In this document: in pieces, positions 1 to 64,000 of the stretch
How the letters are laid out: every line of letters begins with the position of its first letter
How positions within the stretch are numbered: position 1 is the first letter of the stretch
Notes under the pieces: generated by a model
What the model saw: only the letters and a program-made list of their open reading frames with translations
Database searches by the model: none
What the model was told of the DNA's origin: nothing
Assembly (NCBI GenBank): GCA_039189765.1
Contig: JBCCYL010000022.1
Location: forward strand, 1-64,000
Direction of reading: 5' to 3'
Source of the DNA: Cyanobacteria bacterium P01_F01_bin.150
Lineage (GTDB): Bacteria; Cyanobacteriota; Cyanobacteriia; CAKZMO01
DNA length: 64,000 bases
Position numbers and translations under genes: made by a program

Positions 1-181
1 AAAAAACAATTACAAAAAAAACTCAAAAAAAAAAAATACATTAAAAAATACCTTTTTTTTTGTTTATTTTCTCAATTAAACTGATAAATGCCCGCCACTA
101 TAGTTATCTTGATATTAAAACCTTAATATTCGCTACCAGACACAAGTCAATATACAGATAAATACATTTGTACGCAATATT

Positions 182-3100
182 ATGTATTTTTCAGAAGCCA
201 TAATGCGTATAAACAAGAATAAATCACTTCATAAGAATAACTTTTATTGCATCTTTCCTGATCAAGTATGTCTAAGCATGAAATTTAATTTCAAATCTAC
301 AAGTCAGGCAGCCTATAGTTCTATGCGCAAAGTTTCATATGGCCAAAAAGTTACAGCTCAAATTTATTTCATATTTAAAGTCCTGCTGTATTTAAAGAAG
401 CAATATGAGAATGGAAACCATCCAAAAGGTTTTCTTTTACATGGGGAAAAAGGAAGTGAATTCAGTATAACAGCCAATGATTTGCGCAATCACTTGCTTA
501 ATAGTGAATATAGAAATGAATATGAAAAACATAAAGATACTAAACAAAAATATTATGATGCAGATAAAATAAGTAGTGAAAATATACGTGACAAACTCAG
601 TAAACAGTTTACAGATTTAGAAATATTAGAGCGCAAAAATAAAGATAGTAAAAAGGCAGATCTACATTATAGATTCAGGATATTTGACAAAATCGACGAT
701 AGCGCTAGCTTAGTATTAATTGAAGATTTTATACAAGAAAAGATAGCTCAAAAGAGATCAAGAAAGTTTATACAGGCAAGAGATAAGACAGAATCACCAC
801 GAAATATTCCTTTAGCATCAACATATTTTATTGGTCGAGAGAGTGAAATAGAGACCATATACACATATACAAAAAATAATATATTTATTGTCGCTATTTA
901 TGGAATGGGTGGGATAGGTAAAACAGAAGTTGCACTTCAATTTGCCAAAAAATATATTGATTATTATCCTGGTGGTTTACTATGGATTAAAGCAAGGGAA
1001 AGTGACAACGATATAAATTATATAGCAACTCAAATAGTAAATTTTTCAATACTAGAGCTAGAATTTCAGCCACCTAAATCTTCTGATATCAAAGATCAAG
1101 TTAGGTCCTGCTGGCGTAATTGGTGTAAACGGTATCCTGGCAAGAAACTAGTTATCCTTGATGATGTCACTAACTTTACAGGCTTAGTAGAACCATATTT
1201 GCCATCGGCAATGTCACAATTTCAAATCTTGATCACTACTAGAAATTTAAATATTGCAGAGTCAGAAAAATTCTCTACAGTCTCACTAGATGTATTAAAT
1301 TTAGATATCTCTGTCAAACTCATAAGAAAAATATTAAATTCAGATGATAGAAGAATTGAAAATGAACTAGATCAGATTCATAAATTGTGCAATTTTCTAG
1401 GCAATTTACCATTAGCACTAGAATTAGTTTCAAAATATATAAATAGGCGCAAAAGCCTTTCAGTAAAAAAGATAATGCAAAGACTTGTTGAGGCATCTCA
1501 ACCTCTCAAAGATAAGTCATTAATAGGAACAAGTGTTGGAATCACAAAGCAAGGTATTTCTGCAATTCTCGAGTTAAGTTGGCAAGAGTTAAGCCCTGGA
1601 GCACAGCTATTAGCAACATTACTGGCCTATTTTTCAAATGAATCAATTTATTGGGATTTAGTTGAAGATTGTTTAAATTCACAAGAAATTGAAGACTTAG
1701 AAGAGTTTCGAGATGAAGAACTAATCAATCTTAGCTTTCTCAAAGATAATGGAAATGATAGTTACAATATTCATTCTATCATTCATATGTTTTTCAACTT
1801 AAAGCTAGACATATGTCCTGAAAAAGGAATTCTTAAAGATTCATTTATTCAAGTAATGGTTAAGAATTCTCAAAGTTTCCCAAATTATCCTAGTAAGGAA
1901 GAGATTATTTCATTTTCTCAGATATCCTCTCACATAATAAATCTAGTAAATAAATTTGGTGGATGTCTAGGTGATACATCCACAGAGTTATTCTATATCA
2001 CTAAAGCTCTTGGCTCATTCTATAAATCAAAAGGATACTATAGTGAGGGAATTAATTGGCTTGATAAGTATATAAATATTTTAAATAACATATTCAAGAT
2101 AGAAAATAAGGATGACGATCATATTTTCACTTACATTGAAAATATTACTTTAGGTATATATCAAATCGCAGAGTGTCATGAAGCAAATGCATCTTACAAA
2201 GAAGCTAAAGATTACTATTACCAATTATTAAATTTATTCACTAATCAACTAGGATTGAGTTATTTTTCCGAGCCAATTATAGAAACCATCTCTAGAATTG
2301 GTTCAGTTTACAAAAATGAAGGCGATTATAATAAAGCAGAAGATTTATTTGGGCAAGCATTTAGTTACTCGCAAATGGTTATAGTAGATGGGTTGATTAA
2401 ATACTCAAATAAAAATAAAAATAAGCTAATTACTATACAAGCTTTATACAACCTAGCAGATATCTATCGACTCAAAGGACAATATGAATTGGCTGTGAAA
2501 ACTTTTAACGAGGCCCTAGAGCGTACCCAAAAAGGAGAAGGAGCCAGTAGCACAATATACATTCGAATTCTGAATCAATTAGGTCTAATAGCTCATGAGA
2601 AAAAGGCTCATGAAATGTCAGAAGAATATTTCAAAGCAGCTCTGGATTATATTCAAGATGAAAAAGTAAATGGTCATCCTGATATAGCAACAACAATGAA
2701 CAATATAGGACTATTGTATCAATCAACAGGAAATTATCAAGAGTCCGAACTATTTCATAATAAAGCCTTAGAAATTAGAAAAAAAATCTTTGGAGAAAGT
2801 CATCCTGATATTGCTCAAAGCCTTAATAACTTAGCCTCTCTGTATCGTGATAAAGGTGAATTAGATAAAGCTAAATTATTCTTTGAGATAGCTTTACAGC
2901 AATATCAAATTTTCTTTCATGAAAAACCTCATTTACTTTTAAGTTCCTATCATAGTTTAGCAGAGGTAAATTTTATGATATCGAACTATGACCAAGCTCA
3001 AAATCTCTATGAAGTATGCCTAGACATTATTAATAGCAATACAGTTTTAGATCCAACATATATTAAATTAGCACACATAAATATTCTGAAGCAATTAGGA

Positions 3101-3685
3101 GAAATGTCTGATGAACAAGAATCATATAATAAAGCAGAAAAATATTATCAATCAGCATTAGAAAATTGCCATAATTTAAACGAAGCTCAATTTCAATCTC
3201 ACAACAAAGATAAATATGAATTAACATATGAAATCACTTATCTCTTAGTAGATCTCTATGACAAGCAAGATAGAAGCGATGAATCTATTTTACTTATGGA
3301 AAATACCATCCTCTCACAAAAATCAAAATTCGGAAATAATCATATCTATGTTGCCTACAGTATTAATAAACTTGGGCTTATACATCATCAAAAATTTAAT
3401 TATGAAAAAGCAGAAGAATTATACTTTCAAGCCTTAGAAATTTATCAGAATATTTTAGTTAGTCCAAAAGAAAAAGAAGAGAAAACTATACGGATGATAT
3501 TATCATCTTTTAATAATTTAGGCTTAATTTTATTTCAAAAAGAAAAATATAATGAATCTTTTGAATTGTTAAAAGCAGCCTTAAAGATAGCTGTATCCTA
3601 TTTAGGTGAAAATCATTCAGATACTCTTTACATAATGCAACTCTTATTAACTCTAGAAGACTTATCTGGAATTTCAATAGATTAG
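182..3685 (+). CDS. STAND NTPase (NB-ARC) with C-terminal TPR repeats; bacterial NLR-like protein
   Basis: Walker A GMGGIGKT, Walker B LVILDDV, sensor ILITTR, GNLPLAL motif, then many TPRs (HPDIATTMNNIGLLY). True start may be a downstream Met (e.g. MKFNF at 278). Very AT-rich. Confidence 0.9.
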   Translation: MYFSEAIMRINKNKSLHKNNFYCIFPDQVCLSMKFNFKSTSQAAYSSMRKVSYGQKVTAQIYFIFKVLLYLKKQYENGNHPKGFLLHGEKGSEFSITANDLRNHLLNSEYRNEYEKHKDTKQKYYDADKISSENIRDKLSKQFTDLEILERKNKDSKKADLHYRFRIFDKIDDSASLVLIEDFIQEKIAQKRSRKFIQARDKTESPRNIPLASTYFIGRESEIETIYTYTKNNIFIVAIYGMGGIGKTEVALQFAKKYIDYYPGGLLWIKARESDNDINYIATQIVNFSILELEFQPPKSSDIKDQVRSCWRNWCKRYPGKKLVILDDVTNFTGLVEPYLPSAMSQFQILITTRNLNIAESEKFSTVSLDVLNLDISVKLIRKILNSDDRRIENELDQIHKLCNFLGNLPLALELVSKYINRRKSLSVKKIMQRLVEASQPLKDKSLIGTSVGITKQGISAILELSWQELSPGAQLLATLLAYFSNESIYWDLVEDCLNSQEIEDLEEFRDEELINLSFLKDNGNDSYNIHSIIHMFFNLKLDICPEKGILKDSFIQVMVKNSQSFPNYPSKEEIISFSQISSHIINLVNKFGGCLGDTSTELFYITKALGSFYKSKGYYSEGINWLDKYINILNNIFKIENKDDDHIFTYIENITLGIYQIAECHEANASYKEAKDYYYQLLNLFTNQLGLSYFSEPIIETISRIGSVYKNEGDYNKAEDLFGQAFSYSQMVIVDGLIKYSNKNKNKLITIQALYNLADIYRLKGQYELAVKTFNEALERTQKGEGASSTIYIRILNQLGLIAHEKKAHEMSEEYFKAALDYIQDEKVNGHPDIATTMNNIGLLYQSTGNYQESELFHNKALEIRKKIFGESHPDIAQSLNNLASLYRDKGELDKAKLFFEIALQQYQIFFHEKPHLLLSSYHSLAEVNFMISNYDQAQNLYEVCLDIINSNTVLDPTYIKLAHINILKQLGEMSDEQESYNKAEKYYQSALENCHNLNEAQFQSHNKDKYELTYEITYLLVDLYDKQDRSDESILLMENTILSQKSKFGNNHIYVAYSINKLGLIHHQKFNYEKAEELYFQALEIYQNILVSPKEKEEKTIRMILSSFNNLGLILFQKEKYNESFELLKAALKIAVSYLGENHSDTLYIMQLLLTLEDLSGISID

Positions 3686-3838
3686 AGATATTATCATATT
3701 CTCTCTAGAGATAAAAATAGTCTTTCAGAATATTTTTCAATCAATGTTCAGATACCGTATATTTTATAAGACTAAGCGTCCCTTCAATAAAGTCCATCTG
3801 CTTACCATCACCACAAACAGACTCTCGAAGATACACTC

Positions 3839-4345
3839 TTGATCTGTAAAAAAAACGATATCGCTCCTCATTACCTGCCCAATGATGAGCGGTTTTCCAT
3901 CCTCATCACTACCCGTTTGCAATTTGGGCCTCCGGTACAAGCATTCCCCGTTGATGTGCTCCACCACCAAGCACTAGAAGGTGACTATCAGGAAGACCCG
4001 ATATGGACACTCACCGCTCGGCGAGGTTTAGAAGCAGCCTTCGACCTCACCTGGGAAACACTCAATGCACCCAGCCGCATGTTCGCTAAGATGTTAGGGC
4101 ATTTTGAACCTGGCCCCATCAACTGGCACACAGTGGACATGATGAATCAGATTTTGGCAGAGGAGTATCCCGAAGACATTGGCTATGACCCTGAAAAGAT
4201 GCGTCGCGCCAGGTCTCTTCTCATGAAATACAGTCTCCTTAAACCCTTCGATAAGAAGACCTACAGGCTCCATCCTCTAATCCGTGAATTTTTCCGAGGC
4301 AAGACTACTGACGAGGAGTATTCACGGTATGACGCAACAGCGTGA
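3839..4345 (+). pseudogene. Truncated NB-ARC C-terminal/winged-helix fragment
   Basis: Has ILITTR, AAFDLTW and YRLHPLIREF motifs homologous to the upstream NB-ARC protein, but lacks Walker A/B and the GxPLAL helical segment. GC content rises abruptly near 3770. Confidence 0.65.
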
Positions 4346-5978
4346 ACACAATCACTTCACGGCCCACAATTTAGACCGAATATTTGTCAAAACTCAAGCA
4401 CGAATCGCTACACAACTCCCCTACAATCCCACACAGCAGGAATACCAGGATATTCTCCATGACATTCCACAGATTATTCGGGCCACAAGTCATTTGGACA
4501 ACCTTACGATGGAAGGTGCTTTTATTGAACTGTTCTGGTGTCTGGGCCATTTCTATAACGGACAAGGAGATTACCCAGAAGCAGAGAAGTGGTTACACGA
4601 TGACCTCGAAAAAGCTACTGCAAGCTTTACCCTGTATCACTCGACAGTCGCACGATCCCTCAACCTGCTTGGCATTCTGCATGTGATACAGGGCCAATAT
4701 GAGGAAGCCAAACCACTGTATGAACAGGCGATTGAAATCACGCCACAGATAGTTGATGACGACGAACCCGATATCACCTCCTATCTCAATAATCTTGCAG
4801 CACTCTATTATCACCAAAGCCGATATGACGAGGCGGAGGGGCTTTATTGGGAAGCATTAGACCTCACGACCGAGTTATATGGAGAAGACGATCCAGAACG
4901 AGCTGAGATACTCAATAACTTAGCTACGCTGCTGTATGACCAAGGGCGATTTGAAGACAGTGAAATTGTGTGTCTGGAAGCCCTCGCCATGCTCGAAAAT
5001 GACGAGGAGGAGGAGGAAAACGAATATGAGATTGAACCCCTCACAGCAGAAGTCTTGGGCAATCTCGCTGCTGTCTATCGGTCACAAGGAAAGTATCAGG
5101 AAGCAGAACTTGCCTATAGTGAGGCGTTGACGCTCACCAAACTCTTATTCGGAGAACAACATCGTAGCGTCGGAGTAATGCTCAACAATCTGGGAGAGTT
5201 CTATAAAGAGCGAGGGGATTATCAACAAGCTGAAAACCACTACGCAGAAGCATTGGCGATGCATCAGACCTTATTTGGGGAACTGCACCCCCAAGTCGCC
5301 ACCAGCCTTCATGGTCTCGCTACCATCTACCGTATTCACTATCGCTACGAAGACGCTGAAGAACTGTTTCTACAGGTCTTAACTCTGAGACGACAATTAC
5401 TGGGAGACGACCATAGTGAAGTGGTGGGTACCATGATTAATCTTGCCGCTATCCAGGAAGAACAAGGCCGTTATTCTACTGCGGAGAAGCTCCTACATCA
5501 TGCATTCAACAAAGCAGAGGCTCGCTTCGGTGAAACCCATCCGCTTACCATCACCGCTATGGGGAATTTAGCCTCCCTCTACAGCCAACTTGAGCATTAC
5601 CAGAAATCACAAGAGTTGTTGTTGCGATCACTAGCTCTTGCACGACAAGTCTTCGGTGACACTCATGTCAAAGTTGCAAGGGGTCTGCGTAATACTGCCG
5701 CACTTTGCCGAGCACAAGGCAAATACGAATCGGCCATTGAACTAGGTCGAGAAGCATTAGACATGACAACTGCGCTTGTTGGAGAAGAACATCCAGAGGT
5801 TGTGCCCTGTCTCAAAAGTCTTGCCCTGAGCCATCAAAGCTACCATAACTCCATCATGGCCTGTGCTCTTCTACAGCAAGCTACTGAGATACTCAGCTCG
5901 TTTCTGGGGAGAGACCATCCTGAAACAAAAGCAAACCTCGCTTTACTGGATGAGTGGCAAAGAACAGTTCAAAAATGA
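4329..5978 (+). CDS. TPR-repeat protein (kinesin-light-chain-like TPRs)
   Basis: Repeated LNNLAxLY...QGxYxEAE units. ATG at 4329 is in frame with ORF 4284..5978 and has GAGGAG at 4313-4318. Confidence 0.85.
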   Translation: MTQQREHNHFTAHNLDRIFVKTQARIATQLPYNPTQQEYQDILHDIPQIIRATSHLDNLTMEGAFIELFWCLGHFYNGQGDYPEAEKWLHDDLEKATASFTLYHSTVARSLNLLGILHVIQGQYEEAKPLYEQAIEITPQIVDDDEPDITSYLNNLAALYYHQSRYDEAEGLYWEALDLTTELYGEDDPERAEILNNLATLLYDQGRFEDSEIVCLEALAMLENDEEEEENEYEIEPLTAEVLGNLAAVYRSQGKYQEAELAYSEALTLTKLLFGEQHRSVGVMLNNLGEFYKERGDYQQAENHYAEALAMHQTLFGELHPQVATSLHGLATIYRIHYRYEDAEELFLQVLTLRRQLLGDDHSEVVGTMINLAAIQEEQGRYSTAEKLLHHAFNKAEARFGETHPLTITAMGNLASLYSQLEHYQKSQELLLRSLALARQVFGDTHVKVARGLRNTAALCRAQGKYESAIELGREALDMTTALVGEEHPEVVPCLKSLALSHQSYHNSIMACALLQQATEILSSFLGRDHPETKANLALLDEWQRTVQK

Positions 5979-6458
5979 GATGCTACACGGCTGGCATGGC
6001 AAGCATGACATCAAATAGCGGTTCAATGAGTCTTTCACTTTTCATTAAATAGGTAGAAACAAGATTCAAGTAGTGAAATCACTACGAAAGATAAGCATCT
6101 GAAAATATTTGGTTTTTATTTTCTTATTTTGTAAGTTTTATGCATTTTTCTCTTGACATATTTTTACATGATTTTTCAGATTTACCGAGATGAATTAGAG
6201 AGTGACTCATACATGCATAAAAAGAGGATAAAAACATCAAACAAGAGAAGAGAATAGCATTTCTATAAAGCACTACTAGGTCATTTTAATTTCTTCCACA
6301 TGGGCAAATATAAGCCTAAATTTTCCTTATAAAAACTCATGATATACTAATAAAAATAATTAGATAGTAATTTCGTTATCTAATAAATTTTAAATAATAG
6401 GCTACCCCTCACGACACAAAACGAAAAGGGATAGCCTCCTTAAAAAGGAACATAAATT

Positions 6459-7046
6459 ATGACAACTGAATATGAAAAGTCAACTATTGCAGAATCCAAT
6501 ATTCAAAAACCAGAAGAAGAAAATTTTTCATTAGCTTCACATTCAGCTATTTATGCAGCAGATTTAGCAGATTATAATTCTGGAATTTTAAGAGGAATAT
6601 GGATTCCAATTTTTGAAGATAGTGATAAATATACTATTCAAGATAAAATTCATGAAATGCTAGATGAAAAAGACCATGAAGAATATGCAATTCATGACTA
6701 CAATAATATACCATCTTCAGAACTAGGAGAATATCCAGATTTAGATGATGTCATCAAAGTCGCAAAAGCCGTACATCAGCATGGATATAATTTAATTGAT
6801 CAATACATTAATTCTTTCAGCATAGAAGACTTAAAGGATTTAGAAGATAGATTTTTGGGAATTTATGAAAGTGTAGAAGATTATGCTTACGAATATATAA
6901 ATAGTTGTTATAAAATGGAAAAGATGTTGGGGAATCTTGTACATTATTTTGACTATCAATCTTATGGCAATGATTTAATTCTGGGTGGTGATATTATCAG
7001 CATAAATCTATCAATAGATGAGGTTCTCATATTATCACCATATTAG
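6459..7046 (+). CDS. ardA: Antirestriction protein ArdA (acidic DNA mimic)
   Basis: IYAADLADYNSGILRGIWI, EEYAIHDY and YFDYQSYGNDL motifs typical of ArdA; strongly acidic; AAAGGA RBS upstream. Confidence 0.88.
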   Translation: MTTEYEKSTIAESNIQKPEEENFSLASHSAIYAADLADYNSGILRGIWIPIFEDSDKYTIQDKIHEMLDEKDHEEYAIHDYNNIPSSELGEYPDLDDVIKVAKAVHQHGYNLIDQYINSFSIEDLKDLEDRFLGIYESVEDYAYEYINSCYKMEKMLGNLVHYFDYQSYGNDLILGGDIISINLSIDEVLILSPY

Positions 7047-7068
7047 ATCAATAAAAAATATAAAAAGC

Positions 7069-7099
7069 GAATAACACGATTGTCATAATCGTGTTATTC
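7069..7099. terminator. Stem-loop after ardA
   Basis: GAATAACACGATT-gtcat-AATCGTGTTATTC perfect 13-bp inverted repeat. Confidence 0.5.
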
Positions 7100-7138
7100 A
7101 TTTGTCGATAAAAATTTTACAAATTAGGCGTATAAATC

Positions 7139-7387
7139 ATGAAGATAGAAGAGTTTTTACAAGAATATGGAATAACAGGGTTAACAAAAATGATTCACGG
7201 AATTCTTAAAGATGCCTATTATGAAGGAGTGATAGATAAAAAAGATATTGATTTTGAGGATATATTTCCTTTTCCACCCTCTGAAATCACAGAAGTACAT
7301 TTTTATCATAAAGGAATTGGGGACGGGGTATTTCTCGTCAATAAAGAAGGTAAGAAATACAATTGCTATGGTGAGCTAGTAAAATAA
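7139..7387 (+). CDS. Small acidic hypothetical protein
   Basis: 82-aa ORF co-oriented with ardA in the same AT-rich block; no recognised domain. Confidence 0.6.
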   Translation: MKIEEFLQEYGITGLTKMIHGILKDAYYEGVIDKKDIDFEDIFPFPPSEITEVHFYHKGIGDGVFLVNKEGKKYNCYGELVK

Positions 7388-7420
7388 AATCTCACCAAGT
7401 CTAAAAAATTGCATTAAGGA

Positions 7421-7598
7421 AAAAAGTTATTCTAGCTTTTCCACAGCTAGTGCTCTCAACTCAGCAATCATCCCGCAAAAACCACTGGTCACTAGCTATG
7501 GAAAAGCTAGAATAACTTTTTGATTTATCCACAGATAGCGACTCTACTAGACGGACCTCTGAATGGTCCTCATGATGGTCGCTATCTGTGGATAAATC
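7421..7598. repeat. Two adjacent long inverted repeats with DnaA boxes in the arms
   Basis: Arms 7421-7452/7490-7521 (32 bp, 1 mismatch) and 7522-7542/7578-7598 (21 bp, perfect). TTATCCACA at 7525-7533, TGTGGATAA at 7587-7595, TTTTCCACA at 7437-7445. Confidence 0.85.
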
Positions 7599-7804
7599 CA
7601 TGACTCCCGCTCTCGCTCGATCCCGTTGTCGAGGACTCTGAGGTAGTCATAGCATAGTTTTTCTTCTTGCTACTTGGGTCCACTTCACTTTGCAGATAGA
7701 ATTTTCGTCATACTATAGAGATCTGTATGAGCCACAGTGGAAGCAATCAAATACTACCCCATACTAATTTATCGAATCTTCCTTATTCAATAAAAATTCA
7801 GTCA

Positions 7805-7843
7805 GAATAAAAAAAGAGTACTCACATAATGTGAATACTCTTT
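7805..7843 (-). terminator. Intrinsic terminator directly after the I-F-like unit
   Basis: Minus strand reads GAGTATTCACA-tta-TGTGAGTACTC followed by TTTTTTTATT. Confidence 0.65.
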
Positions 7844-7933
7844 CAAAAGCTGCCTGTTCGGCAGTAAAAAATTACTTATATTAATAAATAATCTTATTTG
7901 AAGCTTTTCTAAACTGCCTGTCCGGCAGTATAC
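7842..7933 (-). CRISPR. Orphan mini-array: two type I-F-like repeats flanking one 36-nt spacer
   Basis: Minus strand: GTATACTGCCGGACAGGCAGTTTAGAAA (7933-7906) and TTTTACTGCCGAACAGGCAGCTTTTGAA (7869-7842). Both resemble the I-F consensus GTTCACTGCCGTATAGGCAGCTAAGAAA with the CTGCC/GGCAG stem intact. No cas operon in the window. Confidence 0.7.
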
Positions 7934-8234
7934 ATGAATTAGATTAACTGATTTCTATTTTAGATTCAAATATTTTTTCAGGATGAATTGCTTTTTAGGT
8001 TGCATTGCTTATACTTCCTCTACTGACATTTTTTATGTTTTAAAAAATATTTTGGTTACATAAACAGTTGTTTAAGCTGCTAAATTTACCCAGTGGCTAC
8101 CCCGTCGGGTATCCTCTGGTAAGCAGTGGTAAATTACCCAGTGTTATATCCATCAATAAGTCAACATACCAAGGCACCGAAGGTGCCAGAGGCATTTCAC
8201 ACAGATGAGGTGAAAAAAGAAGGCCAGGGCAGGT

Positions 8235-9101
8235 TCAGGAAAAGGAAGACTGGTCAGCAATAGAACCATCAAGGCAATACAAATGGTCTCCCATAGCTCC
8301 TGTAGTCGGCTGATGTATAACCTCTCCTAATTCCAGTAGAGATCGCTCTAAATGAAGGGGGATAACTTGCCCAAATTCTCTCACTCGCTCGTCAAAAATA
8401 ACAATCTCACTTTCTCTGACTTCAGCGACCGGGATCTGAGATTGTTCCATAATGCCTTCTGACACTCTTAGCCTAGTCACAGTCTCCAAATGAGTCAGTG
8501 ATGGAACATTTTTACAACCAGCAGAGAGTACATTAAACACGTTGTCATTACTCTGCTCAAGGTGGTGACGAAAATCTAAGCAATATCCAAACTCATCCAA
8601 GTCCTCAATCAATTCACCTACATCTAATCTATCAAGCGGGAGAAATAGCTTAGTTCTTCGGGGATACTGCTCTCGTTCACTCGTCCCATTCAAAGGATCA
8701 CAAATAGTGATGCGTGATCGCCCTCTCTTCGCCACTTGAACAGGGGTCCACACATAAACGGTATGAACACGATAGTCTTCCCAATCAAGAGCATCCATAA
8801 CTCTTCGGCGGTAAATACAGTCAGTTGTCACAGTGGCTGGTGGTGACGGCTCACCCGAAGACTGCTCAGTAGCCTCGACCACCTGTGCTCTCGACATTTC
8901 TTTGAGTGCAGCATCAGTTATCACCCCACGTAACCATTCAATGCGCTCTTTTTGGGATTTAGACCGCACCCATGCATCAATCGACTGTGGGACTTTAACC
9001 GCTAGGGGCTGTTTGGCAAGGGGTTCATCTGGCAACTCAGAGATAGGCTTAAATTGCTTGGTCTTAAACTCAGTCGTTTGTACAGGATGGGGATTCGGCA
9101 T
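8235..9101 (-). CDS. Hypothetical protein with possible N-terminal ribbon-helix-helix-like segment
   Basis: 288-aa ORF. N-terminal PLAVKVPQSIDAWVRSK...EWLRGVI has an RHH-like strand-helix-helix pattern. Confidence 0.65.
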   Translation of the reverse strand: MPNPHPVQTTEFKTKQFKPISELPDEPLAKQPLAVKVPQSIDAWVRSKSQKERIEWLRGVITDAALKEMSRAQVVEATEQSSGEPSPPATVTTDCIYRRRVMDALDWEDYRVHTVYVWTPVQVAKRGRSRITICDPLNGTSEREQYPRRTKLFLPLDRLDVGELIEDLDEFGYCLDFRHHLEQSNDNVFNVLSAGCKNVPSLTHLETVTRLRVSEGIMEQSQIPVAEVRESEIVIFDERVREFGQVIPLHLERSLLELGEVIHQPTTGAMGDHLYCLDGSIADQSSFS

Positions 9102-9130
9102 GGAAGACAGGCATACTTCACAGTTTTGCT

Positions 9131-9193
9131 ATTTTATCCCGGTTACCGTGATATATGGTTACTGATATTGTTTCATGGTTACCGGGATAAAAT
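9131..9193. promoter_or_regulatory. Inverted-repeat operator-like site upstream of 8235..9101
   Basis: ATTTTATCCCGGTTACCGTGA / TCATGGTTACCGGGATAAAAT (21 bp, 2 mismatches); three GGTTAC copies. Confidence 0.5.
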
Positions 9194-9639
9194 TCTGATA
9201 TCAGCCATGACACGCCTTACCAAACACCGAACCACTTGCAACCCCCACCTCACGCAAGAATAAGGAAAAAATTTATTTCCAGCTTTCCCACAAGCCCAAG
9301 GCTCAAATACACGCCTCAAAATAAGTCCTTCCCTTTTGCCATCCAAGCTGTTAACATCCCAAGACTAAAAGGATTTTTATACGGTTCTATTACTACGGGG
9401 ACATAACCCGTGGGCTGTCTTGATTTTCACTCCTGCGGGTTGTTACATGTCCCCGCTTCTCATACCTCTTACCATCGGCCTTCTGCGTGAGGCACACGAT
9501 AGGTCATTACCTACTCCATGCTCGCCGATATGATGTTTGTCATTTTTATGGCCCCAAACGCCCGAAAACTCTTGATTTTTCTCAATCACTCCTGTTAGCC
9601 TTTCGCACCATACGCTGTGTGTTCATGACTTCGCTAAAC

Positions 9640-10545
9640 ATGATGGTGAATGCTATGACACGGCTACCGTATTTGAGCGACGATTACACCTTGGCTTGGG
9701 GCTTACCACCTCAAGTAAAAAAGGACAGGGTTGCTCCTGTAACGTAATCGAACTCTTAGCGTATAGTGCCTGGAGACGGGCTGGCTATATGCGAGGGAGG
9801 CTCGTTGAAGTAATCCTGCATGAATGCAGAGTAATCTCAACGTTCGATCCCATACCCAAAACTTTGGTATTTAACGGAAATTGGGCGACCGAGACATACC
9901 TTATCTCTACACAGTGAGGTAAGGCCGTATGAGTAGGAATGGTGAAACAATAATCCATCCAAGGGGGGAATAGGCTAAGTGAGTAATCATAAGCCGTTCA
10001 ACCCTTGCCAGCGTAGGGAGCTTGGGCATGGTGACATGTTCAATCGGGGGATGATAACCACCGACGACTGTACGAAATTACAGCGGTGAAAAGCTCAACT
10101 ATGAAAGGCGGGAAACCGCTTGCTGGTAAGAGTAAAGAGAGACGCAAGGCCGAACCGTTGAAAAGACCTTACGTGGTAATCCAGGAGCTTCTGCTTTCTG
10201 CCTGGGGAAATCTGCAATGAGAATGGCTTCAAGCCATCAGCGTAAGTGTCCTGCTGATAATAACCAGCTAGCGACGTGACTCTTTATTCGACTATTCATG
10301 CTAATCGGGGAAGGTCTGAGTTGGGCGAGAAGTTGCTATCCCGCCACCTGCCCTTATCAGGCAGTGAAAAAAGACATCAGACTGGGAGCGGGGAGCAAGT
10401 AGGGGCAAAGGTCTATGACCTTCGGGGGACAACTGGCAAGGCAGTCAGGAATCTCTTCGTGATCGGGGGTGGTAGCCCGATCAATTAACGACTACGAAAG
10501 CTCTGAGGAGGTCTCGAATCAAATACGGTAGCCTCCACCATGATG
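9640..10545 (+). ncRNA. Candidate giant structured non-coding RNA (~900 nt), family unassigned
   Basis: Perfect 15-bp terminal helix 9662-9676/10519-10533, nested long-range pairings, many GNRA/UUCG-capped hairpins with G-U pairs favouring the + strand. No credible ORF. Confidence 0.75.
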
Positions 10546-10831
10546 GGTTGAGGGATGCTCTATGAATCAAGAGAGTATCCCTCAACCACACACAGTACAA
10601 ACAGTGAATACTCTTTTTGCGAGGAACACCATGCCTATGAAGCACTGCACTTAGGACAGACCACATTCTCAAGACATATGCCTCAAACGGCGTTTGAGGT
10701 GAAATCAAAACACTTTTTACTAAAGCACGTAAGTAGTTGGTTTTTATGGCAATTGTTACGGCTTTAAGGAAAGTGGGTGCGCGGCGATTCTACGGTCGTA
10801 GAGGGCTACTGCGCCCCACCCGGTATTTCTG

Positions 10832-10872
10832 GCACTGGTTGACCGCAAACAAACCAGTGCTTCCTTTTTCTT
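10832..10872 (+). terminator. Terminator/attenuator-like hairpin just before the RBS of 10891..11481
   Basis: GCACTGGTT...AACCAGTGC followed by TTCCTTTTTCTT; AAGGAG at 10880-10885. Confidence 0.5.
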
Positions 10873-10890
10873 GGTCTAAAAGGAGACAAA

Positions 10891-11481
10891 ATGACAGCAT
10901 GGTATGAAGTTTCTAACGTGGGGCAATTCCTTGGACGCATAGCCAATATCTACATCTGGAACGGCTACACCCGCTATGCCGTCCGGCATATACCATCGGA
11001 TAAATCCCCTCAAGCTGTGGATACAAAAATATTGAGCTGCTATCACATCACCCAATGTCGCATGACAAGAATGCGTCATGCTGCCAGGGGTGAGGCCAAA
11101 GTAGGATATATCAGGTTTGGAAGGACGTTCATTTTAGTGGCGACAACTGGCAAGCATAAAGCTTTTGGCAGAATCCAATCACATGACTTCTACACCAGTC
11201 CCCTGCACTACTACCACTACTCAGTGGGAATTAGAAATCAAAAACCATGTATCAGAATCGCCCACAAAACGTGGAAATGGGCTGAGCATCGGATCTCAAA
11301 GATGGCACTCCACGACCACGACAAGGTGCAGCAAGCACTACAAGATCTCCCCTATTACAACTTTGTCGGCGTCCAGGAACAGAAACGACATCTGATCGCA
11401 CACATCAACGCTCGTAGAAAACGAGCGGGTCTGCCTCTCATTAGCAACCAAAATATCTTGCCCAAAGACGGGACCATGTGA
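10891..11481 (+). CDS. Basic hypothetical protein (196 aa), possible nucleic-acid-binding partner of the upstream RNA
   Basis: Strong AAGGAG RBS; rich in R, K, H and Y; C-terminal INARRKRAGL. No assignable catalytic family. Confidence 0.8.
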   Translation: MTAWYEVSNVGQFLGRIANIYIWNGYTRYAVRHIPSDKSPQAVDTKILSCYHITQCRMTRMRHAARGEAKVGYIRFGRTFILVATTGKHKAFGRIQSHDFYTSPLHYYHYSVGIRNQKPCIRIAHKTWKWAEHRISKMALHDHDKVQQALQDLPYYNFVGVQEQKRHLIAHINARRKRAGLPLISNQNILPKDGTM

Positions 11482-11720
11482 CTCTCTGCGGAGAACTTGT
11501 CAGGCGAAGCATTGACAAGTTCCTTCGCCATCGGGCCATAACAGCATCCTCCAACAGGTCTACCGATTTCACCCCGTCAGGGGAAACAAACAGACGAAGC
11601 CCTGACCTTTTCACAAGCTGTATTCTGTAGTCATTGAAGGAACGGCAAGCATACACCTCAAGGGTCGCCTTCTAAAGATTTTTCAAGTTTGAGATCATGG
11701 GGGCTATTTGATCTCTGTTG

Positions 11721-11750
11721 AACCCGACCAATGGTCGGGTTTTTCTCTTT
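11721..11750 (+). terminator. Intrinsic terminator
   Basis: AACCCGACCA-a-TGGTCGGGTT plus T tract. Confidence 0.7.
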
Positions 11751-11917
11751 TTACTCACAGTGACATCTATCACGCTATCCCTCGACCAAGAACACCATCA
11801 AAGCTTTGGAACACGGAGGGGAAAGGGTGAAGTACTTACTACACACACAACGAACAGAAACAACATTTGAAAGTTTTGCATTCTTCCGTCTGCAACACTT
11901 CTCTCTAAACACACCCC

Positions 11918-11952
11918 AAATCCCGGTCAAGGAGTAGACTGGGATTTTTTTT
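11918..11952 (+). terminator. Intrinsic terminator
   Basis: AAATCCCGGTC...GACTGGGATTTTTTTT. Confidence 0.6.
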
Positions 11953-12050
11953 GCACATCAGGACATATGCGCCCAACCAATTAGCCCTCCTCACATGAAG
12001 GTAACAGGACTACATGGACGCTATAGACCCAAGCTGATATAGTCATCTCC

Positions 12051-13109
12051 ATGCCTAAACAATCCTCTCTCTTCCCTGAAGACAACTACAAAACACTCCT
12101 GGGAAATCTGAAACAACGCATTGAAGAAGCCCAACTCAAAGTAGCATTGACAGCTAATCAAACTGGGGTCTATTTATACTGGCAAATCGGTCAAGAGATT
12201 TTAGCGCAGCAAAAGAAACAAGGATGGGGCAGTAAGGTAATCGACAGACTCTCCCAAGATTTGAAGCGAGCATTTCCAAACATGCGGGGATTCTCCCCCA
12301 GAAACCTCAAATATATGCGAACATTCGCAGCTGCCTATCCGAACGAGGAAATAGTGCTGCAAACGATTGCGAATGTTCCATGGGGGCACAACCAAACGTT
12401 ACTCAACAAACTGGATGATATAGAGCAACGTCTTTGGTATGCCCAACAAAGCTCAGAGTATGGTTGGAGTCGCAACGTCTTGGAAATGCAGATTGAGACT
12501 AATTTGTTCAAACGTCAGGGAGGTGCGATCACGAACTTTGAACGCACATTACCTCCAGCCAACTCTGATCTTAGTCAGCAGCTTTTGAAAGACCCGTACA
12601 ATCTGGATTTTTTCTCGCTTGCACGAAATGCTCAAGAGCGTGATTTAGAAAATGCTCTTGTGAACCATATGAAAGACTTCCTCCTAGAGCTAGGAGTTGG
12701 ATTTGCCTTTGTCGGTAGCCAGTATCGCTTAGATGTCGAAGGAGATGAGTATTTTCTTGACCTGTTGCTGTATCACCTGAAGTTGCACTGCTATGTCGTG
12801 ATTGATCTCAAAATGGCAGAATTCAAGCCAGAATACGCTGGTAAGATGAATTTCTACGTCACGGCGGTCAATCGGCTCCTTAAAGACGAGCGAGATGATC
12901 CCACCATCGGAATCGTGCTGTGTCGCTCAAAAAAGAGGACTGTCGTCGAATTCGCACTGGATACTGTACACAACCCCATCGGTGTTGCAACATACAAATT
13001 AAGAGAAGATTTACCACCAGCACTACGCAAAAGCTTACCCAGTGCAGAGCAGCTTGAGTTCGAGCTAGAAAAAGCTGCTCAAGCCCTCGAATCGGAAAAG
13101 AAGAAGTAA
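12051..13109 (+). CDS. YhcG/DUF1016 family PD-(D/E)XK nuclease
   Basis: LYWQIG, GWGSKVIDRLSQDL, GFSPRNLKYMR, KDPYNLDF, LLELGVGFAFVGSQY and IDLK...GKMNFY motifs. Confidence 0.92.
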   Translation: MPKQSSLFPEDNYKTLLGNLKQRIEEAQLKVALTANQTGVYLYWQIGQEILAQQKKQGWGSKVIDRLSQDLKRAFPNMRGFSPRNLKYMRTFAAAYPNEEIVLQTIANVPWGHNQTLLNKLDDIEQRLWYAQQSSEYGWSRNVLEMQIETNLFKRQGGAITNFERTLPPANSDLSQQLLKDPYNLDFFSLARNAQERDLENALVNHMKDFLLELGVGFAFVGSQYRLDVEGDEYFLDLLLYHLKLHCYVVIDLKMAEFKPEYAGKMNFYVTAVNRLLKDERDDPTIGIVLCRSKKRTVVEFALDTVHNPIGVATYKLREDLPPALRKSLPSAEQLEFELEKAAQALESEKKK

Positions 13110-13174
13110 CTCAATTACCCCAGCTTCGAATCCCACAAAAGCCTTATTTCACAGGACATTCATCTCGTCCCAGT

Positions 13175-13318
13175 AAAAGTGCTACAGCCATAGCACTTTT
13201 ATGTGAACCACCACCTCTTCCCCAAAGTAGGTTGCCAAATTATTGTTGCTATCCAGGAACTCATCTGAAGAATTAAGGTATTTCAATCAACCAATAGTGC
13301 TACGGCTGTAGCACTATT
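13175..13318. repeat. Two copies of a palindromic AGTGCTA-N6-TAGCACT site
   Basis: AAAAGTGCTACAGCCATAGCACTTTT (13175-13200) and AATAGTGCTACGGCTGTAGCACTATT (13293-13318). Confidence 0.6.
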
Positions 13319-13410
13319 ACAAATGAGGTCTCCTTGGAGGCTCCCGCTTGTGGAACAGATTGCTAAACAAGTGGGCTGAACAGTACTCAGAGGAGCATTT
13401 ACCTCAAATG

Positions 13411-14316
13411 TTTGTACTATTACCCGCAAGCAAGAAACCACAGTTTATTACATGCAAATGGAGCACTCAAACAGCATTGATTCACAGATGTCCTTTTGAG
13501 CCTCTACAGCGCCCATAGAGCAAAGTTTTTAAGCAACCCCTACCCTTGATATGGCTTTCAAAAACTCCTCCACAGCCACTCCTTAACGGCAGTCCAATAA
13601 TCTGCATGTAATCCAACCATGATCAGCTTATGTCAATGCACGACAGGCTGTGGATAAGTTACGGATCTATTTGTACTATTACCCGTAAATGATTTGTACT
13701 ATTACCCGTAAATCTTTGTACTATTACCCGTAAATCTTTGTACTATTACCCGCATGAAGGGCCAAAATTGCCTGTCATATCAAGTACTTACAGCCCCTAA
13801 ACTCTCTTAAACTTATTAAACTAGATCTACTAAACGGAATTTCACTTGTGGATAACTATCCAAGTAGAGAGTTTTAGGAAAAGAAACCGAGCTTAAAGGT
13901 TGTAATCCAAATCATACGGTGGATTACACGCATAGTTTTTTTGAGTAGTTAGCGTCCTGGCGTGCAAAGCACGAGCTACAATCGGCGGCAGCTCGTATCG
14001 TTTTTTATCTCTTAAAAGGGAATCAAATAGAGGTGAGGACCAAGAAACCTTATAAAATCACCGTAAATGGCCTATAGAGGCACACTTACGTCACTTCTAG
14101 GAGTATGGGGTAGGTCAAAAAAACAATTGCGTCACAAGGCTCACAGGGCGCATAATGACAACCGCTCTTTCTTAACCAATACTAAACGAAAGACAGAGGT
14201 GAAAGCACTATACGGGTAATAGTACAAATATTGTGTTGATAGCTATTTCACATGTACGGGTAATAGTACAAATATTGTGTTGATAGCTATTTCACATGTA
14301 CGGGTAATAGTACAAA
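13411..14316. repeat. Iteron-containing plasmid origin (oriV) with DnaA boxes
   Basis: 16-bp TTTGTACTATTACCCG at 13411, 13670, 13693, 13715 and 13737 (22-23 bp period). Inverted copies at 14213, 14257 and 14301 (44-bp tandem unit). DnaA boxes TGTGGATAA at 13649 and 13847, with an AT-rich stretch near 13795-13835. Confidence 0.9.
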
Positions 14317-14350
14317 TCAAGCGAGAGATCTTCTTACAGCAAACGAACTG

Positions 14351-15376
14351 CTATAAGTTTTTAGCAACTTTACGGCACCAAGCGAGAAAGGCTTGGTCAG
14401 GGTCTTTAATATCGAATTTATTCCTCGCTGTTGATTTCTTCCATGCATCCTCCAGAGCATAAATATCTTTACTAGGTAAATATTGCTTCGCAATTTCATA
14501 TGTGGTTGTCTTTAGCCCCTGTGGGTTCTGTAACGCTACTTCTGCTAAAGGAAAGGATTTAGTGGAAACTCGCGTAGCACTCAAATAATCGTGCCCCGAA
14601 CGTTTAGTCATTACCAATTTGTATTCAAGCAGTGCGCCCTTTGCAGCAACGTTTCTCAGCGCGGTCGAAAAATCTGAAAATCGCTGTGTACTCCCTGAGC
14701 GTTTATGGAGAGTAGAGAAATACCATCCCCAACCACGACGATTACTTCCAGCCTGTTTTCGAACAAGCCGATAGAGCCAACGTTCTATACCTCCTGTGAG
14801 AAGAAAATAATCAGGATTGATGGTGAGCAAAAGGCGCTTATCACTCACGGCTTCAAAAAGCCACTCTGGAATAACCACGGTCACATACTTAATCCTTCCA
14901 TGTTCGTCTCGTTCAAATTCTCCATACTCAAGCCAACTGAACATAACTGTTTTTTCGCGCTTGGCACGTACTGTAGTGACCACTGTTGTATTTTTTAGAC
15001 GTTTGAGAGACTGACCAAAACGTTCATATTGAATTCCCCCAATGTTACGGCGAACTGCCATAAAGAATTTATAGGGATGAAAACGGATTCTTCTGGTGGG
15101 CACTTCACCACGGTCAATAGCTTCTCGAAGCTGAGACAATAACCACATGACAAGATCCCAATCCCATATGGTGGCTATGCCATAAGGAGCACCACCTGTG
15201 ACAGTAATTTTTGCATTTTCAGATTGATATTCTATGGGCTTCAATCGGGTTCTTTTAGAAAGACTCAGAAAAGGAAGCTCCATTGTCTCCTGTGAATCAC
15301 GAGTAGAAATATCGGTGAACACATTCGAAAAAAGGCTGAGCTGCGTATTGTATTCGGGGGGATTTCTGATTGCCAT
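14351..15376 (-). CDS. repA: Plasmid replication initiator, RPA (replication initiator protein A) family
   Basis: MELPFLSLSK, YGIATIWDWDL, IPEWLF, LLTINPDYFLLTGGIERWLYRLVRK and C-terminal PDQAFLAWC; adjacent to iterons and parAB. Confidence 0.88.
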   Translation of the reverse strand: MAIRNPPEYNTQLSLFSNVFTDISTRDSQETMELPFLSLSKRTRLKPIEYQSENAKITVTGGAPYGIATIWDWDLVMWLLSQLREAIDRGEVPTRRIRFHPYKFFMAVRRNIGGIQYERFGQSLKRLKNTTVVTTVRAKREKTVMFSWLEYGEFERDEHGRIKYVTVVIPEWLFEAVSDKRLLLTINPDYFLLTGGIERWLYRLVRKQAGSNRRGWGWYFSTLHKRSGSTQRFSDFSTALRNVAAKGALLEYKLVMTKRSGHDYLSATRVSTKSFPLAEVALQNPQGLKTTTYEIAKQYLPSKDIYALEDAWKKSTARNKFDIKDPDQAFLAWCRKVAKNL

Positions 15377-15459
15377 AGCCCTCTCACCTCGGAGAGGGTG
15401 TCCTGCAAACCCCCTTCCTCCAAAAGTTACATCACATTGTTCGCATTATTTGGTGAGAG

Positions 15460-16605
15460 CTAACTATCTACCATTGAATCGATTTCATCAAGCAACTTTT
15501 GGATTTTTTTAAGTCGAGACTGAACCTTTTTGTTTCCTAATGTCTCTTGTAAGCGTTTATTTTGAAATCGTTTGACTCTTCTCACAATGGAAATCTGAAG
15601 AGGCTCTTCTTCAACTTCTTCTGAAGACTCCGCAAGTGTTGACTCCTGTTGCAAACTTTGCACATCATCCGAAGCTATATAAGTACCTGATTTTATTGCT
15701 TTTTTACGCTCTCGAATTTGACCAATAGTAGGGTTATCTTTAAGAATCCAAGCCAGTAAAGCACCTTTGTAAGCGTCATCGACGGAGGAAATTTCAACGA
15801 GCTTATTCCAGTCAGATTCACTGAATAACTTCAGCACAGGCACTGACGAAATCTCAGCCAACGAATCTTTAGCCTTCAGGATTTTACGAGCCTTCCCTCG
15901 AAAACCCAAGAGGGAACCCTTTCCAAAGTCTGAGAGAACTTTTTCTATGATTTCAACTTTGGGAGCGATGTCGCTCCCAATTTCTTCTCCCTTAGAATTG
16001 AAATACTTAACTCTGTCAAGAATCGTCAAGGTATCCTTCACAGAGAATGTCCCCCCTTGCCAATCTTCTATTTGAGCAGCCATCTCACCAAGTAAGCCTT
16101 CAACTTCTTCAAGGGCACTCAGGTCTTGACGGTTCAAATTCTCTTCTAAATGAATGCGTCGAGCTTGTTTATCAGTGACATCCAAAATATCAGCGGGAGC
16201 CTTGCCCCAATCAAGCTCCTGGGCAGCTTTACAACGAGTCTCACCATAGACAAGCTCATACAGGTACTTATCATCAAGGTTTAGCTCTGATTTCTTTTCT
16301 TCTGAAAGTAAACGTACTGCTATGCGACCAGGGAAACGATTGGTCTCCAGCATACTTTTTTTATGCTTAGCGATCTGATCGGGATCAAAGTACTTTCTTG
16401 ACTGCTCTGGAAAGTACACAGCATCCAAATCAATCAGGCTAGAATCCTGTGACTGAAAAGCATCGTTTTCCTCGCCCAATGAACCGCTCGCATCTTCCGC
16501 TATGGCTGGGGCATCAGGGGTAAGCTCTTCAGCTACCTCATTAGTTGTTTCAAGCTCCCTTGCATTCTGGATGAGGTTACCCAATGAACTTTTTCTTCTT
16601 CCCAT
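15460..16605 (-). CDS. parB: ParB-family partition protein
   Basis: QSRKYFD, YELVYGETRCKAA and ENLNRQDLSALEE motifs; coupled to parA. Confidence 0.88.
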   Translation of the reverse strand: MGRRKSSLGNLIQNARELETTNEVAEELTPDAPAIAEDASGSLGEENDAFQSQDSSLIDLDAVYFPEQSRKYFDPDQIAKHKKSMLETNRFPGRIAVRLLSEEKKSELNLDDKYLYELVYGETRCKAAQELDWGKAPADILDVTDKQARRIHLEENLNRQDLSALEEVEGLLGEMAAQIEDWQGGTFSVKDTLTILDRVKYFNSKGEEIGSDIAPKVEIIEKVLSDFGKGSLLGFRGKARKILKAKDSLAEISSVPVLKLFSESDWNKLVEISSVDDAYKGALLAWILKDNPTIGQIRERKKAIKSGTYIASDDVQSLQQESTLAESSEEVEEEPLQISIVRRVKRFQNKRLQETLGNKKVQSRLKKIQKLLDEIDSMVDS

Positions 16606-17237
16606 TATGATTCTCCTACAGCGTTCTCAAACTCTTTCTGAATTTCATCTCCCAAGGAGAGAAAATCACGCCAAATATCCTTTGCATTATTTTCGGAGCA
16701 ATCTTTCACAATGCCACCCGAAAGCGGCAATCGCTCAATGAAAGCGTATTTCCGTATTTCTGTATTGAAGTAAGCAATGTTGGATTCATCAAAATCTTGC
16801 TTGATATCAGCCCCCAGCCTTGTAGCCGTAGGTGGCATCATCGAAAGCAACACTCGATAGCAAGCACCTAATTTTTCTGCTGAGTTCACAGTTTGCACCA
16901 TGACATCAATATCCATAGGCCGTGGTGTTGTCGGGAGAATCAACAAGTCACAACCTTCAGCAATATCCTGAAATTCGTCAGGAGAAGGTCTTGCCTTGGT
17001 ATCGATCACGATAAATTCAGGCATGAGAGACATCAATACCTTTTGAGCTTTGTTTTGAGGCACTACTGGAAATGGGAGAGGTTGAGTTCTTTGAGACCAT
17101 CGTTCTGCACTGCGATTTTCATCAGCATCAATGAGAAGTACCTTGCCATGCTGACTCAAACAGGCAGCTACATGAACTGCTACGGTCGTCTTACTTATCC
17201 CACCTTTATATCCTGCAACGCTGATTATCTGGGACAT
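16605..17237 (-). CDS. parA: ParA-family partition ATPase
   Basis: Deviant Walker A KGGISKTT, LLIDAD, IVIDT. Confidence 0.92.
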   Translation of the reverse strand: MSQIISVAGYKGGISKTTVAVHVAACLSQHGKVLLIDADENRSAERWSQRTQPLPFPVVPQNKAQKVLMSLMPEFIVIDTKARPSPDEFQDIAEGCDLLILPTTPRPMDIDVMVQTVNSAEKLGACYRVLLSMMPPTATRLGADIKQDFDESNIAYFNTEIRKYAFIERLPLSGGIVKDCSENNAKDIWRDFLSLGDEIQKEFENAVGES

Positions 17238-17313
17238 TATTTCCTATGGAAAATTAATTGATTTTATGATTACTCTATTTTGTTAGGCTTTTTTTTTCAA
17301 GCCTTTTTTACAC

Positions 17314-17355
17314 ATTTTTTTCATTGGGAGCGACGTCGCTCCCAATGAAAAAAAT
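17314..17355. promoter_or_regulatory. parS-like perfect 42-bp palindrome upstream of parA, with a second core copy at 15959-15980 inside parB
   Basis: ATTTTTTTCATTGGGAGCGAC|GTCGCTCCCAATGAAAAAAAT; internal copy TTGGGAGCGATGTCGCTCCCAA. Confidence 0.7.
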
Positions 17356-17436
17356 AAGTTGAATGCCGACTTGGGTACAATCTTAGATCGTCAGTGTTTC
17401 TCTACCCATATGCTTCTATATCTTGCGCGATAAGCC

Positions 17437-17862
17437 ATGAATCTCATCGTCGATGAACAGTTTACGTGGCAACAGCCTGGGAAACCACCATCAGTTGCAA
17501 GAATACGTATCTACAAAAAGCTCAATCAAACAATCGTCATTGCTTCTGAATCACCAGAGAACAAAAGCCAATCACTCACGAACGGGGCAGAATATGCGAT
17601 AGCACAGACTATCAAGCACTATGGCCTAACTCCCCAAACAATGTTGTGGATCGAAAACTATCCTCCGCGTCTCCCAGTAGAGACCAGAATCGAGGACGAG
17701 TATCATCTCGTCCAGTTCACCTACGACCCCAAGGGTAAGACATTTGAAACCCCCAATTGGATTCAGCTATCTCCCAAAGAAGTGAAGAAGCTTATAGAAG
17801 GGGATAATGCACCTCTTCAGAACCTTATGCACAGGAAACCTACTCATGAAGAGTGGTGGTAG
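17437..17862 (+). CDS. Hypothetical protein
   Basis: 141-aa ORF with globular composition, ending at a convergent hairpin. Confidence 0.7.
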   Translation: MNLIVDEQFTWQQPGKPPSVARIRIYKKLNQTIVIASESPENKSQSLTNGAEYAIAQTIKHYGLTPQTMLWIENYPPRLPVETRIEDEYHLVQFTYDPKGKTFETPNWIQLSPKEVKKLIEGDNAPLQNLMHRKPTHEEWW

Positions 17863-17890
17863 GCCAAGAGTTGAAACAATCTTGGCCTAC
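17859..17890. terminator. Hairpin between convergent genes
   Basis: GTAGGCCAAGA...TCTTGGCCTAC, 11-bp stem. Confidence 0.55.
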
Positions 17891-17897
17891 CCGAGTC

Positions 17898-18350
17898 TCA
17901 CGATGAAACCCCTAGTAGCGTAGCTACTGCCCCAAGGTCTCGAAGATACACCGCATCCTCTTTCCTAAGTTTTCGTAACCCAACACCAGAGGGCACCTCA
18001 CAAGGTAAATCTGCAACCCGCACAGTATCCTTCTTGTGAAGTTGGTAGATTTGAACCCCGCTCAAATCTATCGTGAGCGTCCCCACTCCATTAGTTCCTG
18101 CCAAGTCAACACCCTGCACAACAGAAGAAGCCTGCTCCCCTAACATCGCAGAGGAATCCTCTTCCGTCTCAACACCAGATTCTTGGCAAGAACACTCTGC
18201 CCCCACATGGGGACTTACTGAAACCTGAGATGCAATCTTCTCCATAGAGGCCAACACAAATAAACAGAAAAAAGCAATACATCCAAAAGCTAACGTGTAG
18301 TCAAACAGATAGGTCAATACATCTTGGGCTGTGTCATACATAGCGATCAC
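17898..18350 (-). CDS. Hypothetical membrane-anchored protein
   Basis: N-terminal hydrophobic helix (YTLAFGCIAFFCLFVLA). Confidence 0.6.
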   Translation of the reverse strand: MIAMYDTAQDVLTYLFDYTLAFGCIAFFCLFVLASMEKIASQVSVSPHVGAECSCQESGVETEEDSSAMLGEQASSVVQGVDLAGTNGVGTLTIDLSGVQIYQLHKKDTVRVADLPCEVPSGVGLRKLRKEDAVYLRDLGAVATLLGVSS

Positions 18351-18491
18351 CGTCCTTTGTTCTGATAATTTTTTTGTAAACCTTCGAATACGCGCAACCT
18401 TTGAAGCGAATTGGGTGCGTTATCCTCTAAAACTCTTGGTACTAGATGCACCCATCAAGGTCAAGACAAAATCGTGTCAGGCTCTCTCTCT

Positions 18492-19292
18492 TTAAGAAGA
18501 CCATAAGGTTGTCGTCTGTCTCAAGCTTTGATAGCTCCCCTTCCCTAAAATGAGATGGTCCAACAAAGGAACTCCCAAAACTTCAGCACCTTCAAGCAAC
18601 TGTCTTGTAAGAGCGATATCTTCATTACTGGGTTTAACGGAACCACTGGGATGGTTATGAGCCACAAGTATTCGAGTAGCCCCATGCTTGATTGCAGTTC
18701 GGAAGATGTCACGCGGATGAGCAAGCGTTTCGGTAGCGGTGCCGATGGTAATGACTTGCTTGCCAAGATATTGATGTTTGACATCCAATAAAACTACAGC
18801 AAAACGTTCTTGCACAGCCCACATTAAATCCTCACGAAGAACAGAAACCGCAACGTCAGGAGAATCAACAACAGTAAGGTACTTCGGAGAAGCAAGGAAT
18901 ATCTTCTTACTGAGTTCAATAGCTGCAAGCACAGCTCCAGCTCGTGCGGGACCAATCCCTGATATTTGCATCAACTCTTCCGCTGTAATGGTCCTTAAAC
19001 CCTCCCGTGCATCTTGGTCATGCTCACTGACTAAGGCAATAATTTTCCGCCCCAAGGAACGTCCATGAACATCTTTGGCCTCCCCCAAAAGGGTATCAAA
19101 AAGATAAACCAACGTTTCTACGTCCTCATTTGAAGAGAGATACCCATCAATGCCAGTGCCTGTCTGGGGTGTCGTTAAGGCGTTATAGATTCCTTCGGAG
19201 CTACGTAGCTCCGAGAGCGTTGGAAAAGTACAGGTCGATTCAAAAATTGCATTGTAGTCAGCAGGAAAAGATTGTGGGGATCTCCCAAACAT
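18492..19292 (-). CDS. radC: RadC-like JAB domain protein
   Basis: Helix-hairpin-helix ISGIGPARA, HPRDIF, JAMM motif AHNHPSG...SNED, LLDHLI. Confidence 0.92.
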   Translation of the reverse strand: MFGRSPQSFPADYNAIFESTCTFPTLSELRSSEGIYNALTTPQTGTGIDGYLSSNEDVETLVYLFDTLLGEAKDVHGRSLGRKIIALVSEHDQDAREGLRTITAEELMQISGIGPARAGAVLAAIELSKKIFLASPKYLTVVDSPDVAVSVLREDLMWAVQERFAVVLLDVKHQYLGKQVITIGTATETLAHPRDIFRTAIKHGATRILVAHNHPSGSVKPSNEDIALTRQLLEGAEVLGVPLLDHLILGKGSYQSLRQTTTLWSS

Positions 19293-19349
19293 GTGCCTCC
19301 TCTCAAATTAAAAGTGTCTGGCTATTGCTACCAGAACAGCCCCCAATCA

Positions 19350-20285
19350 TCAAGCAACGGATGAAGCCACAACGGGTTGCTGAAGTTTATTACTCCGCTT
19401 GATAGGGGCAGGGACTCTTTTCTTAGGAGTCTTGGGTAACGTATCAGTGCGGTCTAACGCCACATCAAACCGATGAGTAAGGCTTTGAACAATATCACTA
19501 TCAGTGGTGAATATCCCAACATCACGGTCATGATTACCACTACTAGAAGTAAGAAAGTTATGACTGCCCAGCATCACAAAGCTGTCGTCGCACACCACAT
19601 ATTTTTCGTGAGTTCCTAAAACTTTGCAATCACAGTGCTCGAATTCTGCCACAAGCCTGTTGATAACGCTAAGGCCATTATACTTCCATGTGTCGCTTTG
19701 ACTCCCACAAAATACCAACTGATTCTCAAGAAATTTCAAGCAGTGCAAATCAGGCAAGTAGCCAATACCGAATGAAATTCTCACACCTCTTTCTAAAAGG
19801 GTGTTCAGCTTCGCTTCAACTTCTTGATCGAGACCAGAAGAAGAAACCCAAGGACACACAATAACCAATCGTTCCTGGGCCACAGTAAGTGCATGAAGCA
19901 ATTTAGCACGACTCTCGGCCTTATCCTCAACAACCTCATAGATGGGGGTAGATAACGCTGCCTGTAACTGTAAGCAGATATTTTTTTCAGATTGCAAAGA
20001 GGTCGCATGAATAGCCTGTAATTTATCCTCCACACGTCCTTGATGTAGTGAAAGAATCTCCTGCACCTTGCCATGAGAAGAATGAAGCTGCCTTGACAGC
20101 GAGCGTTCAAGTTGGAAGCGATTGCGTAGGGCAACAGAGACATAACCAGCAAAAAGCAGCAATGAAATAAAAGCAGGGAACTTCCAGGTACATGCGCCGA
20201 TTGCACCTGCAAGGAGACCATATTCGGTAGCTACAGTAGGAAGCTTTGCCACTTGCCACACCCATTCAACATCATCGGTCCCCAT
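19350..20285 (-). CDS. Membrane-anchored phospholipase D-like (single HKD) protein
   Basis: HEKYVVCDD...GSHNF HKD motif, VCPWV, N-terminal transmembrane segments. Confidence 0.8.
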   Translation of the reverse strand: MGTDDVEWVWQVAKLPTVATEYGLLAGAIGACTWKFPAFISLLLFAGYVSVALRNRFQLERSLSRQLHSSHGKVQEILSLHQGRVEDKLQAIHATSLQSEKNICLQLQAALSTPIYEVVEDKAESRAKLLHALTVAQERLVIVCPWVSSSGLDQEVEAKLNTLLERGVRISFGIGYLPDLHCLKFLENQLVFCGSQSDTWKYNGLSVINRLVAEFEHCDCKVLGTHEKYVVCDDSFVMLGSHNFLTSSSGNHDRDVGIFTTDSDIVQSLTHRFDVALDRTDTLPKTPKKRVPAPIKRSNKLQQPVVASSVA

Positions 20286-20439
20286 TCTACGGAATTAGCA
20301 GTAACATTTTTAACCGGAGCATCCCTGAAAAACATACGTATCGGTAGGATTAGGTAGCACTCTATAGATTGGTAGAAGGGGATTTCTTCTCTTTTTAAGG
20401 GAACTCTAGCGGTAGTATCTACCTTATCCATATGTCATT

Positions 20440-20796
20440 ATGGTGCGACTACTCAAACGGATCTTAGGTCTTCCACAAGAGGAGAAGATAACCTTTGATT
20501 GCTATGGTGAAGACTCCAGTGGGGTTTCTCACGCTATTGTGCAGGAAATCATGGAATGGATATCGCTCAGTCTTTATCACTGTGGATACCGTGGCAATGC
20601 TCAAGTAATCTGGTACAACGAAGACGTTTCAAATGATTGGGTCCAGGAAGCCTTGCAAGAGGGTATTCGGAAAGACGAGCCTGTGTTGCTGTATCGAACA
20701 GGGATGACAACATCCTCCGCTCCCACAGGGTATTACTGGAGAATGGTACCGGAACATCCTTCGACACGGATTTATCAACTTGAAAGGCACATGTGA
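20440..20796 (+). CDS. Hypothetical protein
   Basis: 118-aa ORF overlapping the next gene by GTGA. Confidence 0.6.
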   Translation: MVRLLKRILGLPQEEKITFDCYGEDSSGVSHAIVQEIMEWISLSLYHCGYRGNAQVIWYNEDVSNDWVQEALQEGIRKDEPVLLYRTGMTTSSAPTGYYWRMVPEHPSTRIYQLERHM

Positions 20797-21062
20797 AGAC
20801 ACTCTCAAAACCCGGCAACTCAAGTATCATGCATTCCGATGACAAACAAACTCAGACACAAAAAGTAGAGATGTACGACGGCGTTCCAGTGGCTCCCCCA
20901 AAAAACCAGCTCAGTAGATCCCAACAGCTTGCAATGCTTGATTATCACCCCCTGTTTACGGGGCGATGTCCCCATTGTGAGGTCCCTATTCCTCTTGAAA
21001 AAAAGATTCAGAATATTTGGCAATGTCACGCTTGTGGATGGAAAGACAGCACAACAGAATAA
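20793..21062 (+). CDS. Small zinc-ribbon protein
   Basis: CPHC...WQCHACGW. Confidence 0.65.
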   Translation: MKTLSKPGNSSIMHSDDKQTQTQKVEMYDGVPVAPPKNQLSRSQQLAMLDYHPLFTGRCPHCEVPIPLEKKIQNIWQCHACGWKDSTTE

Positions 21063-21379
21063 AAACAAAGACATTGATAAGCTAAGTAGCTCGTGTATCC
21101 ATCAATCTTTACTGGTGTAGCGTCTACTTTACAGACTTATCGATATCACCAATTATTCTTTGTATTGTCTGCATTTCCAAGAATTTTTCCAGAGTAAGCT
21201 TACAGGCAACCAATAGTCTCATCTACGTATCATGCGTCACTCAGGGATGAGACCCGTGAACATAGTGTACATGCACGATAAGTGGTTAAATCCTCATGCC
21301 TCTATTTCAAGATCGTTGCCATACATACTGTTTTCTGGATGTGAGTTTAGCTTATCGCAAGTGTCAATCTATCAAATCT

Positions 21380-21538
21380 CTACTTCTTTTGCTTCTCTTG
21401 ATACTCCTCATAAGCTTTCATCAACAGATACGCTGCCAAATTAGAAAAAGAGCGTCTTTCTTTTTTAGCCCATTCCATAAGCCCTTCTTTCAATTCGGGG
21501 TCCATATAAACGGTGACAGATTCTAAGTCAGTAGCCAT
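21380..21538 (-). CDS. Small ribbon-helix-helix (CopG/Arc-like) regulator, not in the ORF track
   Basis: Translated by hand: MATDLESVTVYMDPELKEGLMEWAKKERRSFSNLAAYLLMKAYEEYQEKQKK. Upstream TAGTAGAGT repeats at 21611-21641 could be its operator. Confidence 0.75.
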   Translation of the reverse strand: MATDLESVTVYMDPELKEGLMEWAKKERRSFSNLAAYLLMKAYEEYQEKQKK

Positions 21539-21853
21539 AAATGTGTTCTTCTATTCACTGCGAACACATATTACGCATTGAATCCACCAGCACGGTAGCG
21601 TACTATACATGCACTCTATTAGTAGAGTACTAGTAGAGTGCTTTACTCTGCCGCACAAATGCTATACTCATTCCCAAGTAGAAAAAGCATCACGTCTTAT
21701 GCTTGACTACGATGCCGAATACACTCTGCCGTCTAGCATCTAGCAACGTAAGGAAGCTCACCAAACTAACCAACTGCTGTGTGATAGAAGCGTTGCTAGT
21801 GCAAGTTTTCTCATAATCGAAAAAATATCTACCCAAAAACACGCGAGGTTATT

Positions 21854-22060
21854 ATGACCAAAGAAATTCAAGGTCTCACCATCCTTACTCGACCCTGCGA
21901 TCAAGGGGACTGCCCCACACTCTATTCGGATACGGATGGACGTATCTTTGTACAGGGAAATAAGCTTGATAGAGCAAACCATGCTGGCCTGACAGTTCCC
22001 GACCATGAAGGCGTGGTGGAAATCACCCCAGAGCTGATTGAGTTCTTGAAATCCCAATAA
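21854..22060 (+). CDS. Small conserved-looking hypothetical protein (CxxxxCPTLY...VQG)
   Basis: GAGG RBS; motif CDQGDCPTLY..GRIFVQG..VPDHEGVVEI. Confidence 0.7.
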   Translation: MTKEIQGLTILTRPCDQGDCPTLYSDTDGRIFVQGNKLDRANHAGLTVPDHEGVVEITPELIEFLKSQ

Positions 22061-22108
22061 CTTCAAATCTCTGATAGATAAGCTTTCTGGCTCCTGTATC
22101 ATCTAAGG

Positions 22109-22624
22109 TCAGGAGCTAGAAGGTGATGACTCATCCTGCTGAAGAACTTCAGTCTCAATAAAATGGCGAAAATCATGTGAATGAACCATCCTGGCCTTCT
22201 CCCAGTAGGCTTTCACCGTGGGATAGGCAAAAACATTACGAGCATCACGAGTGAAACCATCCATATGCCTAGCACTTGTGATGCCTGTTTTCTGATTCAA
22301 GTACACCAAAAGTACCTGATTTACCAGAAATGAACTGAGCTTTTCAATCTCCCAGGTTTTCGGGTCAAAATCATTGGCCTCTGCAAAGCGCTCTAGCAAA
22401 GGAGGATTGCTGATGATGCCAAAGAACAAATCCCGATGAGCATCAACAGTAGAGTACTTTGCCTCACTGTACCCGCTCACAATCTGATGTTTCACTTGCT
22501 TTAAGAGGAGCTGGACCGTCTTCTGGGTCGAAAACCACAGCAAAACGTTGAATATGGTGGCGATCAACGTCATCACCATCATCATTAACGCAGTCCAATC
22601 AGCAATATTTAACCCCTGCCACAC
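22109..22624 (-). CDS. Hypothetical protein with N-terminal TM helix (DUF6082-like by recollection)
   Basis: AGGAG RBS before a GTG start; TM helix, then HRDLF...YWEKAR...DFRHFIE. Confidence 0.6.
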   Translation of the reverse strand: MWQGLNIADWTALMMMVMTLIATIFNVLLWFSTQKTVQLLLKQVKHQIVSGYSEAKYSTVDAHRDLFFGIISNPPLLERFAEANDFDPKTWEIEKLSSFLVNQVLLVYLNQKTGITSARHMDGFTRDARNVFAYPTVKAYWEKARMVHSHDFRHFIETEVLQQDESSPSSS

Positions 22625-22769
22625 AGCAGCTCCTTTCAGAAATTATCATCACCTCTTTGGAAGTCCGTAGCGTTGAAGGTGATCTCGTTAGTCCTTAAGC
22701 TCTCGCCTGAAAACGCTAACAACTCCAGCCTTACAGGTCAACTAGAATTTTGGGTCAGGCAAATCCAAC

Positions 22770-23969
22770 CTAGACAAGGGAGAGTTGTTTTACCGCTCCA
22801 GTAAACTCATCCCACTTTTGCTGAAACACGCGAGCGTTACGCACTTTGTCTTGCACCAGCGCCGGACACACCACCCAGAAGCCCTCAACGGCAGGATAGA
22901 CTCCGTTTTCTCGATGATGGGTATAGGTTCGTGCAGCACCGTAAGCCTCCTCTACGCCTCCACCATACTCCTCTGCCAACACGTAAAGCTGCTCGGTCAT
23001 CTCCGGCTTGGTGCCGACGTCCACCGTGCTGACTCGTCGTGCAACGCTAGTAAACGGTTTCCCTGATTTCTGAGAAACCTTACGCTCATAAATTCGCTCA
23101 ACACGGTAAAGCCCCCATTCTTGCTCCGATAACAGACGCTCAAAAGCCTCCAACGCCCTCTGATTGCTCGATTGCACTATCAGGTCATAAGCTGTACCCG
23201 ATGAAAAAAGATGCATTCGGGGATTAAGAGCCAAGGACAGCATTTCAGTGAACAAGGCAAAGGCTGCTGCATCCGGTTCTTCCTTGTATCGTTCCATAGC
23301 GGTAGCTACGGACTGATAGGGACAGTACTTGCAGCAGGATTTCTTCCAAAGCACACCCAACTGCTCTTGAATGTAAGCAATGCAGTCTAGACGAGTCATG
23401 TTCCACTCTATGAGCGGGAAGCGAAACGCATTTCCCCGGCACTGGTATTCCTCACATTTCTCAGCTCGCTTGGTTTCCTCGGCACTGTAGCCAAGATAAG
23501 GGCCAAAAACCTGACAATGCAGATGGTCTTCCAACCACCTATCAATCACGTATCCCTTCCACTTCATCGCACATAGATGGGGACCACTTAAGGCAGGGAT
23601 AGTACCTCGTTCATGCATGTGGGTGCTGAGTTTGAAATCACCATCAATGTTGAGGCGGTAAGGCTCACGGGTATCTTGCAGGACGGTGTAACCATCCTTT
23701 TGGCGTGGCCCATGCTTCGCTACTTCCACGAAACGGATATGGTGCTTTCGGAGTAGGGAAAAAATGTGCGTTTCCACCAACTCCTTGGTGCTCTCAAACT
23801 CATCACCAGTCTGAGCAGTCAGCACAATCAGATCGCACAAGGGAAACCCACGCTCCTCATCGCTCATAGCAAGCCATTTGAGCAAGATTGCCGTCGAGTC
23901 AACGCCCATACCGTAGTTAAGAACATGGGGCATGTGAGGGATGACAGGGTGCGGAGAGGAAGTATTCAT
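22770..23969 (-). CDS. PP-loop (adenine nucleotide alpha-hydrolase/PAPS-reductase-like) protein with Cys cluster
   Basis: NYGMGVDSTA PP-loop, CAMKWK, FPLIEW, KSCCKYCPY. Confidence 0.75.
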   Translation of the reverse strand: MNTSSPHPVIPHMPHVLNYGMGVDSTAILLKWLAMSDEERGFPLCDLIVLTAQTGDEFESTKELVETHIFSLLRKHHIRFVEVAKHGPRQKDGYTVLQDTREPYRLNIDGDFKLSTHMHERGTIPALSGPHLCAMKWKGYVIDRWLEDHLHCQVFGPYLGYSAEETKRAEKCEEYQCRGNAFRFPLIEWNMTRLDCIAYIQEQLGVLWKKSCCKYCPYQSVATAMERYKEEPDAAAFALFTEMLSLALNPRMHLFSSGTAYDLIVQSSNQRALEAFERLLSEQEWGLYRVERIYERKVSQKSGKPFTSVARRVSTVDVGTKPEMTEQLYVLAEEYGGGVEEAYGAARTYTHHRENGVYPAVEGFWVVCPALVQDKVRNARVFQQKWDEFTGAVKQLSLV

Positions 23970-24050
23970 AGTTAAGAGGGAAGTTAAGTTGAACAGTAAA
24001 GAAACCAGGCCATTGAGAGACCTTGGCCTTCTTGTTCAGCAATTCCGGCT

Positions 24051-24127
24051 AGAGCAAATTTTTGGTGTCAAGGGCGCGGAGGTACGGAGCGGCAAAGCTT
24101 TACCCTTGACACCAAAAATTTTGCTCT
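24051..24127. repeat. Long inverted repeat containing TTGACA
   Basis: AGAGCAAATTTTTGGTGTCAAGGG / CCCTTGACACCAAAAATTTTGCTCT with a 28-nt loop. Confidence 0.7.
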
Positions 24128-24180
24128 GGCACCATCTAGCGAACAAAGGGCAAGGGGTTAACGCCTCCCACCCGATACGG

Positions 24181-25131
24181 CTAATACAGTGTGTGCTTTG
24201 GGTTCGTGATTGCTGTTCGGTCGTGCCTTTCCATCACCCGTCTGAAATGCTCTGGATGATCGCACTCGGTGTGCCCAAACTTCTCAAGGAAACAGCTCAC
24301 GGGATAATGATCATATCCCCGCCCCAGGTTCCGAGCACCATCAACTACTCGCCAGGGCTTTGCAGTCAATCGTGCCCGATAGCTACCTAGAAAAAGCGAC
24401 ATTTGGCAGTAGCTTGGGTCAATACCTCGTACTCGCCATCTAGGTAGCAGTTCCGCAAATAGCCTCTCTGCCGTCACATCCTGGGCCAGCACTACCCTAT
24501 GCCCTTTAGCGGTTTGGTAGAGCCTACCTCCGAATCCCATTGTCCCTAACTCATCCAACAGTTGGACTACCTTCGTCCTACTCCGAGTATCCACGTCAAT
24601 ACAGGGAATCCTGGTGGTGTTAATAACGAGCGCACCATAATTGTTAATAGCTACCGCTTCAGCCTTATGGACGGCACTGGTAGAAACTCCAAATTCTTCC
24701 TCAATCCATGAGCTGATGAACGGGTCTTCCACTAACTGCGTTAAGCGGTCTATGTCATCTTCATCAAACGAATCTGCAAAGCGGTTCGCATTGGCTAACG
24801 CATCTTGGCATTCTCGGCGAGTTTCCAGTAGGTCATCAGTAAGAGCGACAAGCTTCTCCACGGCGATAGGGTTCTCAGTATCTTGAGCGATAGTGGCAAG
24901 CTGCTGATCGCGCTCTTCTTCATCCAGCTCCAGTAACGTTCGTGCAGTGCTGATGAGGTCCAGACGAGTACTCATCTCCAGGGTTTGACGAAACTCCTTC
25001 TGAAATGACGAAAACCCACCAGGATAATGCTCGGCGAGTAAATCGGTCACTTTCATACGGTCTCGATAAAAGCCATTGCGTATTAGCCACAATCGTCCGT
25101 AGCGTAGTTGTTGGGCAAAGGTATTAGACAT
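24181..25131 (-). CDS. Hypothetical protein with AEP-primase-like motifs in the C-terminal half
   Basis: IPCIDVD (DxD), RLYQTAKGHR, RARLTAKPWR. Confidence 0.6.
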   Translation of the reverse strand: MSNTFAQQLRYGRLWLIRNGFYRDRMKVTDLLAEHYPGGFSSFQKEFRQTLEMSTRLDLISTARTLLELDEEERDQQLATIAQDTENPIAVEKLVALTDDLLETRRECQDALANANRFADSFDEDDIDRLTQLVEDPFISSWIEEEFGVSTSAVHKAEAVAINNYGALVINTTRIPCIDVDTRSRTKVVQLLDELGTMGFGGRLYQTAKGHRVVLAQDVTAERLFAELLPRWRVRGIDPSYCQMSLFLGSYRARLTAKPWRVVDGARNLGRGYDHYPVSCFLEKFGHTECDHPEHFRRVMERHDRTAITNPKHTLY

Positions 25132-25276
25132 AGTAATCCTGTGCCGTCACCGTGTACCGATGACAGCTCGCGTTTATGTGGGTGTACAAAAAACTTCTGG
25201 TTTAGCTAAAAGAGGCTCTTAATACGTAGATGCTTTTTCGTGATGCCAGCTCGCGGTAGCATCACCATGACAACCA

Positions 25277-26578
25277 TCAAATCTGCCCTACTTCGGCATG
25301 GTAGAGCTTCAATAAATGAGTGGTGTACTCGAAAAACGAGTCATAACAAGTACCGTCCGATACACACTGGGGCTTTGTGTCGTTGTAGCTCATGCGATCA
25401 TCCGGGCCTCCGTACCACATAGCGCCTACCTGCCGTATGCGTTCCTCATGAGACCCTGAAGTCTGGTTCCAATAATCAGAGAGGACAGCCGTTGAAAGTT
25501 CTCTCTGGAGAGCACAGTCACCCATCAGCTCACTGATAGTGATATCTCGGCCCAGATAGGTGATATCCCACCCGCGAGCGCCCGTGATATTAGCACCCAT
25601 AATTTGTGTGGCCCCAATAGCTGCGGTGTGCTTATTCTTAGCAGAGCAGTCACCACTTGATTCCTTCCCAATGAAGGCATTCACCAGTGCAGTCATATGG
25701 TGATCGCCACCGGATAGGGGGAGCTGCCCTGTGGCAAGAGCCAAAAGCCAGCCGTACTGAGGGTGAACCCGTGTGCCCTGCTCAATTTGCTCAAAATGTA
25801 AGTGTGGGCCAGTGGAACGTCCAGCTCGTCTATCACCTTTCTGACCTCCTGTAAGGGCAATCTCAGCACCTGGAGGATGAACACCTTGATTGCAGCTATT
25901 CATATGGCCTAGCAAAAAGCCTGGGAATTTCCCCGTTTGGTCAAGAGGACGCACAAGGCAAAACAACCCATAGCCGCCTTTATCAAATTGCTGCACAACC
26001 TCCACATCAAAAGGAGCAATCAGCGGGGTGTTCACCGGAACCTTCCAATCAACTCCCTGATGCTTATGCGTCCCTCGGTCCTCTCCAAACTCACCACCAA
26101 TGGCGTACCCTGCAACCACATCACCTCGCACAAGCGGTTTCATGGAACCACTTTGATAAGACACTGACTGCATTTCATAACGGTTGAATCGAAAAAGCTG
26201 AGCCAAGAGACTAAGCAGCATACGGGGTTGGTTCAAAGCAGGACGAAGGGGGGTAAGAAGCATGTGCAGCAAGATAATAATAAAAGTCCCTTTGAGCATC
26301 TTCCAGACATCATCAAATGCGGCAACGACATCATCATGCTCTGTCGTGAAGCGTTCCCAAGCATTCTGACTAGCATCAACACCCTTATCAGCAACATCAC
26401 GAGCAACCCGCCCCACAGTTTCAGCGGTCTCACGATTAATTTCCCGCTGTCGCTCTCGTTGATACTCTTCATACTCACGCCTCACAAACGGGTCTGCCAA
26501 CTCAATCCGAGCTTCATCAGAGTCATAGCTTGAATCAGAGACATCAACGGTATTCCACTCACTGTCTCGTAGAGACAT
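25277..26578 (-). CDS. M23 metallopeptidase with C-terminal lysozyme/transglycosylase-like domain
   Basis: HQGVD and STGPHLHFE (M23); KESSGD...AIGATQIM...WYGG (lysozyme-like); one TM segment. Confidence 0.82.
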   Translation of the reverse strand: MSLRDSEWNTVDVSDSSYDSDEARIELADPFVRREYEEYQRERQREINRETAETVGRVARDVADKGVDASQNAWERFTTEHDDVVAAFDDVWKMLKGTFIIILLHMLLTPLRPALNQPRMLLSLLAQLFRFNRYEMQSVSYQSGSMKPLVRGDVVAGYAIGGEFGEDRGTHKHQGVDWKVPVNTPLIAPFDVEVVQQFDKGGYGLFCLVRPLDQTGKFPGFLLGHMNSCNQGVHPPGAEIALTGGQKGDRRAGRSTGPHLHFEQIEQGTRVHPQYGWLLALATGQLPLSGGDHHMTALVNAFIGKESSGDCSAKNKHTAAIGATQIMGANITGARGWDITYLGRDITISELMGDCALQRELSTAVLSDYWNQTSGSHEERIRQVGAMWYGGPDDRMSYNDTKPQCVSDGTCYDSFFEYTTHLLKLYHAEVGQI

Positions 26579-26580
26579 AG

Positions 26581-26790
26581 TTAGTAGTCCTCCTTGTCTC
26601 TCTCTTTAAGGCGATAGCGGGGCATCTGCTGCCCTTTAGGGCGGTAATGCATATGGGCAGGTTCTCCACGATATCCATCAACAAAGTCACCCACTGCCCA
26701 TATCCAGAAATGGGTTGGCTCCATGTTCATGTACCAGGAAAGAGCCGAAATACACATGCTGGCCCCGATGAGGCGAATAAAATTAGCCAT
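26581..26790 (-). CDS. Small hypothetical membrane protein
   Basis: 69 aa, tightly packed in the operon. Confidence 0.55.
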   Translation of the reverse strand: MANFIRLIGASMCISALSWYMNMEPTHFWIWAVGDFVDGYRGEPAHMHYRPKGQQMPRYRLKERDKEDY

Positions 26791-26799
26791 GACGGATTC

Positions 26800-26967
26800 T
26801 CAAGGAACGAGACGATCCAAGGTTTGCTCTAAATGAGACCCTGTGGCGTGTTGAGGATTAAAATTCAGCAGGTCACACAACAAGCTAAATTTCATTAGGG
26901 CAAAAGTTGCAAGCACAATGGTGAGAAGACCATTGATGAGCTTCTGCACAAAGTCGGTGAATATCAT
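26800..26967 (-). CDS. Small hypothetical membrane protein (55 aa, not in the ORF track)
   Basis: MIFTDFVQKLINGLLTIVLATFALMKFSLL...; its start overlaps the stop of the upstream gene. Confidence 0.5.
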   Translation of the reverse strand: MIFTDFVQKLINGLLTIVLATFALMKFSLLCDLLNFNPQHATGSHLEQTLDRLVP

Positions 26968-27242
26968 TAGTTCCGGTCCCTCCTTCCCGCCTGGTCCAAT
27001 GGCGCGGTGATAGGGTCAGTCAAGCGACGCTTACGCCAAACGTCATCACGAGGATTATCAAGGTTTTTACTATCACGAGATGAGTTTTCAATAGCTCGTG
27101 TGGCACACTCCATTCCCTCACCAAATAGACAAGTCACGAGTCGGGCCAAGCCATTAGCATTGATAGCCCCAACTGAAATGCTCAGGATGACAAACCCAGC
27201 AACACTCACCTCTACTACCGATTCGCCTAAATTTTTAGCCAT
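26967..27242 (-). CDS. Small hypothetical membrane protein
   Basis: Hydrophobic N-terminus, GGAG RBS. Confidence 0.55.
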   Translation of the reverse strand: MAKNLGESVVEVSVAGFVILSISVGAINANGLARLVTCLFGEGMECATRAIENSSRDSKNLDNPRDDVWRKRRLTDPITAPLDQAGRRDRN

Positions 27243-27281
27243 AGAACTTACTCCAAAGAAACAGCAAACATTACTCCCGCT

Positions 27282-28688
27282 CTAAAACGTCCCCATACCC
27301 CCCACATAATCTTGGTAGGAAGGAGCAAAGAAGGTGTCGCGGAATTTGACATACAGCGGATTGTTATTAGCAGGTCGCTTACTCTGCCCATCAGGGAAGT
27401 CATCACGCTTGGTGATGGTCTCACCCCAAATCTTCGACATCGACATGCCTGATGATTTCAAGTTCTCGACCACTGGGGCTATCGCCTCAAACCATTCCCG
27501 CATAGCCGCCAACGGGTCATGGACCGTACTCCAATCAAGCTCTGGCTCAATGGGCATATGGGGGATACCCACAAGGAAGGTCTGGCGGTCAGTCCCAATA
27601 AACGCAGCTCGTGGGCCTACTCCCGCCATTTGGGGATACATCTCTTCTCCACCTGGATATCGCTTCTTGTCTTTGAGCACATCTTCAGTTGGGTTGATGC
27701 TCATATGCCGCATGTTGACTTGCTCTGCTTCTGGGATTTCTGATTGCCCAACGGCGTTGGCCTGGGCCACGGCAAGAATAAACATCTGGAGACCATCCCC
27801 CTGACGCAGAACATCACAGAACTTGGTCTGCCTATCTTCAAAGAATTTCCTCCCTCTTGTCTTACACCACCCCATGTAGGCAGGTTCCTCATCAAAAAAC
27901 AGGTAAGCAGGGTGAAACATCACATCCCCCTTTGTTTTCGTGGACTCCTCCATCCGGTCATTCATAAGGCCCCAAAAGGCAACCAGCACTGCATCAATCT
28001 CAGCCATGATGATTTGGCTTGCTGATTTTGTAGCGATAGTAGAGCTTGGCTCTGGCAACACCACATCACCACGGGCTTCCACTTCTTCAATGCGTTCAGC
28101 AACCCGTTTTGTTTGCCCTTCAGTAATGAACTGAAACCTCACTTCATCAGGCAAGAATTTAAGTCCAGCCCAGGAATGGGAACGTTTCCACGGGGTAGGG
28201 GTGGCGATAAAGAATGACGACTGGGGATCGTCTTGCATAATCAGCACCAGCAGCAAGGAAAGAAAACGACTCTTCCCTGAATTAGTAGGAGCTGCAAGCA
28301 TTAAAGAACTCCGCACCAACCACTGCTTAATGAGGGCAATGTCCTGGGTGACATAATCTATCTTTTCAACCCCTAAGAGCGATAACCCTTTTTCCACCGC
28401 TGGTTTCCCCCAACTCATAACATTGGTGTCCACCAGGGCATCACCGAACCTTTCGCCTACCATCATGGGGACAGGCTTAAAGTCTTCCTGCACCAGACGA
28501 CGGCTTTTTATGGTGCCGATTCCCACCATAGAGATAGCACCACCGGAGAGGAGACCCAGAAGGCCAGCTACACCGCCATGAATAGCAGAGGCAACTGCGA
28601 TCACACTGCCTGTTCCGAGTGCAGTAAGTGACAACAGGGCTGATTCATTTTTGGGAGTATGTTTAGCCTGAGAAGTAGGGTTTGACAC
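27282..28688 (-). CDS. Membrane-anchored P-loop ATPase (FtsK/HerA/coupling-protein-like)
   Basis: N-terminal TM pair, Walker A APTNSGKS, Walker B LFFDEE, VLRQG and AVAQ motifs. Confidence 0.75.
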   Translation of the reverse strand: MSNPTSQAKHTPKNESALLSLTALGTGSVIAVASAIHGGVAGLLGLLSGGAISMVGIGTIKSRRLVQEDFKPVPMMVGERFGDALVDTNVMSWGKPAVEKGLSLLGVEKIDYVTQDIALIKQWLVRSSLMLAAPTNSGKSRFLSLLLVLIMQDDPQSSFFIATPTPWKRSHSWAGLKFLPDEVRFQFITEGQTKRVAERIEEVEARGDVVLPEPSSTIATKSASQIIMAEIDAVLVAFWGLMNDRMEESTKTKGDVMFHPAYLFFDEEPAYMGWCKTRGRKFFEDRQTKFCDVLRQGDGLQMFILAVAQANAVGQSEIPEAEQVNMRHMSINPTEDVLKDKKRYPGGEEMYPQMAGVGPRAAFIGTDRQTFLVGIPHMPIEPELDWSTVHDPLAAMREWFEAIAPVVENLKSSGMSMSKIWGETITKRDDFPDGQSKRPANNNPLYVKFRDTFFAPSYQDYVGGMGTF

Positions 28689-28690
28689 GG

Positions 28691-29521
28691 TTACTGTTCT
28701 CCCTGGTGAAAAAATCCACTCACGTTGTCAAAAATAGTTGGATCGTCTGGGGCAACCGGAGACGATACATGCTCTGGTACAGAGTCAGCAGAAGGAACTG
28801 ATGCGGTTGGTTCAGAGGGAGAAGTTTGCGGTGAGGCTAAAAATTGCTGCATCTCTCGTAGCCGTCGTCCTTCTCCGGCTGCTTGCCGCAGTTCATCGGC
28901 AAAGGCATACATGGTATCGATATCACTGGGGCGTACATCAACAGGCTCTGGCACCTTTCCATTCGCCAGGTCTTCTATCAGCTCGTTGAGAGCAACCACG
29001 TCAATGAGTGTGAGTTTGGTAGCATTCCAATCTTCTTCTGTGGTGCCCATACCAATTGATGGCTCATCGATGGCTTCCCAGCGCTGGATAATCTGGTCGT
29101 ACCTGATGCTGATTTCAGCTTCTTGGGTCCACCGCGAGAGCTTGCGATCAGACTCGATGTTGAAATAGATTTCGTACTTTCGAGCATCAATCATGCGCTC
29201 ATAAGCTTCGAGGGCGTCAGCCCTGGTCACATTGAATTTAGAGTTCAACATCCACACCGGATCACTTTGCTGAGTCTCAGCCGTCTTTGCTGCATCTTGT
29301 TGAACAATCAAGTCATGCTGCAACTGCTGGATACGCTGACCATTTTCAGCATTTTGCTGAATGAGATATTCCATATCATCCTGCACAGCATGGTGAGCAC
29401 CTGGTGAATTGCCTCGGAAACTCGACATCACAGAATTCCCTACCCAGATGACGGTAAGACCACCTACCACACAAACACCCGCCCATGTTTTCCATACACC
29501 CGCTCGCTTACTGACTGGCAT
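28691..29521 (-). CDS. Hypothetical bitopic membrane/coiled-coil protein
   Basis: N-terminal TM, Q-rich coiled coil; in the operon. Confidence 0.7.
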   Translation of the reverse strand: MPVSKRAGVWKTWAGVCVVGGLTVIWVGNSVMSSFRGNSPGAHHAVQDDMEYLIQQNAENGQRIQQLQHDLIVQQDAAKTAETQQSDPVWMLNSKFNVTRADALEAYERMIDARKYEIYFNIESDRKLSRWTQEAEISIRYDQIIQRWEAIDEPSIGMGTTEEDWNATKLTLIDVVALNELIEDLANGKVPEPVDVRPSDIDTMYAFADELRQAAGEGRRLREMQQFLASPQTSPSEPTASVPSADSVPEHVSSPVAPDDPTIFDNVSGFFHQGEQ

Positions 29522-29526
29522 GGTCC

Positions 29527-30141
29527 TTACTCTTTCGTCGGTAATTGGTATTCGTCTTTGAATGTGTTGAGAGCCATAATGAGAGCTGAGAGATTGGCTG
29601 GGTCAATGTCCTTTAACACCCGCGACCGATGAATAAATCTCTCCACTGATTCAAGCTCCTCAATTGTTGGATTTGGGTTATTCGCTCGTTGCCTCCCCAC
29701 ACATACCCTTGAGGCAAGCAGGGTGAGAAGTGCCATTGAACCGCCTGTGCCTAACCCGTATCCAATAATGGCTTCGTTAATATCTTGTCTGGATTCCAAA
29801 TCAAGAGAAGACACATACGTGTTCTGATAGCGAATACTGCCAATGTAGGTGCCCAAGATGAGCATCCCTGATGCCAACGCAAGATCGATAACGCGGAATT
29901 TCAGACGATGAATCATGGCTTTGGACAAGGTAAAGGGGAAAAAACAGTTCATAAAGGGAAAAAGCCTACAACCCTTATTGCGTCGTAGCTGTCGGACTGC
30001 TCCAGGGGATGATATTTCGTGCAGGAATAGACCAGAAGAAACTCTCGAAACGCCTACTGCACCGTACTGTACGCTGCATACTGCACGAAATATTCGGGGG
30101 AAATAGCCCTGGTGGAGATACGGAAAAAAAGAGGAGGTCAC
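29527..30141 (-). CDS. Hypothetical membrane protein (true start possibly 29916, MIHRLK)
   Basis: Two hydrophobic segments in the C-terminal 130 aa. Confidence 0.55.
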   Translation of the reverse strand: MTSSFFPYLHQGYFPRIFRAVCSVQYGAVGVSRVSSGLFLHEISSPGAVRQLRRNKGCRLFPFMNCFFPFTLSKAMIHRLKFRVIDLALASGMLILGTYIGSIRYQNTYVSSLDLESRQDINEAIIGYGLGTGGSMALLTLLASRVCVGRQRANNPNPTIEELESVERFIHRSRVLKDIDPANLSALIMALNTFKDEYQLPTKE

Positions 30142-30569
30142 ACAGCAGGAAGCTCAGGCGGTTTCGGCATCTTCGCGGATTTAATCTTGCTAATGATGTC
30201 GTCAGCCGATGAAGCTTGAGGAGCATCGTTTGAGGTTGAGGCGACCGTCACTACCTGAGCACTAGAGTCACCTTGAGGTGGGTCTAGGGTAGACCTACCG
30301 TTAGGATTCACGGGGAATGTAGGGACAGGGTTGGACGGGTTCTCATGAGCAGAGTAGTGGGGTTGGCCCACCATATAACGACCTTGAGACAACACCCACG
30401 CTCTAAAGTCCTGACCGTACCGTGTGTACATCATGTGGTTAATCTGGGCCTCGGTAAAACAACCTCCCAAATCAGCACTCAAAGTTTGAATAAATTCCTT
30501 AGCCCACGGGGTACAAGCAGTCTTAGGGTTTCCCTTCGTCTTCTTTTTCCCCGGCTGTGGGGAAGTCAT
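30138..30569 (-). CDS. Hypothetical protein downstream of the ParM-like gene (ParR-like adaptor candidate)
   Basis: ATG at 30569 lies immediately after the stop of the ParM-like gene; basic N-terminus and disordered tail. Confidence 0.55.
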   Translation of the reverse strand: MTSPQPGKKKTKGNPKTACTPWAKEFIQTLSADLGGCFTEAQINHMMYTRYGQDFRAWVLSQGRYMVGQPHYSAHENPSNPVPTFPVNPNGRSTLDPPQGDSSAQVVTVASTSNDAPQASSADDIISKIKSAKMPKPPELPAV

Positions 30570-30570
30570 A

Positions 30571-31593
30571 TCACACCCCCACGACACTACGAATATGCTC
30601 ATAGGCTCCGCGTACACAGGCGGTTCCTGGGTCAGTCGGAACTACAGCAAACTCACTGGCATAGGGAGCAATAAGAGCTGCACCACCTCCGGTAAGCACT
30701 CGGTTATTAACCCGCTGAATGTACTCATCACTGATAAGAGCCTCCTGCACCTGTTCGTACCAAGGAGCAATATACTTTTGTTTCACAATGGCCCAATGCT
30801 CGGCACTGATTGAACCAATGGAGTCTTTACGGAGACCTGCTGCGATAAGGGCCTCTGAGGGGGGAACATCAGGACGGTTTGAAAGCTTGGATGCCACAAA
30901 GGGATCGCTTGCAATGGCTTTCACTAAATCAGACACGGTGAGGCTCCTGTCGGGATCGGGACCAAAGTAAGAACCATCAGAACGGATGACACGTTTCTCT
31001 GTAGTGCCAAACCCTAAGACATAGAGCAGAGTGTCACCGTCAGATAAGTCATCATTAATCAGATGCCAGGTGCCCATGCCTTCGGCAAAACCATAAAAGT
31101 CAGTCACATTAACTGTGATGTCGTGCCCATCAACAGTTGCCTGGTGCTGCCCCAAGAGTCGTTCTTGAATAGGGGCAAGCTCATCTTCATCCCAATGAAA
31201 CCAGCCCAGGATAATATCTTGCCCATCATCTTCAGGCCGTAGGGTAGGCAGTAGCATATCAACAGGGTTAGCAGCTTTATCGGCATTGACGGCAAGGATA
31301 GCCTTACTACTGCTACATGCAACATCACCGTAAAGACGGCGGTAGTCTTTTGTGACAACAGAATGATTTCCGGCATTGCGAGCACGGAGCATTCCCCTAT
31401 CAGGGTTAGTCACATATCCGTTCTGGATAATCATCAAGCCGTGGTTATCCCACACCTTGATTTCACCGTGTCCAGCATCAACCACCTTCACAATAGGTGG
31501 AGTGGGGCGATTTTTAGAGGCACCAGGGGAAGCAGCAGAACCGTTACGAGATTGGGATTCTTTAGCAAGAGAGTTTAGTTGAAGAGTAGTCAT
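30571..31593 (-). CDS. ParM/StbA-like actin-fold ATPase
   Basis: VVDAGHGEIK (phosphate 1), FAEGMG, LGFGTT (phosphate 2, lacking Asp), LTGGGA (adenosine). Confidence 0.78.
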   Translation of the reverse strand: MTTLQLNSLAKESQSRNGSAASPGASKNRPTPPIVKVVDAGHGEIKVWDNHGLMIIQNGYVTNPDRGMLRARNAGNHSVVTKDYRRLYGDVACSSSKAILAVNADKAANPVDMLLPTLRPEDDGQDIILGWFHWDEDELAPIQERLLGQHQATVDGHDITVNVTDFYGFAEGMGTWHLINDDLSDGDTLLYVLGFGTTEKRVIRSDGSYFGPDPDRSLTVSDLVKAIASDPFVASKLSNRPDVPPSEALIAAGLRKDSIGSISAEHWAIVKQKYIAPWYEQVQEALISDEYIQRVNNRVLTGGGAALIAPYASEFAVVPTDPGTACVRGAYEHIRSVVGV

Positions 31594-31643
31594 GATTGTT
31601 TACGTAGAGTAGAGACAAATAGAAAAGTAGAGATGAGAGAACG

Positions 31644-31967
31644 TTATTCCTGGTAATCCAAGGAAAAGAATTGTTCATAGGCTTTACGCTGTGATTTAGA
31701 AAGAGACTGCATCTGACTAGCCACTTCATTAGTCACCTGCGTTAAAGCCATCGTGATGTCGGTGAAATACGACTGGGGATCATCAGAAATATCAGCAATA
31801 AAGCCGTGCTCGGCATCAAGCAAATCATTACAGTGAGCAAAGATGCCTCGCAGCACATGATCATGGTCCCCGCAGAAACCACCATCAATAAAGAGGTCAA
31901 GGAACGCTTTCACAGGTTTTGAAACGTGAATCACTTCACGCGCATGGTTATCAGACATAGGAATCAA
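31644..31967 (-). CDS. Hypothetical protein
   Basis: 107-aa ORF in the same orientation as the operon. Confidence 0.55.
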   Translation of the reverse strand: MIPMSDNHAREVIHVSKPVKAFLDLFIDGGFCGDHDHVLRGIFAHCNDLLDAEHGFIADISDDPQSYFTDITMALTQVTNEVASQMQSLSKSQRKAYEQFFSLDYQE

Positions 31968-32022
31968 AATGCGTGTGTAGAGGACGATTTGTACGGAAAG
32001 GTGTTCAAGGGAAAAGAGAACA

Positions 32023-32223
32023 TCACTTTTTAAGAGGATGGATACCTTGCACCTGCTGGAGAAGCTCCAGTCTGGTCAAAATATTGGTCAGACGCTCGCT
32101 GAATGTGCTGGTCTCAGGGAGTTCTGTCGTAAATTCTTCTATTTTTTGAATAACGCTGGGCTTGACCGATTTGGTCGGCATAGTCGGCGTACCTCCAGAA
32201 CATGAAATTGGTGAAAACTGCAA
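32023..32223 (-). CDS. Small hypothetical protein
   Basis: 66-aa ORF; likely start is MPTKS with GGAGG upstream. Confidence 0.45.
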   Translation of the reverse strand: MQFSPISCSGGTPTMPTKSVKPSVIQKIEEFTTELPETSTFSERLTNILTRLELLQQVQGIHPLKK

Positions 32224-32387
32224 CAGTGACGAGTCATTGCTGAAAAGGCGACTCGTTGAAACCTCATCAAAGGTTAGTAGTATCGTATGGAACTCATGTT
32301 AACATTCAATTGATATCTGTCAACATGCAATTTAGTGCTGATTGCATTCTCACAAAGATCAATAACAACTCAGGAGCTATACTACGC

Positions 32388-32603
32388 ATGTCAATAGCAT
32401 TACCAAGGGAAGACACGGTGTCTGATCGTTTTACCGTCACCATTCCAGACTCCATCGCTGAACATCTCCAGCACTGGGCCGAGCTTGAAGGGCGAGCCAA
32501 AGCTAATCTCGCTGCATTCATTATTGAGACAGCAGTAAAAAACAGATTCCCTGATGAGTACCCACCGATTCAGGCGCCAGGCACACCACCAGGGAAGACG
32601 TAA
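32388..32603 (+). CDS. Ribbon-helix-helix regulator
   Basis: DRFTVTIPDSIAEHLQHWAELEGRAKANLAAFII; divergent from the operon, with imperfect palindrome CATGTTAACA...TGTCAACATG near 32295-32326. Confidence 0.75.
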   Translation: MSIALPREDTVSDRFTVTIPDSIAEHLQHWAELEGRAKANLAAFIIETAVKNRFPDEYPPIQAPGTPPGKT

Positions 32604-32844
32604 GGATTTCCTCCTACACAGACGCAGCCAGGAAATCTTGCGTTTTCAGGAATTTTAACTATTGCGAAACACTAAGAATCAATACGTAGAGCAAAGAAAG
32701 TGTGGATACACAACGATTTTCTAGTCTTTTCATGCTCCTAAATTCGTATTCTGTAACGATCTTTTTGAGCATGACATGATCTTTCTCGCATATTCATTGT
32801 GTATAGTGGTTGGTGACTTACTGTCCGAGGACTTCCATAATTTC

Positions 32845-33120
32845 ATGGCTTACTCAAAACCTAGGAACCCAGATGGTCGCCCCGCAGACTACGGTGAAAC
32901 AAAAACACGAGTGAATATGTCTCTCACGCCAACGTGCATTGACATCCTCGATCAGCGTGCAAACGAATTAGGTTGTTCGCGTAGTGAAATTGTTGAGCGG
33001 TTCTCTCGTAGTCCAGCGTGCCTAGCAGTTCTCCAAGAACTCATGATGGGCGCACAGGGACCACGTGCTAAAAAGCAACGGGTTTCAAACACAGTAGGTC
33101 AACTAGAGCTTATTTCATAG
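32845..33120 (+). CDS. CopG-like ribbon-helix-helix protein upstream of a rep-like gene
   Basis: YGETKTRVNMSLTPTCIDILDQRANELGCSRSEIVERF. Confidence 0.75.
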   Translation: MAYSKPRNPDGRPADYGETKTRVNMSLTPTCIDILDQRANELGCSRSEIVERFSRSPACLAVLQELMMGAQGPRAKKQRVSNTVGQLELIS

Positions 33121-33350
33121 AGAGAGGTAAAAGTTACCCAAGAAAAGAAAAGCACAAACGTCAAAAACCCCACTACTTGGCAGGTAGCAGGGTCTCAACA
33201 AACTAAATGTAGAACTGTACGGATGACTAAACTATGCTTTGGACGGCTGGATTAGTTCAACCACAGGTTAGTTGTGTCTGTATTCTAGTGAATGCCGACC
33301 AGTTTTAGCAACTTTTTTTAAGAAAGGTTGATCTTCAGGCTGTAAACAAA

Positions 33351-35054
33351 ATGACCTGCCCACAGTTTCTACAGAACTGCGGGAATTTTGGAATATCTAT
33401 TTATCAATTACCTTCGAGCGGCATCAAGGTGAGGAAAAATAGAACCTCAATTTTTGCAATTGCCAACGACTTCGCATTTCAAGTAGTTCAAGTTGGACAG
33501 CAAACAGTGATTGCAGCAAAAAGCACCTTAACCACAGTCTCCTCATATGTAGAGGAGAACGATAACGAATTTCTTGCTCTTTGGCCCCACCGTTACGATT
33601 ACCTCTGGTCTCCCCATCCCAAACCAGGTACTGCACCTAACTGGAAAACTGAATCAAGACACCCACTCAGTGACCGTCTCATTACACAAGGGTCATATCT
33701 GTATGGTGTCCGGTTTGGACCAATGACTAAGTACTGCATGTTAGATATAGACGGAGGAAGTCTCTACCATCCCCGGCGTGATCCCCTTGGAATAGAGCGC
33801 ATTAGAGCTACTCTGGAACCGCTTGGGCTAGTGGAGAGTATCTGCTGCACTTCGAGCTACAGTGGGGGGCTTCATCTCTATTTTCCGTTTGAGCATGAGA
33901 TTAAATCCTGGGCTATTGCGTTGACGGTGACCACTCTGCTTGAAAATGCTGGGTTCACCATCATGCCTGGGCATCTTGAAGTGTTTCCTCACGCTAAACC
34001 GTATGTCACTAATGGTGAGACAAGTCTCTATAACGGGCATAGACTTCCCTTACAGCAGGGGTCTTATGTGCTCAGTAAAGATATGTTCCCCATCTATGCA
34101 GAGAAATCCAGGTTTGTAGAGCATTGGAAATCTGTCCAGCAGAAAAATGATGTTAACCAGAAAATCCTGAGCGAAACGCTTAACCGTGCTCGCAGGATAA
34201 AGTACCCGATGTCTACTAAGGCTAGTAAGTTTTTGGGAGACCTCAATGCAGAGATTGAACAGGGGTGGACTGGGCCAGGGCAGACTAATCACATTCTCGG
34301 TCGCATCACCATGCGCTCATACATCTTTGGACACGTCCTCAACTCGCCCAAACCATTAGAAGGTGATGACCTGGCCCAAGACATTGTTGAGACAGCCAAA
34401 GCTTTACCAGGATATGAAGAATGGTGCCAGCATCAGCATGAGATTGAATCCAAAGCCATTAAATGGGCCAGGTCTATTGAGAATAGCCATTACTACCACT
34501 ACGGGGCAGGGAAGAGTAAAAAGCTAAAGGAGGAAGAACCAACAGAGCAGAAGGATAACGGGCCTACATGGAACGAGACTCAGCAGAATGATGCAAGAGA
34601 AAGAATAGGAGACGCTGTTCGAGACATGCTGGAGAAGGATACTCTACCAGTTCAAATAACAGCACGGTTCAAAGCTATCAGCAAGTACGGGATTAGTGGA
34701 AAGACACTTTACAAGCATATGGACCTGTGGCATCCAGACCATATGTTTTCCACAGAAGAGGAGGAACAATCAGTTCCCCCCTCAAACGCCCCCCATCTTC
34801 ATAAGGGAGGCGACGGGTCAGTCGGCTTTGAGGCCACTGACCCACGCACCTACCCAAGCTTATTAGTAGAGAAAGAGTGTAATACCTTAGCTGATAAAGA
34901 TTTGAGTACTCATGCAAATAGCGATTTTGATAACCCTGGGTGTAATGAGTCTGAGACTGCTGAAAAACTCCCTGCGGAAGGGATACAACTCGTGCTTGAG
35001 GCTCTAGCACGTATTAAGCAAAAACAACGCAAAGAGAAGCTTAACAAGGAGTAG
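33351..35054 (+). CDS. Putative replication protein with AEP primase-polymerase-like domain
   Basis: MLDIDGGSLYHP (DxD), SSYSGGLHLYFP (SxxGxH), HRLPLQ; C-terminal HTH-like GISGKTLYKH; preceded by a CopG-like gene. Confidence 0.7.
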   Translation: MTCPQFLQNCGNFGISIYQLPSSGIKVRKNRTSIFAIANDFAFQVVQVGQQTVIAAKSTLTTVSSYVEENDNEFLALWPHRYDYLWSPHPKPGTAPNWKTESRHPLSDRLITQGSYLYGVRFGPMTKYCMLDIDGGSLYHPRRDPLGIERIRATLEPLGLVESICCTSSYSGGLHLYFPFEHEIKSWAIALTVTTLLENAGFTIMPGHLEVFPHAKPYVTNGETSLYNGHRLPLQQGSYVLSKDMFPIYAEKSRFVEHWKSVQQKNDVNQKILSETLNRARRIKYPMSTKASKFLGDLNAEIEQGWTGPGQTNHILGRITMRSYIFGHVLNSPKPLEGDDLAQDIVETAKALPGYEEWCQHQHEIESKAIKWARSIENSHYYHYGAGKSKKLKEEEPTEQKDNGPTWNETQQNDARERIGDAVRDMLEKDTLPVQITARFKAISKYGISGKTLYKHMDLWHPDHMFSTEEEEQSVPPSNAPHLHKGGDGSVGFEATDPRTYPSLLVEKECNTLADKDLSTHANSDFDNPGCNESETAEKLPAEGIQLVLEALARIKQKQRKEKLNKE

Positions 35055-35069
35055 ATAAATGACTATGGG

Positions 35070-35329
35070 TATGGTAAAACCTAATGGGATAAAGACTCTA
35101 AGTACTATAACCAGCATTGGCGATGTCCCATTTGTCATGCCCCCTTGTTCAATAGAGAAGCGCTACACACCCCTCATTTCAAGCAACGCAAAGATGGCGG
35201 AATTGATGGAGAGGAAAATCTCATCCACCTGCATCAGACGAAGGGAGATTTGAGTAGAGGAAGGATTGAGCAGCTTGATGGGACAACTATCACAAGCCGT
35301 TCTTAGGGGAGGGGCACACGGTGACATGT
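35070..35329 (+). mobile_element. Degenerate 3' remnant of a group II intron (HNH end of the IEP, domain V, partial domain VI)
   Basis: Frame reads YGKT*WDKDSKYYNQHWRCPICHAPLFNREALH...KDGGIDGEENLIHLHQT. Domain V-like GAGCAGCTTGATGGGACAACTATCACAAGCCGTTC at 35268-35302, then TTAGGGGAGGGG. Confidence 0.8.
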
Positions 35330-35677
35330 AATCGCTGAAACGACGTAAATCCCTTGTCTTGAAAGGGTGATTTGGAGAACATATTAATTGACATTGCAAA
35401 ACGACATTTCTGAAAATACTGCTACGTAAGGGTTTTAGCCTTATTGCACTATGTGACAGCAACCTTTCAATTGGGCCTTGTTGCAGCTCGATTAGCAGTA
35501 ATAACTCAACTACGCCTTGTAGATTATTGCCATCTCAGCTAGTATCAATCTATTGAAGTACTTTATTTCATAAAACACTTCAATAGATTGGAGATATAGG
35601 CAGAAGCTATTCTGAATATTTCTCAACATACAACTCTAAAAATCAAGTAAACAATAATTTTAATTCATCAGGTTTTA

Positions 35678-36115
35678 TTGATCTATACTACTATTTTCAT
35701 AATTTCATTTTTTTTAACCATTTCATTCAATTTAATATATAGAGAGTGTGTAAATATATATAGATCAAAATCTATAAAAGTTAAAATTTTAAGATCATTT
35801 TCAAGAAAAAATTTTATTTTTCACTTAATAGATATAGACATCTATCATAATTATGAGCAAGACTACAGAATTAAAGTGGGTTCAACAGCAAGATCACTTT
35901 TCTTAACAGAGAAAGCAGCGGAAAAATATATAAGCGTATACTTTCCTCCAGGCAAAATCTGTGATGCCTACTTAAACATCAGGAATTCTGAAATCAGCAT
36001 AGAAATCAGAAGGTATGATCTTATCGATAAGATGCTAAGTCCTCTTTTGCTTATATATTTGTGCCTTATGTTTTTCATATCTCTCGGGATAACAACATTT
36101 TTATATACCAATTGA
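35678..36115 (+). CDS. AT-rich hypothetical membrane protein
   Basis: Hydrophobic N- and C-terminal helices; convergent with the RHS gene. Confidence 0.55.
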   Translation: MIYTTIFIISFFLTISFNLIYRECVNIYRSKSIKVKILRSFSRKNFIFHLIDIDIYHNYEQDYRIKVGSTARSLFLTEKAAEKYISVYFPPGKICDAYLNIRNSEISIEIRRYDLIDKMLSPLLLIYLCLMFFISLGITTFLYTN

Positions 36116-36268
36116 AATTTCTAAATTTCAGTTAGACTTGACGATCTAAATCATTCAATATTTTACGACAACGAAAAACACATAATATTTGAAATTGAAG
36201 CTCATTAAGGACTTGATTTTCAGGTGAATTTCTAATTTTAAACTTTGAGTAGTATAGTCTAAATCTTA

Positions 36269-39200
36269 CTATCTATTAATTCTAAATCCTTCAATTTCTC
36301 CCCACAATTCACATACTGAATTTATAAATACTTGAGGTGAAATTTTCTGATTTCCTTGAAGGGCTGAAAAGAAAATACCCGCAGCACCTGCTAATCTTCT
36401 AATACCCAATGGACCTACTGCAAAACTAGCAAGGGCTGTTGTTGCTAAAGGTCCAGCTAGCAACCAGCCAAGGCCAGCGCCAACTCCACCACCAAGTGCA
36501 GCTCCAGTAACAAATCCTACGGTTGCCGATACATACTCATCACCTGATTCATTAAGTTCAGGACAATCAATAGGTGCACTAATAAATCCTGCTATTAATC
36601 CTGAAAGACTAAGTACAACGGATCCTTTAATAGCGGTCGATAAAATAGAAACCTCTCCAGATGGATCAACATAAGCTATGGGGTTATTGAAGCCATAGAT
36701 ATAATCTTGCAATGATAGTGGTTGCTCATTCAAACCTTCAAATGGGTCTCTAGAGTCAAACCTCCCTGTTGCTGGATCGTAATACCTAGCTCTCAAATAG
36801 TAACTATCTAAATTCGGATCAAACTGCTCCCCTGCAAAGAGATAATCATTAGGTGTAGAGCCACTCTGATCAATCAGTTGACCAAAAGCATCGTAATTAT
36901 ATGTATCTGTCAACACTCCATTTTGATTTGTCAGAATTCGAGAACTACCAAGGCCATCAACCTGATAGAAGCTACGCTCACCACCATTCTCCTGAGAAAT
37001 TAAGTCTTGACCATGTACATAAGAAGTCTGCACATCACCGTTCAATGTGTACTCCTCGATTACTTGGGCATAGGTCTGCTGATTATTATCAATTAAGAAT
37101 CGAGTTTCCTCTCCATTGACATTCAGCGAAACACGAATTCCTTCATGGTCATATTCGTACTCAATCCGTCCAGTTTCACCATTCTCATTGATGTTGACTG
37201 CTATTAGCTCACCTTTGGCATTCCATTCATAGGTTGCCTGATTCTCACCGTTTTGGAGCTTCGCAGTAAGATTACCATCATCGTCATATCGATATTCAGT
37301 GGTCAGGTCATTAAGCATTTCTGCGAAGAGGCGATCGTTCTCGTCGTATTGATAGGTAGTAGTGCCCTCAACAGAATCAATCCGCTGCAAACGGTTACCA
37401 ACATCATCAAAGCGATACTCAATAGTTCGGGTAGTTTCTCCTGAAGGAATAATAGTTTCTTGTTCCAAACGATAGAGAACATCGTAGTCATACTGCACTA
37501 CACGACCATCAGCTTCAGTGACCTGAGTGCGATTTCCAACGGCATCCAAAAGATAATCGTAGCTAGAAAGCACTGTGCCATTACTGTCCTTGTTTTCCAA
37601 ACGCTCCAGACGATTGAGACTATCGTATTCACGAGATTCCACCACACCATTAGCAAAATCTGTCTGAATCAAATTGCCCACATCGTCATAGATATAGCGG
37701 GTTTCACCACCATCGGGATCGGTTACGGTGTCGATGCGATTGAGGGCATCGTAGGTGTAGGAGGTAGTACCAGAGGGGACAGCCAAACTTAGAATATTCC
37801 CCGCATCATCATAGGTATAGGCAATAGTGCGACCATCAGGATTCTCGCGGGAGAGGAGGCGATCGCGCTCATCGTACTCATAGTTGGTGAACCCTAGGGC
37901 ATCGGTCACAGTATCGAGTTGCCCTGTGGGAGTATAAGCAAATTGCTCCACCTCACCGTCTGGCAGCGTCGTAGTGATTAAGCGATTTCGCTCATCGTAA
38001 TCATACTCAATGGTTTCATTGTTGAAATCAGTCACCGTCTTCACATTGCCCACCGCATCGTAGGTGGTAATGCTCTCTTGACCCAACGGAAGAATCATTT
38101 TCGTCCGTTGCCCCAAGTCATCGTATTCAAAAGTAGTGACATTACCATTAGCATCTTCCTGAGTCTGGATATTGCCCAGCAAATCACGGCTATAGGTAGT
38201 TGTGTTATCCAAAGCATCGATAACTTCTATCAGTCGCCCTCGTTCATCGTATTCAAAAGTAGTAGTGTTTCCTTCCTGATCTATCGCTGCCTTGATATTA
38301 CCCAAACCATCATAGGTGGTACGACTGATAGTGCCATCGGCATAGCGCACTTCTATTTGTTGACCAATCTTGTTGTAGATAAACTCTGTAGTGCGATTTA
38401 AAGCATCAATTTCGAAACGCAGACGATTCGCTTCATCATAGATGAAGCGAGTTTCATATCCTAAAGCATCCCTTCTCAGAATAAGATTGCCTGCTTTATC
38501 GTAGTCAAAGGTAGTTCGGTGACCCAACTCATCAATTGATACAATCAAGCGACCTGCCTTGTCGTATACATTTTCAATGCGAGGATTATCGTTGGGATTG
38601 TTAGGTGTATCGTCGGGATAGAGAATAAATCGTTGGCGACCAAGAGCATCATACTCATAGCGAGTCTCTTGTCCAGCTTCATTCGTCACCGAAATTAGCT
38701 GATCAAGGGCATCATAGGTATTGGTAATGCGATCATTGTCGTCGGGATTATCAGGCGTATCGTCTGGAAAAATAGTTGCCACTAATAAGCCACGATCGTT
38801 ATAAACATACTCGGTGCGATTGCCCAGTGCATCAATATCCGCAATCTTATCGCCAAAGCCATTGTACTCAATACGGCTAACATTATTCAGAGCATCAATA
38901 CGCTCAACAACACGTCCCTCATTGTCATATCTAGTGACGAATTCATTGTTGAGAGGGTCAATCAACATTTCTGGATTACCATTGTCATCATAAGTGAATC
39001 TGTAGGTGGCTCCAGCCAGATCAGTTAGCTTTCTCAGATTGCCATAATCATCATATTCAAAGCGCGTCTCATTATTGTTGGCATCAGTGATGGATGTGAG
39101 TAGTCCAAATCCATTTTCGTCATAACCATAGAGAGTGATATGTCCCTCCGCATCCTCACGAGTTTCCAAATTCCCCTGAATATCGTAGGTATTAGTGGTG

Positions 39201-42200
39201 ATGTTGCCGAGGGCATTTTTCTCGGTGAGCACTTGGCTAAAGTTGTTGTAGGTAAAGCTAGTAGTATTGCCCTCCGGGTCCGTCGCAGTCAGCATATTGC
39301 CACGCTCGTCGTAGCTATACCTAGTGATGTTGCCTTCAGGGTCTGTTTCTTCTCTTAGATTATTATCGTCATCAAAGACCCTCTGAGTAATACCGCCCAA
39401 GGCATCGATTTCTTGCTCAACATTGCCCCGTTCGTCAAAAATAAAGGTGGTGGTATTACCAAAGGGATCAGTAACAACTTGGGTGGAATCAATTGAATCA
39501 TAGTCCAGATCGAGGGCATTGCCATTGGCATCAATAATGCGCTCGATTTGCCCTTGGTCATTATACTCAGTACGAATTCCAATACGACCTAACGGATCAA
39601 CAATTTCAGTAAGGTAGTGTGCCCGATCAGGGTCCTCGTATTTAAGTTGAGTAGTCTTCTGGTTACGGTCGGTCACACTAATCAGATCGCCGTTGACATC
39701 ATATTCATAGTCAATCACCTTGCCAGAAGGATCGATAATTTCATCAATTCGTCCCTGCGCATCGCGGACAAAGGTAATAGATTGTCCGGTAGAGCTAGTA
39801 ATCCCGGAGTCAGTATAGGTGAGGACATTGCCATTACGGTCTGTCACACTCTCCAAACCATTAAACTGATCATAGCGATAGGTAGTGCCATCTCTGGTAG
39901 TTAGTTTATACTCTGAAGGATTAAAGGGAAAACTAAAGAGGAAAAGACTAGCAGAACCATCAGGACGAATACTTAGGGGAAGATCGTCTACTTCTAATGT
40001 GTCGAAAACTCCAGGTTCAGGGACAAAGCGAGGCGACCAAATGGGTCCAAAGAAGTTAGCTCCCGTTACTTCCGGTTCAAAGGTAAAGGTAACTCGTCTG
40101 CCTTCAGGATTTGTGAGCGTGACTGCATCACCAACTTTGAAGGGTGTTGAGGTGAAGAGACTTGCTCCGTTTTGGTCCGTTACAGGAACTGATTCTTGAA
40201 TCCGAGCATCTTGGACACCCAAACTCCAGCCAAAGCCAAAGTCCCCTTGTTGATTCGATTCAAAGCTGTTGTACGTCCGAGTTACTTCAATCGGCAACCC
40301 TGTCAGTGGAATCGAAAGATCTACAAATTCTTGGCTGAAATGCCCAGGCTTATTAACGCTACTGAGGGTAAGAAGCAGACCTTGAATATTGATATTGCCA
40401 CTCACATCCCCGGCAATCACTCGAACAAAGTAGTTATCGTTAGCAAATGATCGTGGGTCTATTTGACCAATCACTTCATTGTCGATATTAGTATTACCTT
40501 CAGCCAGCACCACATAATCTGGGTCAGGCTCATAGAGATTATTGAGATCAACCAGATTGGAAGGAGCTATTTCTAGGCGATAGAATTCAAGATTTTCATC
40601 ACTGATCGTACCAACAATATCCGTCAGAGACGTAATTACGGTGCCCGAAGTCTCAAATGCGGTTGCATCTAGCTCTACGATAGGTGGTGTGATATCGCTG
40701 GGGTCAATCACTCGGACGGTCAAACTCTCAGTTCCAACATTGCCATCATTGTCCGTTGCCGTTGCCACGATATCCACCAATCCGGCCTCGCCAAACTGAA
40801 CAGTTGTCTCATGTAGCGTACCGTTGGCAATAGTTTCAGGTGTAAAACTCAGAGGCTGTCCATCCGCTTCCAACACTAAGCTAGCAATGCTTTCATTGTC
40901 GATAGCGTAGACCTGTAGATCCAAGTCTTCACCGATATCTATCACATTGGAACTAAACCCCAACGAAACGATAGGAATTTCGCTGTCGGTGGTTCCGGCT
41001 CCGTTACCAGAATCTGGGGTGCTTATAGTTAAGAGGAAGGATTGGACCGATCGTCCACCATTCTCATCGGTTGCAAACACTATGACCGGGAACTGCCCCT
41101 CTTGATCAGTCGCTGGTGTCCACTCAATCAATCCGGTAGTAGCATCAATTGTCATACCTGTGGGAGACCCATCGCGCAGACTGTAAGTAATGGCTTCTCC
41201 TTCTGGATCAATGGCGATGGGTTGATACTGATAGGTCTCATCGGGCAATGCTGTAGTCTGTGGAGATGAAGCAAAGAAAGGAGACAAGTTTTGCGGTGTT
41301 TCATTTACCGTGATGTCAAACTGTTGGGTCGCCTGCTTTCCTTTTCCATCAAGTACCGCGATAGTGACTTCACTCACTCCAACTTGGCGATCTGTTGGAG
41401 ACCAGTTAATCTCACCCGTGTTGGGATCAATTTTCAAACCTCTAGGGCCATCTGTAATGTAATAGGACAAAACATCGCCATCCGGATCAGTAGCATCTAC
41501 GTTATAGGTGAAAAACTGGTTAGCGTTAAGCTCAGTTGTTGACGGAGATGAAATTATGGTTGGAGCCTGATTATCAGCATTGACTGCACTTACGACAACG
41601 GTGAAATCTTGAATTGCGTTTCCGCCCCGTCCATCGTCTACTTCAACACTGAATCTATAGCTGCCAACTGCCGTTGGATTCCAGGAAATAGCCCCCGTTG
41701 CCCCATCGATTACGGCATCATCAGGAGACTGCAACAGACGGTAGATGAGATTGTCACCATCAGGATCAGTTGCTAAAGTAGGATAAAAATAGGATTGGTT
41801 CAGAACTACGGGTATCGAGCCTAGAACAAATCCACTATCGGGTCGGGTAAACAGTACCTCAAAACTCTCAGCCGTACCCTCATTCGTAATACCAATGTCA
41901 AAGGTTGCAGTTTCGCCTGGTCCAATACCAGATAAGGTTCCCGTTTGATTTTCAAATAGTATAGAAGTATTTGAAGCTTCGACATCAATTTGGAATTGCT
42001 CGCTAATTTCATCGGCCTGTAATTCTACAAAGGCTTTGGTAAACGAAGTAGCGATATCACCCCCTTCGCGTAGTTGATTAAGATCCCAAACGGCCCCATC
42101 TATAGAGAATACAAGGTCTATGTAGTCTTCTTTTATTGTGGCAGTGTTACCAAAGGAAATTAATTCTGGACCAATAAATTCAGCGTTTTGACTCGTGATG

Positions 42201-45200
42201 AATCCCCCTGAATCATCAGGTATATATACGGTCCCATTGGCATCTACTCCTAGAGCAGATACGCCGTTTTCATCTTTGAACTGACCATTGATAACTGTGC
42301 TCAGCAGTACATCCTGCTCCTGAATTCGGGAACGGATCACATCAAAGGTCAAAGACGGATTTGTGTTATCGCGGGATTCGTCCGTAATCAAGATAAGGTT
42401 ACGAGCAGCGTCCTCTCTGAAAGGCAAATTAAGTCCTACATCCAGAGCCGCATATCCATCTTCAACGCCACCTCTATCAGTTCGTAACTCCTCGGTTTGT
42501 TGGGATAGTTGAGTGGCATTAGTGTAGAATTTCTCGGCTAGGGGAGAGAAGGTTAAAGTATTTCCCCCAAATGCATTCTCAAACCGGAAGACCTGCGATT
42601 CGCTAGGTGAGATATCACCAAGAAGATTGTCACCGTCCGTGATCACCTCCGCACTAGAAATATCGTCAATTCGAAAACTGTAGTTACCAACATCATCTCC
42701 TGATTGGATTTGTAGAGTATAGGTTCCGTCCTCCGTTAAAGTAATGGGACCAATATCTCCTACTAATAGCTGATCACTAGCTGCATTTTGGATGCCTGTG
42801 GGGCTGGTTGGTCGGCCAGAATCATCAAACAGTGAGTTTCCTGTAGGACTAATCAATCTTGCAGTAGTATCATCAGATAGCCTATCCAGACTATCAATCC
42901 AGATTTTTTGCCCCTTGATTCCACTAAAGGTATAGCGATCGATTTCTCCCGGTTCATCTAAGCTGCCTGTTATCGTCTCACTAAAGGATAAAGTTCTCGT
43001 TTGAGTTTCTGGGGTAACCCCTTCAAGACGAAGGGAAATTGCCTCGGTACTCTGATTTTCGAGTGCCAGCGTGTAGAGTCCATCCGCAGGCAAGACAACG
43101 TTAAAATCGTTTCTAAAATTGACATCAATAATGTTGTTGGCTTGCCCACCACCAGGATAGAAAAGATTCCAGCTTCCCCTAGTTGAGGATGCATTATCTT
43201 GGTCAAGATCAAAGAACAAATGAGTTCCCGATGTTCCCTCAAATTGGAAGAGTTGAGTTCCACCATTGAGCGTTAAGGCTACGTCTGTTGGCGTGTCTAA
43301 ATTGAGTGGTGTTGCCTCCTCAAGATTGAGGAAGCGGAAGCTGTAGTCTCCGCCCGACGTTCCTCCATTGACCGTAAAAGAATAAGTACCCGATGTTTCT
43401 AAAATGTAAGGATTGGGATCAGGGGAGGCCAAACGAACGTTGTCAAAAATAACATCTCCATTAGGATCGGTAAGATTTGCACTAATGCTGAAGCTAGATG
43501 TCGTTAAATTATCTAACCAGAGTTGGGTTCCAGCCAAGGCATTAAAAGCAAACGTTTCAGTTTCGTTGGCTCCAATGCTATTACCATTAACGATATTGAA
43601 ACCTGTGGGTGTGACAGATGCATTGATTAGCTCTTTAACTTGAAACAGAAAGTCAACATCACTGCTCGAAAGATTTGTCAGGACCAAGTGATAATCACCA
43701 TCCGCAGTTAGAACGACTTCAAAGTCTTGATTTAATGAATTATTAACCTGGCGATTATCCTGTAGAACCTTAGAATTTCCCGGACTATAGAGACTCCATA
43801 AGCCTGGTAAAAATCCCGTTGTGTTTAAGTTATCAAACAGTAAGTTTTGCCCTGCTTCTCCTGAAAGAGTGTAAATCTGGGTAGAATTTTTGAGCAAAGT
43901 TCCCGAAAATGCACTGCCAATTGTAATTGTTGGACTATCATCAGCATCAATAATCTGGAAGCTATAGTCTCCAACAACATCACTACCACCAATCATCAAA
44001 GAGTAGGTTCCAGTGTTGGGTAAAGTGAGTATCTGACTGTCATTAGTAACTACGGATGAGAAGAAAAGCCTATCCCCTTCAGGAGTGTATAGTTCAAAAC
44101 CTGGCCCAAAGATAGATTCTGCTGATAGTCCATCGAACCAAATGCCCTGTCCTGCTTGACCTTCAAAGGTATAAAGGTCAATACCACCAATTTCATCAAC
44201 GGTGCCATTAATGACAGTATTGAGCTGAATATTAATGATTTCTGGTTCAACTGTAATAGCCTTAAACTGATAATTTGTGATTTCATCGTGGATATTTTCA
44301 AGAACTAACCAATATAGGTTGTCAGCGGGTAGAACTACCTCTAGATCATCATGTATGTTAGCACTATCTGTCTTCGTATTTTCGGGACCATAAATCGTCC
44401 ATTTACTAAGGTTAAAACTTGTAGTTGAATCAAAATAAACTGTTTGCCCGATATCACCCTTAAGTTGAAAAATCTTTGTCGTTGCTGGGTCCAGAGTTCC
44501 GGTAATCGGTGCATCCAATGACATAGTAGGAGCACTATTCATATCAATGAGTTGGAAACTGTAGTCTCCACCATCAGTGCCCCCATTCATAATGAGAGTA
44601 TAGGTTCCCGGTTGATCTAAAGATAAGGGACCGGAATCGCTATCACTCTTTATTGTAGTGATAATTTTCCCGTTCGCGGCTAGCAATGTTCCTTGAATAT
44701 TGCCAGAGGTTGAAGAAATACTATCAAACCAAATCCGTTGTCCTGCTGGCGCATCAAAGGTAATGATCTGGTTTTCACCAGCCACGATAGATCGGCTAAT
44801 TATTTCGTTCAAACCACTAGGAGGAATAGCGACATCAACACTACTCTCATCAATGCTCAAATCATAGCTAACAGCTTCTTCTCTAGGATTGGACAAGACA
44901 ACGCTATAGTCTCCATCACTGGGTAAAACAAACTCAGCCGGATCTGCTAGCTGGATGTCAATGAGCTGATTACCAGGTCCATAGATTTGAACATCTAGTT
45001 GATCCCTGAGAGTAATATTGCGAACTCCAGCATCATTGTTTGATCCTCCGTATCCAATGAGGCTATAGCGATTATCAGTAATACCTCGGGCTTCAAGGGC
45101 TATATCCAGTTCTAGCACCATATTGGTGAGCCAATCATGTTCACCTGTCATGGACCTGGACTCGTCAATTATAAATGCGATATCTGCTGAACCACCAATA

Positions 45201-48200
45201 TCGCCTTGTTCTGGCAGCGAAATAGACACAGACCCTAGAAAAGTTTCATTGTCATCCAGACTAAGGTTCAAAAAATCTGGATTAACATCTCCTCTTACAG
45301 TGTTAGGGATGGCAACTGCAAAATTCTGGACTGGCTCGCTAATGAACATAGGAGAACGGTTAATCTCAAGACCTTCTTGAACGCTAATGGTAAAGGTCTG
45401 AGTATCAGTTAAGCCTTCGTCATCACTGACTTGCAAAGTAATCTCAACATCACCAATCTGTTCAGATAGTGGAGTCCATAACAATAAACCTGTCGCAGGC
45501 TCAAGATTTAGCCCCTGAGGGCCGTCCAACAAAGTGAATGTCAATGAATCGTTGTCAGGGTCAATGACTATAGGCTGATAGCTGTATTCATTGTCTTCAG
45601 TGCCTTCTGTGATGGGTGTAGAGATAAATTCGGGAGCTTGGTTTTCAGCATCGGGGAACCGTTGATTGCCAAAATTAATGTCTTCAATGACTTCACCTGG
45701 CGCGAGGAGAGCAATATACTCTGGAGCATCCAGAGCAGTCACTCCAAATTCCAAAGGAACCACTTCACGAACGGTATAGTCATTTTCGGGAAGATCTCGG
45801 AAGCGATATTGCCCTTCTCCATTGGTCAGCACACTGGCCTCATCAGGGTCAAATTGACTATCGTTATCCACATCTAGATAAACCGTGATACCTGCTAATT
45901 CAGGCTCTCCGTCATCGATTACATTATTACCATTGGAATCTTCCCAAACCTGCCCTCTGATCTCTCCAGTATTTTTCTTGTTGCCAAAGTTAATGTCTTC
46001 GACAACCTCACCCTCACCAAGGATGACTCGCTGAGCTGTTGGCACTAATCGAGGGGCTGCAAAACCAGGGACGTTAAACAATTCCGCAGAGGGGAAGGTC
46101 TGACTCAATCCAGGTTTTTGGACACTTCTAACGTCATAGCTACCTGCGGCAAGTCCAGTGAACCGATAAGTGCCATCGCTACCTGTCACCTGAGTGGGTT
46201 CATTACGATCTAATCGACGGTTTTGGTTGAGGTCAAGGTAAATCGTTATCTCTTCTAATCCCTCCTCCAGGCCATTTTGAATGCCATCAGCGTTAATGTC
46301 TTCCCACGCCAATCCTTGGATTGTTGCTGCACCGCTAGGAAAAATGAATTTTCGATTACCGAAATTGACGTTCTCAAGGGCTGCATCACCTAACAGCTCA
46401 ACTTCCTTGAAGAAACTATCAGCAGATGTGGGTTCAAATCCGACAGGAATCTCCTGCCACACCAAATAAGACCCATCGGACACATCCTCAAACCGATACT
46501 GACCATCGCTATCAGTAATCTGTGAGGGTTCTCCTGTATTTAAGAAACCATTGCGATTCAAATCAAGAAAGACATTTACCCCTGCTTGTCCCACCTCTGA
46601 TGCATCAAATTCAGAATCACTATCATTGTCAACAAAAACCACCCCAGAAATTGTATTAATAGGGGAAACGAAGGCAACATTGATGGGCACACTCTTGCCA
46701 TCAGTGAGCGAACCTCCCACTCCAGTATTGCCCAGATCATTCACAGATATATTTAGAATGTCCTGACCATCGAAAGCTGCATTACTGCGATAACTTAAGC
46801 TCGCAAGGGCCACATTAATTGCTGCCAAGGTTCCTCTGAAGACTACTATGGCATCAGCCGTACCATCGCCACTACTAAAGGTTAGCCCTACAGTCTCCCC
46901 AATATTTAACGTGCCATTGCTAACAGATAGAGCAAGTTCTAAGTCCCCATCTACCACATCCTCATCGGAAATACTTATCCCCCTAAGAGAGAGGACTGTA
47001 TCAGCAAGAACATCTTGCGCTCCGGGTACGATCAAACTAGGTGCATCATTCACTGGAGCGATGAACAAAGCGATGCTTTGGCTTACACTTCCCCCTCTAC
47101 TATCCTCAACCGAGTAGCTGAAGATTCCTGCCTCACCATTTGCATTTGCAAAGGGAACAAATACTAGACTCTCTAACTCATCCAAGGAAAGCTTCTGTCC
47201 GACGGAAACAGAGCGACCATCCTCTAATTGAACGGTTCCTTGAACAGCTTCCGGTAGGCTATTCACCGTGATTGTCAAACTATCTCCATCTGGATCAATA
47301 GGTCTTGCAATCGTTAAGGCTTTGGGAGCAACGTCCTCATTTATTGTTAGAGTTTTATTAACATCAGCAATAGGCACTTGATTTTGTTGAATACTCGGAT
47401 CATTATCGGTAATCGTAATCGTGCCCTTGGCATCAATTAATGCCGCATTGATAGGATTAGTTAGCGTAATTTCAAACTGCTCACGAGCCTCGGGAATTGT
47501 ATCCCCCTTAATGGGAACCTCAATAGTTTTGGACACTTCTCCCGGAGCAAAGGTCAGAGTACCACTGACCGATGTGTAGTCACTATTATTCTTTGCAGTC
47601 CCCTCGATGGTTTGATATTCGACTGTGATCGATTGAGTACTGGATTGAGATAATGTGACAGGGATAAAAGCCGTCAAAGGAGTACCATTGGTTTCAGTCA
47701 CCTCAACATCACCCACCGCTAGATTGGGCCGCTTGGGGGGAGCAGGTGGCTGAGGTATTTTCTCGCCTCCAACAAAGGAGAAATCGACCTTGAAGACTAA
47801 ATCGTCAAAGCTGCGATCGCCTCCTCCTGTCAAATCCTCCCAGGCTAGCTCCGTTTCCGACCGATATTGCAAATGCCCGATACCATCTGGGTTCGCATCA
47901 GCAAACGAGAAAAAGGCGATCGGATCACGGTTTAATCTATTGGCTGGATTGGTCGCAATCAAATCCTCAATCGTGCCATCTTGAATCAAATACCACCCCA
48001 GAAATTGATTGGGCTGAAGCGTGACATTTACCTCTGTCCCATCAGGAGCATCGGGACGAAACGCAGTGATGCGTCGCTCCTGCGAGAGGGCTTGAGCAGT
48101 ATACCCTGGATCTCCCGGCATTACATCACCAATGCGCCCTTGAGCATCATCAGTAAAGAAAATACCCATTTCATTCTGGAGCTTGGCTGCTCGACTCACC

Positions 48201-49129
48201 AAGGTCACAGTGGTTGTCGTTTCTGCACCTTCTTCTTGTTTGACAAACACAGGGTCAAAAAGAAAATGTCTGGATTCAAGAGTATGAGCCTGTACATTTT
48301 TCAGCAGAACAATATCCTTTCCATCAAACTGAATCAGCGTATGCTTACCTTGCTGAACCAGGTCTAAATCAGAAAAACGACGGATATCGTTGGACACCGA
48401 AATACCCAAGAAATCTTGGCTGATCTTGAAATCTTGGATGACGTTACGATGTTGGGGTAAGCGACCATCTACAATCCAAAATTGGTCTCGCCCCTTCCCC
48501 CCCTTGAGCCGATTTTTGCCGTTGCCAGACCAGATGATATCCGCACCACGCCCTCCGTGAAGACGATCGCGCTTCCCTGCAACAAGAAAATCTTCTCCGG
48601 GTCCACCTTGGAGATTATTCTTACCCTTACCCTGTGACGAATCCAGGTAATCATTACCACCGTTACCAAGAAGCTTATCCTTGTGCTTTGCTAAGAGGTG
48701 ATCGTTATCACCTCCACCACTCAATCGATTGTTCCCTTTACCTTTCAGACTAATCAGATAATCTCTGTCGGCATTACCGTAGAGGCGATCGCCTCTACCA
48801 CCCAGTAACGTATCTCGACCTGACCCTCCAAAAAGATGGTTCCCGCCTTTACCTTTATGGGAGGTGAGGCGATCGTGACCACCATTGCCATAAACCCACT
48901 CCCCTTCATCTGCTCTTAGGACATCGCGTTTGGGAGAACCTTCTTTGCGACGGTCATTTGAGCTAGAAAGCGATCGGGCCACATTAGACTCAAACGCCAA
49001 GACATCCAGGTCATCAATTGACCTAGATTGAAGTGGATGATTTGTACCAGGGAGCGAGGTGTCAGGAGTAATCGCGTCGGTATTGGGCAAACCAGCGCGT
49101 TCGGCAAAATTATTATTGGAGGACTCCAT
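36269..49129 (-). CDS. Giant RHS/YD-repeat protein with RTX repeats, DUF4114, Calx-beta, cadherin/Ig, SdrD-B-like, interrupted vWA and PPC-like repeats
   Basis: N-terminal GGxGxD repeats; WEDLTGGGDRSFDDLV; TLTFAPGEVSKTI; DPDGD Ig repeats; DESRS MIDAS; YD repeats; RHS core YLRARYYDP...NNPIAYVDPSG; ~128-aa tip. Confidence 0.92.
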   Translation of the reverse strand: MESSNNNFAERAGLPNTDAITPDTSLPGTNHPLQSRSIDDLDVLAFESNVARSLSSSNDRRKEGSPKRDVLRADEGEWVYGNGGHDRLTSHKGKGGNHLFGGSGRDTLLGGRGDRLYGNADRDYLISLKGKGNNRLSGGGDNDHLLAKHKDKLLGNGGNDYLDSSQGKGKNNLQGGPGEDFLVAGKRDRLHGGRGADIIWSGNGKNRLKGGKGRDQFWIVDGRLPQHRNVIQDFKISQDFLGISVSNDIRRFSDLDLVQQGKHTLIQFDGKDIVLLKNVQAHTLESRHFLFDPVFVKQEEGAETTTTVTLVSRAAKLQNEMGIFFTDDAQGRIGDVMPGDPGYTAQALSQERRITAFRPDAPDGTEVNVTLQPNQFLGWYLIQDGTIEDLIATNPANRLNRDPIAFFSFADANPDGIGHLQYRSETELAWEDLTGGGDRSFDDLVFKVDFSFVGGEKIPQPPAPPKRPNLAVGDVEVTETNGTPLTAFIPVTLSQSSTQSITVEYQTIEGTAKNNSDYTSVSGTLTFAPGEVSKTIEVPIKGDTIPEAREQFEITLTNPINAALIDAKGTITITDNDPSIQQNQVPIADVNKTLTINEDVAPKALTIARPIDPDGDSLTITVNSLPEAVQGTVQLEDGRSVSVGQKLSLDELESLVFVPFANANGEAGIFSYSVEDSRGGSVSQSIALFIAPVNDAPSLIVPGAQDVLADTVLSLRGISISDEDVVDGDLELALSVSNGTLNIGETVGLTFSSGDGTADAIVVFRGTLAAINVALASLSYRSNAAFDGQDILNISVNDLGNTGVGGSLTDGKSVPINVAFVSPINTISGVVFVDNDSDSEFDASEVGQAGVNVFLDLNRNGFLNTGEPSQITDSDGQYRFEDVSDGSYLVWQEIPVGFEPTSADSFFKEVELLGDAALENVNFGNRKFIFPSGAATIQGLAWEDINADGIQNGLEEGLEEITIYLDLNQNRRLDRNEPTQVTGSDGTYRFTGLAAGSYDVRSVQKPGLSQTFPSAELFNVPGFAAPRLVPTAQRVILGEGEVVEDINFGNKKNTGEIRGQVWEDSNGNNVIDDGEPELAGITVYLDVDNDSQFDPDEASVLTNGEGQYRFRDLPENDYTVREVVPLEFGVTALDAPEYIALLAPGEVIEDINFGNQRFPDAENQAPEFISTPITEGTEDNEYSYQPIVIDPDNDSLTFTLLDGPQGLNLEPATGLLLWTPLSEQIGDVEITLQVSDDEGLTDTQTFTISVQEGLEINRSPMFISEPVQNFAVAIPNTVRGDVNPDFLNLSLDDNETFLGSVSISLPEQGDIGGSADIAFIIDESRSMTGEHDWLTNMVLELDIALEARGITDNRYSLIGYGGSNNDAGVRNITLRDQLDVQIYGPGNQLIDIQLADPAEFVLPSDGDYSVVLSNPREEAVSYDLSIDESSVDVAIPPSGLNEIISRSIVAGENQIITFDAPAGQRIWFDSISSTSGNIQGTLLAANGKIITTIKSDSDSGPLSLDQPGTYTLIMNGGTDGGDYSFQLIDMNSAPTMSLDAPITGTLDPATTKIFQLKGDIGQTVYFDSTTSFNLSKWTIYGPENTKTDSANIHDDLEVVLPADNLYWLVLENIHDEITNYQFKAITVEPEIINIQLNTVINGTVDEIGGIDLYTFEGQAGQGIWFDGLSAESIFGPGFELYTPEGDRLFFSSVVTNDSQILTLPNTGTYSLMIGGSDVVGDYSFQIIDADDSPTITIGSAFSGTLLKNSTQIYTLSGEAGQNLLFDNLNTTGFLPGLWSLYSPGNSKVLQDNRQVNNSLNQDFEVVLTADGDYHLVLTNLSSSDVDFLFQVKELINASVTPTGFNIVNGNSIGANETETFAFNALAGTQLWLDNLTTSSFSISANLTDPNGDVIFDNVRLASPDPNPYILETSGTYSFTVNGGTSGGDYSFRFLNLEEATPLNLDTPTDVALTLNGGTQLFQFEGTSGTHLFFDLDQDNASSTRGSWNLFYPGGGQANNIIDVNFRNDFNVVLPADGLYTLALENQSTEAISLRLEGVTPETQTRTLSFSETITGSLDEPGEIDRYTFSGIKGQKIWIDSLDRLSDDTTARLISPTGNSLFDDSGRPTSPTGIQNAASDQLLVGDIGPITLTEDGTYTLQIQSGDDVGNYSFRIDDISSAEVITDGDNLLGDISPSESQVFRFENAFGGNTLTFSPLAEKFYTNATQLSQQTEELRTDRGGVEDGYAALDVGLNLPFREDAARNLILITDESRDNTNPSLTFDVIRSRIQEQDVLLSTVINGQFKDENGVSALGVDANGTVYIPDDSGGFITSQNAEFIGPELISFGNTATIKEDYIDLVFSIDGAVWDLNQLREGGDIATSFTKAFVELQADEISEQFQIDVEASNTSILFENQTGTLSGIGPGETATFDIGITNEGTAESFEVLFTRPDSGFVLGSIPVVLNQSYFYPTLATDPDGDNLIYRLLQSPDDAVIDGATGAISWNPTAVGSYRFSVEVDDGRGGNAIQDFTVVVSAVNADNQAPTIISSPSTTELNANQFFTYNVDATDPDGDVLSYYITDGPRGLKIDPNTGEINWSPTDRQVGVSEVTIAVLDGKGKQATQQFDITVNETPQNLSPFFASSPQTTALPDETYQYQPIAIDPEGEAITYSLRDGSPTGMTIDATTGLIEWTPATDQEGQFPVIVFATDENGGRSVQSFLLTISTPDSGNGAGTTDSEIPIVSLGFSSNVIDIGEDLDLQVYAIDNESIASLVLEADGQPLSFTPETIANGTLHETTVQFGEAGLVDIVATATDNDGNVGTESLTVRVIDPSDITPPIVELDATAFETSGTVITSLTDIVGTISDENLEFYRLEIAPSNLVDLNNLYEPDPDYVVLAEGNTNIDNEVIGQIDPRSFANDNYFVRVIAGDVSGNINIQGLLLTLSSVNKPGHFSQEFVDLSIPLTGLPIEVTRTYNSFESNQQGDFGFGWSLGVQDARIQESVPVTDQNGASLFTSTPFKVGDAVTLTNPEGRRVTFTFEPEVTGANFFGPIWSPRFVPEPGVFDTLEVDDLPLSIRPDGSASLFLFSFPFNPSEYKLTTRDGTTYRYDQFNGLESVTDRNGNVLTYTDSGITSSTGQSITFVRDAQGRIDEIIDPSGKVIDYEYDVNGDLISVTDRNQKTTQLKYEDPDRAHYLTEIVDPLGRIGIRTEYNDQGQIERIIDANGNALDLDYDSIDSTQVVTDPFGNTTTFIFDERGNVEQEIDALGGITQRVFDDDNNLREETDPEGNITRYSYDERGNMLTATDPEGNTTSFTYNNFSQVLTEKNALGNITTNTYDIQGNLETREDAEGHITLYGYDENGFGLLTSITDANNNETRFEYDDYGNLRKLTDLAGATYRFTYDDNGNPEMLIDPLNNEFVTRYDNEGRVVERIDALNNVSRIEYNGFGDKIADIDALGNRTEYVYNDRGLLVATIFPDDTPDNPDDNDRITNTYDALDQLISVTNEAGQETRYEYDALGRQRFILYPDDTPNNPNDNPRIENVYDKAGRLIVSIDELGHRTTFDYDKAGNLILRRDALGYETRFIYDEANRLRFEIDALNRTTEFIYNKIGQQIEVRYADGTISRTTYDGLGNIKAAIDQEGNTTTFEYDERGRLIEVIDALDNTTTYSRDLLGNIQTQEDANGNVTTFEYDDLGQRTKMILPLGQESITTYDAVGNVKTVTDFNNETIEYDYDERNRLITTTLPDGEVEQFAYTPTGQLDTVTDALGFTNYEYDERDRLLSRENPDGRTIAYTYDDAGNILSLAVPSGTTSYTYDALNRIDTVTDPDGGETRYIYDDVGNLIQTDFANGVVESREYDSLNRLERLENKDSNGTVLSSYDYLLDAVGNRTQVTEADGRVVQYDYDVLYRLEQETIIPSGETTRTIEYRFDDVGNRLQRIDSVEGTTTYQYDENDRLFAEMLNDLTTEYRYDDDGNLTAKLQNGENQATYEWNAKGELIAVNINENGETGRIEYEYDHEGIRVSLNVNGEETRFLIDNNQQTYAQVIEEYTLNGDVQTSYVHGQDLISQENGGERSFYQVDGLGSSRILTNQNGVLTDTYNYDAFGQLIDQSGSTPNDYLFAGEQFDPNLDSYYLRARYYDPATGRFDSRDPFEGLNEQPLSLQDYIYGFNNPIAYVDPSGEVSILSTAIKGSVVLSLSGLIAGFISAPIDCPELNESGDEYVSATVGFVTGAALGGGVGAGLGWLLAGPLATTALASFAVGPLGIRRLAGAAGIFFSALQGNQKISPQVFINSVCELWGEIEGFRINR

Positions 49130-49686
49130 GTATTAAAAAGAAGAGAGGGCAGGGGAAATTGCAGGTCTTAACAAATCCGCAAACAGCACACTTGTGTCGT
49201 TTTTCGTGGCATTTACGTAGATATCAGGGGAACTTTTTCCATCAAATCTAGATCATTTATTAATTTTACGAATGCGCTCAAAGCTCTAGAACAGAAGTAT
49301 CTCATCTCAGAAAACCAAGCCAAGTCTTTTCGCTCAGCAAATTGTCCCTAAAACGTAAGCTACTATCCGAACGGCAAAAGCTTTAACAAAAGAATTTTAA
49401 GTCAGAGTATTATTTTTAACGTTTGATTTCATAATTACTTTGGAATCCGCCAATGGCAAAGAATAATCTAATGTCTTCCTTCAAACACTGAAGGCGAGTT
49501 TATCACTTCGGCAACCCACCAGTGAAACTGGAGCTACCATCAATACCGTCCACAAGTTCAAAGCGCTGATAGAGGAGTCTTAAGGTTACTTCTTGGGGTT
49601 TGACTTCATAGGTACTTTGGCATACAACAAAAACTGATGAACTAAAAGCACCAAACACAGACTTCACTAAAAATGCCTAAATCACG

Positions 49687-50670
49687 ATGATTGAAAACCG
49701 AGCTGATTATGACTCTCCCTGGAAGTTGGCAATTGAACGCTATTTCCAGGAATTTATGCAGTTTTTCTTTCCCCATCTAGCACCGGAGATTAACTGGAGA
49801 CAGGAACCTGAGTTTCTAGACAAAGACCTTCAGAAAATCGTCCGTGATGCCGATATTGGTCGTCGTTGGGCTGATAAGTTAGTCAAGGTCTGGCTCAAAG
49901 ATGGGTCTGAAACCTGGCTCCTCGTACATGTGGAAGTCCAAAGTCAATACCAGGCAGACTTTGCAGAGAGAATGTACGCCTATAATTATCGTCTGCAAGA
50001 CCGTTACGATAGACCAGTCGCAAGTTTGGCGGTACTCGCTGATGAGTCTGAACAGTGGAGACCACAGGGCTTTGAGCGAAAGGTATTGGGGTGTGAGTTA
50101 AGCTTCAGATTCCCGATGGTGAAACTGCTAGACTATGGGCAGCAGTGGTCCTCTTTGGAAGACAATCTCAATCGGTTTGCCACTGTAGTCATGGCCCACC
50201 TCAAAGCTCGTGAAACAAGGGAAGACCTGCTTAGTCGCAAGGATTGGAAGCTACGCTTAACACGGCGACTCTATGAACGGGGCTACGATAGGCAAGATAT
50301 TCTGGAGCTGTATCTGTTCATTGATTGGCTCATCGAACTACCTCAGCCCTTTGAGGAAGAATTTCAACAAGAGTTAGCCAAATTTGAGGGAGAAAAAGAG
50401 ATGCAATACATTTCAACTATTGAACGCCAAGGAATTGCAAAAGGTATTCAGCAGGGTCTACAACAAGGCATTGAACAGGGCGAGCGAGCAATCGTACTTC
50501 GTTTGCTCAACAAACGCTTCAGCGAATTATCAGACACCCTTATTGAGCAAGTCAACCAGATGTCTTCTGAGACTCTAGAGACATTGGGAGACGCATTACT
50601 AGATTTCCAAGGACAGGAAGACCTGGAGCAATGGCTTATCGCGCATGGAGAACAGAACACTCAAAATTAA
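49687..50670 (+). CDS. Rpn-family recombination-promoting nuclease/putative transposase with DUF4351-like tail
   Basis: DYDSPWK, ADKLVKV, HVEVQSQ, FAERMYAYNYRL; C-terminal LRLLNKRF...LETLGDALLDF. Confidence 0.88.
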   Translation: MIENRADYDSPWKLAIERYFQEFMQFFFPHLAPEINWRQEPEFLDKDLQKIVRDADIGRRWADKLVKVWLKDGSETWLLVHVEVQSQYQADFAERMYAYNYRLQDRYDRPVASLAVLADESEQWRPQGFERKVLGCELSFRFPMVKLLDYGQQWSSLEDNLNRFATVVMAHLKARETREDLLSRKDWKLRLTRRLYERGYDRQDILELYLFIDWLIELPQPFEEEFQQELAKFEGEKEMQYISTIERQGIAKGIQQGLQQGIEQGERAIVLRLLNKRFSELSDTLIEQVNQMSSETLETLGDALLDFQGQEDLEQWLIAHGEQNTQN

Positions 50671-50706
50671 CAACGAACTGTCGCCAGCCCCTTTATACTG
50701 AGAAGA

Positions 50707-50780
50707 TTTCAAACTCCCTTACAGTACAGGGAGGTAAGCCATTTCGATTCTCAGAACTCCCTGAAACAGTGATAGAGCCT
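50707..50780 (+). repeat. Dispersed ~70-bp degenerate repeat, copy 1 (copy 2 at 58581-58651)
   Basis: Shared CAGGG...AGCCATTTC.ATT.T.A.AA.TCCCTGAAA.AG.GATA.AGC. Confidence 0.55.
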
Positions 50781-50803
50781 CAGGGGATGAACTGGCCCGT
50801 AAA

Positions 50804-51829
50804 TCACTCAACACTATTGCCTGTTTTTTCTCCTTTTGACTCTATCGTTAACCGAATCCATTCCTGATCCGCCGCAAGTTGGGACTGTAGCGTTGCTGCT
50901 TGTTCTCTTAGTTGCTTTGTCTCTGCTTCTGCGGCCCTCGCATCTCCGGTAAGTTGCGCAATCGTTGTAGACTGCTCACGAACATAAGCCTCCAAATCAT
51001 CCTGTTTCTGCTGAGACTCAATCAGCGTTTGTCCCATACTTTCTACCTGAGCATTAGCTAAAGCTTCCGACTTCTCCACACTGAACACCTGCTTTTTCAA
51101 CTGCTCGACAGTCTCCTGTAAAGTATCCTCTTTTGATGCACTAGTTTTAAGCTGCTCAAGCACGTCAGCCATCTGTCCTTCAATACCAGCCTTCTGTTCA
51201 GTGAGCTGAATCACTTGAATAGCCTTTTCGTGATTGTCCTGTACCAGACCAGACGCTTTTCCACTTAATTCCTCATAGCGAAGTTTGAGTTCTTCAAGGC
51301 GTCCATTCAAAGTACTGACCTGCTGTTGCAATTCTTCGTTCTGGGCTTTGAGGGTTTTGCGCTCTGTTTCATGTTGCTGGAGATGGGCGATCGCCTCATC
51401 CCGTTGCTTTTCGGCAGCAACTACCCGCATCTCAGCTACCTCAAGTTGAGCTGCTGCGGCTTCCCAGGTGTCTCGACATTCAGTCGAGATCCACTTCTGG
51501 CTCATTTCCCATAATTGGTGAAGTAAATCGGTAAGTTCACCTGGTGGTGGTGGAAGAATTTCTCCTCCATCTTCGCTGCCAGCTTTGACTACATCATAAG
51601 CAGCCCGGACATCCTCAGACAGTTCCAATTCTTCACCAGCTTCTAGCGCCTTCCACAGATCGGCATACTTCTTCATGGTGGTATGAGACCCTCGGCCCAC
51701 CACCGCCTTAATGCGGGGGCCATTGATCACCTGATTCTCGGACTGAAGCGTAGCCGCTGCATAAAAACAGGCTAAGGCGGTCTGGTATTCAGTGCTTTGG
51801 GATAGTTCTGGGGCAGTATTTGTTTCCAT
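50804..51829 (-). CDS. KfrA-like plasmid DNA-binding coiled-coil protein
   Basis: GPRIKAVVGRGSHTTMKKYADLWK resembles KfrA_N; long heptad coiled coil; ACTGTAA repeats at 51831-51857 upstream. Confidence 0.75.
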   Translation of the reverse strand: METNTAPELSQSTEYQTALACFYAAATLQSENQVINGPRIKAVVGRGSHTTMKKYADLWKALEAGEELELSEDVRAAYDVVKAGSEDGGEILPPPPGELTDLLHQLWEMSQKWISTECRDTWEAAAAQLEVAEMRVVAAEKQRDEAIAHLQQHETERKTLKAQNEELQQQVSTLNGRLEELKLRYEELSGKASGLVQDNHEKAIQVIQLTEQKAGIEGQMADVLEQLKTSASKEDTLQETVEQLKKQVFSVEKSEALANAQVESMGQTLIESQQKQDDLEAYVREQSTTIAQLTGDARAAEAETKQLREQAATLQSQLAADQEWIRLTIESKGEKTGNSVE

Positions 51830-51943
51830 AACTGTAAATTTACACTGTAATTACAGTTTATAGCAATAATTATTGTGTAAATAACTGGACATTGAGAAAC
51901 AGCTTTATACATGATAAAAGTGCTTATCTTGGATAAGATTTTT

Positions 51944-53685
51944 CGGCGTATCGCATAAAGCGGGAAAAGATAAGCCTGAATAGGTCGTAGCAATCGGCAC
52001 ATATAGAAAAAACTCTGTGGTTTCCCCCAGAGTCATGTATCGTATCCCCAAAGCAAAAAATCAGGGAACGATGAGCATCACGATACGAGAAAGAGGCACG
52101 CTTGTCTTTGAAGCGCTTCAAAAAAAACAATGAACGGGATAGAGTCGATGGCTGAAGCCATCGGCATTAGTAAAAGTAGCGTTGCGCGTCAGAAAAAAGG
52201 CATTGAGCGTCGCAATCAATACCCTGAATCCCATTTATGGGAAAGCACCGAGGGCAGTGCATGGCTCAAGCTGATGGTGTGTGGGACGATCTTTTTCTTC
52301 GGCATCAAGCATGGCATCGGAGTGGGGGAGATATCTCAGTTTTTGAAAGCCTTACACCTAGAGCATCATGTGGGCTGTTCGCCTAGCGCGTTAGCGAGTT
52401 TGAAAACCCAGATGAAAGAGCAAATCGTGGCGTATGGAGAGGCCCAATCAGAGCATTGCCAGCCAAAAGAAGGTCAAGGGATTGTACTCGGCAGTGATGA
52501 AGTGTTTTTCGGCTTACCGATATTGGTGATGCTGGAATTAGCCAGTGGATACATCTTCAGCGAAACCCAATCAGAGGGGCGCAGCTATGAGGAGTGGAGC
52601 AAGGCCATTGCCCCCTGGAGTGAACAGTCCGGGTGGGTGTGTCATGGGATGGTAAGTGATGGGGCAAAAGCGTTGATCAAGTTAGCCATCGAGGGGATTG
52701 GCTGTGTGAGTGTGCCGGACCTATTTCATGCGATGCGCTCTCTGGGCAAGCCGATAGTCGGAGCACTGGGTCGTCAACAGGGGCAATTGAACAAGGCAAT
52801 AGCCAAGGCCAACGAGCGCTTAGGCAAGCGCATCAGTGCGGCTAATCGAGCGAAAACCCAAGAGGAAATCGTCGAACTCAAGGCCCAGCAAGAGACGCTC
52901 ACTGAGGATAAAACCAACTACGATGGGGCGATTCAAGCGATTAGCCAAATTCTCCATCCCTTTGACACAAAGACAGGGCAGTGGCAAACCTTCCAGACCC
53001 TAGAGCAGCAGTTGAGCAAACCGTTGGATCGATTAAAGAGGTTGGCGACCACCTATGGGGCAGACAAGGCCAGCAGCGCGATTGCTACCTTTAGTCAACA
53101 AGTCCCTCACATCACTCAAGGCATTCATGCGTGGTGGCATTGGGTGTTAGCTGCCCTAGTCACCCAAACCGACGATGTCCAGACCCAAAATTGGGTCATT
53201 GAATTGCTGTTGCCTTGGGTCTATTGGCAACAGCAAGCGGATAAAACTCAGCAGGCTGAGTTAAAAGAGGTGTATCGACAGGCAGCCGCAAATGCCGCTC
53301 AACGATTGCTGAACGATGCCTTTACTCTTTCCCTCACCCCCAAAGAGAAACAAACCTGGCTCGATTGGGCACGATGGATGGCCAACAATTATCAACGCAC
53401 CTCTTCTGCGGTAGAAGGCCGCAATGGCTATTTGACTCGCCTCCATCATTCTGGACGGGGCTTTTCAGCACTTGATTTATCGGTGCTCACTATTATTCAT
53501 AATTTTCATCTGACTCGCCCAGATGGCACCACGGCTGCTCAGCGTTTATTTGACCATGAGTTTCCGGCCATGTTTGAGTGGGTAGTTGAGCATATGGGCG
53601 ATCTTCCTTTGGCTCGTCAGTCTAAAAAAGCACAACGGTCAAATCCCTTTCACATAGAGGGGTTCCCGGCATAAGGTACACGTCG
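51944..53685 (+). mobile_element. Insertion sequence (DUF6399-type transposase) with imperfect terminal IRs and a 6-bp ATTTTT target duplication
   Basis: Left end CGGCGTATCGCATAAAGCGGGAA, right end TTCCCGGCATAAGGTACACGTCG; ATTTTT at 51938-51943 and 53686-53691. Confidence 0.7.
52130..53674 (+). CDS. Transposase (DDE-type, DUF6399-like)
   Basis: HTH AEAIGISKSSVAR, GSDEVFF, VSDGAKAL, PDLFHAM, RTSSAVEGRNG. The N-terminus probably begins at ATG 52071 in another frame. Confidence 0.82.
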   Translation: MNGIESMAEAIGISKSSVARQKKGIERRNQYPESHLWESTEGSAWLKLMVCGTIFFFGIKHGIGVGEISQFLKALHLEHHVGCSPSALASLKTQMKEQIVAYGEAQSEHCQPKEGQGIVLGSDEVFFGLPILVMLELASGYIFSETQSEGRSYEEWSKAIAPWSEQSGWVCHGMVSDGAKALIKLAIEGIGCVSVPDLFHAMRSLGKPIVGALGRQQGQLNKAIAKANERLGKRISAANRAKTQEEIVELKAQQETLTEDKTNYDGAIQAISQILHPFDTKTGQWQTFQTLEQQLSKPLDRLKRLATTYGADKASSAIATFSQQVPHITQGIHAWWHWVLAALVTQTDDVQTQNWVIELLLPWVYWQQQADKTQQAELKEVYRQAAANAAQRLLNDAFTLSLTPKEKQTWLDWARWMANNYQRTSSAVEGRNGYLTRLHHSGRGFSALDLSVLTIIHNFHLTRPDGTTAAQRLFDHEFPAMFEWVVEHMGDLPLARQSKKAQRSNPFHIEGFPA

Positions 53686-55167
53686 ATTTTTCAGAGGGGA
53701 CTTTTTTGATTTTTGGGGACAAAAGAAAGTGCTAAGAATAAAGCCGTGGAAAGTAGTGCAACTAAATTATTGATAGGGGATATTGAAGTGACTTGTTTAA
53801 TAAAGCCTTAACTCCATAACGATAAACAGTACTATCACGCTAATCAACCACACCATCAAGATCACTTTCTTCTTCAATCTGAGTATTTAACCCAATCATT
53901 TCATACGTACAAACTACAAATAACAGCAACACTATGGCAACATAGCCCCTATCTTTATGAGATCTACTCTCTACATAAGTAGGATGAGAGTCACCATCAA
54001 AGTTCGTTTCAGTAGCTATAGTACAAGCACTTATCGCACTATTATCTTCATCTACCTGAACAATAAAAAAGACGACCGAGGTAGAAAGCTCAATCGAAAT
54101 GAATTCTGGTACAAGAAGGCAAGGTAAACTGCGCGCAACCGAGAAAATTCCTTTGTATCGATCTAATCATTGAAGAGGGAAGAAGGCTTTTCAGGCCCAT
54201 GTCTTCTAAATGTATAAAATCACACATTCATTATAGATTAAAATGCAAAATATCTAAAAATATAGGACTTCAAACAGGCGAATAGCTTTACTCACGAGTC
54301 AACAGCCTTACTGATTAATTTATTCTGTCATCTAAAACATCAGGGGAATTAATGTTTTGTTCAAAAAATCTGATGCAGGTTTATCACATAAAAGTCTAGA
54401 GAATCAAATCATACAAGGGTTTCAGGGACTTCTATAGTAAGTAGAGTAAGCTTGGTAAGCGAAGAAATATTAACATTCTCCGGAATAATCTACAAAGATC
54501 AGGAAATATACATGAAAGAGATGTATATTTTATATATATAGTGGTTAATGAGATAAATATAGGACATCACATACTACTATTCCAAGCTCCATCCTAAGCC
54601 TATAGGCAAGCTTTCATTTCAACAGCTTTTTTCCGTAACAATTACCTTTCTAAAGTTTCCCCCCAACATCCCCCTACCATGAACACGTTGATCTCAACAA
54701 CTTCTCTAATTTTCACAGATCGCTCTCACGTTTCAGTCATCCTTATAGGTAAGAAAACCCAATTCACAACAGGGAAAAGTTTTCTCGTTGAAGCACGATC
54801 CGTAAAATCAAGTTCGGCCTGATTTCACTAATGATGATGAACTACTGGCCCAATCAGATTACCAGCAGCTCAACATCAATGAAAATAAAATTTGCATCAA
54901 GCTCCTAAGTATCAAACGACAGTTGCTGAGATTATATTATTCAATCTCAGTAAGTTTGATGTTATTTAATTCCATTTCCTTGATGCTCATCTCATAAAAT
55001 CATCGGAATAAAGCCCTTCTCTTCACACCTTATGTATTGAATAAAAAGTAGTAAAAAAGGATTTTTAAATGCTAGATTAGACTCATTTTTTAATTTCAGA
55101 CCACTTTTGACATTCGACAAGGTTTTCCAACAACAATAGCCATAAAAGAAAAGGAAGATTTAAAGCT

Positions 55168-58100
55168 ATGACTTCCCTAGATCCAAAGCATAGAGATATA
55201 GAAACTCTCAACAAATCTATAGCATTAGCAAAATCTCTAATTTCATCATTTCTCCAAAATCCAGAGTCTGAATTAAAGTTCACTACTATATTTGGGACTG
55301 AATTTAGCAAAACATCATTAGATAAATTTAAGGTTGAGCCAATAGAATCTTGGTTTCCTAAAGTTGAAATACTACCACATAAAGTATTAGGGGCAAAAGG
55401 AGGATTTTCAGAATCAACAGAGACTATATATATCTCACGTGAATTCATTTATGAGAATGCCAACAGTTCAAATAATATAGCAAGTATTTTAGTAGAAGAA
55501 GCTGGTCACTTTATTGATAAAAAAATAAATGTACAAGATGCACAAGGTGATGAGGGTAACCTTTTCGCCTTATTGTCGCAAAACATTAATCTATCACCAG
55601 AAGAGATTTCAGTAATAAAGAAAGAAGATGATAGTACAATCATCAATCTAAATGGTAAAAAAGTTAAAATTGAAAAATCCTCAATTAGTGATAGTGGTGG
55701 GTTTGAAGGTAGTCAGAAAAAATTATCCTTGGATAGTGAAGGTGGCGGAGAAGTTGAATATAGCTATGAATTCTTTTTTATTCCTGATAGATTTATATTA
55801 CGGTACGAAGGAGAAAATATTCTTGATACTGGATTTGTATCAGGAGAAAAATCAGGAAAGGTATCAGTACCTCTAGGGAAAGAAGATGAATTAGAAGTCA
55901 TTGTTAGTACTGATGATGAAGGAACATTATGGGAATATGAAATTTCCACTCTGCCTACAGCATCTATTGTATTTCGGGAAAAAGATGATGGCTCAAAAGA
56001 TGGGACTTGGGGAGGGCCAGGCGATCTTGTTCCAGGATGGGATCATGTAGGCTTTTCTTTTAATGATAAGGTATACGAATCTCACCCTGGTAATCTACCC
56101 CGTGGCGTAAGCGCAGGATCATTTTGGGATGTCCGACAAGGAAAATTTGTTCCTATTAATAATATAAATGGAGTACAAAAAGAACACACTATAGGTTCTT
56201 TCGAGCACGACTCACAAGATATTAGTAAAACTCCAGTTATCAGGTTCAAAGAATATCCAATCGATCCCATTCTCGGGGAGAAGATGGCTAAGATAATAGA
56301 TCCATTGATTGGTGTTAGCGGCTTTCAATTTATTGCCGACATTTCAGATTTTGACCTAAATAACATTAATAAGAGATTATCCCCTTCGGTCCAAAAGGGT
56401 GGAGGGGGTACTTTCACTTGTGTTGGACTTGTTGAATGGGCTGCTGAAAGGGCAGGACATAATGGAGGGGAAGGTTTTATTCCAGATATATTAGAATCTA
56501 TTCCTCTTCCAAATACAACCAATGTAATACCTCTTCTATCGCCTGAACTACTGTCCTATTCACTAGGCATAACTTCTAGTTTTAATAGTGTGATTGATGG
56601 TATTACCGGCAGCTTCAACAAAGGTATAGAGTGGATAAAGTCTTTCACAGATCAAGGTAAGGATTTTATCCAGGGATTTTTTGATCCAGTAGATTTCATC
56701 TTGACGGATCCGTTAGGCCGTAGATTAGGACATCAAGGAAATAACGAATTTAAGGAAATCCCTGGAGCTTTATATACCGGAGATGGAGGAATAGAGCAAT
56801 TCCTAATTCTTGATCCTATCCCAGGTGACTATAAGCTAGATTTATTTGGTCTTAATGAAAATGCACTTGCAAGTGTAACAGGTTCATCTATTGATGCAAT
56901 TTTAGTAGAAGATTTTTTAGCCAATGATACACAATTAACAGAAGAATTCACAGTTGAAGGAAGCAATTTCAATTCTACAGATCCAACTAGTGAAATTATT
57001 GATCTATCTATTACAAGAGTAGATAGTTCACTTACATCAGTTGATATTAACGATATCATAAAATATGATTTAATCATAACGAATAAAGGACCTGGTAGGG
57101 CCACCAATGTTCTTCTTTCAGATACTCTTCCAGAAGGGATAAATGTTATAGAAGTCGAAGCATCTCAAGGTTTGGCTTTTGAAGATGATAATTTAATCAC
57201 TGCTAATATTGGAACACTAAACAGTGGTGATACTGCAACTGTAACCGTTGAAGTTAATCCCATAGCTGCTGGAACTGTCATAGGAAATGCTTCCGTACAA
57301 GCAAAACAAGCAGATTCAAATATTACAGATAATATTCTCATACATGGCCGGACTATCAATAGTAGGACTCCACAACCTGCTGATTTAGAGCTAACACAAA
57401 CTATTGACAACTCCAAACCTTTCATCAATGATGTTGTAACTATTAGTGTAAGCTTAACTAATCAAGGACCTGGAATTGCTTCATCAGTCAAAGTACGGAA
57501 TTTATTACCAGCAGGATTGAGATTTATTGATTCAGATCCAGAGCAGGGAATCTACGATGAAGCAACTGGTATTTGGGATGTAGGTAATATTAGAGATGGA
57601 TTAACTCGAACTCTAGACATAGAAGTTTCAGTAAACGCGGCTAAAATTCCCGACATTATTTCAGAAGTAATTTCAGTAAATGAAATTGACCCTGATTCCA
57701 CTCCAGATAATAATCTTATCCAAGAAGATGACTATGCATCACTTAAAATTATTCCAGACGGTGTTGGGAAAACATTAATTGGAACTAAACGAAAAGATAC
57801 ATTGAAAGGTAGTCCATTTAATGACAAAATAGTTGGGCTAAATAAGAGAGATAAATTAATCGGAAATTCAGGCGATGACCTCATTAGAGGTGGTGGTGGA
57901 AATGACCTCATAAAAGGAGGTTCAGGTCAAGATAAATTAATTGGAAATTCAGGTGATGACCGCATCTTGGGTGGGAAAGGTAATGACGTATTAACTGGAT
58001 CTGGCGGAAATGACAGGCTTGTGGGAGGCAAAGGAAATGATCGGTTAAACGGAGGAACTGGCAATGATCGTCTTATAGGTGATAAAGGCAGTGACATGCT

Positions 58101-58380
58101 CTTAGGGGGCAAGGGAGATGATTTTTTAATTGGCGGCAAAGGTAAAGATATAATGATAGGAGGAAGCGGTAGAGATACTTTTGTCCTTAAAAGAAAACAA
58201 AAAAGAGATACGATACGCAAATTTCAATCAGAAGACTTATTACAGGTACAAGGAGTCTCATTACGAGAAATTGACATTCTCCAAAAAGGTAAAAACACTC
58301 TCATTCAAGTAAACGAAAAAGATATTGTAATTTTGAGAGGGTTTAATTCTGAAAATCTTAGCTCAACAAACTTTATATAG
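55168..58380 (+). CDS. Secreted RTX (Ca-binding) protein with permuted NlpC/P60-like domain and DUF11 repeats
   Basis: LVEEAGHFID N-domain; WDHVGF...FTCVGLVEW; two DL.IT...NxGP DUF11-like domains; many C-terminal GGxGND repeats. Confidence 0.85.
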   Translation: MTSLDPKHRDIETLNKSIALAKSLISSFLQNPESELKFTTIFGTEFSKTSLDKFKVEPIESWFPKVEILPHKVLGAKGGFSESTETIYISREFIYENANSSNNIASILVEEAGHFIDKKINVQDAQGDEGNLFALLSQNINLSPEEISVIKKEDDSTIINLNGKKVKIEKSSISDSGGFEGSQKKLSLDSEGGGEVEYSYEFFFIPDRFILRYEGENILDTGFVSGEKSGKVSVPLGKEDELEVIVSTDDEGTLWEYEISTLPTASIVFREKDDGSKDGTWGGPGDLVPGWDHVGFSFNDKVYESHPGNLPRGVSAGSFWDVRQGKFVPINNINGVQKEHTIGSFEHDSQDISKTPVIRFKEYPIDPILGEKMAKIIDPLIGVSGFQFIADISDFDLNNINKRLSPSVQKGGGGTFTCVGLVEWAAERAGHNGGEGFIPDILESIPLPNTTNVIPLLSPELLSYSLGITSSFNSVIDGITGSFNKGIEWIKSFTDQGKDFIQGFFDPVDFILTDPLGRRLGHQGNNEFKEIPGALYTGDGGIEQFLILDPIPGDYKLDLFGLNENALASVTGSSIDAILVEDFLANDTQLTEEFTVEGSNFNSTDPTSEIIDLSITRVDSSLTSVDINDIIKYDLIITNKGPGRATNVLLSDTLPEGINVIEVEASQGLAFEDDNLITANIGTLNSGDTATVTVEVNPIAAGTVIGNASVQAKQADSNITDNILIHGRTINSRTPQPADLELTQTIDNSKPFINDVVTISVSLTNQGPGIASSVKVRNLLPAGLRFIDSDPEQGIYDEATGIWDVGNIRDGLTRTLDIEVSVNAAKIPDIISEVISVNEIDPDSTPDNNLIQEDDYASLKIIPDGVGKTLIGTKRKDTLKGSPFNDKIVGLNKRDKLIGNSGDDLIRGGGGNDLIKGGSGQDKLIGNSGDDRILGGKGNDVLTGSGGNDRLVGGKGNDRLNGGTGNDRLIGDKGSDMLLGGKGDDFLIGGKGKDIMIGGSGRDTFVLKRKQKRDTIRKFQSEDLLQVQGVSLREIDILQKGKNTLIQVNEKDIVILRGFNSENLSSTNFI

Positions 58381-58580
58381 TTTTATTCATGCAAGAATTT
58401 AACATAGAATATAGTTAATAGGCGACAGGTTTATTAATTAAAAATTTTTCGCCTATTATGGCCTTTATTTTAAGGTGGAAATAATTTAATTTGGCTCAAT
58501 AGCTTTTTCAGAAAGGTGATATGTGAAAAACGCTGGCAAGGCTTGCCATTTATAACCATCAAGAAACTGAAAGCGCCTCC

Positions 58581-58651
58581 TTTAAAATCATTTTATAGTC
58601 AGGGGTTGAGCCATTTCAATTTTAAAAATTCCCTGAAATAGGGATAAAGCT
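58581..58651 (+). repeat. Dispersed ~70-bp degenerate repeat, copy 2
   Basis: Similar to 50707-50780. Confidence 0.55.
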
Positions 58652-58699
58652 TTTAATTTTTACATTAATTCAAAATATTATTCCATGACTATCTAATTA

Positions 58700-59455
58700 T
58701 TGATGAGTTTTTATATGATAAAAACAATAAAAACAGTTCTAACATCCACTACTATTTTTATATTTTTGTTATCATCATGTACTAAAGAAGAAATTCCCAC
58801 TAAAATTAGTATCCCAAATCAAGACATTATTCTTAAAAAGATTCAAGATTTAGAATCTAATAACTATCCAAAAATTGCATATATATCTTCTGACTATATA
58901 GATTTTAAAAAATCAAGTACGTGGCAACCTATAATTGAAAAGTATAATTGTGCAAGATCTCTAGAGGAAGCAACTTCTATTCTCAATAAAGCCTTTGAAT
59001 CAAAAAGAGAAGAAAGGGGTTTTTTTGAATTTTATATAAATGAAGGTAACTCCAATGATTATAGATTAAGAGTAATAAAGTGTGATTTCTTATCAGAACT
59101 AAAATATATTAGAGAATATGTAAAAAATGATGTTGGGTCACGATCGAAAAAAAAGAATAGTGCTTCAGATTTACCAAAAATTGGTAAATTAATGGTAAGT
59201 GAAATACATGAATCAACTATTCATGATCTTATATTAACCTCACCATTTATAAGTCGTAACTCTATTGTGTCAGAAGAAATACAGGAGACAGAGACTCACT
59301 TCCATCATGCTGCTTATACATTAGCAGCCATTCGCTCAGATAAGAAAAACTGTACAGGCTATAGAGTAAGTTACCTTACCCATGAAGTAAGTAAATCAAC
59401 AGGTCTTATTTCAATTCATAGGAGAGGAAATATTAAGGATATCGGAGATTGCTGA
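58700..59455 (+). CDS. Putative lipoprotein
   Basis: Signal peptide with lipobox LSSC; likely start MIKTIK at 58715. Confidence 0.72.
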   Translation: MMSFYMIKTIKTVLTSTTIFIFLLSSCTKEEIPTKISIPNQDIILKKIQDLESNNYPKIAYISSDYIDFKKSSTWQPIIEKYNCARSLEEATSILNKAFESKREERGFFEFYINEGNSNDYRLRVIKCDFLSELKYIREYVKNDVGSRSKKKNSASDLPKIGKLMVSEIHESTIHDLILTSPFISRNSIVSEEIQETETHFHHAAYTLAAIRSDKKNCTGYRVSYLTHEVSKSTGLISIHRRGNIKDIGDC

Positions 59456-59503
59456 TTAGTAAGAGTGAGGGTAACATATTCAACACATTGCCAGAAGGGT
59501 TAC

Positions 59504-60490
59504 TTACAAGCGTATCCTCTCAATCTCATCCAAACTAATCGTATCCTCCCGTCGGTCATACAACGCAGTAGTCCGACTATCTTCATGAGCGGCGATCTTC
59601 TGGGCATTATCCCGACTCCCGCCGTTACGGAGAAAGTTGGTAATCCCCGATCCACGGAAGGTATGATTACACGCATCGGTACTAACTCCAGCATCTCTAG
59701 CCCGACGCTTCACCATAGCCCAAGCATCAGTTCTGAGCAAAGCTCGGTCATTCAACTTCTTCTGGCTTCGCCCCCTGGCGGATCGGAAAAGGGGAGTATC
59801 TTTGGCATCGCCCAATTCTCCGGCCTCTATATATAAGTCAAGATATTCCTCAACAGTGTGGTGAGCTGGCACCTCATGGTGCTTACCTCCTTTTTCTTTG
59901 AGCCGGAGCCAATACCGCTTCCCCTTAGGAAAATAATCTTTCACCTGCATCCCAAGCACAGCACTAATTCGAGCAAACGAGAAAAACATCGTAGCAATGA
60001 GTGCTCTATCCCGAAGTCCAACCACATGAGAGATATCAATCGAAGCAAGTAACTGTCGCATCTCCTCATCCGAAAGCACAGGAGTCTTACCCTTCTTGAC
60101 TCGGTGCTTTGGGCCTTTGACCTCAGAAGCAGGATTCTCACTCACAATTCCACCAACTTTCATGAAATCAAACATGGACCGCAGAGCTGCCAGGTGTTGA
60201 TTAATAGTAGGGGCCGAACCCTGATGTTGCTCGATGTAGGCCGCGATCACCAAAGAGTCAATGTGGAAGAATGTCACCTTACGACTCTCACACCACTGCA
60301 AGAATTGCTTGATAGCATGAGCATATGCAGTACGAGTGTTTTTATTGCGAATACTGACAAGGAAAAATTCGACAAAGCGACGAGAAGCATCTTTTCCGGC
60401 ATCGGCGATCACAGATGGAAGCAATATTTCGTTACGCTGAACATTTACTAATGCGTTAGAACTATCATCTTTATCAGTTAATTCATTCAT
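59504..60490 (-). CDS. Tyrosine recombinase/resolvase
   Basis: RDRAL...ARISA (R), EKGGK (K), HTFR (HxxR), AHED (H), TALYDR (Y). Confidence 0.93.
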   Translation of the reverse strand: MNELTDKDDSSNALVNVQRNEILLPSVIADAGKDASRRFVEFFLVSIRNKNTRTAYAHAIKQFLQWCESRKVTFFHIDSLVIAAYIEQHQGSAPTINQHLAALRSMFDFMKVGGIVSENPASEVKGPKHRVKKGKTPVLSDEEMRQLLASIDISHVVGLRDRALIATMFFSFARISAVLGMQVKDYFPKGKRYWLRLKEKGGKHHEVPAHHTVEEYLDLYIEAGELGDAKDTPLFRSARGRSQKKLNDRALLRTDAWAMVKRRARDAGVSTDACNHTFRGSGITNFLRNGGSRDNAQKIAAHEDSRTTALYDRREDTISLDEIERIRL

Positions 60491-60536
60491 ACTATCCCTT
60501 GAAGTGGTTAGAGTACTAGAGATCTAGTCATCATAT

Positions 60537-60567
60537 TACCAGACATAAAAAGGAATTATGTCTGGTA
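60537..60567. promoter_or_regulatory. Probable recombination/binding site of the tyrosine recombinase
   Basis: TACCAGACATAA-aaaggaa-TTATGTCTGGTA: perfect 12-bp arms with a 7-bp asymmetric spacer, ~45 bp upstream of the gene. Confidence 0.7.
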
Positions 60568-60830
60568 TTTACTAAAAAGAAAAGGGGGTTTCTACTTCCC
60601 GAAACAAACACTGTTTTATAGCTTAAATTTTAAATACCTGTCATAAAATCAATCTTTTCATGTAAATCTTAATAGTTGATAGAGGCATTCAACATTCATC
60701 AAAACGCAAAATAGTGTTACAAAAATTATTCTTGCTGTATTGCACTCCATCAAATAATTCAGCATCATTCAACTGACTGCCTTGATCTCCATCAGACCGT
60801 AGCCCCTAAAATTGATACGTCCTCAGATAC

Positions 60831-61955
60831 ATGCCAAGAACCCTTGCTTACGAACCCCACAATGCCTTAAATGCAATTTGTCCATACTTCACCATGTTTC
60901 CTTTGGAGTACCCATTACAGGTTTTGGAGGAGTATAAGGAAGAGAATCCAGTAGTCATGGACCCATTTTGTGGTCGTGGCACAACTCTCTTTGCCGCACG
61001 TCAGCTAGGTTTCACCGCACATGGCATTGATTCATCACCGGTAGCAGTTGCAATAGCACGAGCAAAGCTATGCAACATAGATATAGACAAAACCCTTGAT
61101 CTAGCTCAAGAGTATATAGAAGCAGACCAAGTAAAAAACATACCTGATGCCGAATTCTTTAGACTTGCGTTCTCTACATCAGTCCTAAAGCAGATTTGTG
61201 CTATACGTAATGCGCTGCTGAGCAGAAATCGAGACAGCAATACCTCTGTCCTATTAAGGGCGGCAATGCTTGGTTGTCTTCATGGCCCAATAAGCAAAAG
61301 ACCTATTACTCAAGCCTATTTTTCTAACCAAATGCCCCGAACTTTTTCGACTAAACCAGACTACTCAATACGTTATTGGAAAGAGAAAGCCTTAAAACCT
61401 CCAGAAATAAATGTGATCTCCGTACTTACACGGAAGCTACGTCGCATACAACAATCTATACCGCTAAAGAGAGCATCGTTTTTTGATGCTCGCCTGGGAG
61501 ATTCTCGATTTGCAAAGAGTATACCTACTTCAAAGCGGAATTTTTCAGTAGTGGTAACCTCCCCCCCTTATTACGGAATGAGAACATATGTCGAGGATCA
61601 GTGGCTACGAAACTGGTTCCTTGGTGGTCCACCATATGTCGAGTATGGCAAAACAGAACAGATTCAACATACTGGAAAAGATGTATTTGCTAAGTCATTA
61701 GGTTCTGTATGGCAGAACATGGCTCGTACACATCATGAGGATCTAAACATGTATATCCGTTTTGGCACCCTACCGTCAGTTAAGACAAACCCCAAGTCCC
61801 TGATACACGCATCATTAGAAGAATCGGGGGTGACATGGCGTCTTCAATCAATCTCTGAAGCAGCAACAGCCGCGTCAGGTAGACGACAAGCGAATCACAT
61901 GACCGCAACGTCTACATCTGCTATGGAGTACGACTTTCACGTTTACCGAGTATGA
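60831..61955 (+). CDS. Amino-DNA methyltransferase (likely N4-cytosine, motif I before motif IV)
   Basis: DPFCGRGTT (SAM binding) and TSPPYY (catalytic SPPY). Confidence 0.88.
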   Translation: MPRTLAYEPHNALNAICPYFTMFPLEYPLQVLEEYKEENPVVMDPFCGRGTTLFAARQLGFTAHGIDSSPVAVAIARAKLCNIDIDKTLDLAQEYIEADQVKNIPDAEFFRLAFSTSVLKQICAIRNALLSRNRDSNTSVLLRAAMLGCLHGPISKRPITQAYFSNQMPRTFSTKPDYSIRYWKEKALKPPEINVISVLTRKLRRIQQSIPLKRASFFDARLGDSRFAKSIPTSKRNFSVVVTSPPYYGMRTYVEDQWLRNWFLGGPPYVEYGKTEQIQHTGKDVFAKSLGSVWQNMARTHHEDLNMYIRFGTLPSVKTNPKSLIHASLEESGVTWRLQSISEAATAASGRRQANHMTATSTSAMEYDFHVYRV

Positions 61956-61967
61956 GGAAATAAACTC

Positions 61968-64000
61968 ATGACGACATCTCACACATTACCAATGAAAAAG
62001 GTTTCAAAGAGTACGATGTCTATGTTTTTGCGTACTCGCTGCGACAAAGAGCTTTATTTATCATTACATGATAAAAAAGCTCTTAAAGCCCTTGGATTGC
62101 CAGCACAAGTGAAACGTCCGGGTATTGGTATACTATCAGTTGAAGGTAGAAAATTTGAAGAGGTCCGCAACGATCAATTAGTCCGTTTATTCCCAAAAAT
62201 AATTACCTTTAAGAAAATCAAGACATCTTATAAAGATATAGATTTAGAGGCTTTTCTTCTAAAGATTACAGCACCTCCTCAGATTATTCTTCAAGGAAGA
62301 TTTTCAATTTCATCATCCCAAAATTTGATATTAAAAAATCTTGGCTTATCCTCATCAGAGATTGCTAATATCCCAGAAATTTCAGATTTTATACCAGATG
62401 TTATCATTGTCCGTCAGCCCAAAGAAGGAGATATAGAAATTTGCACAGATGCATCGCGTTCTGAAATAAGCGCAGGAAGTGAAGCACGTTTAGCTATTGA
62501 AATTATTGATATAAAGCATACCAATGAAGCTAATGCAAGTTATTGCTCTGAGATTGCTCTCTATGCATTAATGCTCACTAATTGGCTACATTTACACTCA
62601 ACGCTATCTGGTCGGTTTTATGTAAATTTAAATTCTTATCTATGGACAAGATTTAAACAAGGAGAAAGTGAGCTAGAACATCTGGAAAAAAAAGGAGGAG
62701 CGACCACAGAAGAGCTTCTACAAGCCTTAATATCTGACTCAGAAGATGCGAATCTACGTTTTTATCTTGCTGCTGTACGTCAGTTCTTTGAGAATGTAGT
62801 GAGAGTTATTAAAGAAGCTTATCAAAATGGATGGGAAAACTTAGAGTGGCATGTTAGTAGCAGGTGTAGTAATTGTGATTGGCTGGGCGATAAACGACAT
62901 TTAAGTAAAGAAGACAAAAATACTGTAGATAGCAATCCTAACCACTATTGCTTACCATTTGCAAAAGTCAGTGACCATTTATCCTTAGTTCCTGGAATTT
63001 CCCATGGAGCCAAAAGAATCTTGCACAATAATGCAGTCAATACAACTGCTGATCTTGCTCATGCTCATGGGAATAAAGCTTTTCAAGAACATACAACACT
63101 TAAACGAGAAGCTCGACATTTACCACAAAAGTCAAATGCTATCCTCTCTTCAACGCTGAACACAGATGTAGATGCTGTAATTGCCTCTCTTATTAAGAGC
63201 GCAAATTTACTCATATACGCAAGTATCAATTTCGATGCCAGTGCAGGACTCTTAACAGGCTTATCAATATCTGGTACTGCTACCAACTTTAAACCAGGCA
63301 TTCATCCCCGAACCTTCCAAGCTACTGCTTTCGTTGTAGACCAAAAAAATCTTGCGGCTGAGTGGGTCGCTCTTGAAGCTTTTTTATCAAGTATTAGTGA
63401 GTATCTTAACTATGCTATAGATGATCTGAAGATTAAAAATCCCAAAGGACAAATTCATTTCTGGGAACATTGTCAATTTCAAGAGCTATGTAACGCGATG
63501 GGACGCCATCTCCCTCGTATTTTAGCTTTCAAAGACAAGAGGATGCGCGCACTAGCATGGATTTTTTCCCCTGATGAATTGATAGCACAACCTGAATCCT
63601 TACAAGCTTCTACGGTTGTCACACTAGAGCATATAATCCAACGCATGGTCTTTACGCCTACGCCACACGCTATTACACTTTTTGGTACTTCAGAAAGCTA
63701 TCCAGAAAATCCAAAATATCTTCAAAGAGAAACCGATTCTTACTATAGAGAATATCTCAGCAATAGCATTCCCCGTGAACGAATATATGAAATATGGAGA
63801 AATGCCTCACAAATTAAGCGAGGTTCAAAACTAATTCCAAGAAATACAGCAATTACACGTTTCTCAAAAACATTAGAGAAACAAGTAAAGGCTCTAGAAT
63901 CAATTTGTGGAAGATTACGACATGATTACAAAGACAGTTTTAAGGCTAAAGCAACTTATATCTCACCTAAAGTGCCGGGAGGAGCACAAAAGGTTGCTTT
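61968..64000 (+). CDS. Large protein (3'-truncated by the window) with N-terminal Cas4/RecB/Dna2-like PD-(D/E)XK nuclease; not in the ORF track
   Basis: Hand translation: MTTSHTLPMKKVSKSTMSMFLRTRCDKELYL...FIPDVII...EIIDIKH...EIALYA...RCSNCDWL...HYC...LSLVPGIS. GAGG RBS, 12 bp after the MTase. No stop in the part I translated, and its absence from the track fits an ORF open to the edge. Confidence 0.8.
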   Translation, partial: MTTSHTLPMKKVSKSTMSMFLRTRCDKELYLSLHDKKALKALGLPAQVKRPGIGILSVEGRKFEEVRNDQLVRLFPKIITFKKIKTSYKDIDLEAFLLKITAPPQIILQGRFSISSSQNLILKNLGLSSSEIANIPEISDFIPDVIIVRQPKEGDIEICTDASRSEISAGSEARLAIEIIDIKHTNEANASYCSEIALYALMLTNWLHLHSTLSGRFYVNLNSYLWTRFKQGESELEHLEKKGGATTEELLQALISDSEDANLRFYLAAVRQFFENVVRVIKEAYQNGWENLEWHVSSRCSNCDWLGDKRHLSKEDKNTVDSNPNHYCLPFAKVSDHLSLVPGISHGAKRILHNNAVNTTADLAHAHGNKAFQEHTTLKREARHLPQKSNAILSSTLNTDVDAVIASLIKSANLLIYASINFDASAGLLTGLSISGTATNFKPGIHPRTFQATAFVVDQKNLAAEWVALEAFLSSISEYLNYAIDDLKIKNPKGQIHFWEHCQFQELCNAMGRHLPRILAFKDKRMRALAWIFSPDELIAQPESLQASTVVTLEHIIQRMVFTPTPHAITLFGTSESYPENPKYLQRETDSYYREYLSNSIPRERIYEIWRNASQIKRGSKLIPRNTAITRFSKTLEKQVKALESICGRLRHDYKDSFKAKATYISPKVPGGAQKVA

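What the first reader, a model, noticed from the sequence alone, without database searches (positions are those of the whole stretch)
7805..7933. Orphan type I-F repeat-spacer-repeat with its own terminator: candidate RNA anti-CRISPR or regulatory mini-array
Seen: two 28-nt repeats on the minus strand keep the Cas6f hairpin CTGCC-(GGACA or GAACA)-GGCAG. The first ends in TTTAGAAA, an 8-nt handle-like sequence. They flank an atypical 36-nt, very AT-rich spacer (AGCTTCAAATAAGATTATTTATTAATATAAGTAATT) and run straight into an intrinsic terminator. There is no cas operon in the window, and ardA is ~800 bp away. Known: I-F spacers are ~32 nt, and mobile elements encode crRNA mimics (Racrs) and mini-arrays that subvert or redirect host Cas complexes. 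Inference: an anti-CRISPR or regulatory RNA. It is surprising on an apparently cyanobacterial replicon, where I-F systems are uncommon.
Basis: partly seen in the sequence, partly recalled or inferred. Interest (0 to 1): 0.8.

Follow-up and report, generated by a model that had tools for sequence, protein, structure and literature searches.

The report
Orphan type I-F CRISPR mini-array on plasmid
A plasmid-like stretch of DNA carries a tiny stand-alone CRISPR unit (two type I-F repeats around one odd 36-base spacer, ending in a terminator) with no CRISPR protein genes nearby, so it most likely makes a small RNA that borrows or blocks a host's CRISPR machinery, but neither its target nor its host could be shown.

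Summary
On the minus strand, R1 (7933-7906) reaches Rfam's curated score for CRISPR-DR4, the repeat family that sits beside csy3/cas6f in the fetched loci. R2 (7869-7842) keeps the hairpin but has a degenerate tail. They flank a 36-nt, 14% GC spacer, and R2 runs into a strong terminator. The hairpin motif occurs only here in 64 kb, and no Cas protein was found in the window.

It is not an ordinary array end. The 64-nt period was seen in 0 of 1,849 repeat units from natural I-F arrays (95% are 60 nt). There is no leader similarity.

It is not a solitary-repeat Racr, because it has two repeats. Its spacer is too long for the published I-F regulatory mimics (17-27 nt). No target was found in the window, PLSDB plasmids, phage records or 1.47 Mb of I-F loci.

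The replicon has mixed, mostly cyanobacterial-like gene content. No cyanobacterial record appeared among 93 genome loci with this repeat or 39 plasmids with Csy3. The flanking ORFs are singletons, so conservation is untestable.

Best reading (0.4): a trans-acting single-guide crRNA-like gene on a mobile element. A horizontally acquired relic is the main rival. Interest is moderate.

The parts
7941..7969 (-). Candidate promoter: TTGAAT (7969-7964), a 17-nt gap, then TAATCT (7946-7941). It would start transcription at or next to the first base of R1. An alternative -10 is TAAAAT at 7962-7957.
   Evidence: Read by eye. The consensus scan did not call it (no minus-strand promoter in 7300-8400). 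Inferred only.
7906..7933 (-). Repeat R1, 28 nt. It has a CTGCC/GGCAG stem, a GGACA loop and a TTTAGAAA 3' tail, which would become the 8-nt 5' handle of the guide.
   Evidence: Rfam CRISPR-DR4 scores 35.7 bits against a gathering score of 35. It is 21-26 of 28 identical to the commonest repeat of each of the 93 fetched loci. Three bases (A3, G12, T21) occur in 0 of 25 recurrent array repeat variants.
7870..7905 (-). 36-nt spacer with 5 G+C of 36. It can fold into a 12-bp A-U-rich hairpin together with the first bases of R2.
   Evidence: Exact and unique in the window. A 64-nt repeat period was seen in 0 of 1,849 natural I-F units. The hairpin has -6.7 kcal/mol and z = -2.5; 4 of 200 shuffles fold as well. 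No target was found.
7842..7869 (-). Repeat R2. The stem is intact, the loop is GAACA, the 5' part is TTTTA and the 3' tail is degenerate (CTTTTGAA+A).
   Evidence: Rfam CRISPR-DR4 scores 28.0 bits, below the gathering score. Positions 24-26 carry bases seen in 0 of 25 recurrent array repeats. A direct repeat with R1 covers 27 nt at 81% identity, 64 nt apart.
7802..7844 (-). Intrinsic terminator: a 15-bp stem, a 3-nt loop and a T run. Its 5' arm begins inside R2's tail.
   Evidence: Terminator scan. All four hairpins form in the minimum-energy fold of the 146-nt transcript (-46.9 kcal/mol, z = -7.0, 0 of 200 shuffles as good).
6459..7046 (+). ardA anti-restriction gene. This is context only and lies on the opposite strand to the mini-array.
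   Evidence: Pfam ArdA E = 4e-31. PHROG anti-restriction protein E = 6e-30.
8235..9101 (-). ORF of 288 aa directly upstream on the same strand, function unknown. No terminator was called between it and R1, so read-through into the mini-array is possible.
   Evidence: No family found in Pfam, NCBIfam, PADLOC or PHROGs. It is a singleton in the protein collection.

Best explanation
This is a self-contained, cas-less, single-guide type I-F mini-array carried by a plasmid-like element. In effect it is a small RNA gene.

Inferred mechanism:
1. It is transcribed from a weak promoter next to R1, or by read-through from the 288-aa ORF upstream.
2. Transcription stops at the terminator fused to R2.
3. 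In a cell with a type I-F system, Cas6f would bind both hairpins and cut after each stem.
4. This releases a roughly 64-nt crRNA-like RNA: the 8-nt handle UUUAGAAA, the 36-nt spacer, and the R2 hairpin.
5. That RNA loads into the host Csy/Cascade complex in trans.

The element would thereby take over host Cas proteins. It would either direct them at a target not yet identified (a competing element or a host promoter), or at least compete with the host's own guides.

Shown here: repeat family, intact hairpins, terminator, non-canonical spacer length, absence of cas genes in 64 kb, mobile-element context.

Inferred only: transcription, processing, loading and any biological effect.
For: - Repeat family. 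R1 reaches the Rfam CRISPR-DR4 gathering score and R2 is a weaker copy.
- Link to I-F. Repeats of this kind lie next to csy3 and cas6f in three fetched loci (Pfam Cas_Csy3 E = 3e-142; Cas_Csy4 E = 1e-52 to 4e-57).
- Intact stems. All 20 stem bases of the two repeats are intact, while R1 and R2 differ from array repeats only outside the stems.
- Natural variants. The loops GGACA and GAACA and the tail TTTAGAAA each occur in natural repeats (L030, L077, L087).
- Compact layout. R2's tail is overwritten by the terminator stem, so only the part of R2 needed at the 3' end of a guide is kept.
- Fold. The 146-nt transcript folds into exactly these hairpins (z = -7.0).
- Not an array end. The 64-nt period occurs in 0 of 1,849 natural units, so this is neither a normally acquired spacer nor a plain array end. 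No leader similarity exists: all 53 blastn alignments to the 93 loci stay within 7838-7942.
- Mobile context. ArdA, an RPA-type Rep, ParA/ParB, an FtsK/HerA-like ATPase and an integrase are present.
- Precedent. Cas-less mini-arrays, solitary repeats and crRNA-like regulators on phages and plasmids are documented (PMC10651486, PMC11656645, preprint 10.1101/2024.10.29.618823).
Against: - No host with Cas6f is known. None of the 93 genome loci carrying this repeat pattern is cyanobacterial. None of the 39 PLSDB plasmids with Csy3 is cyanobacterial. The replicon's gene content leans cyanobacterial.
- No protospacer or PAM-flanked seed was found.
- No promoter was called by the scan.
- Conservation cannot be tested. 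There is no near DNA match in plasmids, phages or E. coli genomes. The flanking ORFs are singletons. Four distantly related cyanobacterial plasmid stretches (115,130 bases) hold no such repeat.
- R1 carries three bases (A3, G12, T21) seen in 0 of 25 recurrent array repeats. T21 pairs with A5 and extends the stem across the expected cut site, which might impair cleavage.
- A 36-nt spacer is not 32 plus a multiple of 6.
- The mini-array is on the opposite strand to ardA. If this is a leading region, it would not be expressed early from the incoming strand (orientation rule taken from PMC11541004).
Confidence: 0.4

Rival explanations
1. Relic. This is a fragment of a proteobacterial type I-F array or mini-array that reached this replicon by horizontal transfer. 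It has no function in the present host, and the terminator and AT-rich surroundings are incidental.
For: - No cas genes in 64 kb.
- No cyanobacterial I-F repeat or Csy3 in what could be searched.
- Both repeats deviate at positions invariant in recurrent array repeats.
- The spacer length is off and there is no target.
- No promoter was called.
- It lies in a 31% GC stretch between genes.
- The replicon is a singleton, so no evidence of conservation exists.
Against: - All 20 stem bases are intact although 4 of 28 (R1) and 6 of 28 (R2) other positions differ from the Rfam consensus. By my own hypergeometric arithmetic (not a tool result), that pattern has a chance of about 0.007 if changes fell at random.
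- The unit is tightly packed between a possible promoter and a strong terminator that overlaps R2.
- A 4-nt longer spacer is not what simple truncation of an array gives.
Confidence: 0.25
2. Racr-type decoy. The RNA acts mainly as a sponge. Its two repeat hairpins bind Cas6f, and with Cas7f form dead-end subcomplexes that lower the host's I-F immunity against the plasmid. The 'spacer' would be mere filler.
For: - Repeat mimicry on a mobile element, next to an anti-restriction gene.
- RacrIF1 works through Cas6f and Cas7f binding (PMC10651486 abstract and section 5).
- The spacer is AT-rich, partly self-paired, has no target, and has a length that natural acquisition does not give.
- R1's extended stem could favour binding over cutting (inference).
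Against: - Published Racr candidates are defined as solitary repeats with no other (partial) repeat nearby, and this has two in crRNA order.
- A handle-spacer-hairpin RNA should assemble a full complex rather than an aberrant one.
- No acr homologue is adjacent.
- That paper found no association between plasmid-borne solitary repeats and acr genes (90 plasmid units).
Confidence: 0.15
3. Ordinary locus-associated array. The cas genes (type I-F, a minimal I-F variant or a type IV system using I-F-like repeats) lie on the same replicon outside the 64-kb window, or on the host chromosome. This would then be one of that system's small arrays.
For: - The source contig is 80,114 bp, so about 16 kb is unseen.
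- I-F loci in the fetched genomes often have small secondary arrays some kilobases from the main one (gaps of 1.7-9.7 kb).
- Plasmids commonly carry type IV systems (PMC11656645).
Against: - Nothing Cas-like lies within 7.8 kb to the left or 56 kb to the right.
- Period 64 is absent from 1,849 natural units.
- No leader similarity.
- R2 is fused to a terminator, so the array cannot grow or be part of a longer transcript.
Confidence: 0.1
4. Not CRISPR-related. Two GC hairpins flanking an AT-rich segment would instead be part of a replication-origin or regulatory region and resemble I-F repeats by chance.
For: The neighbourhood is rich in origin-like features. There are two long hairpins with DnaA-box-like TTTTCCACA and TTATCCACA in their stems at 7421-7598, and tandem 17-nt repeats at 7975-8008.
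Against: - The match covers unpaired positions too: 24 of 28 bases of R1 equal the Rfam consensus, including 7 of 8 tail bases.
- R1 reaches a curated family threshold with E = 2.2e-4 for the whole window.
- A second copy lies in the same orientation 64 nt away.
Confidence: 0.03

Closest known systems
CRISPR mini-arrays of mobile elements (one or two spacers, no cas genes, use the host's Cas proteins; review PMC11656645, passages seen)
   Same: Two repeats and one spacer, no cas genes nearby, carried on a mobile element, and dependent on host Cas proteins in trans.
   Different: Described mini-arrays have repeats identical to the host's and spacers that match related elements. Here the host is unknown, the repeats are slightly degenerate, the spacer is 36 nt (0 of 1,849 natural units), and no target was found.
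RacrIF1 and other RNA anti-CRISPRs / solitary repeat units (PMC10651486; abstract, passages and sections 5 and 9 read)
   Same: A type I-F repeat mimic in an intergenic region of a mobile element, with a possible promoter directly upstream and near another anti-defence gene. It would bind Cas6f.
   Different: Racr candidates are single repeats with no second repeat nearby. This element has two repeats in crRNA order and would give a complete guide-like RNA.
crRNA-like regulatory RNAs: host CreA/CreR and viral or plasmid 'Cracr' RNAs (preprint 10.1101/2024.10.29.618823; abstract and sections 7, 9 and 11 read)
   Same: A degenerate repeat, a spacer and a degenerate repeat as a stand-alone small gene. 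Such RNAs are found on phages and plasmids and are proposed to reprogram host type I-F Cas proteins.
   Different: I-F Cracr spacers are mostly 17-21 nt and host CreA/CreR spacers 23-27 nt; here the spacer is 36 nt. No match to a cas promoter could be sought in the true host, and none was found in 1.47 Mb of I-F loci. No acrIF24-like neighbour was recognised.
Canonical type I-F CRISPR arrays next to cas1-cas2/3-csy1-4 (for example loci L037 and L044 fetched here)
   Same: The same repeat family, stem and loop size, and a near-canonical handle in R1.
   Different: No cas genes, no leader similarity, only two repeats, a 64-nt instead of 60-nt period, and a terminator fused to the second repeat.

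Membership tests
Type I-F CRISPR repeat (Rfam CRISPR-DR4, RF01317) | A 28-nt sequence scoring at or above the family's gathering score | tested here: met
   R1 scores 35.7 bits against 35. R2 alone does not meet it (28.0 bits).
Type I-F CRISPR repeat (Rfam CRISPR-DR4, RF01317) | A 5-bp CTGCC/GGCAG stem with a 5-nt loop, including the C6-G20 base pair whose mutation abolishes RacrIF1 activity (PMC10651486, Fig. 1 legend) | tested here: met
   Both repeats are intact. These stem positions were fixed by the search motif, so their constancy across the 25 recurrent variants is not independent evidence.
Type I-F CRISPR repeat (Rfam CRISPR-DR4, RF01317) | Association of this repeat family with csy/cas6f genes | tested here: met
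   Met for the family: Cas_Csy4 and Cas_Csy3 lie next to arrays in L037, L038 and L044. Not met for this locus.
[quoted passage not shown] | cas genes (cas1, cas2/3, csy1-3, cas6f) adjacent to the array | tested here: not met
   No Cas family in 42 ORFs of the window by PADLOC, nor by Pfam or NCBIfam. About 16 kb of the contig was not seen.
[quoted passage not shown] | Regular spacers of about 32 nt (60-nt period) | tested here: not met
   The period is 64. Among 1,849 unique natural units, 1,765 have period 60, 56 have 61, 3 have 62, and none has 63-74.
[quoted passage not shown] | A leader upstream of the first repeat resembling other I-F leaders | tested here: not met
   All 53 blastn alignments of the window to the 93 loci end within 7838-7942.
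RNA anti-CRISPR (Racr) / solitary repeat unit | A single repeat not associated with other full or partial repeats | tested here: not met
   Two repeats lie 64 nt apart. The definition is from PMC10651486, section 9.
RNA anti-CRISPR (Racr) / solitary repeat unit | Intergenic, on a mobile element, directly downstream of a promoter | tested here: inconclusive
   It is intergenic and in a plasmid-like context. The promoter is seen by eye only and was not called by the scan.
RNA anti-CRISPR (Racr) / solitary repeat unit | Inhibits the matching CRISPR-Cas system; the host carries that subtype | not testable with these tools
   The host genome is not available. No cyanobacterial I-F was found in the limited searches.
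I-F crRNA-like regulatory RNA (CreA/CreR, Cracr) | Degenerate repeat, spacer, degenerate repeat as a stand-alone unit | tested here: met
I-F crRNA-like regulatory RNA (CreA/CreR, Cracr) | Short spacer (17-21 nt viral, 23-27 nt host) | tested here: not met
   36 nt. Size ranges are from the preprint, section 11.
I-F crRNA-like regulatory RNA (CreA/CreR, Cracr) | PAM-proximal complementarity (9 bp or more) to a cas or toxin promoter | tested here: inconclusive
   The best CC-flanked seed in 1.47 Mb of I-F loci plus the window is 10 nt. Shuffled spacers reach 8-11 nt. The true host's locus is unknown.
MGE mini-array for inter-element competition | The spacer matches a related mobile element | tested here: not met
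   Only weak AT-rich hits in PLSDB (E = 0.04-0.5) and phage records (E = 0.5). Nothing in the window.

The most novel reading that the evidence does not exclude
A plasmid with largely cyanobacterial-type genes carries a purpose-built, non-acquirable (36-nt) type I-F guide-RNA gene, although no cyanobacterial I-F system turned up in the limited searches here. One reading is that the plasmid moves between phyla and uses this RNA to commandeer or blunt the I-F systems of proteobacterial recipients. The other is that a so far unrecognised Cas6f-type system exists in its cyanobacterial host. Either would extend RNA-based CRISPR hijacking to conjugative-type plasmids outside Proteobacteria, and to a long-spacer form distinct from both Racr and Cracr RNAs.
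Probability: 0.12. Interest if true: 0.7.

Novelty: new member of a known kind. Interest (0 to 1): 0.42.

Why it matters
If functional, this would be a plasmid-borne example of CRISPR-repeat mimicry. Its architecture (two degenerate repeats, an over-long spacer and a terminator fused to the second repeat) falls between the described classes: mini-array, Racr and Cracr. Its replicon has gene content pointing to a phylum where type I-F was not seen in the searches possible here. That would bear on how plasmids cross defence barriers between distant hosts, and on how widely repeat mimics are spread beyond phages of Proteobacteria. If it is a relic, it is a small record of gene flow from I-F-bearing Proteobacteria into this plasmid lineage.

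Tried and rejected
**Near-identical DNA.** Searches of window 6000-10000 against plasmids, E. coli genomes and phages, and of 10001-35000 against plasmids, gave no match.

**Sensitive blastn of the mini-array.** In plasmids, only three Legionella plasmid records matched through the repeats; the other listed hits were weak AT-rich spacer matches (Clostridium, Borreliella and others, E = 0.04-0.5), taken as chance. In phages there were 3 hits at E = 0.5.

**The one permitted genome-contig scan.** I spent it on the repeat pattern. It returned 93 stretches. None is from the window's own genome and none is cyanobacterial. Relatives of the neighbouring genes therefore could not be fetched.

**Spacer self-targets.** The best non-self match in the window is 22 of 36, below the shuffled mean of 23.2; 100 of 100 shuffles were at least as good. 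Seed search is reported.

**Relatives of the plasmid.**
- ORF288 and ORF82 find only themselves among 5.8 billion clusters.
- The FtsK/HerA-like protein has no tblastn hit in PLSDB.
- Four cyanobacterial plasmid stretches sharing ArdA or the ORF288 N-terminus have no DR4 hit and no CTGCCN5GGCAG.

**Anti-CRISPR neighbours.**
- PHROGs recognised only ArdA.
- phmmer against PDB sequences gave nothing below E = 1 for ORF82 or ORF288.
- A single-sequence AlphaFold model of ORF82 (pLDDT 72.9) gave 0 Foldseek matches at E <= 0.001 in PDB or BFVD. The top hits were chemokine-like folds with TM about 0.35, taken as meaningless.
- The Atlas search for ORF288 gave no score above 0.82.

**Position-frequency script.** My first version mixed strands and was discarded; one search replaces it.

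**Literature.** Searches for type I-F systems in cyanobacteria gave no statement either way.

**Rejected readings.** A dispersed palindrome is ruled out because there are only two copies in 64 kb. A CAST-associated array is ruled out because no Tn7 or Cas genes were found in the window.
Full report
**Observation**

Reading the minus strand gives the following layout:
- R1, GTATACTGCCGGACAGGCAGTTTAGAAA, at 7933-7906.
- A 36-nt spacer at 7905-7870, identical to the string in the finding and unique in the window.
- R2, TTTTACTGCCGAACAGGCAGCTTTTGAA(A), at 7869-7842(1).
- A 15-bp-stem terminator with a T run at 7844-7802.

The repeat finder reports the two copies as a 27-nt direct repeat, 81% identical and 64 nt apart.

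The hairpin motif CTGCCN5GGCAG occurs twice in 64 kb against 0.02 expected; 0 of 100 shuffles had two or more. The 17-nt core with up to three mismatches is found nowhere else in the window.

Against all 4,227 Rfam families at gathering threshold, the whole window gives one hit. It is CRISPR-DR4 on R1, at 35.7 bits against a cut-off of 35, E = 2.2e-4. In a local permissive search, R2 is the second DR4 hit at 28.0 bits.

The 146-nt transcript folds into both repeat hairpins, a spacer hairpin and the terminator. The energy is -46.9 kcal/mol, z = -7.0, and 0 of 200 shuffles fold as well.

ardA is real (Pfam E = 4e-31) and ends 796 nt away, on the other strand. The one soft point is the promoter. 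The consensus scan calls none upstream of R1, and I can only point to TTGAAT, a 17-nt gap and TAATCT ending 7 nt before R1.

**Which family the repeats belong to**

It returned 93 stretches. Most hold arrays with a 60-nt period, and a minority hold one or two repeats.

The commonest repeat of each locus matches R1 at 21-26 of 28 positions. In three loci I checked, the gene next to the array is Cas6f/Csy4 (E = 8e-52 to 4e-57). In L044 the next gene is Csy3 (E = 3e-142). This ties the repeat family to type I-F by a test rather than by recall.

The loops GGACA and GAACA and the tail TTTAGAAA all occur in natural repeats (L030, L077, L087).

I compared R1 and R2 with 25 repeat variants that recur inside arrays.
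- The stem positions were fixed by the search motif, so their constancy in that comparison set is not independent evidence. Both window repeats have them intact.
- R1 differs at positions 3, 12 and 21, where its bases occur in 0 of 25 variants.
- R2 differs at positions 24-26, also 0 of 25. Its tail is degenerate, as in the pseudo-repeats of crRNA-like genes.
- R1's T21 pairs with A5, giving a 6-bp stem that runs across the expected cut site.

**Why it is not an ordinary array or array end**
- No Cas protein was detected in the window with Pfam (E <= 1e-5 for 37 ORFs, then E <= 0.1 for 27 unexplained ORFs), NCBIfam (35 ORFs) or PADLOC (42 ORFs).
- Among 1,849 unique repeat-to-repeat units in the fetched I-F arrays, the period is 60 in 1,765, 61 in 56, 59 in 12 and 62 in 3. 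It is never 63-74. A 36-nt spacer is outside what I-F acquisition produces.
- The 13 off-size units are mostly shorter (39-58), in line with the short-spacer regulatory units described in the literature. Two are longer (75 and 76).
- Nothing upstream of R1 resembles any leader. All 53 blastn alignments between the window and the loci stay within 7838-7942.
- R2's tail is part of the terminator stem, so the unit is closed at two repeats.

**Target search**
- The spacer has no second copy in the window. The best non-self match is 22 of 36, below the mean of shuffled spacers (23.2).
- With a CC motif on its 5' side, the longest exact seed in 1.47 Mb (all loci plus the window) is 10 nt. Thirty shuffled spacers reach 0-11 nt.
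- blastn of the whole unit against 72,556 plasmids matched three Legionella plasmid records through the repeats. The remaining listed hits were weak AT-rich spacer matches (E = 0.04-0.5).
- Against 50,697 phage records there were three hits at E = 0.5.
- The spacer plus the first bases of R2 can form a 12-bp hairpin. It is only mildly unusual (z = -2.5; 4 of 200 shuffles as good).

**Context and host**

The window is plasmid-like. It carries:
- ArdA, an RPA-family replication initiator, and ParB/ParA;
- RadC and a PLD-family nuclease;
- an M23 peptidase and an FtsK/HerA-like ATPase in a long minus-strand gene cluster;
- a 4,286-aa RHS-repeat protein, a tyrosine recombinase and a methyltransferase.

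Evidence for a cyanobacterial affinity:
- ArdA's best PLSDB matches are Pseudanabaena and Synechocystis plasmids, at 34-36% identity.
- The N-terminus of ORF288 matches small proteins of Synechococcus and Leptolyngbya plasmids, at 46-48%.
- The DUF6399 protein matches Acaryochloris plasmids at 54%.
- ParA matches pSYSX at 38%.
- The nearest Atlas cluster of the ATPase is mostly Cyanobacteriota, score 0.96.
- The HIP1 octamer occurs 4 times against 0.38 expected.

Evidence against a simple assignment:
- The Rep protein matched 1,163 plasmid records; the ten commonest genera and nearly all 20 listed rows are Proteobacteria (best 41% identity).
- The DUF6399 protein also hits Methylomonas and Thiodictyon plasmids.

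I take 'cyanobacterial' as probable, at roughly 70%, not as settled.

On the other side of the question, none of the 93 genome stretches with this repeat pattern is cyanobacterial. All 39 PLSDB plasmids with a Csy3 homologue are, by genus name, Proteobacteria. Both tests are narrow: one repeat variant, and plasmids only. Literature searches gave no statement on I-F in cyanobacteria.

**Conservation could not be tested**
- There is no near DNA match in any annotated collection.
- ORF288 and ORF82 are singletons among 5.8 billion clusters, each seen on one contig of 80,114 bp.
- Four distantly related cyanobacterial plasmid stretches (115,130 bases) contain no DR4 hit and no hairpin motif.
- About 16 kb of the source contig lies outside the window.

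**Comparison with what is known**

I read the following papers.
- The Racr paper, PMC10651486: abstract, passages, sections 5 and 9. It defines candidates as solitary repeats not linked to other repeats. It reports 2,103 on viruses and 90 on plasmids, and shows RacrIF1 acting through Cas6f and Cas7f.
- The preprint 10.1101/2024.10.29.618823: abstract, sections 7, 9 and 11. It describes crRNA-like regulators on phages and plasmids. For I-F, viral spacers are mostly 17-21 nt and host ones 23-27 nt, and most have predicted targets at cas promoters.
- The review PMC11656645: passages. It describes mini-arrays whose spacers hit related elements.
- The leading-region paper PMC11541004: passages. It never mentions Racr or mini-arrays (0 occurrences of either term). 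It stresses that early anti-defence genes share the orientation of the transferred strand, whereas the mini-array here is opposite to ardA.

The present element works most like a mini-array or crRNA-like gene. It fails the defining feature of a Racr because it has two repeats. It fails the spacer-size feature of I-F Cracr and CreA RNAs. It also fails the target criterion of competition mini-arrays, at least in the databases open to me.

No neighbour looks like an anti-CRISPR.
- PHROGs recognises only ArdA.
- ORF82 and ORF288 have no PDB sequence match below E = 1.
- A moderate-confidence model of ORF82 (pLDDT 72.9) has no fold match at E <= 0.001 in PDB or BFVD.

**Verdict**

The sequence feature is real and is a type I-F-family repeat-spacer-repeat unit built like a one-guide RNA gene on a mobile element.

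The most likely mechanism, at confidence 0.4, is trans use of a host I-F system. Cas6f would process the transcript to a roughly 64-nt guide-like RNA that occupies Csy complexes, with an unknown target. A pure decoy role is a variant of this reading (0.15).

The main rival is a horizontally acquired, now idle relic (0.25). It is favoured by the apparent lack of I-F in the likely host phylum and by the lack of any target. It is disfavoured by the perfectly preserved stems and the compact layout with a fused terminator.

An unseen cas locus on the same replicon remains possible (0.1). A non-CRISPR origin is very unlikely (0.03).

In kind, this is a new member of a known class: CRISPR components co-opted by mobile elements. 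It has unusual details, namely the 36-nt spacer, the plasmid setting and the possible phylum mismatch. Interest is moderate, because function, host and conservation are all still open.

Noticed in passing
window 7421-7598: Two adjacent long perfect or near-perfect hairpins: 32-nt arms with a 37-nt loop, and 21-nt arms with a 35-nt loop. Their stems contain DnaA-box-like TTTTCCACA and TTATCCACA. As single-stranded DNA they fold at -55.6 kcal/mol, z = -14.8. They lie between ardA/ORF82 and the mini-array's terminator. They may be a single-strand initiation signal, a single-strand promoter, or part of oriV; the link to DnaA boxes is from recall.
   Followed up: partly
window 7975-8008 and 8083-8143: Tandem 17-nt direct repeats (82% alike) sit directly upstream of the candidate promoter of the mini-array. 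A pair of 13-nt direct repeats lies 48 nt apart further upstream. Either could be an operator or iteron-like site.
   Followed up: no
L053 9901-10200 and L071 9901-10200: A solitary, perfect-stem I-F repeat is embedded in sequence that is 279 of 300 identical between two uncultured proteobacterial genomes. The differences look like third-codon changes, as if the repeat sits inside or at the end of a conserved gene.
   Followed up: partly
L069 8733-9032 and L082 201-500: Crenothrix sp. D3 and a Methylocucumis genome share a one-spacer unit: an I-F repeat, a conserved 32-nt spacer, then a decayed second repeat, upstream of a conserved gene. This could be a host crRNA-like regulator or a homing guide.
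   Followed up: partly
loci L001-L093: 13 of 1,849 I-F repeat units have off-size periods (39, 47, 48, 53, 54, 56, 58, 75, 76). One is a 48-nt-spacer two-repeat unit in L033, whose spacer repeats a sequence found just upstream of it.
   Followed up: no
window 36269-49129 (-): A 4,286-aa protein with YD/RHS repeats, an RHS-associated core, tandem-95 and RTX-like repeats. The Pseudanabaena plasmid that shares ArdA also has a large RHS protein next to ardA and repA (L095).
   Followed up: partly
window 182-5978, 12051-13109, 17437-17862, 19350-20285: Defence-like genes lie around the locus: an NB-ARC plus TPR (STAND-type) protein of 1,167 aa followed by a 564-aa TPR protein; a YhcG/PDC-S02 PD-(D/E)xK nuclease (E = 4e-150); a 141-aa match to the N-terminal part of Shedu SduA; and a PLD-family nuclease with MkoB/DrmC-like matches.
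   Followed up: no
window 9100-10890: About 1.8 kb at 45-48% GC holds no ORF of 90 aa or more on either strand. This could be a decayed gene or non-coding RNA region.
   Followed up: no
window 21758-31967 (-): A ten-gene minus-strand cluster is almost without family matches. The exceptions are an M23 peptidase, a weak VirB8-like N-terminus, and an FtsK/HerA-like ATPase recognised only by the Atlas (0.96, cyanobacterial cluster). It is probably a poorly described DNA-transfer apparatus.
   Followed up: partly

Follow-up and report, generated by a model that had tools for sequence, protein, structure and literature searches.

Positions 9662-10533 on the + strand of the window, the 64,000-nt stretch of cyanobacterial DNA analyzed here, encode a circularly permuted (CP) group II ribozyme, a class introduced by Roth et al. 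2021 as "T-large" RNA (PMC8637638). This structured RNA of ~870 nt is predicted to back-splice and release a 29-nt circle, and an AcpG-family open reading frame (ORF) lies behind it. We establish for the window RNA its homology to the class, its domain order, and the conservation and covariation of its catalytic elements. The class was described in 2021; its cyanobacterial and planctomycete members are the addition.

A preliminary description had proposed a large, ornate non-coding RNA on a plasmid, and this much holds for what is also a conserved RNA: genes for RepA, ParA, ParB, and ArdA lie near the RNA, indicating a plasmid-like replicon. Every string that it named was found in its place, including the hairpins at 9768, 10022, 10106, and 10460. 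The window does contain its pairing of CGAGAC (9890) with GTCTCG (10511), which the homologues, judged by eye, keep inconsistently. An ORF search on both strands of 9640-10545 yielded nothing longer than 86 aa, in agreement with its statement that no credible ORF is present. Shuffling, one of its suggested controls, came out in favor of a folded RNA; the minimum free energy (MFE) of the + strand was -330.6 kcal/mol vs -281.3 +/- 8.5 for 20 shuffles (z -5.82), and the - strand folded more weakly (MFE -285.7, z -4.56). Invariant G-U pairs, for example in 12 and in 13 of 13 copies in domain 5 (D5) and twice in 11 of 11 copies in domain 1 (D1), place the RNA on the + strand, as G-U mismatches had led the description to propose. 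A promoter/terminator scan gave nothing usable, with 0 promoter-like sites upstream of the RNA vs 3.5 expected. The features of the RNA and of the gene behind it are the following.

9662-9676, outer extension 9643-9648 (+): 5' arm of the terminal closing helix, GGCTACCGTATTTGA, extension ATGGTG
9681-9750 (+): 5' accessory domain, peculiar to CP group II RNAs, with conservation and covariation seen by eye
9681-9687 with 9744-9750 (+): closing helix of the accessory domain, CGATTAC with GTAATCG, covarying by eye
9695-9715 (+): P2-like hairpin, loop CUUACCA
9725-9740 (+): second accessory hairpin, inside the 5' accessory domain
9758-9792 (+): D5, the catalytic center, 14 pairs
9758-9760 (+): AGC triad at the base of D5
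9768-9772 with 9777-9781 (+): D5 upper helix, closing the GAGA loop
9773-9776 (+): D5 GAGA loop, GNRA type
9782-9783 (+): D5 UG bulge, a 2-nt UN bulge
9795-9853 (+): domain 6 (D6), 11 pairs, with two AGUAAUC internal-loop copies
9847 (+): bulged branch-point A of D6, 7 nt from the D6 end
9852-9853 (+): AU at the D6 end, followed by the 3' splice site
9854-9882 (+): linker ("exon") between the reversed splice sites, 29 nt, the predicted circle
9883-9887 (+): 5' splice site GGGCG, typical of the class
9883-10296 (+): 5' splice site and D1, placed by motif and covariation, 3' border approximate
10008-10132 (+): multi-helix junction core of D1, holding the invariant GAAAAGCUCAACUAUGAAAGG
10130-10139 with 10280-10289 (+): helix closing a D1 subdomain, GAGTAAAGAG with CTCTTTATTC, covarying by eye
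10192-10205 (+): conserved loop GAGCUUCUGCUUUC within that subdomain, candidate exon-binding site
10297-10387 (+): conserved motif CUAAUCGGGGAA and branched domain, branched part 10310-10386
10388-10510 (+): 3' domain, D3-like, with GGGAGCG and GAGCAAGUAGG on its 5' side and CUACGAAAGCUC on its 3' side
10460-10483 (+): 3' hairpin, loop GGUGGUA at 10468-10474
10519-10533, extension 10536-10541 (+): 3' arm of the terminal closing helix, TCAAATACGGTAGCC, extension CACCAT, marking the 3' end of the RNA
10891-11481 (+): AcpG-like ORF, 196 aa, with AAGGAG in front of it and 357 nt between it and the RNA upstream

The alignment comprises 13 copies from Cyanobacteria and Planctomycetota, two phyla with many close kin. 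Its 25 pairs in D5 and D6 are 99.4% paired and 18 of them show double changes, a level reached by 0 of 500 shuffles; slid partners are 31-45% paired. In D5, the 14 pairs are 99.5% paired and 10 of them show double changes. All 13 copies have a UN bulge and a loop that reads GAGA or GAAA, both GNRA; the triad reads AGC in seven copies and CGC in four, with CGA or AGA in the remaining two. In D6, the 11 pairs are 99.3% paired, with a basal pair seen as G-C, A-U, U-A, and C-G, and all 13 copies share the bulged A, 7 nt from the D6 end, and the AU without change. The linker varies between 15 and 53 nt and is bordered in all 13 copies by AU and GGGCGA. A 5' splice site GGGCG, a 3' splice site NU, a UN bulge, and a linker of <100 nt are the features given for the CP form (PMC8637638). 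Pairing in the D1 core is similarly kept (38 pairs, 97.8% paired, 20 with double changes), and covariation among homologues, which the preliminary description had put forward as a check, is therefore seen in D5/D6 and in D1.

Model R1, spanning D5, D6, the linker, and the 5' splice site, was built from the cyanobacterial and planctomycete copies only. Its match in pPNAP05 (133-262, + strand; 40.2 bits, E 5.5e-10) falls within the published span 33-834, and its match in pTT8 (5777-5919, - strand; 18.5 bits, E 0.0016) has the orientation described in PMC8637638, divergent from TTHC007; 0 of 8 chance loci were matched. Sequence-only comparison with nhmmer detected the splice-site stretch alone in pPNAP05 and pTT8, and weakly (E 0.0024 and 0.22), so a covariance model was needed to reach the published members. 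R2, a model of the D1 core, gave nothing at E <= 10 against the published members with filters on; with filters off, its best match (9.0 bits, E 0.42, L024 365-513) was in the right place and not significant. Divergence of the D1 core thus puts pPNAP05 and pTT8 beyond the reach of R2, and the measured similarity therefore covers the stretch from D5 to the 5' splice site only. Searches with blastn returned no match among phage records and, among plasmids, Calothrix NIES-4101 plasmid5 as the sole record, which was also the only one returned for a Calothrix copy as query. The first Calothrix copy diverges over its 3' half and lacks its own ORF.

No family of Rfam 15 (4227 families) matched the RNA region at gathering score, and at E <= 10 none matched within 9200-11000, the one exception being a chance row that lies outside the RNA. 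Since Rfam 15 gave no match to the published CP RNAs of pPNAP05 and pTT8 either, the absent match says nothing on novelty. The search against Rfam that had been recommended at the outset thus returned nothing for GOLLD, ROOL, OLE, HEARO, or group I, and is itself a misleading check. RF00029, the group II D5/D6 family, does not match the window's own D5/D6 even at E <= 10. It reaches gathering score in two of nine homologous loci scanned (L018, 48.2 bits; L020, 40.7 bits), and these matches sit at the D5 site, ~290-470 nt 5' of the D1 motif.

The arms GGCTACCGTATTTGA and TCAAATACGGTAGCC are exact reverse complements over 15 nt, and ATGGTG/CACCAT extends them, as first described. This inverted repeat is by itself borderline (blastn E 0.19 for a 1001-nt query vs the window). 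An equivalent terminal helix of 12-15 bp, with a quite different sequence, was found in 8 of the 12 copies having a 3' end; two Calothrix copies offer 10-bp candidates only, and none that is convincing was found in L016 and L020. By position, the 5' arm corresponds to the 3' half of a domain-IV stem.

Inside this helix, the 9681/9744 pairing that closes the 5' accessory domain had already been recognized, and its Calothrix counterpart reads CGGUAAC/GUUACCG. In published CP members, this position is occupied by P1/P2 stem-loops whose loops read CUGCCA(A), according to supplement 1 of PMC8637638. The P2 loop of the window (UACCACC, 9704-9710) is complementary to the loop of the 3' hairpin, and by eye this complementarity is kept at 5-7 bp in six of the seven copies with both loops identified, with one compensatory change (ACC/GGU to AUC/GAU); an exact-match script for the pseudoknot found little. 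The paper's model pairs the P2 loop with a D2 loop (PMC8637638). The candidate partner hairpin found here falls in the D3-like region, 3' of GAGCAAGUAGG, whereas the pPNAP05 partner, UGGCAG, lies 5' of it. Two other partners, UGGUAAG at 10123, which belongs to the junction-closing helix, and GUGGUAA at 10173, were rejected because they showed no covariation by eye. A pseudoknot between UUGCUCC, in the loop of the hairpin at 9725-9740, and GGAGCAA (10393-10399) was dropped because in planctomycete copies the complementary bases form the hairpin's own stem.

The helix closing the D1 subdomain, a pairing also noted in the preliminary description, consists of nine Watson-Crick pairs and one G-U. 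Its conserved loop may contribute to exon recognition. For L021 and L018, and for no other copy, a script located in the loop GAGCUUC...UUC a complement to the last 6 nt of the linker. By eye, the window and the Calothrix copy Cal2 allow 5-bp pairings in a shifted register, and the other 6 of 10 copies gave none in this loop; an EBS1-IBS1 pairing in this loop is thus suggestive only. We assign the branched domain 10310-10386 provisionally to D2. The motif CUAAUCGGGGAA in front of it is common to planctomycete copies and can be seen by eye in pTT8 (as CUAACGGGGGAA) and pPNAP05. Likewise, the motifs GGAGCAAGUAGGG and UACCGAAAGCC of the 3' domain are present in pPNAP05 and pTT8 too.

A k-mer protein search with the 196-aa ORF returned two proteins only, and an exhaustive profile search was therefore used instead. 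At 11 of 11 assessable loci, a homologue of the ORF lies downstream of the RNA on the same strand, at a spacing of ~360-880 nt. Alignment of the family with Thermus AcpG (TTHC007) by hhalign gave 89.2% probability (E 2.2e-6, 149 columns), while pairwise BLASTP of the ORF with TTHC007 was not significant (E 0.15). By this profile comparison, the ORF at 10891-11481 is a member of the AcpG family. A second ORF of 288 aa (8235-9101, - strand), divergent and upstream like Thermus acpG, was set aside as outside the system because it has no Pfam match and no tblastn match in any related locus.

The AlphaFold model of the 196-aa ORF has a pLDDT of 95.1. Among Foldseek matches to the PDB, the best 21 listed were all reverse transcriptases (RTs), headed by the group II RNPs 8t2r_D and 8t2s_D (E 1e-3 to 2e-3, TM by query 0.52-0.53). 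In the ESM Atlas, the model retrieved six group II RT/maturase clusters (TM by query 0.65-0.68 over 184-191 residues), and a Thermus-type AcpG homologue gave the same result (TM 0.68); the neighbors of both proteins included clusters alike in size and phylum (246 aa with 53 members and 255 aa with 62 members, Pseudomonadota). The predicted fold thus appears to be right-hand fingers and palm with a helical thumb (X domain), closest to group II RT/maturases. In sequence comparisons, 0 of 88 family members matched an RVT_1 or GIIM profile at E <= 1, a PDB sequence profile search with the ORF retrieved no RT, and hhalign gave 4.2% probability against a group II RT alignment. The catalytic Asp triad (YxDD and the motif-A aspartates) is not conserved, the sole nearly invariant Asp being D44. 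The AcpG-like protein may be a catalytically dead, shortened descendant of an intron-encoded RT/maturase that helps the RNA fold. Our literature search found no paper on an RT/maturase-like predicted fold of AcpG.

The order of domains is D5 and D6 first, then the 29-nt linker, then D1, D2, and D3, and the two RNA ends pair as a long helix at the place of domain IV. Judging from the five members that were assayed in vitro, the bulged A9847 would attack, through its 2'-OH, the 5' splice site between U9882 and G9883, and the freed 3'-OH of U9882 would then attack the 3' splice site after U9853. Back-splicing would yield a covalently closed RNA circle of 29 nt (9854-9882) and a T-shaped branched RNA, with a 2'-5' bond joining its 5' piece to the D1-D3 piece. 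For tested CP members, circles of 32-86 nt were found, and five of five were active (PMC8637638). The window copy is presumably transcribed and active as well.

Large, highly structured bacterial non-coding RNAs such as GOLLD, ROOL, and OLE, some of which reside on mobile elements, have Rfam models. The size, ornateness, and mobile location of the window RNA and the absence of any Rfam family at gathering score or E <= 10 in the region would fit a divergent member of these groups or a new giant class, which the preliminary description had favored; we nevertheless give this reading almost no credence. Every defining CP group II element is present and covarying, the conserved motifs are group II motifs, R1 finds published CP members, and Rfam is blind to those members, so the missing match carries no weight. 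The accompanying claim that the RNA has no signature of a known class stands for group I, RNase P, and tmRNA, each without an Rfam match, and fails for group II, as D5, D6, GGGCG, and AU are all present. Their presence, together with D1-like parts and, ~5 kb from the Calothrix copies, a gene for a canonical group II RT/maturase, would also suit an ordinary, non-permuted ORF-less intron or a fragment of one. This is extremely improbable, however, because D5-D6 lie 5' of GGGCG and D1 in 13 of 13 copies, and the scan with R1 found a single D5-D6 unit in the window, upstream of D1, and no second one after D3. Moreover, the splice sites are internal, in reversed order and 15-53 nt apart, and the 5' splice site is the CP form GGGCG rather than the GUGYG of canonical introns (PMC8637638).

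A CP group II RNA that does not splice, serving as a structured 5' leader or binding platform to control the acpG-like gene or persisting as a decaying relic, is less readily set aside, yet we consider it unlikely. The RNA and the ORF always share a strand at ~360-880 nt, the first Calothrix copy has its divergent 3' half and lacks an ORF, and for P. naphthalenivorans the source reports no self-processing in vivo under the paper's growth conditions (PMC8637638). Against this, copies from two phyla retain an intact triad, bulge, branch A, and pair of splice-site motifs, each either invariant or covarying, which points to selection on catalysis, and all five members tested in PMC8637638 proved active. 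A back-splicing CP ribozyme is thus the reading that we prefer.

The RNA and the gene behind it may further represent an entire group II intron, together with its ORF, in circularly permuted form, a proposal that we hold tentatively and regard as slightly more apt to fail than to hold. The canonical order D1-D2-D3-D4a-ORF-D4b-D5-D6 would have become D4b-(P1/P2)-D5-D6-linker-D1-D2-D3-D4a-ORF, and the terminal helix would be the former domain-IV stem. AcpG would then be the former intron-encoded protein (IEP), cut to ~200 aa with polymerase catalysis lost, and kept as a maturase enabling the folding and back-splicing of the permuted ribozyme in the cell.

Published CP members include those of Comamonas testosteroni, Thermus thermophilus pTT8, and Polaromonas naphthalenivorans pPNAP05 (Roth, Weinberg, Vanderschuren, Murdock, Breaker, iScience 2021, PMC8637638). 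The window RNA shares with them a length of ~900 nt, the order D5-D6-linker-D1-D2-D3, the lack of an internal ORF, plasmid residence, the GGGCG and NU splice sites, the UN bulge, the bulged A, the 5' accessory stem-loops, and an adjoining AcpG-family gene. It differs in its hosts, as the main text of that paper names Deinococcus-Thermus, Firmicutes, and Proteobacteria and mentions neither Cyanobacteria nor Planctomycetota. Further differences are the 12-15 bp end-to-end helix, the extended D6 with two AGUAAUC internal loops, the P2 loop CUUACCA in place of CUGCCA(A) with its candidate partner in the 3' hairpin, and the acpG-like gene, which is downstream on the same strand here and upstream and divergent in Thermus. 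With canonical group II introns, the window RNA has in common the D5 triad, bulge, and GNRA loop, the D6 branch A, the D1 scaffold, the expected two-step chemistry, and a neighboring protein whose predicted fold is that of an RT/maturase. In contrast to those introns, its domains are rotated, which would give a small circle and a branched RNA instead of ligated exons and a lariat, and domain IV holds no ORF. The neighboring protein is about half the size of canonical group II RT/maturases, lacks the Asp triad, and has no RVT_1 or GIIM match; no route to retromobility is apparent for the window RNA and the AcpG-like ORF.

These findings extend the CP group II class to cyanobacterial plasmids and to planctomycetes, with a lineage that has features of its own, namely the end-to-end closing helix, the extended D6, and the apparently moved loop-loop contact. 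They also reveal that Rfam-based screening is blind to the class. We judge the strict pairing of RNA and gene in this lineage and the predicted RT/maturase-like fold of AcpG to be more useful than the RNA itself. CP group II introns are being engineered for circular RNA production, as described in a preprint (bioRxiv 10.64898/2025.12.30.696962), and that is work to which short natural circles (15-53 nt, as predicted here) and a protein cofactor of natural origin would be relevant. If true, the whole-intron reading would overturn the statement that IEP-like ORFs never adjoin CP group II RNAs, and it would provide a testable function for AcpG, a protein until now without a known relative. A maturase-type AcpG would likewise account for the in vivo folding of a permuted 900-nt ribozyme.

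Self-comparison of the window revealed that positions 9662-9676 are the exact reverse complement of 10519-10533, and every string and pairing cited in the preliminary description, which proposed a giant ornate non-coding RNA at 9640-10545, lay where it had been placed. The CGAGAC/GTCTCG pairing is present in the window but is not kept by homologues. No second copy of the RNA region was detected within the window, and the longest ORF overlapping 9640-10545 on either strand encodes 86 aa, in agreement with the earlier view that no credible ORF exists. The + strand also folds more stably than shuffled controls (-330.6 kcal/mol versus -281.3 +/- 8.5 for 20 dinucleotide shuffles, z -5.82); the - strand fold is weaker (-285.7 kcal/mol, z -4.56).

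A blastn search of 72,556 plasmid records matched a single record, Calothrix sp. NIES-4101 plasmid5, which carries two copies ~2.1 kb apart; phage records gave no match to the RNA. These tandem copies (AP018278.1, ~5560-6500 and ~7700-8640) have near-identical 5' halves and different 3' halves, and they lie in otherwise unannotated DNA, with small opposite-strand ORFs annotated over them. An acpG-like gene follows the second copy only, and a canonical group II RT/maturase gene is located ~5 kb upstream. Using 18 nt of an invariant 23-mer visible in the Calothrix alignment as the query, a scan of 185,579 species genomes returned 22 stretches. Fourteen are homologous by sequence context (two overlapping Calothrix plasmid stretches, one Pleurocapsales cyanobacterium, and 11 contigs of Pirellulaceae or other planctomycete MAGs), while the remaining eight are chance matches. 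A covariance-model search of 21 loci (L003 was omitted as a duplicate of L002) agrees, placing 14 copies in 13 loci and none in the eight chance loci.

Rfam searches of nine homologous loci disclosed two matches at gathering score, both to RF00029 (group II D5/D6), in L018 (48.2 bits) and L020 (40.7 bits). Both are positioned 5' of the conserved motif first taken to be the core, not 3' of it, which is the hallmark order of circularly permuted (CP) group II ribozymes (Roth et al. 2021). In that paper (PMC8637638) the domain order is D5-D6-D1-D2-D3-D4, and a short linker separates the two splice sites, NU (3') and GGGCG (5'). D5 carries a UN bulge, the stem-loops P1 and P2 are on the 5' side, and no ORF lies within the RNA. 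This RNA, originally named T-large, is ~900 nt long and occurs on chromosomes and plasmids, often with acpG, a gene of unknown function, in its neighborhood. Where the published alignment is visible, it is worded locally like the window:

Local wording of the published CP alignment (visible part, PMC8637638) and of the window
Published ...GCUGG... (D5 bulge); window GCUGG
Published UUCGACCC-AAU; window UUCGAUCCCAU
Published UUGGGCGACACGGAAAC; window UUGGGCGACCGAGACA

The RNA is real, conserved and of ribozyme type, an additional member of the known CP group II class. The preliminary description had seen no group I/II intron signature and had favored a relative of GOLLD, ROOL or OLE, or a new class; neither view holds, as D5, D6 and the splice sites are present in CP order, a model of this stretch matches published members (see R1 below), and the class is already known. 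A canonical group II intron is ruled out because the window contains a single D5-D6 unit.

Features of the RNA
9662-9676 with 10519-10533, +, terminal helix
9681-9750, +, 5' accessory domain: closing helix, P2-like hairpin 9695-9715 (loop CUUACCA) and hairpin 9725-9740
9758-9792, +, D5
9795-9851, +, D6, with the branch A at 9847
After 9853, +, 3' splice site
9854-9882, +, linker
9883-9887, +, 5' splice site GGGCG
9883 to about 10296, +, D1
10310-10386, +, branched domain, probably D2 (provisional name)
10388-10510, +, D3-like domain (provisional name)

The stretch from D5 through D6 and the linker to the 5' splice site was aligned for 13 copies. All 13 preserve the 5' splice site GGGCGA, the 3' splice site AU, the bulged A of D6, and a D5 with a GAGA or GAAA loop and the UN bulge, and their linkers measure 15-53 nt. 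The D5 triad is AGC in seven copies, CGC in four, and CGA or AGA in two. Covariation among homologues, which the preliminary description had called for, was evident: across D5 and D6, 99.4% of the cells in 25 drawn pairs are paired, and 18 pairs have double-sided changes. None of 500 shuffles matched these values, and sliding the partners reduced pairing to 31-45%. The basal pair of D6, for example, occurs as G-C, A-U, U-A and C-G.

A covariance model of this stretch (R1), built from the 13 new-lineage sequences alone, matched Polaromonas naphthalenivorans pPNAP05 at 133-262 (40.2 bits, E 5.5e-10), inside the published coordinates 33-834, and Thermus thermophilus pTT8 at 5777-5919 (-) (18.5 bits, E 0.0016), upstream of and divergent from TTHC007, the Thermus acpG, in agreement with the accessible text of PMC8637638. 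The model of the D1 junction core (R2) has 38 pairs in the new lineage, 97.8% paired and 20 with double changes. Against the published members, R2 returned nothing with filters on; with filters off, its best match (pPNAP05 365-513, 9.0 bits, E 0.42) has the right place and order and is not significant.

With Rfam 15 at gathering scores, the whole window had no match in the RNA region, its sole match being a CRISPR repeat at 7906-7933; at E <= 10, positions 9200-11000 gave one chance row outside the RNA, and RF00029 gave no score on the window's own D5/D6. Neither published RNA (pPNAP05, pTT8) was matched at E <= 0.1, and therefore Rfam 15 is without a usable model of the class.

Motifs GAGCAAGUAGG and CUACGAAAGCUC of the D3-like domain have counterparts by eye in pPNAP05 and pTT8. 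A terminal helix of 12-15 bp and unrelated sequence is kept in eight of the 12 copies having a 3' end, and L006 differs from L022 by a compensatory change; in neither Calothrix copy is the candidate longer than 10 bp, and no such helix was seen in L016 or L020. The loop of hairpin 10460-10483 (placement provisional) contains GGUGGUA, the complement of the P2 loop UACCACC, and this match is kept in six of seven copies with both loops identified, including ACC/GGU to AUC/GAU (by eye). In the window this hairpin loop is 3' of the GAGCAAGUAGG motif, whereas in pPNAP05 the P2 loop has its partner 5' of the motif. For a putative EBS1-IBS1 pairing, a script search pointed to the conserved loop GAGCUUC...UUC (10192-10205) as a candidate, with a fit there in two of 10 copies, and a shifted 5-bp fit was found by eye in two more. 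Within D6 (9809-9836), two AGUAAUC stretches form the opposite sides of a symmetric internal loop that most copies conserve; the visible published alignment (PMC8637638) has a single UGAAAUC-type loop at this place. An imperfect 42-nt inverted repeat (10546-10587, 81% over 42 nt) directly follows the RNA, and the 357-nt spacer to the next ORF has further hairpins at 10681-10699 and 10833-10859; these elements may be terminators, a protein-binding site or part of the RNA.

Five CP members are active in vitro, forming circles of 32-86 nt (PMC8637638). By analogy, A9847 would attack the bond before G9883, and U9882 would then attack after U9853, releasing a 29-nt circle together with a branched RNA. 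We infer from the five tested members that the window copy would be active. Because every catalytic element is conserved in both phyla, Cyanobacteria and Planctomycetota, catalysis is probably under selection.

The surrounding genes fit the plasmid setting proposed earlier.

Genes around the RNA
6459-7046, ArdA
12051-13109, +, YhcG/DUF1016 nuclease
14351-15376, -, RepA
Downstream of RepA, -, ParB and ParA
18492-19292, -, RadC
59504-60490, -, integrase

The single CRISPR repeat (-), which scores 35.7 bits with RF01317 (gathering score 35), lies between the ArdA gene and the RNA, with no array and no second window copy even with three mismatches; such a lone plasmid-borne repeat may be a relic or may act as a decoy to a host CRISPR system. 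The YhcG/DUF1016 PDDEXK nuclease gene comes after the acpG-like ORF, and planctomycete L012 encodes a 42%-identical nuclease (1-1005, -) ~5 kb downstream of its acpG gene and in the same orientation, which may be coincidence. An NB-ARC plus TPR ORF (STAND-type NTPase; 182-3685, +) is followed by a short DUF7779-like ORF and a TPR-rich ORF (4284-5978, +), possibly a similar gene that has been split or frameshifted. Elsewhere are a single 4,286-aa ORF (36269-49129, -) and a 1,070-aa ORF (55168-58380, +) that has DUF11 repeats as well as calcium-binding RTX repeats and probably encodes a secreted surface protein.

Downstream of the RNA, the 196-aa ORF at 10891-11481 (+) had no Pfam match. By tblastn, relatives directly follow the RNA in the same orientation in seven planctomycete loci, in the Pleurocapsales contig and, for the second copy, in Calothrix; a profile search added one in L023, cut by the contig end. 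All 11 elements with the downstream flank present, window included, have this ORF on the same strand, about 360-880 nt from the RNA 3' end; three further loci are cut. The family profile recovered 1,736 cluster representatives at E <= 0.001 among 1.84 billion. Pairwise BLASTP against Thermus AcpG was not significant (E 0.15); hhalign matched an alignment of its relatives (89.2% probability, E 2.2e-6, 149 columns), and on this profile match the ORF is assigned to the AcpG family.

A confident AlphaFold model from an 88-sequence alignment (pLDDT 95.1, pTM 0.87) was compared with the PDB by Foldseek. E-values were weak (best 1.0e-3), and the best 21 rows listed were all reverse transcriptases, led by group II intron RNP chains 8t2r and 8t2s (TM by query 0.52-0.53) and followed by retron, GsI-IIC, DRT2 and G2L4 RTs. 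The ESM Atlas, independent in model and method, returned three unnamed clusters of the protein's own kind and then six group II intron RT/maturase clusters (TM by query 0.65-0.68 over 184-191 of 196 residues). P0061, a Thermus-type AcpG homologue, gave the same picture there (TM 0.68 over 217 residues), with neighbors including unnamed clusters that match two of the first list in size and phylum. None of the 88 family members matched RVT_1 or GIIM at E <= 1, a PDB sequence profile search found no RT, and hhalign against 20 group II RTs reached 4.2% probability (E 0.0098), aligning AcpG 105-172 to RT 256-331, which comprises the last part of the RT domain plus the maturase X domain. AcpG-family alignments contain no conserved Asp triad. 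The RT-like fold is thus a prediction from models, and AcpG is probably not a polymerase.

No link between AcpG and RT/maturases was found in the literature searched, which lay outside subscription journals and bioRxiv supplements; Roth et al. 2021 was the only relevant paper to connect AcpG with CP group II RNAs, and a 2026 NAR paper (PMC13717195) and a 2026 bioRxiv preprint contain no occurrence of "AcpG". The locus runs terminal-helix arm, D5-D6, linker, D1-D3, terminal-helix arm, spacer, ORF, a cyclic rotation of the canonical D1-D2-D3-D4a-ORF-D4b-D5-D6. Together with the predicted fold, this order suggests that the whole intron was permuted, ORF included, and that AcpG may be a reduced intron-encoded protein (IEP). 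This conflicts with PMC8637638, in which IEP-type ORFs are never near CP group II RNAs. The side finding on the fold of the partner protein, AcpG, may be new.

What the first reader, a model, noticed from the sequence alone, without database searches (positions are those of the whole stretch)
9640..11952. Possible RNA-protein module: giant RNA, structured spacer and basic 196-aa orphan protein
Seen: after the large RNA come a 16-bp hairpin (10546-10587), CCTCAAAC/GTTTGAGG (10681-10699), a GC-rich hairpin (~10773-10819) and a terminator-like stem (10832-10872) abutting a strong RBS. The co-oriented R/K/H/Y-rich gene follows, then another hairpin (GAACTTGTCA/TGACAAGTTC, ~11494-11523) and two terminators. 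The block looks like a self-contained transcription unit. Inference: the protein binds or processes the RNA, or the RNA attenuates its expression. This would be an undescribed RNP system. I recall similar uncharacterised proteins in other phyla but cannot verify that here.
Basis: partly seen in the sequence, partly recalled or inferred. Interest (0 to 1): 0.82.

Follow-up and report, generated by a model that had tools for sequence, protein, structure and literature searches.

The report
Permuted group II ribozyme plus AcpG
The "giant RNA" is a circularly permuted group II self-splicing ribozyme, and the small basic gene after it encodes a distant relative of AcpG, a protein already known to accompany such ribozymes; its predicted fold looks like a stripped-down, inactive intron reverse transcriptase.

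Summary
An 873-nt structured RNA (9662-10534) is followed by a structured spacer and a basic 196-aa gene (10891-11481).

It is not an undescribed system. [quoted passage not shown] 2021: domains D5 and D6 lie at the 5' end. A short linker and a GGGCGAC block follow, then about 650 nt of conserved RNA, and a 15-bp helix joins the two ends.

The protein is not an orphan (469 representative clusters). It is homologous to AcpG, the protein reported with CP group II RNA (hhalign 96.6%, E 5e-10).

In 68 genome loci found with one RNA motif, 52 carry both D5-D6 and the protein. The gene is always co-oriented, and in 55 of 56 loci it starts 756-1170 nt after the motif.

Three points may be new:
- The clade occurs in Cyanobacteria, Planctomycetota and other phyla.
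- The gene sits where an intron-encoded protein gene would sit.
- The confident model's nearest structures are group II intron and retron reverse transcriptases, yet only one acidic residue is conserved.

A hairpin plus pyrimidine tract before the start codon recurs across the family. RNA binding, co-transcription and ribozyme activity are untested.

The parts
9662..10534 (+). Whole structured RNA (873 nt): circularly permuted group II ribozyme-like RNA, order D5-D6-linker-D1..D4
   Evidence: Conserved blocks in 42 non-redundant loci; ends defined by the closing helix; D5-D6 model hit
9662..9676 (+). 5' arm of the terminal closing helix (equivalent of the D4 stem); pairs with 10520-10534
   Evidence: 15 bp perfect, 0 of 40 shuffles reach it. 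At the equivalent place, 30 of 44 loci have a helix reached by <=5% of shuffles, with a different sequence in most loci
9759..9792 (+). Domain 5 (34 nt): 9-bp lower stem, 2-nt bulge 9782-9783, 5-bp upper stem, GNRA loop 9773-9776. The catalytic-triad position 9760-9762 reads CGT
   Evidence: Alignment A3; 14 pairs, 99.1% of cells paired, 10 pairs with compensatory changes; Rfam RF00029 hits at the same place in 8 of 23 related loci
9796..9850 (+). Domain 6 with bulged A at 9847 and a conserved symmetric internal loop; AT at 9852-9853 resembles the 3' splice site
   Evidence: 11 basal pairs, 94.4% paired, 9 with compensatory changes; the 3' strand matches the D6 strand in the published CP-group-II alignment
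9854..9882 (+). Variable linker between D6 and D1, the stretch that published CP group II ribozymes excise as a small circle; a small hairpin spans 9852-9870
   Evidence: Length varies from about 20 to about 280 nt between loci; role taken from PMC8637638 sections 9-10; not tested
9883..9896 (+). 5' splice-site-like block starting GGGCGAC (start of D1)
   Evidence: Conserved in all aligned loci; GGGCGAC occurs 59 times at this place in the published CP-group-II alignment and in pTT8
10088..10110 (+). Most conserved 23-nt block of the RNA, used as the search pattern
   Evidence: 69 matches in genome contigs against my estimate of about 4 by chance
10520..10534 (+). 3' arm of the closing helix
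10535..10890 (+). Structured spacer; hairpins 10546-10587, 10681-10699 and about 10773-10819 are lineage-specific
   Evidence: z -5.4; low occupancy and conservation in the 42-locus alignment
10831..10871 (+). Conserved pre-ORF hairpin (stem 10831-10840/10852-10861, loop 10841-10851) with pyrimidine tract 10862-10871. Candidate terminator, anti-Shine-Dalgarno element or protein-binding site
   Evidence: 33 of 53 distinct loci have a hairpin here that <=5% of 200 shuffles reach; 25 of 53 loops start G[CG]C; in the MFE fold the tract pairs with the SD at 10880-10885
10891..11481 (+). AcpG-family gene, 196 aa, basic; predicted reverse-transcriptase-like fold without conserved catalytic Asp residues
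11493..11522 (+). Hairpin just after the stop codon; local feature
   Evidence: copies within one genome stop being alike at or just before the stop codon
11720..11752 (+). Intrinsic-terminator-like site (first after the gene)
11918..11957 (+). Second terminator-like site

Best explanation
The block is one unit made of a circularly permuted (CP) group II ribozyme (9662-10534) and, after a 356-nt spacer, the gene of an AcpG-family protein. SHOWN: the permuted domain order; the covarying D5, D6 and closing helix; homology of the protein to AcpG; and the fixed order and strand across many phyla. INFERRED from published work on CP group II ribozymes: the D6 adenosine (9847) attacks the splice-site-like junction at 9882/9883. 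The freed linker end then attacks the junction after 9853. This releases the 29-nt linker as a small circle and leaves a 2'-5' branched RNA whose 3' arm carries D1-D4 and, if read through, the acpG message. INFERRED from the fold and from gene position: the protein descends from the intron-encoded reverse transcriptase/maturase. It has lost polymerase chemistry but kept the gene's place after the 5' strand of the D4 stem, and it works as an RNA-binding cofactor of the ribozyme. The conserved hairpin and pyrimidine tract before its RBS end most ribozyme transcripts or limit translation. My odds: RNA identity about 0.9, AcpG homology about 0.9, RT descent about 0.5, cofactor role about 0.45.
For: RNA:
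- Rfam RF00029 (group II D5-D6) reaches its gathering score in 8 of 23 related loci scanned (3 of 6; 5 of 17). The hit always lies on the motif strand, 210-340 nt upstream.
- The D5-D6 alignment of 39 sequences has 97.0% of cells paired and 19 of 25 pairs with changes on both sides. No shuffle of 500 matches this, and slid controls give 30-48% paired.
- Model R1 hits window 9755-9853 at 93.4 bits. It finds no second D5-D6 after the ORF in any of 71 sources.
- A closing helix is present in 30 of 44 loci.
- With filters off, R1's best match in Thermus plasmid pTT8 (17.8 bits, E 0.002) falls inside the published CP-group-II row NC_006463.1/6026-4860. pTT8 shows the same blocks in the same order.

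Protein:
- hhalign of the window family (A1, 94 sequences) against Thermus AcpG (A4, 28 sequences) gives 96.6%, E 5.3e-10 over 162 columns.
- The AF2 model has pLDDT 95.5.
- Of the 30 best-listed Foldseek PDB rows, 28 are reverse transcriptases or viral RNA polymerases. The top 11 are group II intron or retron RTs; the best is 8t2r_D at E 6e-4, TMq 0.53.
- The six Pfam-annotated clusters among the nine ESM Atlas structural neighbours shown are group II intron RT/maturase clusters, TM 0.65-0.68 over 184-191 of 196 residues.
- Only one acidic residue (D44) is nearly invariant.

Linkage: 52 of 68 genome loci carry both parts, and 3 of 3 protein-found plasmid loci have the RNA.
Against: - Rfam finds nothing in the window itself, even at E<=10.
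- The window's D5 reads CGU where 27 of 39 relatives read AGC and 11 read CGC, so this copy may be weak or dead.
- Sequence similarity to the published Thermus RNA is weak. R1 gives no hit with default filters, and nhmmer gives three collinear matches at E 0.22-0.86. Rfam D1-D4 models never hit.
- The RT likeness is structural only. Just 2 Foldseek hits reach E<=1e-3, and rmsd is about 8 A.
- hhalign against a real intron RT gives 0.13%. Pfam and NCBIfam match none of 94 members.
- Thermus AcpG's own model gives no Foldseek hit at E<=1e-3; its top two hits are intron RTs at E 0.054 and 0.3.
- My mapping of RT motifs onto the protein was not checked by a residue-level superposition.
- L018 has the RNA and 5 kb downstream but no protein.
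- Roth et al. report many CP RNAs without a nearby acpG and variable orientation.
- The genome sample was ascertained by an RNA motif, so it cannot count proteins without RNA.
Confidence: 0.65

Rival explanations
1. The two parts are neighbours for a reason other than a shared RNP. The protein serves the plasmid (replication, partition or another DNA function), and the ribozyme is a separate passenger of the same plasmid backbones.
For: The unit sits in replication/partition regions. ParA-like ATPase genes occur in 30 loci, RepA (PF10134) in 21 and ParB in 8. The window has parA-parB-repA at 14351-17237. pK2D_1 has RepA upstream. Roth et al. caution that the association may not mean physical interaction.
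Against: The spacing (756-1170 nt in 55 of 56 loci) and the strand are fixed across phyla, while the rep/par genes vary in place and strand. In Symploca the copies share only the RNA and the protein gene. The fold is that of an RNA-handling enzyme family.
Confidence: 0.15
2. The RNA acts mainly in cis as a long leader or attenuator that sets expression of the protein gene.
For: A hairpin with a pyrimidine tract lies just before the RBS in 33 of 53 loci. In the window the tract pairs with the SD in the MFE fold. No promoter-like site was found between the RNA and the gene.
Against: An 873-nt RNA with D5, D6, a bulged A and splice-site-like junctions is far more than a leader needs. Published relatives are active ribozymes (PMC8637638 abstract and passages). 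Thermus-type acpG is often divergent from the RNA.
Confidence: 0.1
3. This window's copy is a decaying relic: the ribozyme no longer reacts and the module is carried passively.
For: The triad position reads CGU, unique among 39 aligned sequences. Rfam does not detect it. Calothrix holds a truncated second RNA copy.
Against: All 25 tested D5/D6 pairs are kept in the window through compensatory changes, the 15-bp closing helix is perfect, and the ORF is intact with every near-invariant residue.
Confidence: 0.15
4. It is an ordinary (non-permuted) group II intron or a fragment of one, with an unrelated ORF.
For: Rfam's D5-D6 model of canonical introns matches relatives. True intron RT genes lie next to three loci.
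Against: D5-D6 lies 5' of the large conserved domain. No D5-D6 follows the ORF in any of 71 sources. Similarity between copies within one genome ends at the stop codon. A helix joins the RNA's two ends.
Confidence: 0.03

Closest known systems
CP group II ribozymes (circularly permuted group II introns, 'T-large'; Roth, Weinberg, Vanderschuren, Murdock & Breaker 2021, PMC8637638)
   Same: A noncoding RNA of about 900 nt on plasmids and chromosomes. D5 and D6 lie at the 5' end. A variable linker with a small hairpin is bounded by AY-like and GGGCGAC blocks. A large D1-like domain follows, and the 5' and 3' ends pair.
   Different: Sequence similarity to the published Thermus member is marginal. 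The published set names Thermus, Firmicutes and Proteobacteria. Its four supplementary files hold no 'Planctomyc', 'Cyanobacteri', 'Leptolyngbya', 'Calothrix' or 'Pirellul'. The window's triad reads CGU.
[quoted passage not shown]
   Same: Homologous by profile-profile comparison (96.6%, E 5e-10), with the same order of secondary-structure elements. It is encoded next to the same kind of RNA.
   Different: About 200 aa instead of about 260. No single-sequence search links the two. Here the gene is always co-oriented and directly downstream; AcpG was reported in all orientations and sometimes kilobases away. AcpG was reported to have no homology to known proteins; here the fold points to reverse transcriptases.
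Canonical bacterial group II intron with its intron-encoded RT/maturase
   Same: D5 and D6. The gene follows the 5' strand of the D4 stem. The protein's nearest structures are intron RTs. A hairpin at the start of the ORF recalls the maturase binding site DIVa (recalled, not tested).
   Different: The domain order is permuted. The protein is a third of the size, with no RVT_1, GIIM or HNH match and no conserved catalytic Asp. There are no flanking exons.
Retrons and DRT2/DRT9 defence reverse transcriptases with an upstream ncRNA
   Same: The gene order is structured ncRNA then RT-fold protein. These RTs are among the Foldseek hits.
   Different: Those enzymes are active polymerases of 300 aa or more, with much shorter ncRNAs. 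PADLOC was not searched.

Membership tests
CP group II ribozyme class | D5: 34-nt hairpin with catalytic triad, 2-nt bulge five pairs above it, and a GNRA-type loop | tested here: met
   Window 9759-9792; 14 pairs, 99.1% paired over 39 sequences. Caveat: the window's triad is CGU, against AGC in 27 of 39 and CGC in 11 of 39.
CP group II ribozyme class | D6 with bulged branch adenosine and a conserved internal loop | tested here: met
   A9847 is unpaired between pairs of the basal stem; 11 pairs, 94.4% paired.
CP group II ribozyme class | Permuted order: D5-D6 upstream of D1-D4, with splice-site-like blocks facing each other across a variable linker | tested here: met
   D5-D6 lies at 9759-9850, the GGGCGAC block at 9883 and conserved RNA runs to 10534. 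There is no D5-D6 downstream.
CP group II ribozyme class | The 5' and 3' ends pair (D4 stem; omega-omega' in PMC13717195, passage only) | tested here: met
   9662-9676 pairs with 10520-10534; 30 of 44 loci are significant against shuffles.
CP group II ribozyme class | Detectable similarity to published members | tested here: inconclusive
   R1 against pTT8: none with default filters; 17.8 bits, E 0.002 with filters off, at the right place. nhmmer E 0.22-0.86. No CP group II family was among the Rfam 15 matches, even for pTT8.
CP group II ribozyme class | D1-D3 tertiary elements (EBS/IBS, epsilon, J2/3, pseudoknots P1/P2) | not tested
   Only the loop motif of a 5' hairpin was noticed by eye.
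CP group II ribozyme class | Self-processing into a branched RNA and a small circle | not testable with these tools
   Needs an in vitro reaction or RT-PCR.
AcpG protein family | Sequence homology to TTHC007/AcpG | tested here: met
   hhalign A1 against A4: 96.6%, E 5.3e-10; against the single pTT8 protein: 46.6%, E 2e-4.
AcpG protein family | Encoded near a CP group II RNA | tested here: met
   52 of 68 genome loci and 3 of 3 plasmid loci.
Reverse transcriptase (RVT_1) / group II intron maturase | RT sequence motifs, including the catalytic Asp residues (YxDD) | tested here: not met
   No Pfam match in 94 members. hhalign against an intron RT gives 0.13%. Only D44 is a conserved acid.
Reverse transcriptase (RVT_1) / group II intron maturase | Palm-plus-thumb fold | tested here: inconclusive
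   Foldseek best E 6e-4, TMq 0.53. Atlas TM 0.65-0.68. The Thermus AcpG model is not significant. No residue-level superposition is available.

The most novel reading that the evidence does not exclude
AcpG-type proteins are catalytically dead, fingers-less descendants of the group II intron reverse transcriptase/maturase. Their gene stayed in its ancestral place after the 5' strand of D4 when the intron was permuted. They act as the maturase of CP group II ribozymes, so the unit is a complete, domesticated permuted intron RNP carried in plasmid replication/partition regions.
Probability: 0.4. Interest if true: 0.75.

Novelty: new variant of a known kind. Interest (0 to 1): 0.55.

Why it matters
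CP group II ribozymes are proven catalysts whose biological role is stated to be unknown (PMC8637638 abstract). Their one associated protein, AcpG, was left without any clue to its function.

This window belongs to a large clade found in Cyanobacteria, Planctomycetota, Acidobacteriota and other phyla. In it the protein gene is locked to the ribozyme, at the position of an intron-encoded protein gene, and has a reverse-transcriptase-like fold.

That gives a concrete hypothesis: AcpG is a maturase. It can be tested directly, together with an evolutionary route from mobile intron to permuted ribozyme.

The repeated placement beside RepA, ParA and ParB suggests where to look for a phenotype.

Tried and rejected
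- Rfam on the window (gathering, then E<=10 on 9000-12100) gave nothing relevant.
- Pfam, NCBIfam and PHROGs gave no family for the protein or for 94 relatives; there was one weak PHROG hit in 94.
- A profile search of PDB sequences gave only an RNase P protein at E 0.92, taken as chance.
- The search for related loci with two protein alignments failed because no stretch was conserved enough. I used an RNA pattern instead.
- blastn of 9100-12000 against plasmids found only a 117-nt match in Calothrix.
- RNAalifold on the raw MAFFT alignment of the whole RNA gave an unreliable structure, which I did not use.
- RNAduplex gave meaningless global duplexes and was replaced by an ungapped helix scan.
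- nhmmer of the core against pTT8 gave nothing with default filters and only weak hits with --max.
- hhalign against a true intron RT was negative.
- I looked for targets complementary to the 29-nt linker in the window. Only two 10-mers matched, on the same strand, as chance would give.
- The first idea, an orphan protein with a new RNA, was rejected.
- Complex prediction was not used because it does not take RNA.
- PADLOC and the phage collection were not searched.
Full report
**Observation**

- The repeat scan finds the arms 10546-10561/10572-10587, 10681-10689/10691-10699, 10832-10840/10852-10860 and 11493-11502/11513-11522.
- The terminator scan finds 11720-11742 and 11918-11947.
- The GC-rich hairpin near 10773-10819 appears in the fold of 10535-10895. 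That stretch is far more stable than its shuffles (z -5.4, 0 of 100).
- The ORF 10891-11481 encodes 196 aa with pI 10.17 and a net charge of +19.
- No substantial ORF lies between 9102 and 10890.

**First searches**

Rfam gave nothing here, at gathering scores or at E<=10. Pfam gave nothing for the protein.

A word-based protein search found only one relative. The exhaustive search found 469 representative clusters at E<=1e-3 and 197 at E<=1e-10. The protein is therefore not an orphan.

I aligned 94 members (A1). None matched Pfam or NCBIfam, and 1 of 94 weakly matched a PHROG.

**Relatives and linkage**

Two cyanobacterial plasmids carry a homologue of the protein: Calothrix sp. NIES-4101 plasmid5 and Leptolyngbya boryana pLBX. 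In both, the ORF-free stretch upstream shares blocks with window 9750-10520.

Protein alignments were too divergent for the search for related loci. I spent the one genome scan on the most conserved RNA block instead. The 23-nt pattern has 19 specified bases and gave 69 matches, where I estimate about 4 by chance.

I counted L004 with L005, because both cover the same Calothrix region. That leaves 68 distinct loci:

| Class | Loci | Notes |
|---|---|---|
| D5-D6 model hit upstream and protein downstream | 52 | Same strand in all |
| Protein only | 4 | Two cut by the contig end; two lack the 5' part of the RNA |
| D5-D6 only | 3 | Two cut; L018 is intact but has no protein |
| Neither | 9 | In eight the motif lies inside a long ORF; L030 is unclear |

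The protein starts 756-1170 nt after the motif in 55 of 56 loci. In L050 the distance is 4195 nt.

This sample was found through the RNA, so I also searched plasmids with three family members. That gave three distinct loci: four L. boryana strains counted as one, Calothrix, and Planctomycetes bacterium K2D pK2D_1. All three have the RNA upstream.

**What the RNA is**

Rfam's group II intron D5-D6 model (RF00029) reaches its gathering score in 8 of 23 related loci. The hit always lies upstream of the motif on the same strand.

An alignment of 39 D5-D6 segments shows a canonical 34-nt D5 and a D6 with a bulged adenosine. Of all cells, 97.0% are paired, and 19 of 25 pairs change on both sides. 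No shuffle of 500 reaches this, and slid controls give 30-48% paired.

After D6 come, in order:
- an AU;
- a linker of variable length with a small hairpin;
- a block starting GGGCGAC;
- about 650 nt of conserved RNA.

A long-range helix joins a segment about 90 nt before D5 to the 3' end. In the window it is 15 perfect pairs (9662-9676 with 10520-10534). In 30 of 44 loci such a helix beats at least 95% of shuffles, and its sequence differs between most loci. No D5-D6 follows the ORF in any source.

This is the architecture of the CP group II ribozymes of Roth et al. 2021. Of that paper I read the outline, sections 8, 9 and 17, and passages, and I searched its four supplementary files.

The published alignment contains pTT8 at 6026-4860 and shows GGGCGAC at the same place 59 times. 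pTT8 shows the same blocks in the same order. With filters off, my D5-D6 model has its best pTT8 match there (17.8 bits, E 0.002).

Direct sequence similarity is otherwise weak.

The window's own D5 keeps every pair, but it reads CGU at the triad position.

**What the protein is**

The 259-aa ORF divergent from the pTT8 RNA fits the published description of AcpG. I collected its relatives and aligned 28 of them. Profile against profile, the window's family and AcpG match at 96.6%, E 5.3e-10, over 162 columns.

The AF2 model of the window protein is very confident (pLDDT 95.5).
- Its PDB neighbours are almost all reverse transcriptases: group II intron, retron, DRT2, DRT9 and G2L4. The best is E 6e-4 with TMq 0.53, and only two hits reach E<=1e-3.
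- The ESM Atlas structural neighbours outside its own family are group II intron RT/maturase clusters, with TM 0.65-0.68.
- Sequence methods do not see this relationship.
- The Thermus AcpG model gives intron RTs as its top two hits, but without significance.
- Only one acidic residue is nearly invariant.

On my reading of the element order, the two hairpins occupy the places of RT motifs C and E, without the catalytic aspartates. This mapping rests on recalled RT anatomy and was not verified by superposition.

**Gene position and the spacer**

The closing helix is the D4 stem, so a gene that follows its 5' strand sits where an intron-encoded protein gene sits in a canonical intron. This is an inference from topology.

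Copies within one genome stop being similar at or just before the stop codon.

Just before the start codon, 33 of 53 distinct loci have a hairpin stronger than 95% of shuffles. Of the 53 loops, 25 start G[CG]C, and a pyrimidine tract follows. The window's hairpin is 10831-10861, with the tract at 10862-10871. In the window's MFE fold the tract pairs with the Shine-Dalgarno sequence. The other spacer hairpins are not conserved.

**Context**

Recurrent neighbours are ParA-like ATPases (30 loci), RepA PF10134 (21 loci), ParB (8 loci), and integrase, ArdC, RNase T and PIN genes. The window has parA-parB-repA at 14351-17237 and ArdA at 6459-7046.

**Literature**

In the held library AcpG occurs, together with 'group II', only in Roth et al. 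2021 and one unrelated paper.

Three further searches and passages of two recent structural papers gave no mention of AcpG's fold or of this clade (PMC13717195 and bioRxiv 10.64898/2025.12.30.696962). Papers outside the library were not searched.

**Verdict**

This is a real, conserved RNA-protein unit of a known kind in a divergent, widespread form. The idea that the protein is an intron RT relic acting as a maturase is plausible but unproven.

Noticed in passing
L005:2553-2658 (= L001 about 3560-4290), Calothrix sp. NIES-4101 plasmid5: A second, truncated copy of the ribozyme's 5' half (D5-D6 hit of 88 bits, plus the 23-nt motif) lies 2.1 kb upstream of the full unit. It has no protein gene and ends in a run of short direct repeats.
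   Followed up: partly
L003:2675-4531, and the same cluster in L019 and L024: A full canonical group II intron protein (RVT_1, maturase and HNH; 619 aa) is encoded just upstream of the permuted ribozyme in three Planctomycetota loci. An ordinary intron therefore sits beside or inside the unit.
   Followed up: no
window 9760-9762: The D5 catalytic-triad position reads CGT, with the partner bases changed to match. This is unique among the 39 aligned sequences.
   Followed up: partly
window 9131-9151 / 9173-9193: A 21-nt inverted repeat (90% complementary) lies in the intergenic region next to the start of the divergent 288-aa ORF 8235-9101, which has no Pfam match. It may be an operator.
   Followed up: no
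window 7906-7933 (-): A single match to Rfam CRISPR-DR4 at 35.7 bits, just above the gathering score. No repeat array is present in 7300-8300.
   Followed up: partly
L050 (Phycisphaeraceae MAG): The protein gene lies 4195 nt after the RNA motif, against about 1 kb elsewhere. Something seems to be inserted between the ribozyme and the gene.
   Followed up: no
L018 (Blastocatellia MAG) and L030 (Verrucomicrobiia MAG): L018 has D5-D6 and the motif but no AcpG-like ORF within 5 kb downstream. L030 has the motif in its usual hairpin context but neither D5-D6 nor the protein.
   Followed up: partly
31 loci, minus strand opposite the AcpG-like gene: A long antisense ORF (up to 256 aa) overlaps the gene in 31 loci. 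It is probably a shadow frame of GC-rich genomes, but it is conserved enough to cluster by BLASTP.
   Followed up: no
window 182-3685 and 4284-5978: An NB-ARC/TPR protein of 1167 aa and a TPR protein of 564 aa (STAND-type NTPase architecture) lie upstream on the same plasmid-like element. A 4286-aa ORF at 36269-49129 was not examined.
   Followed up: no
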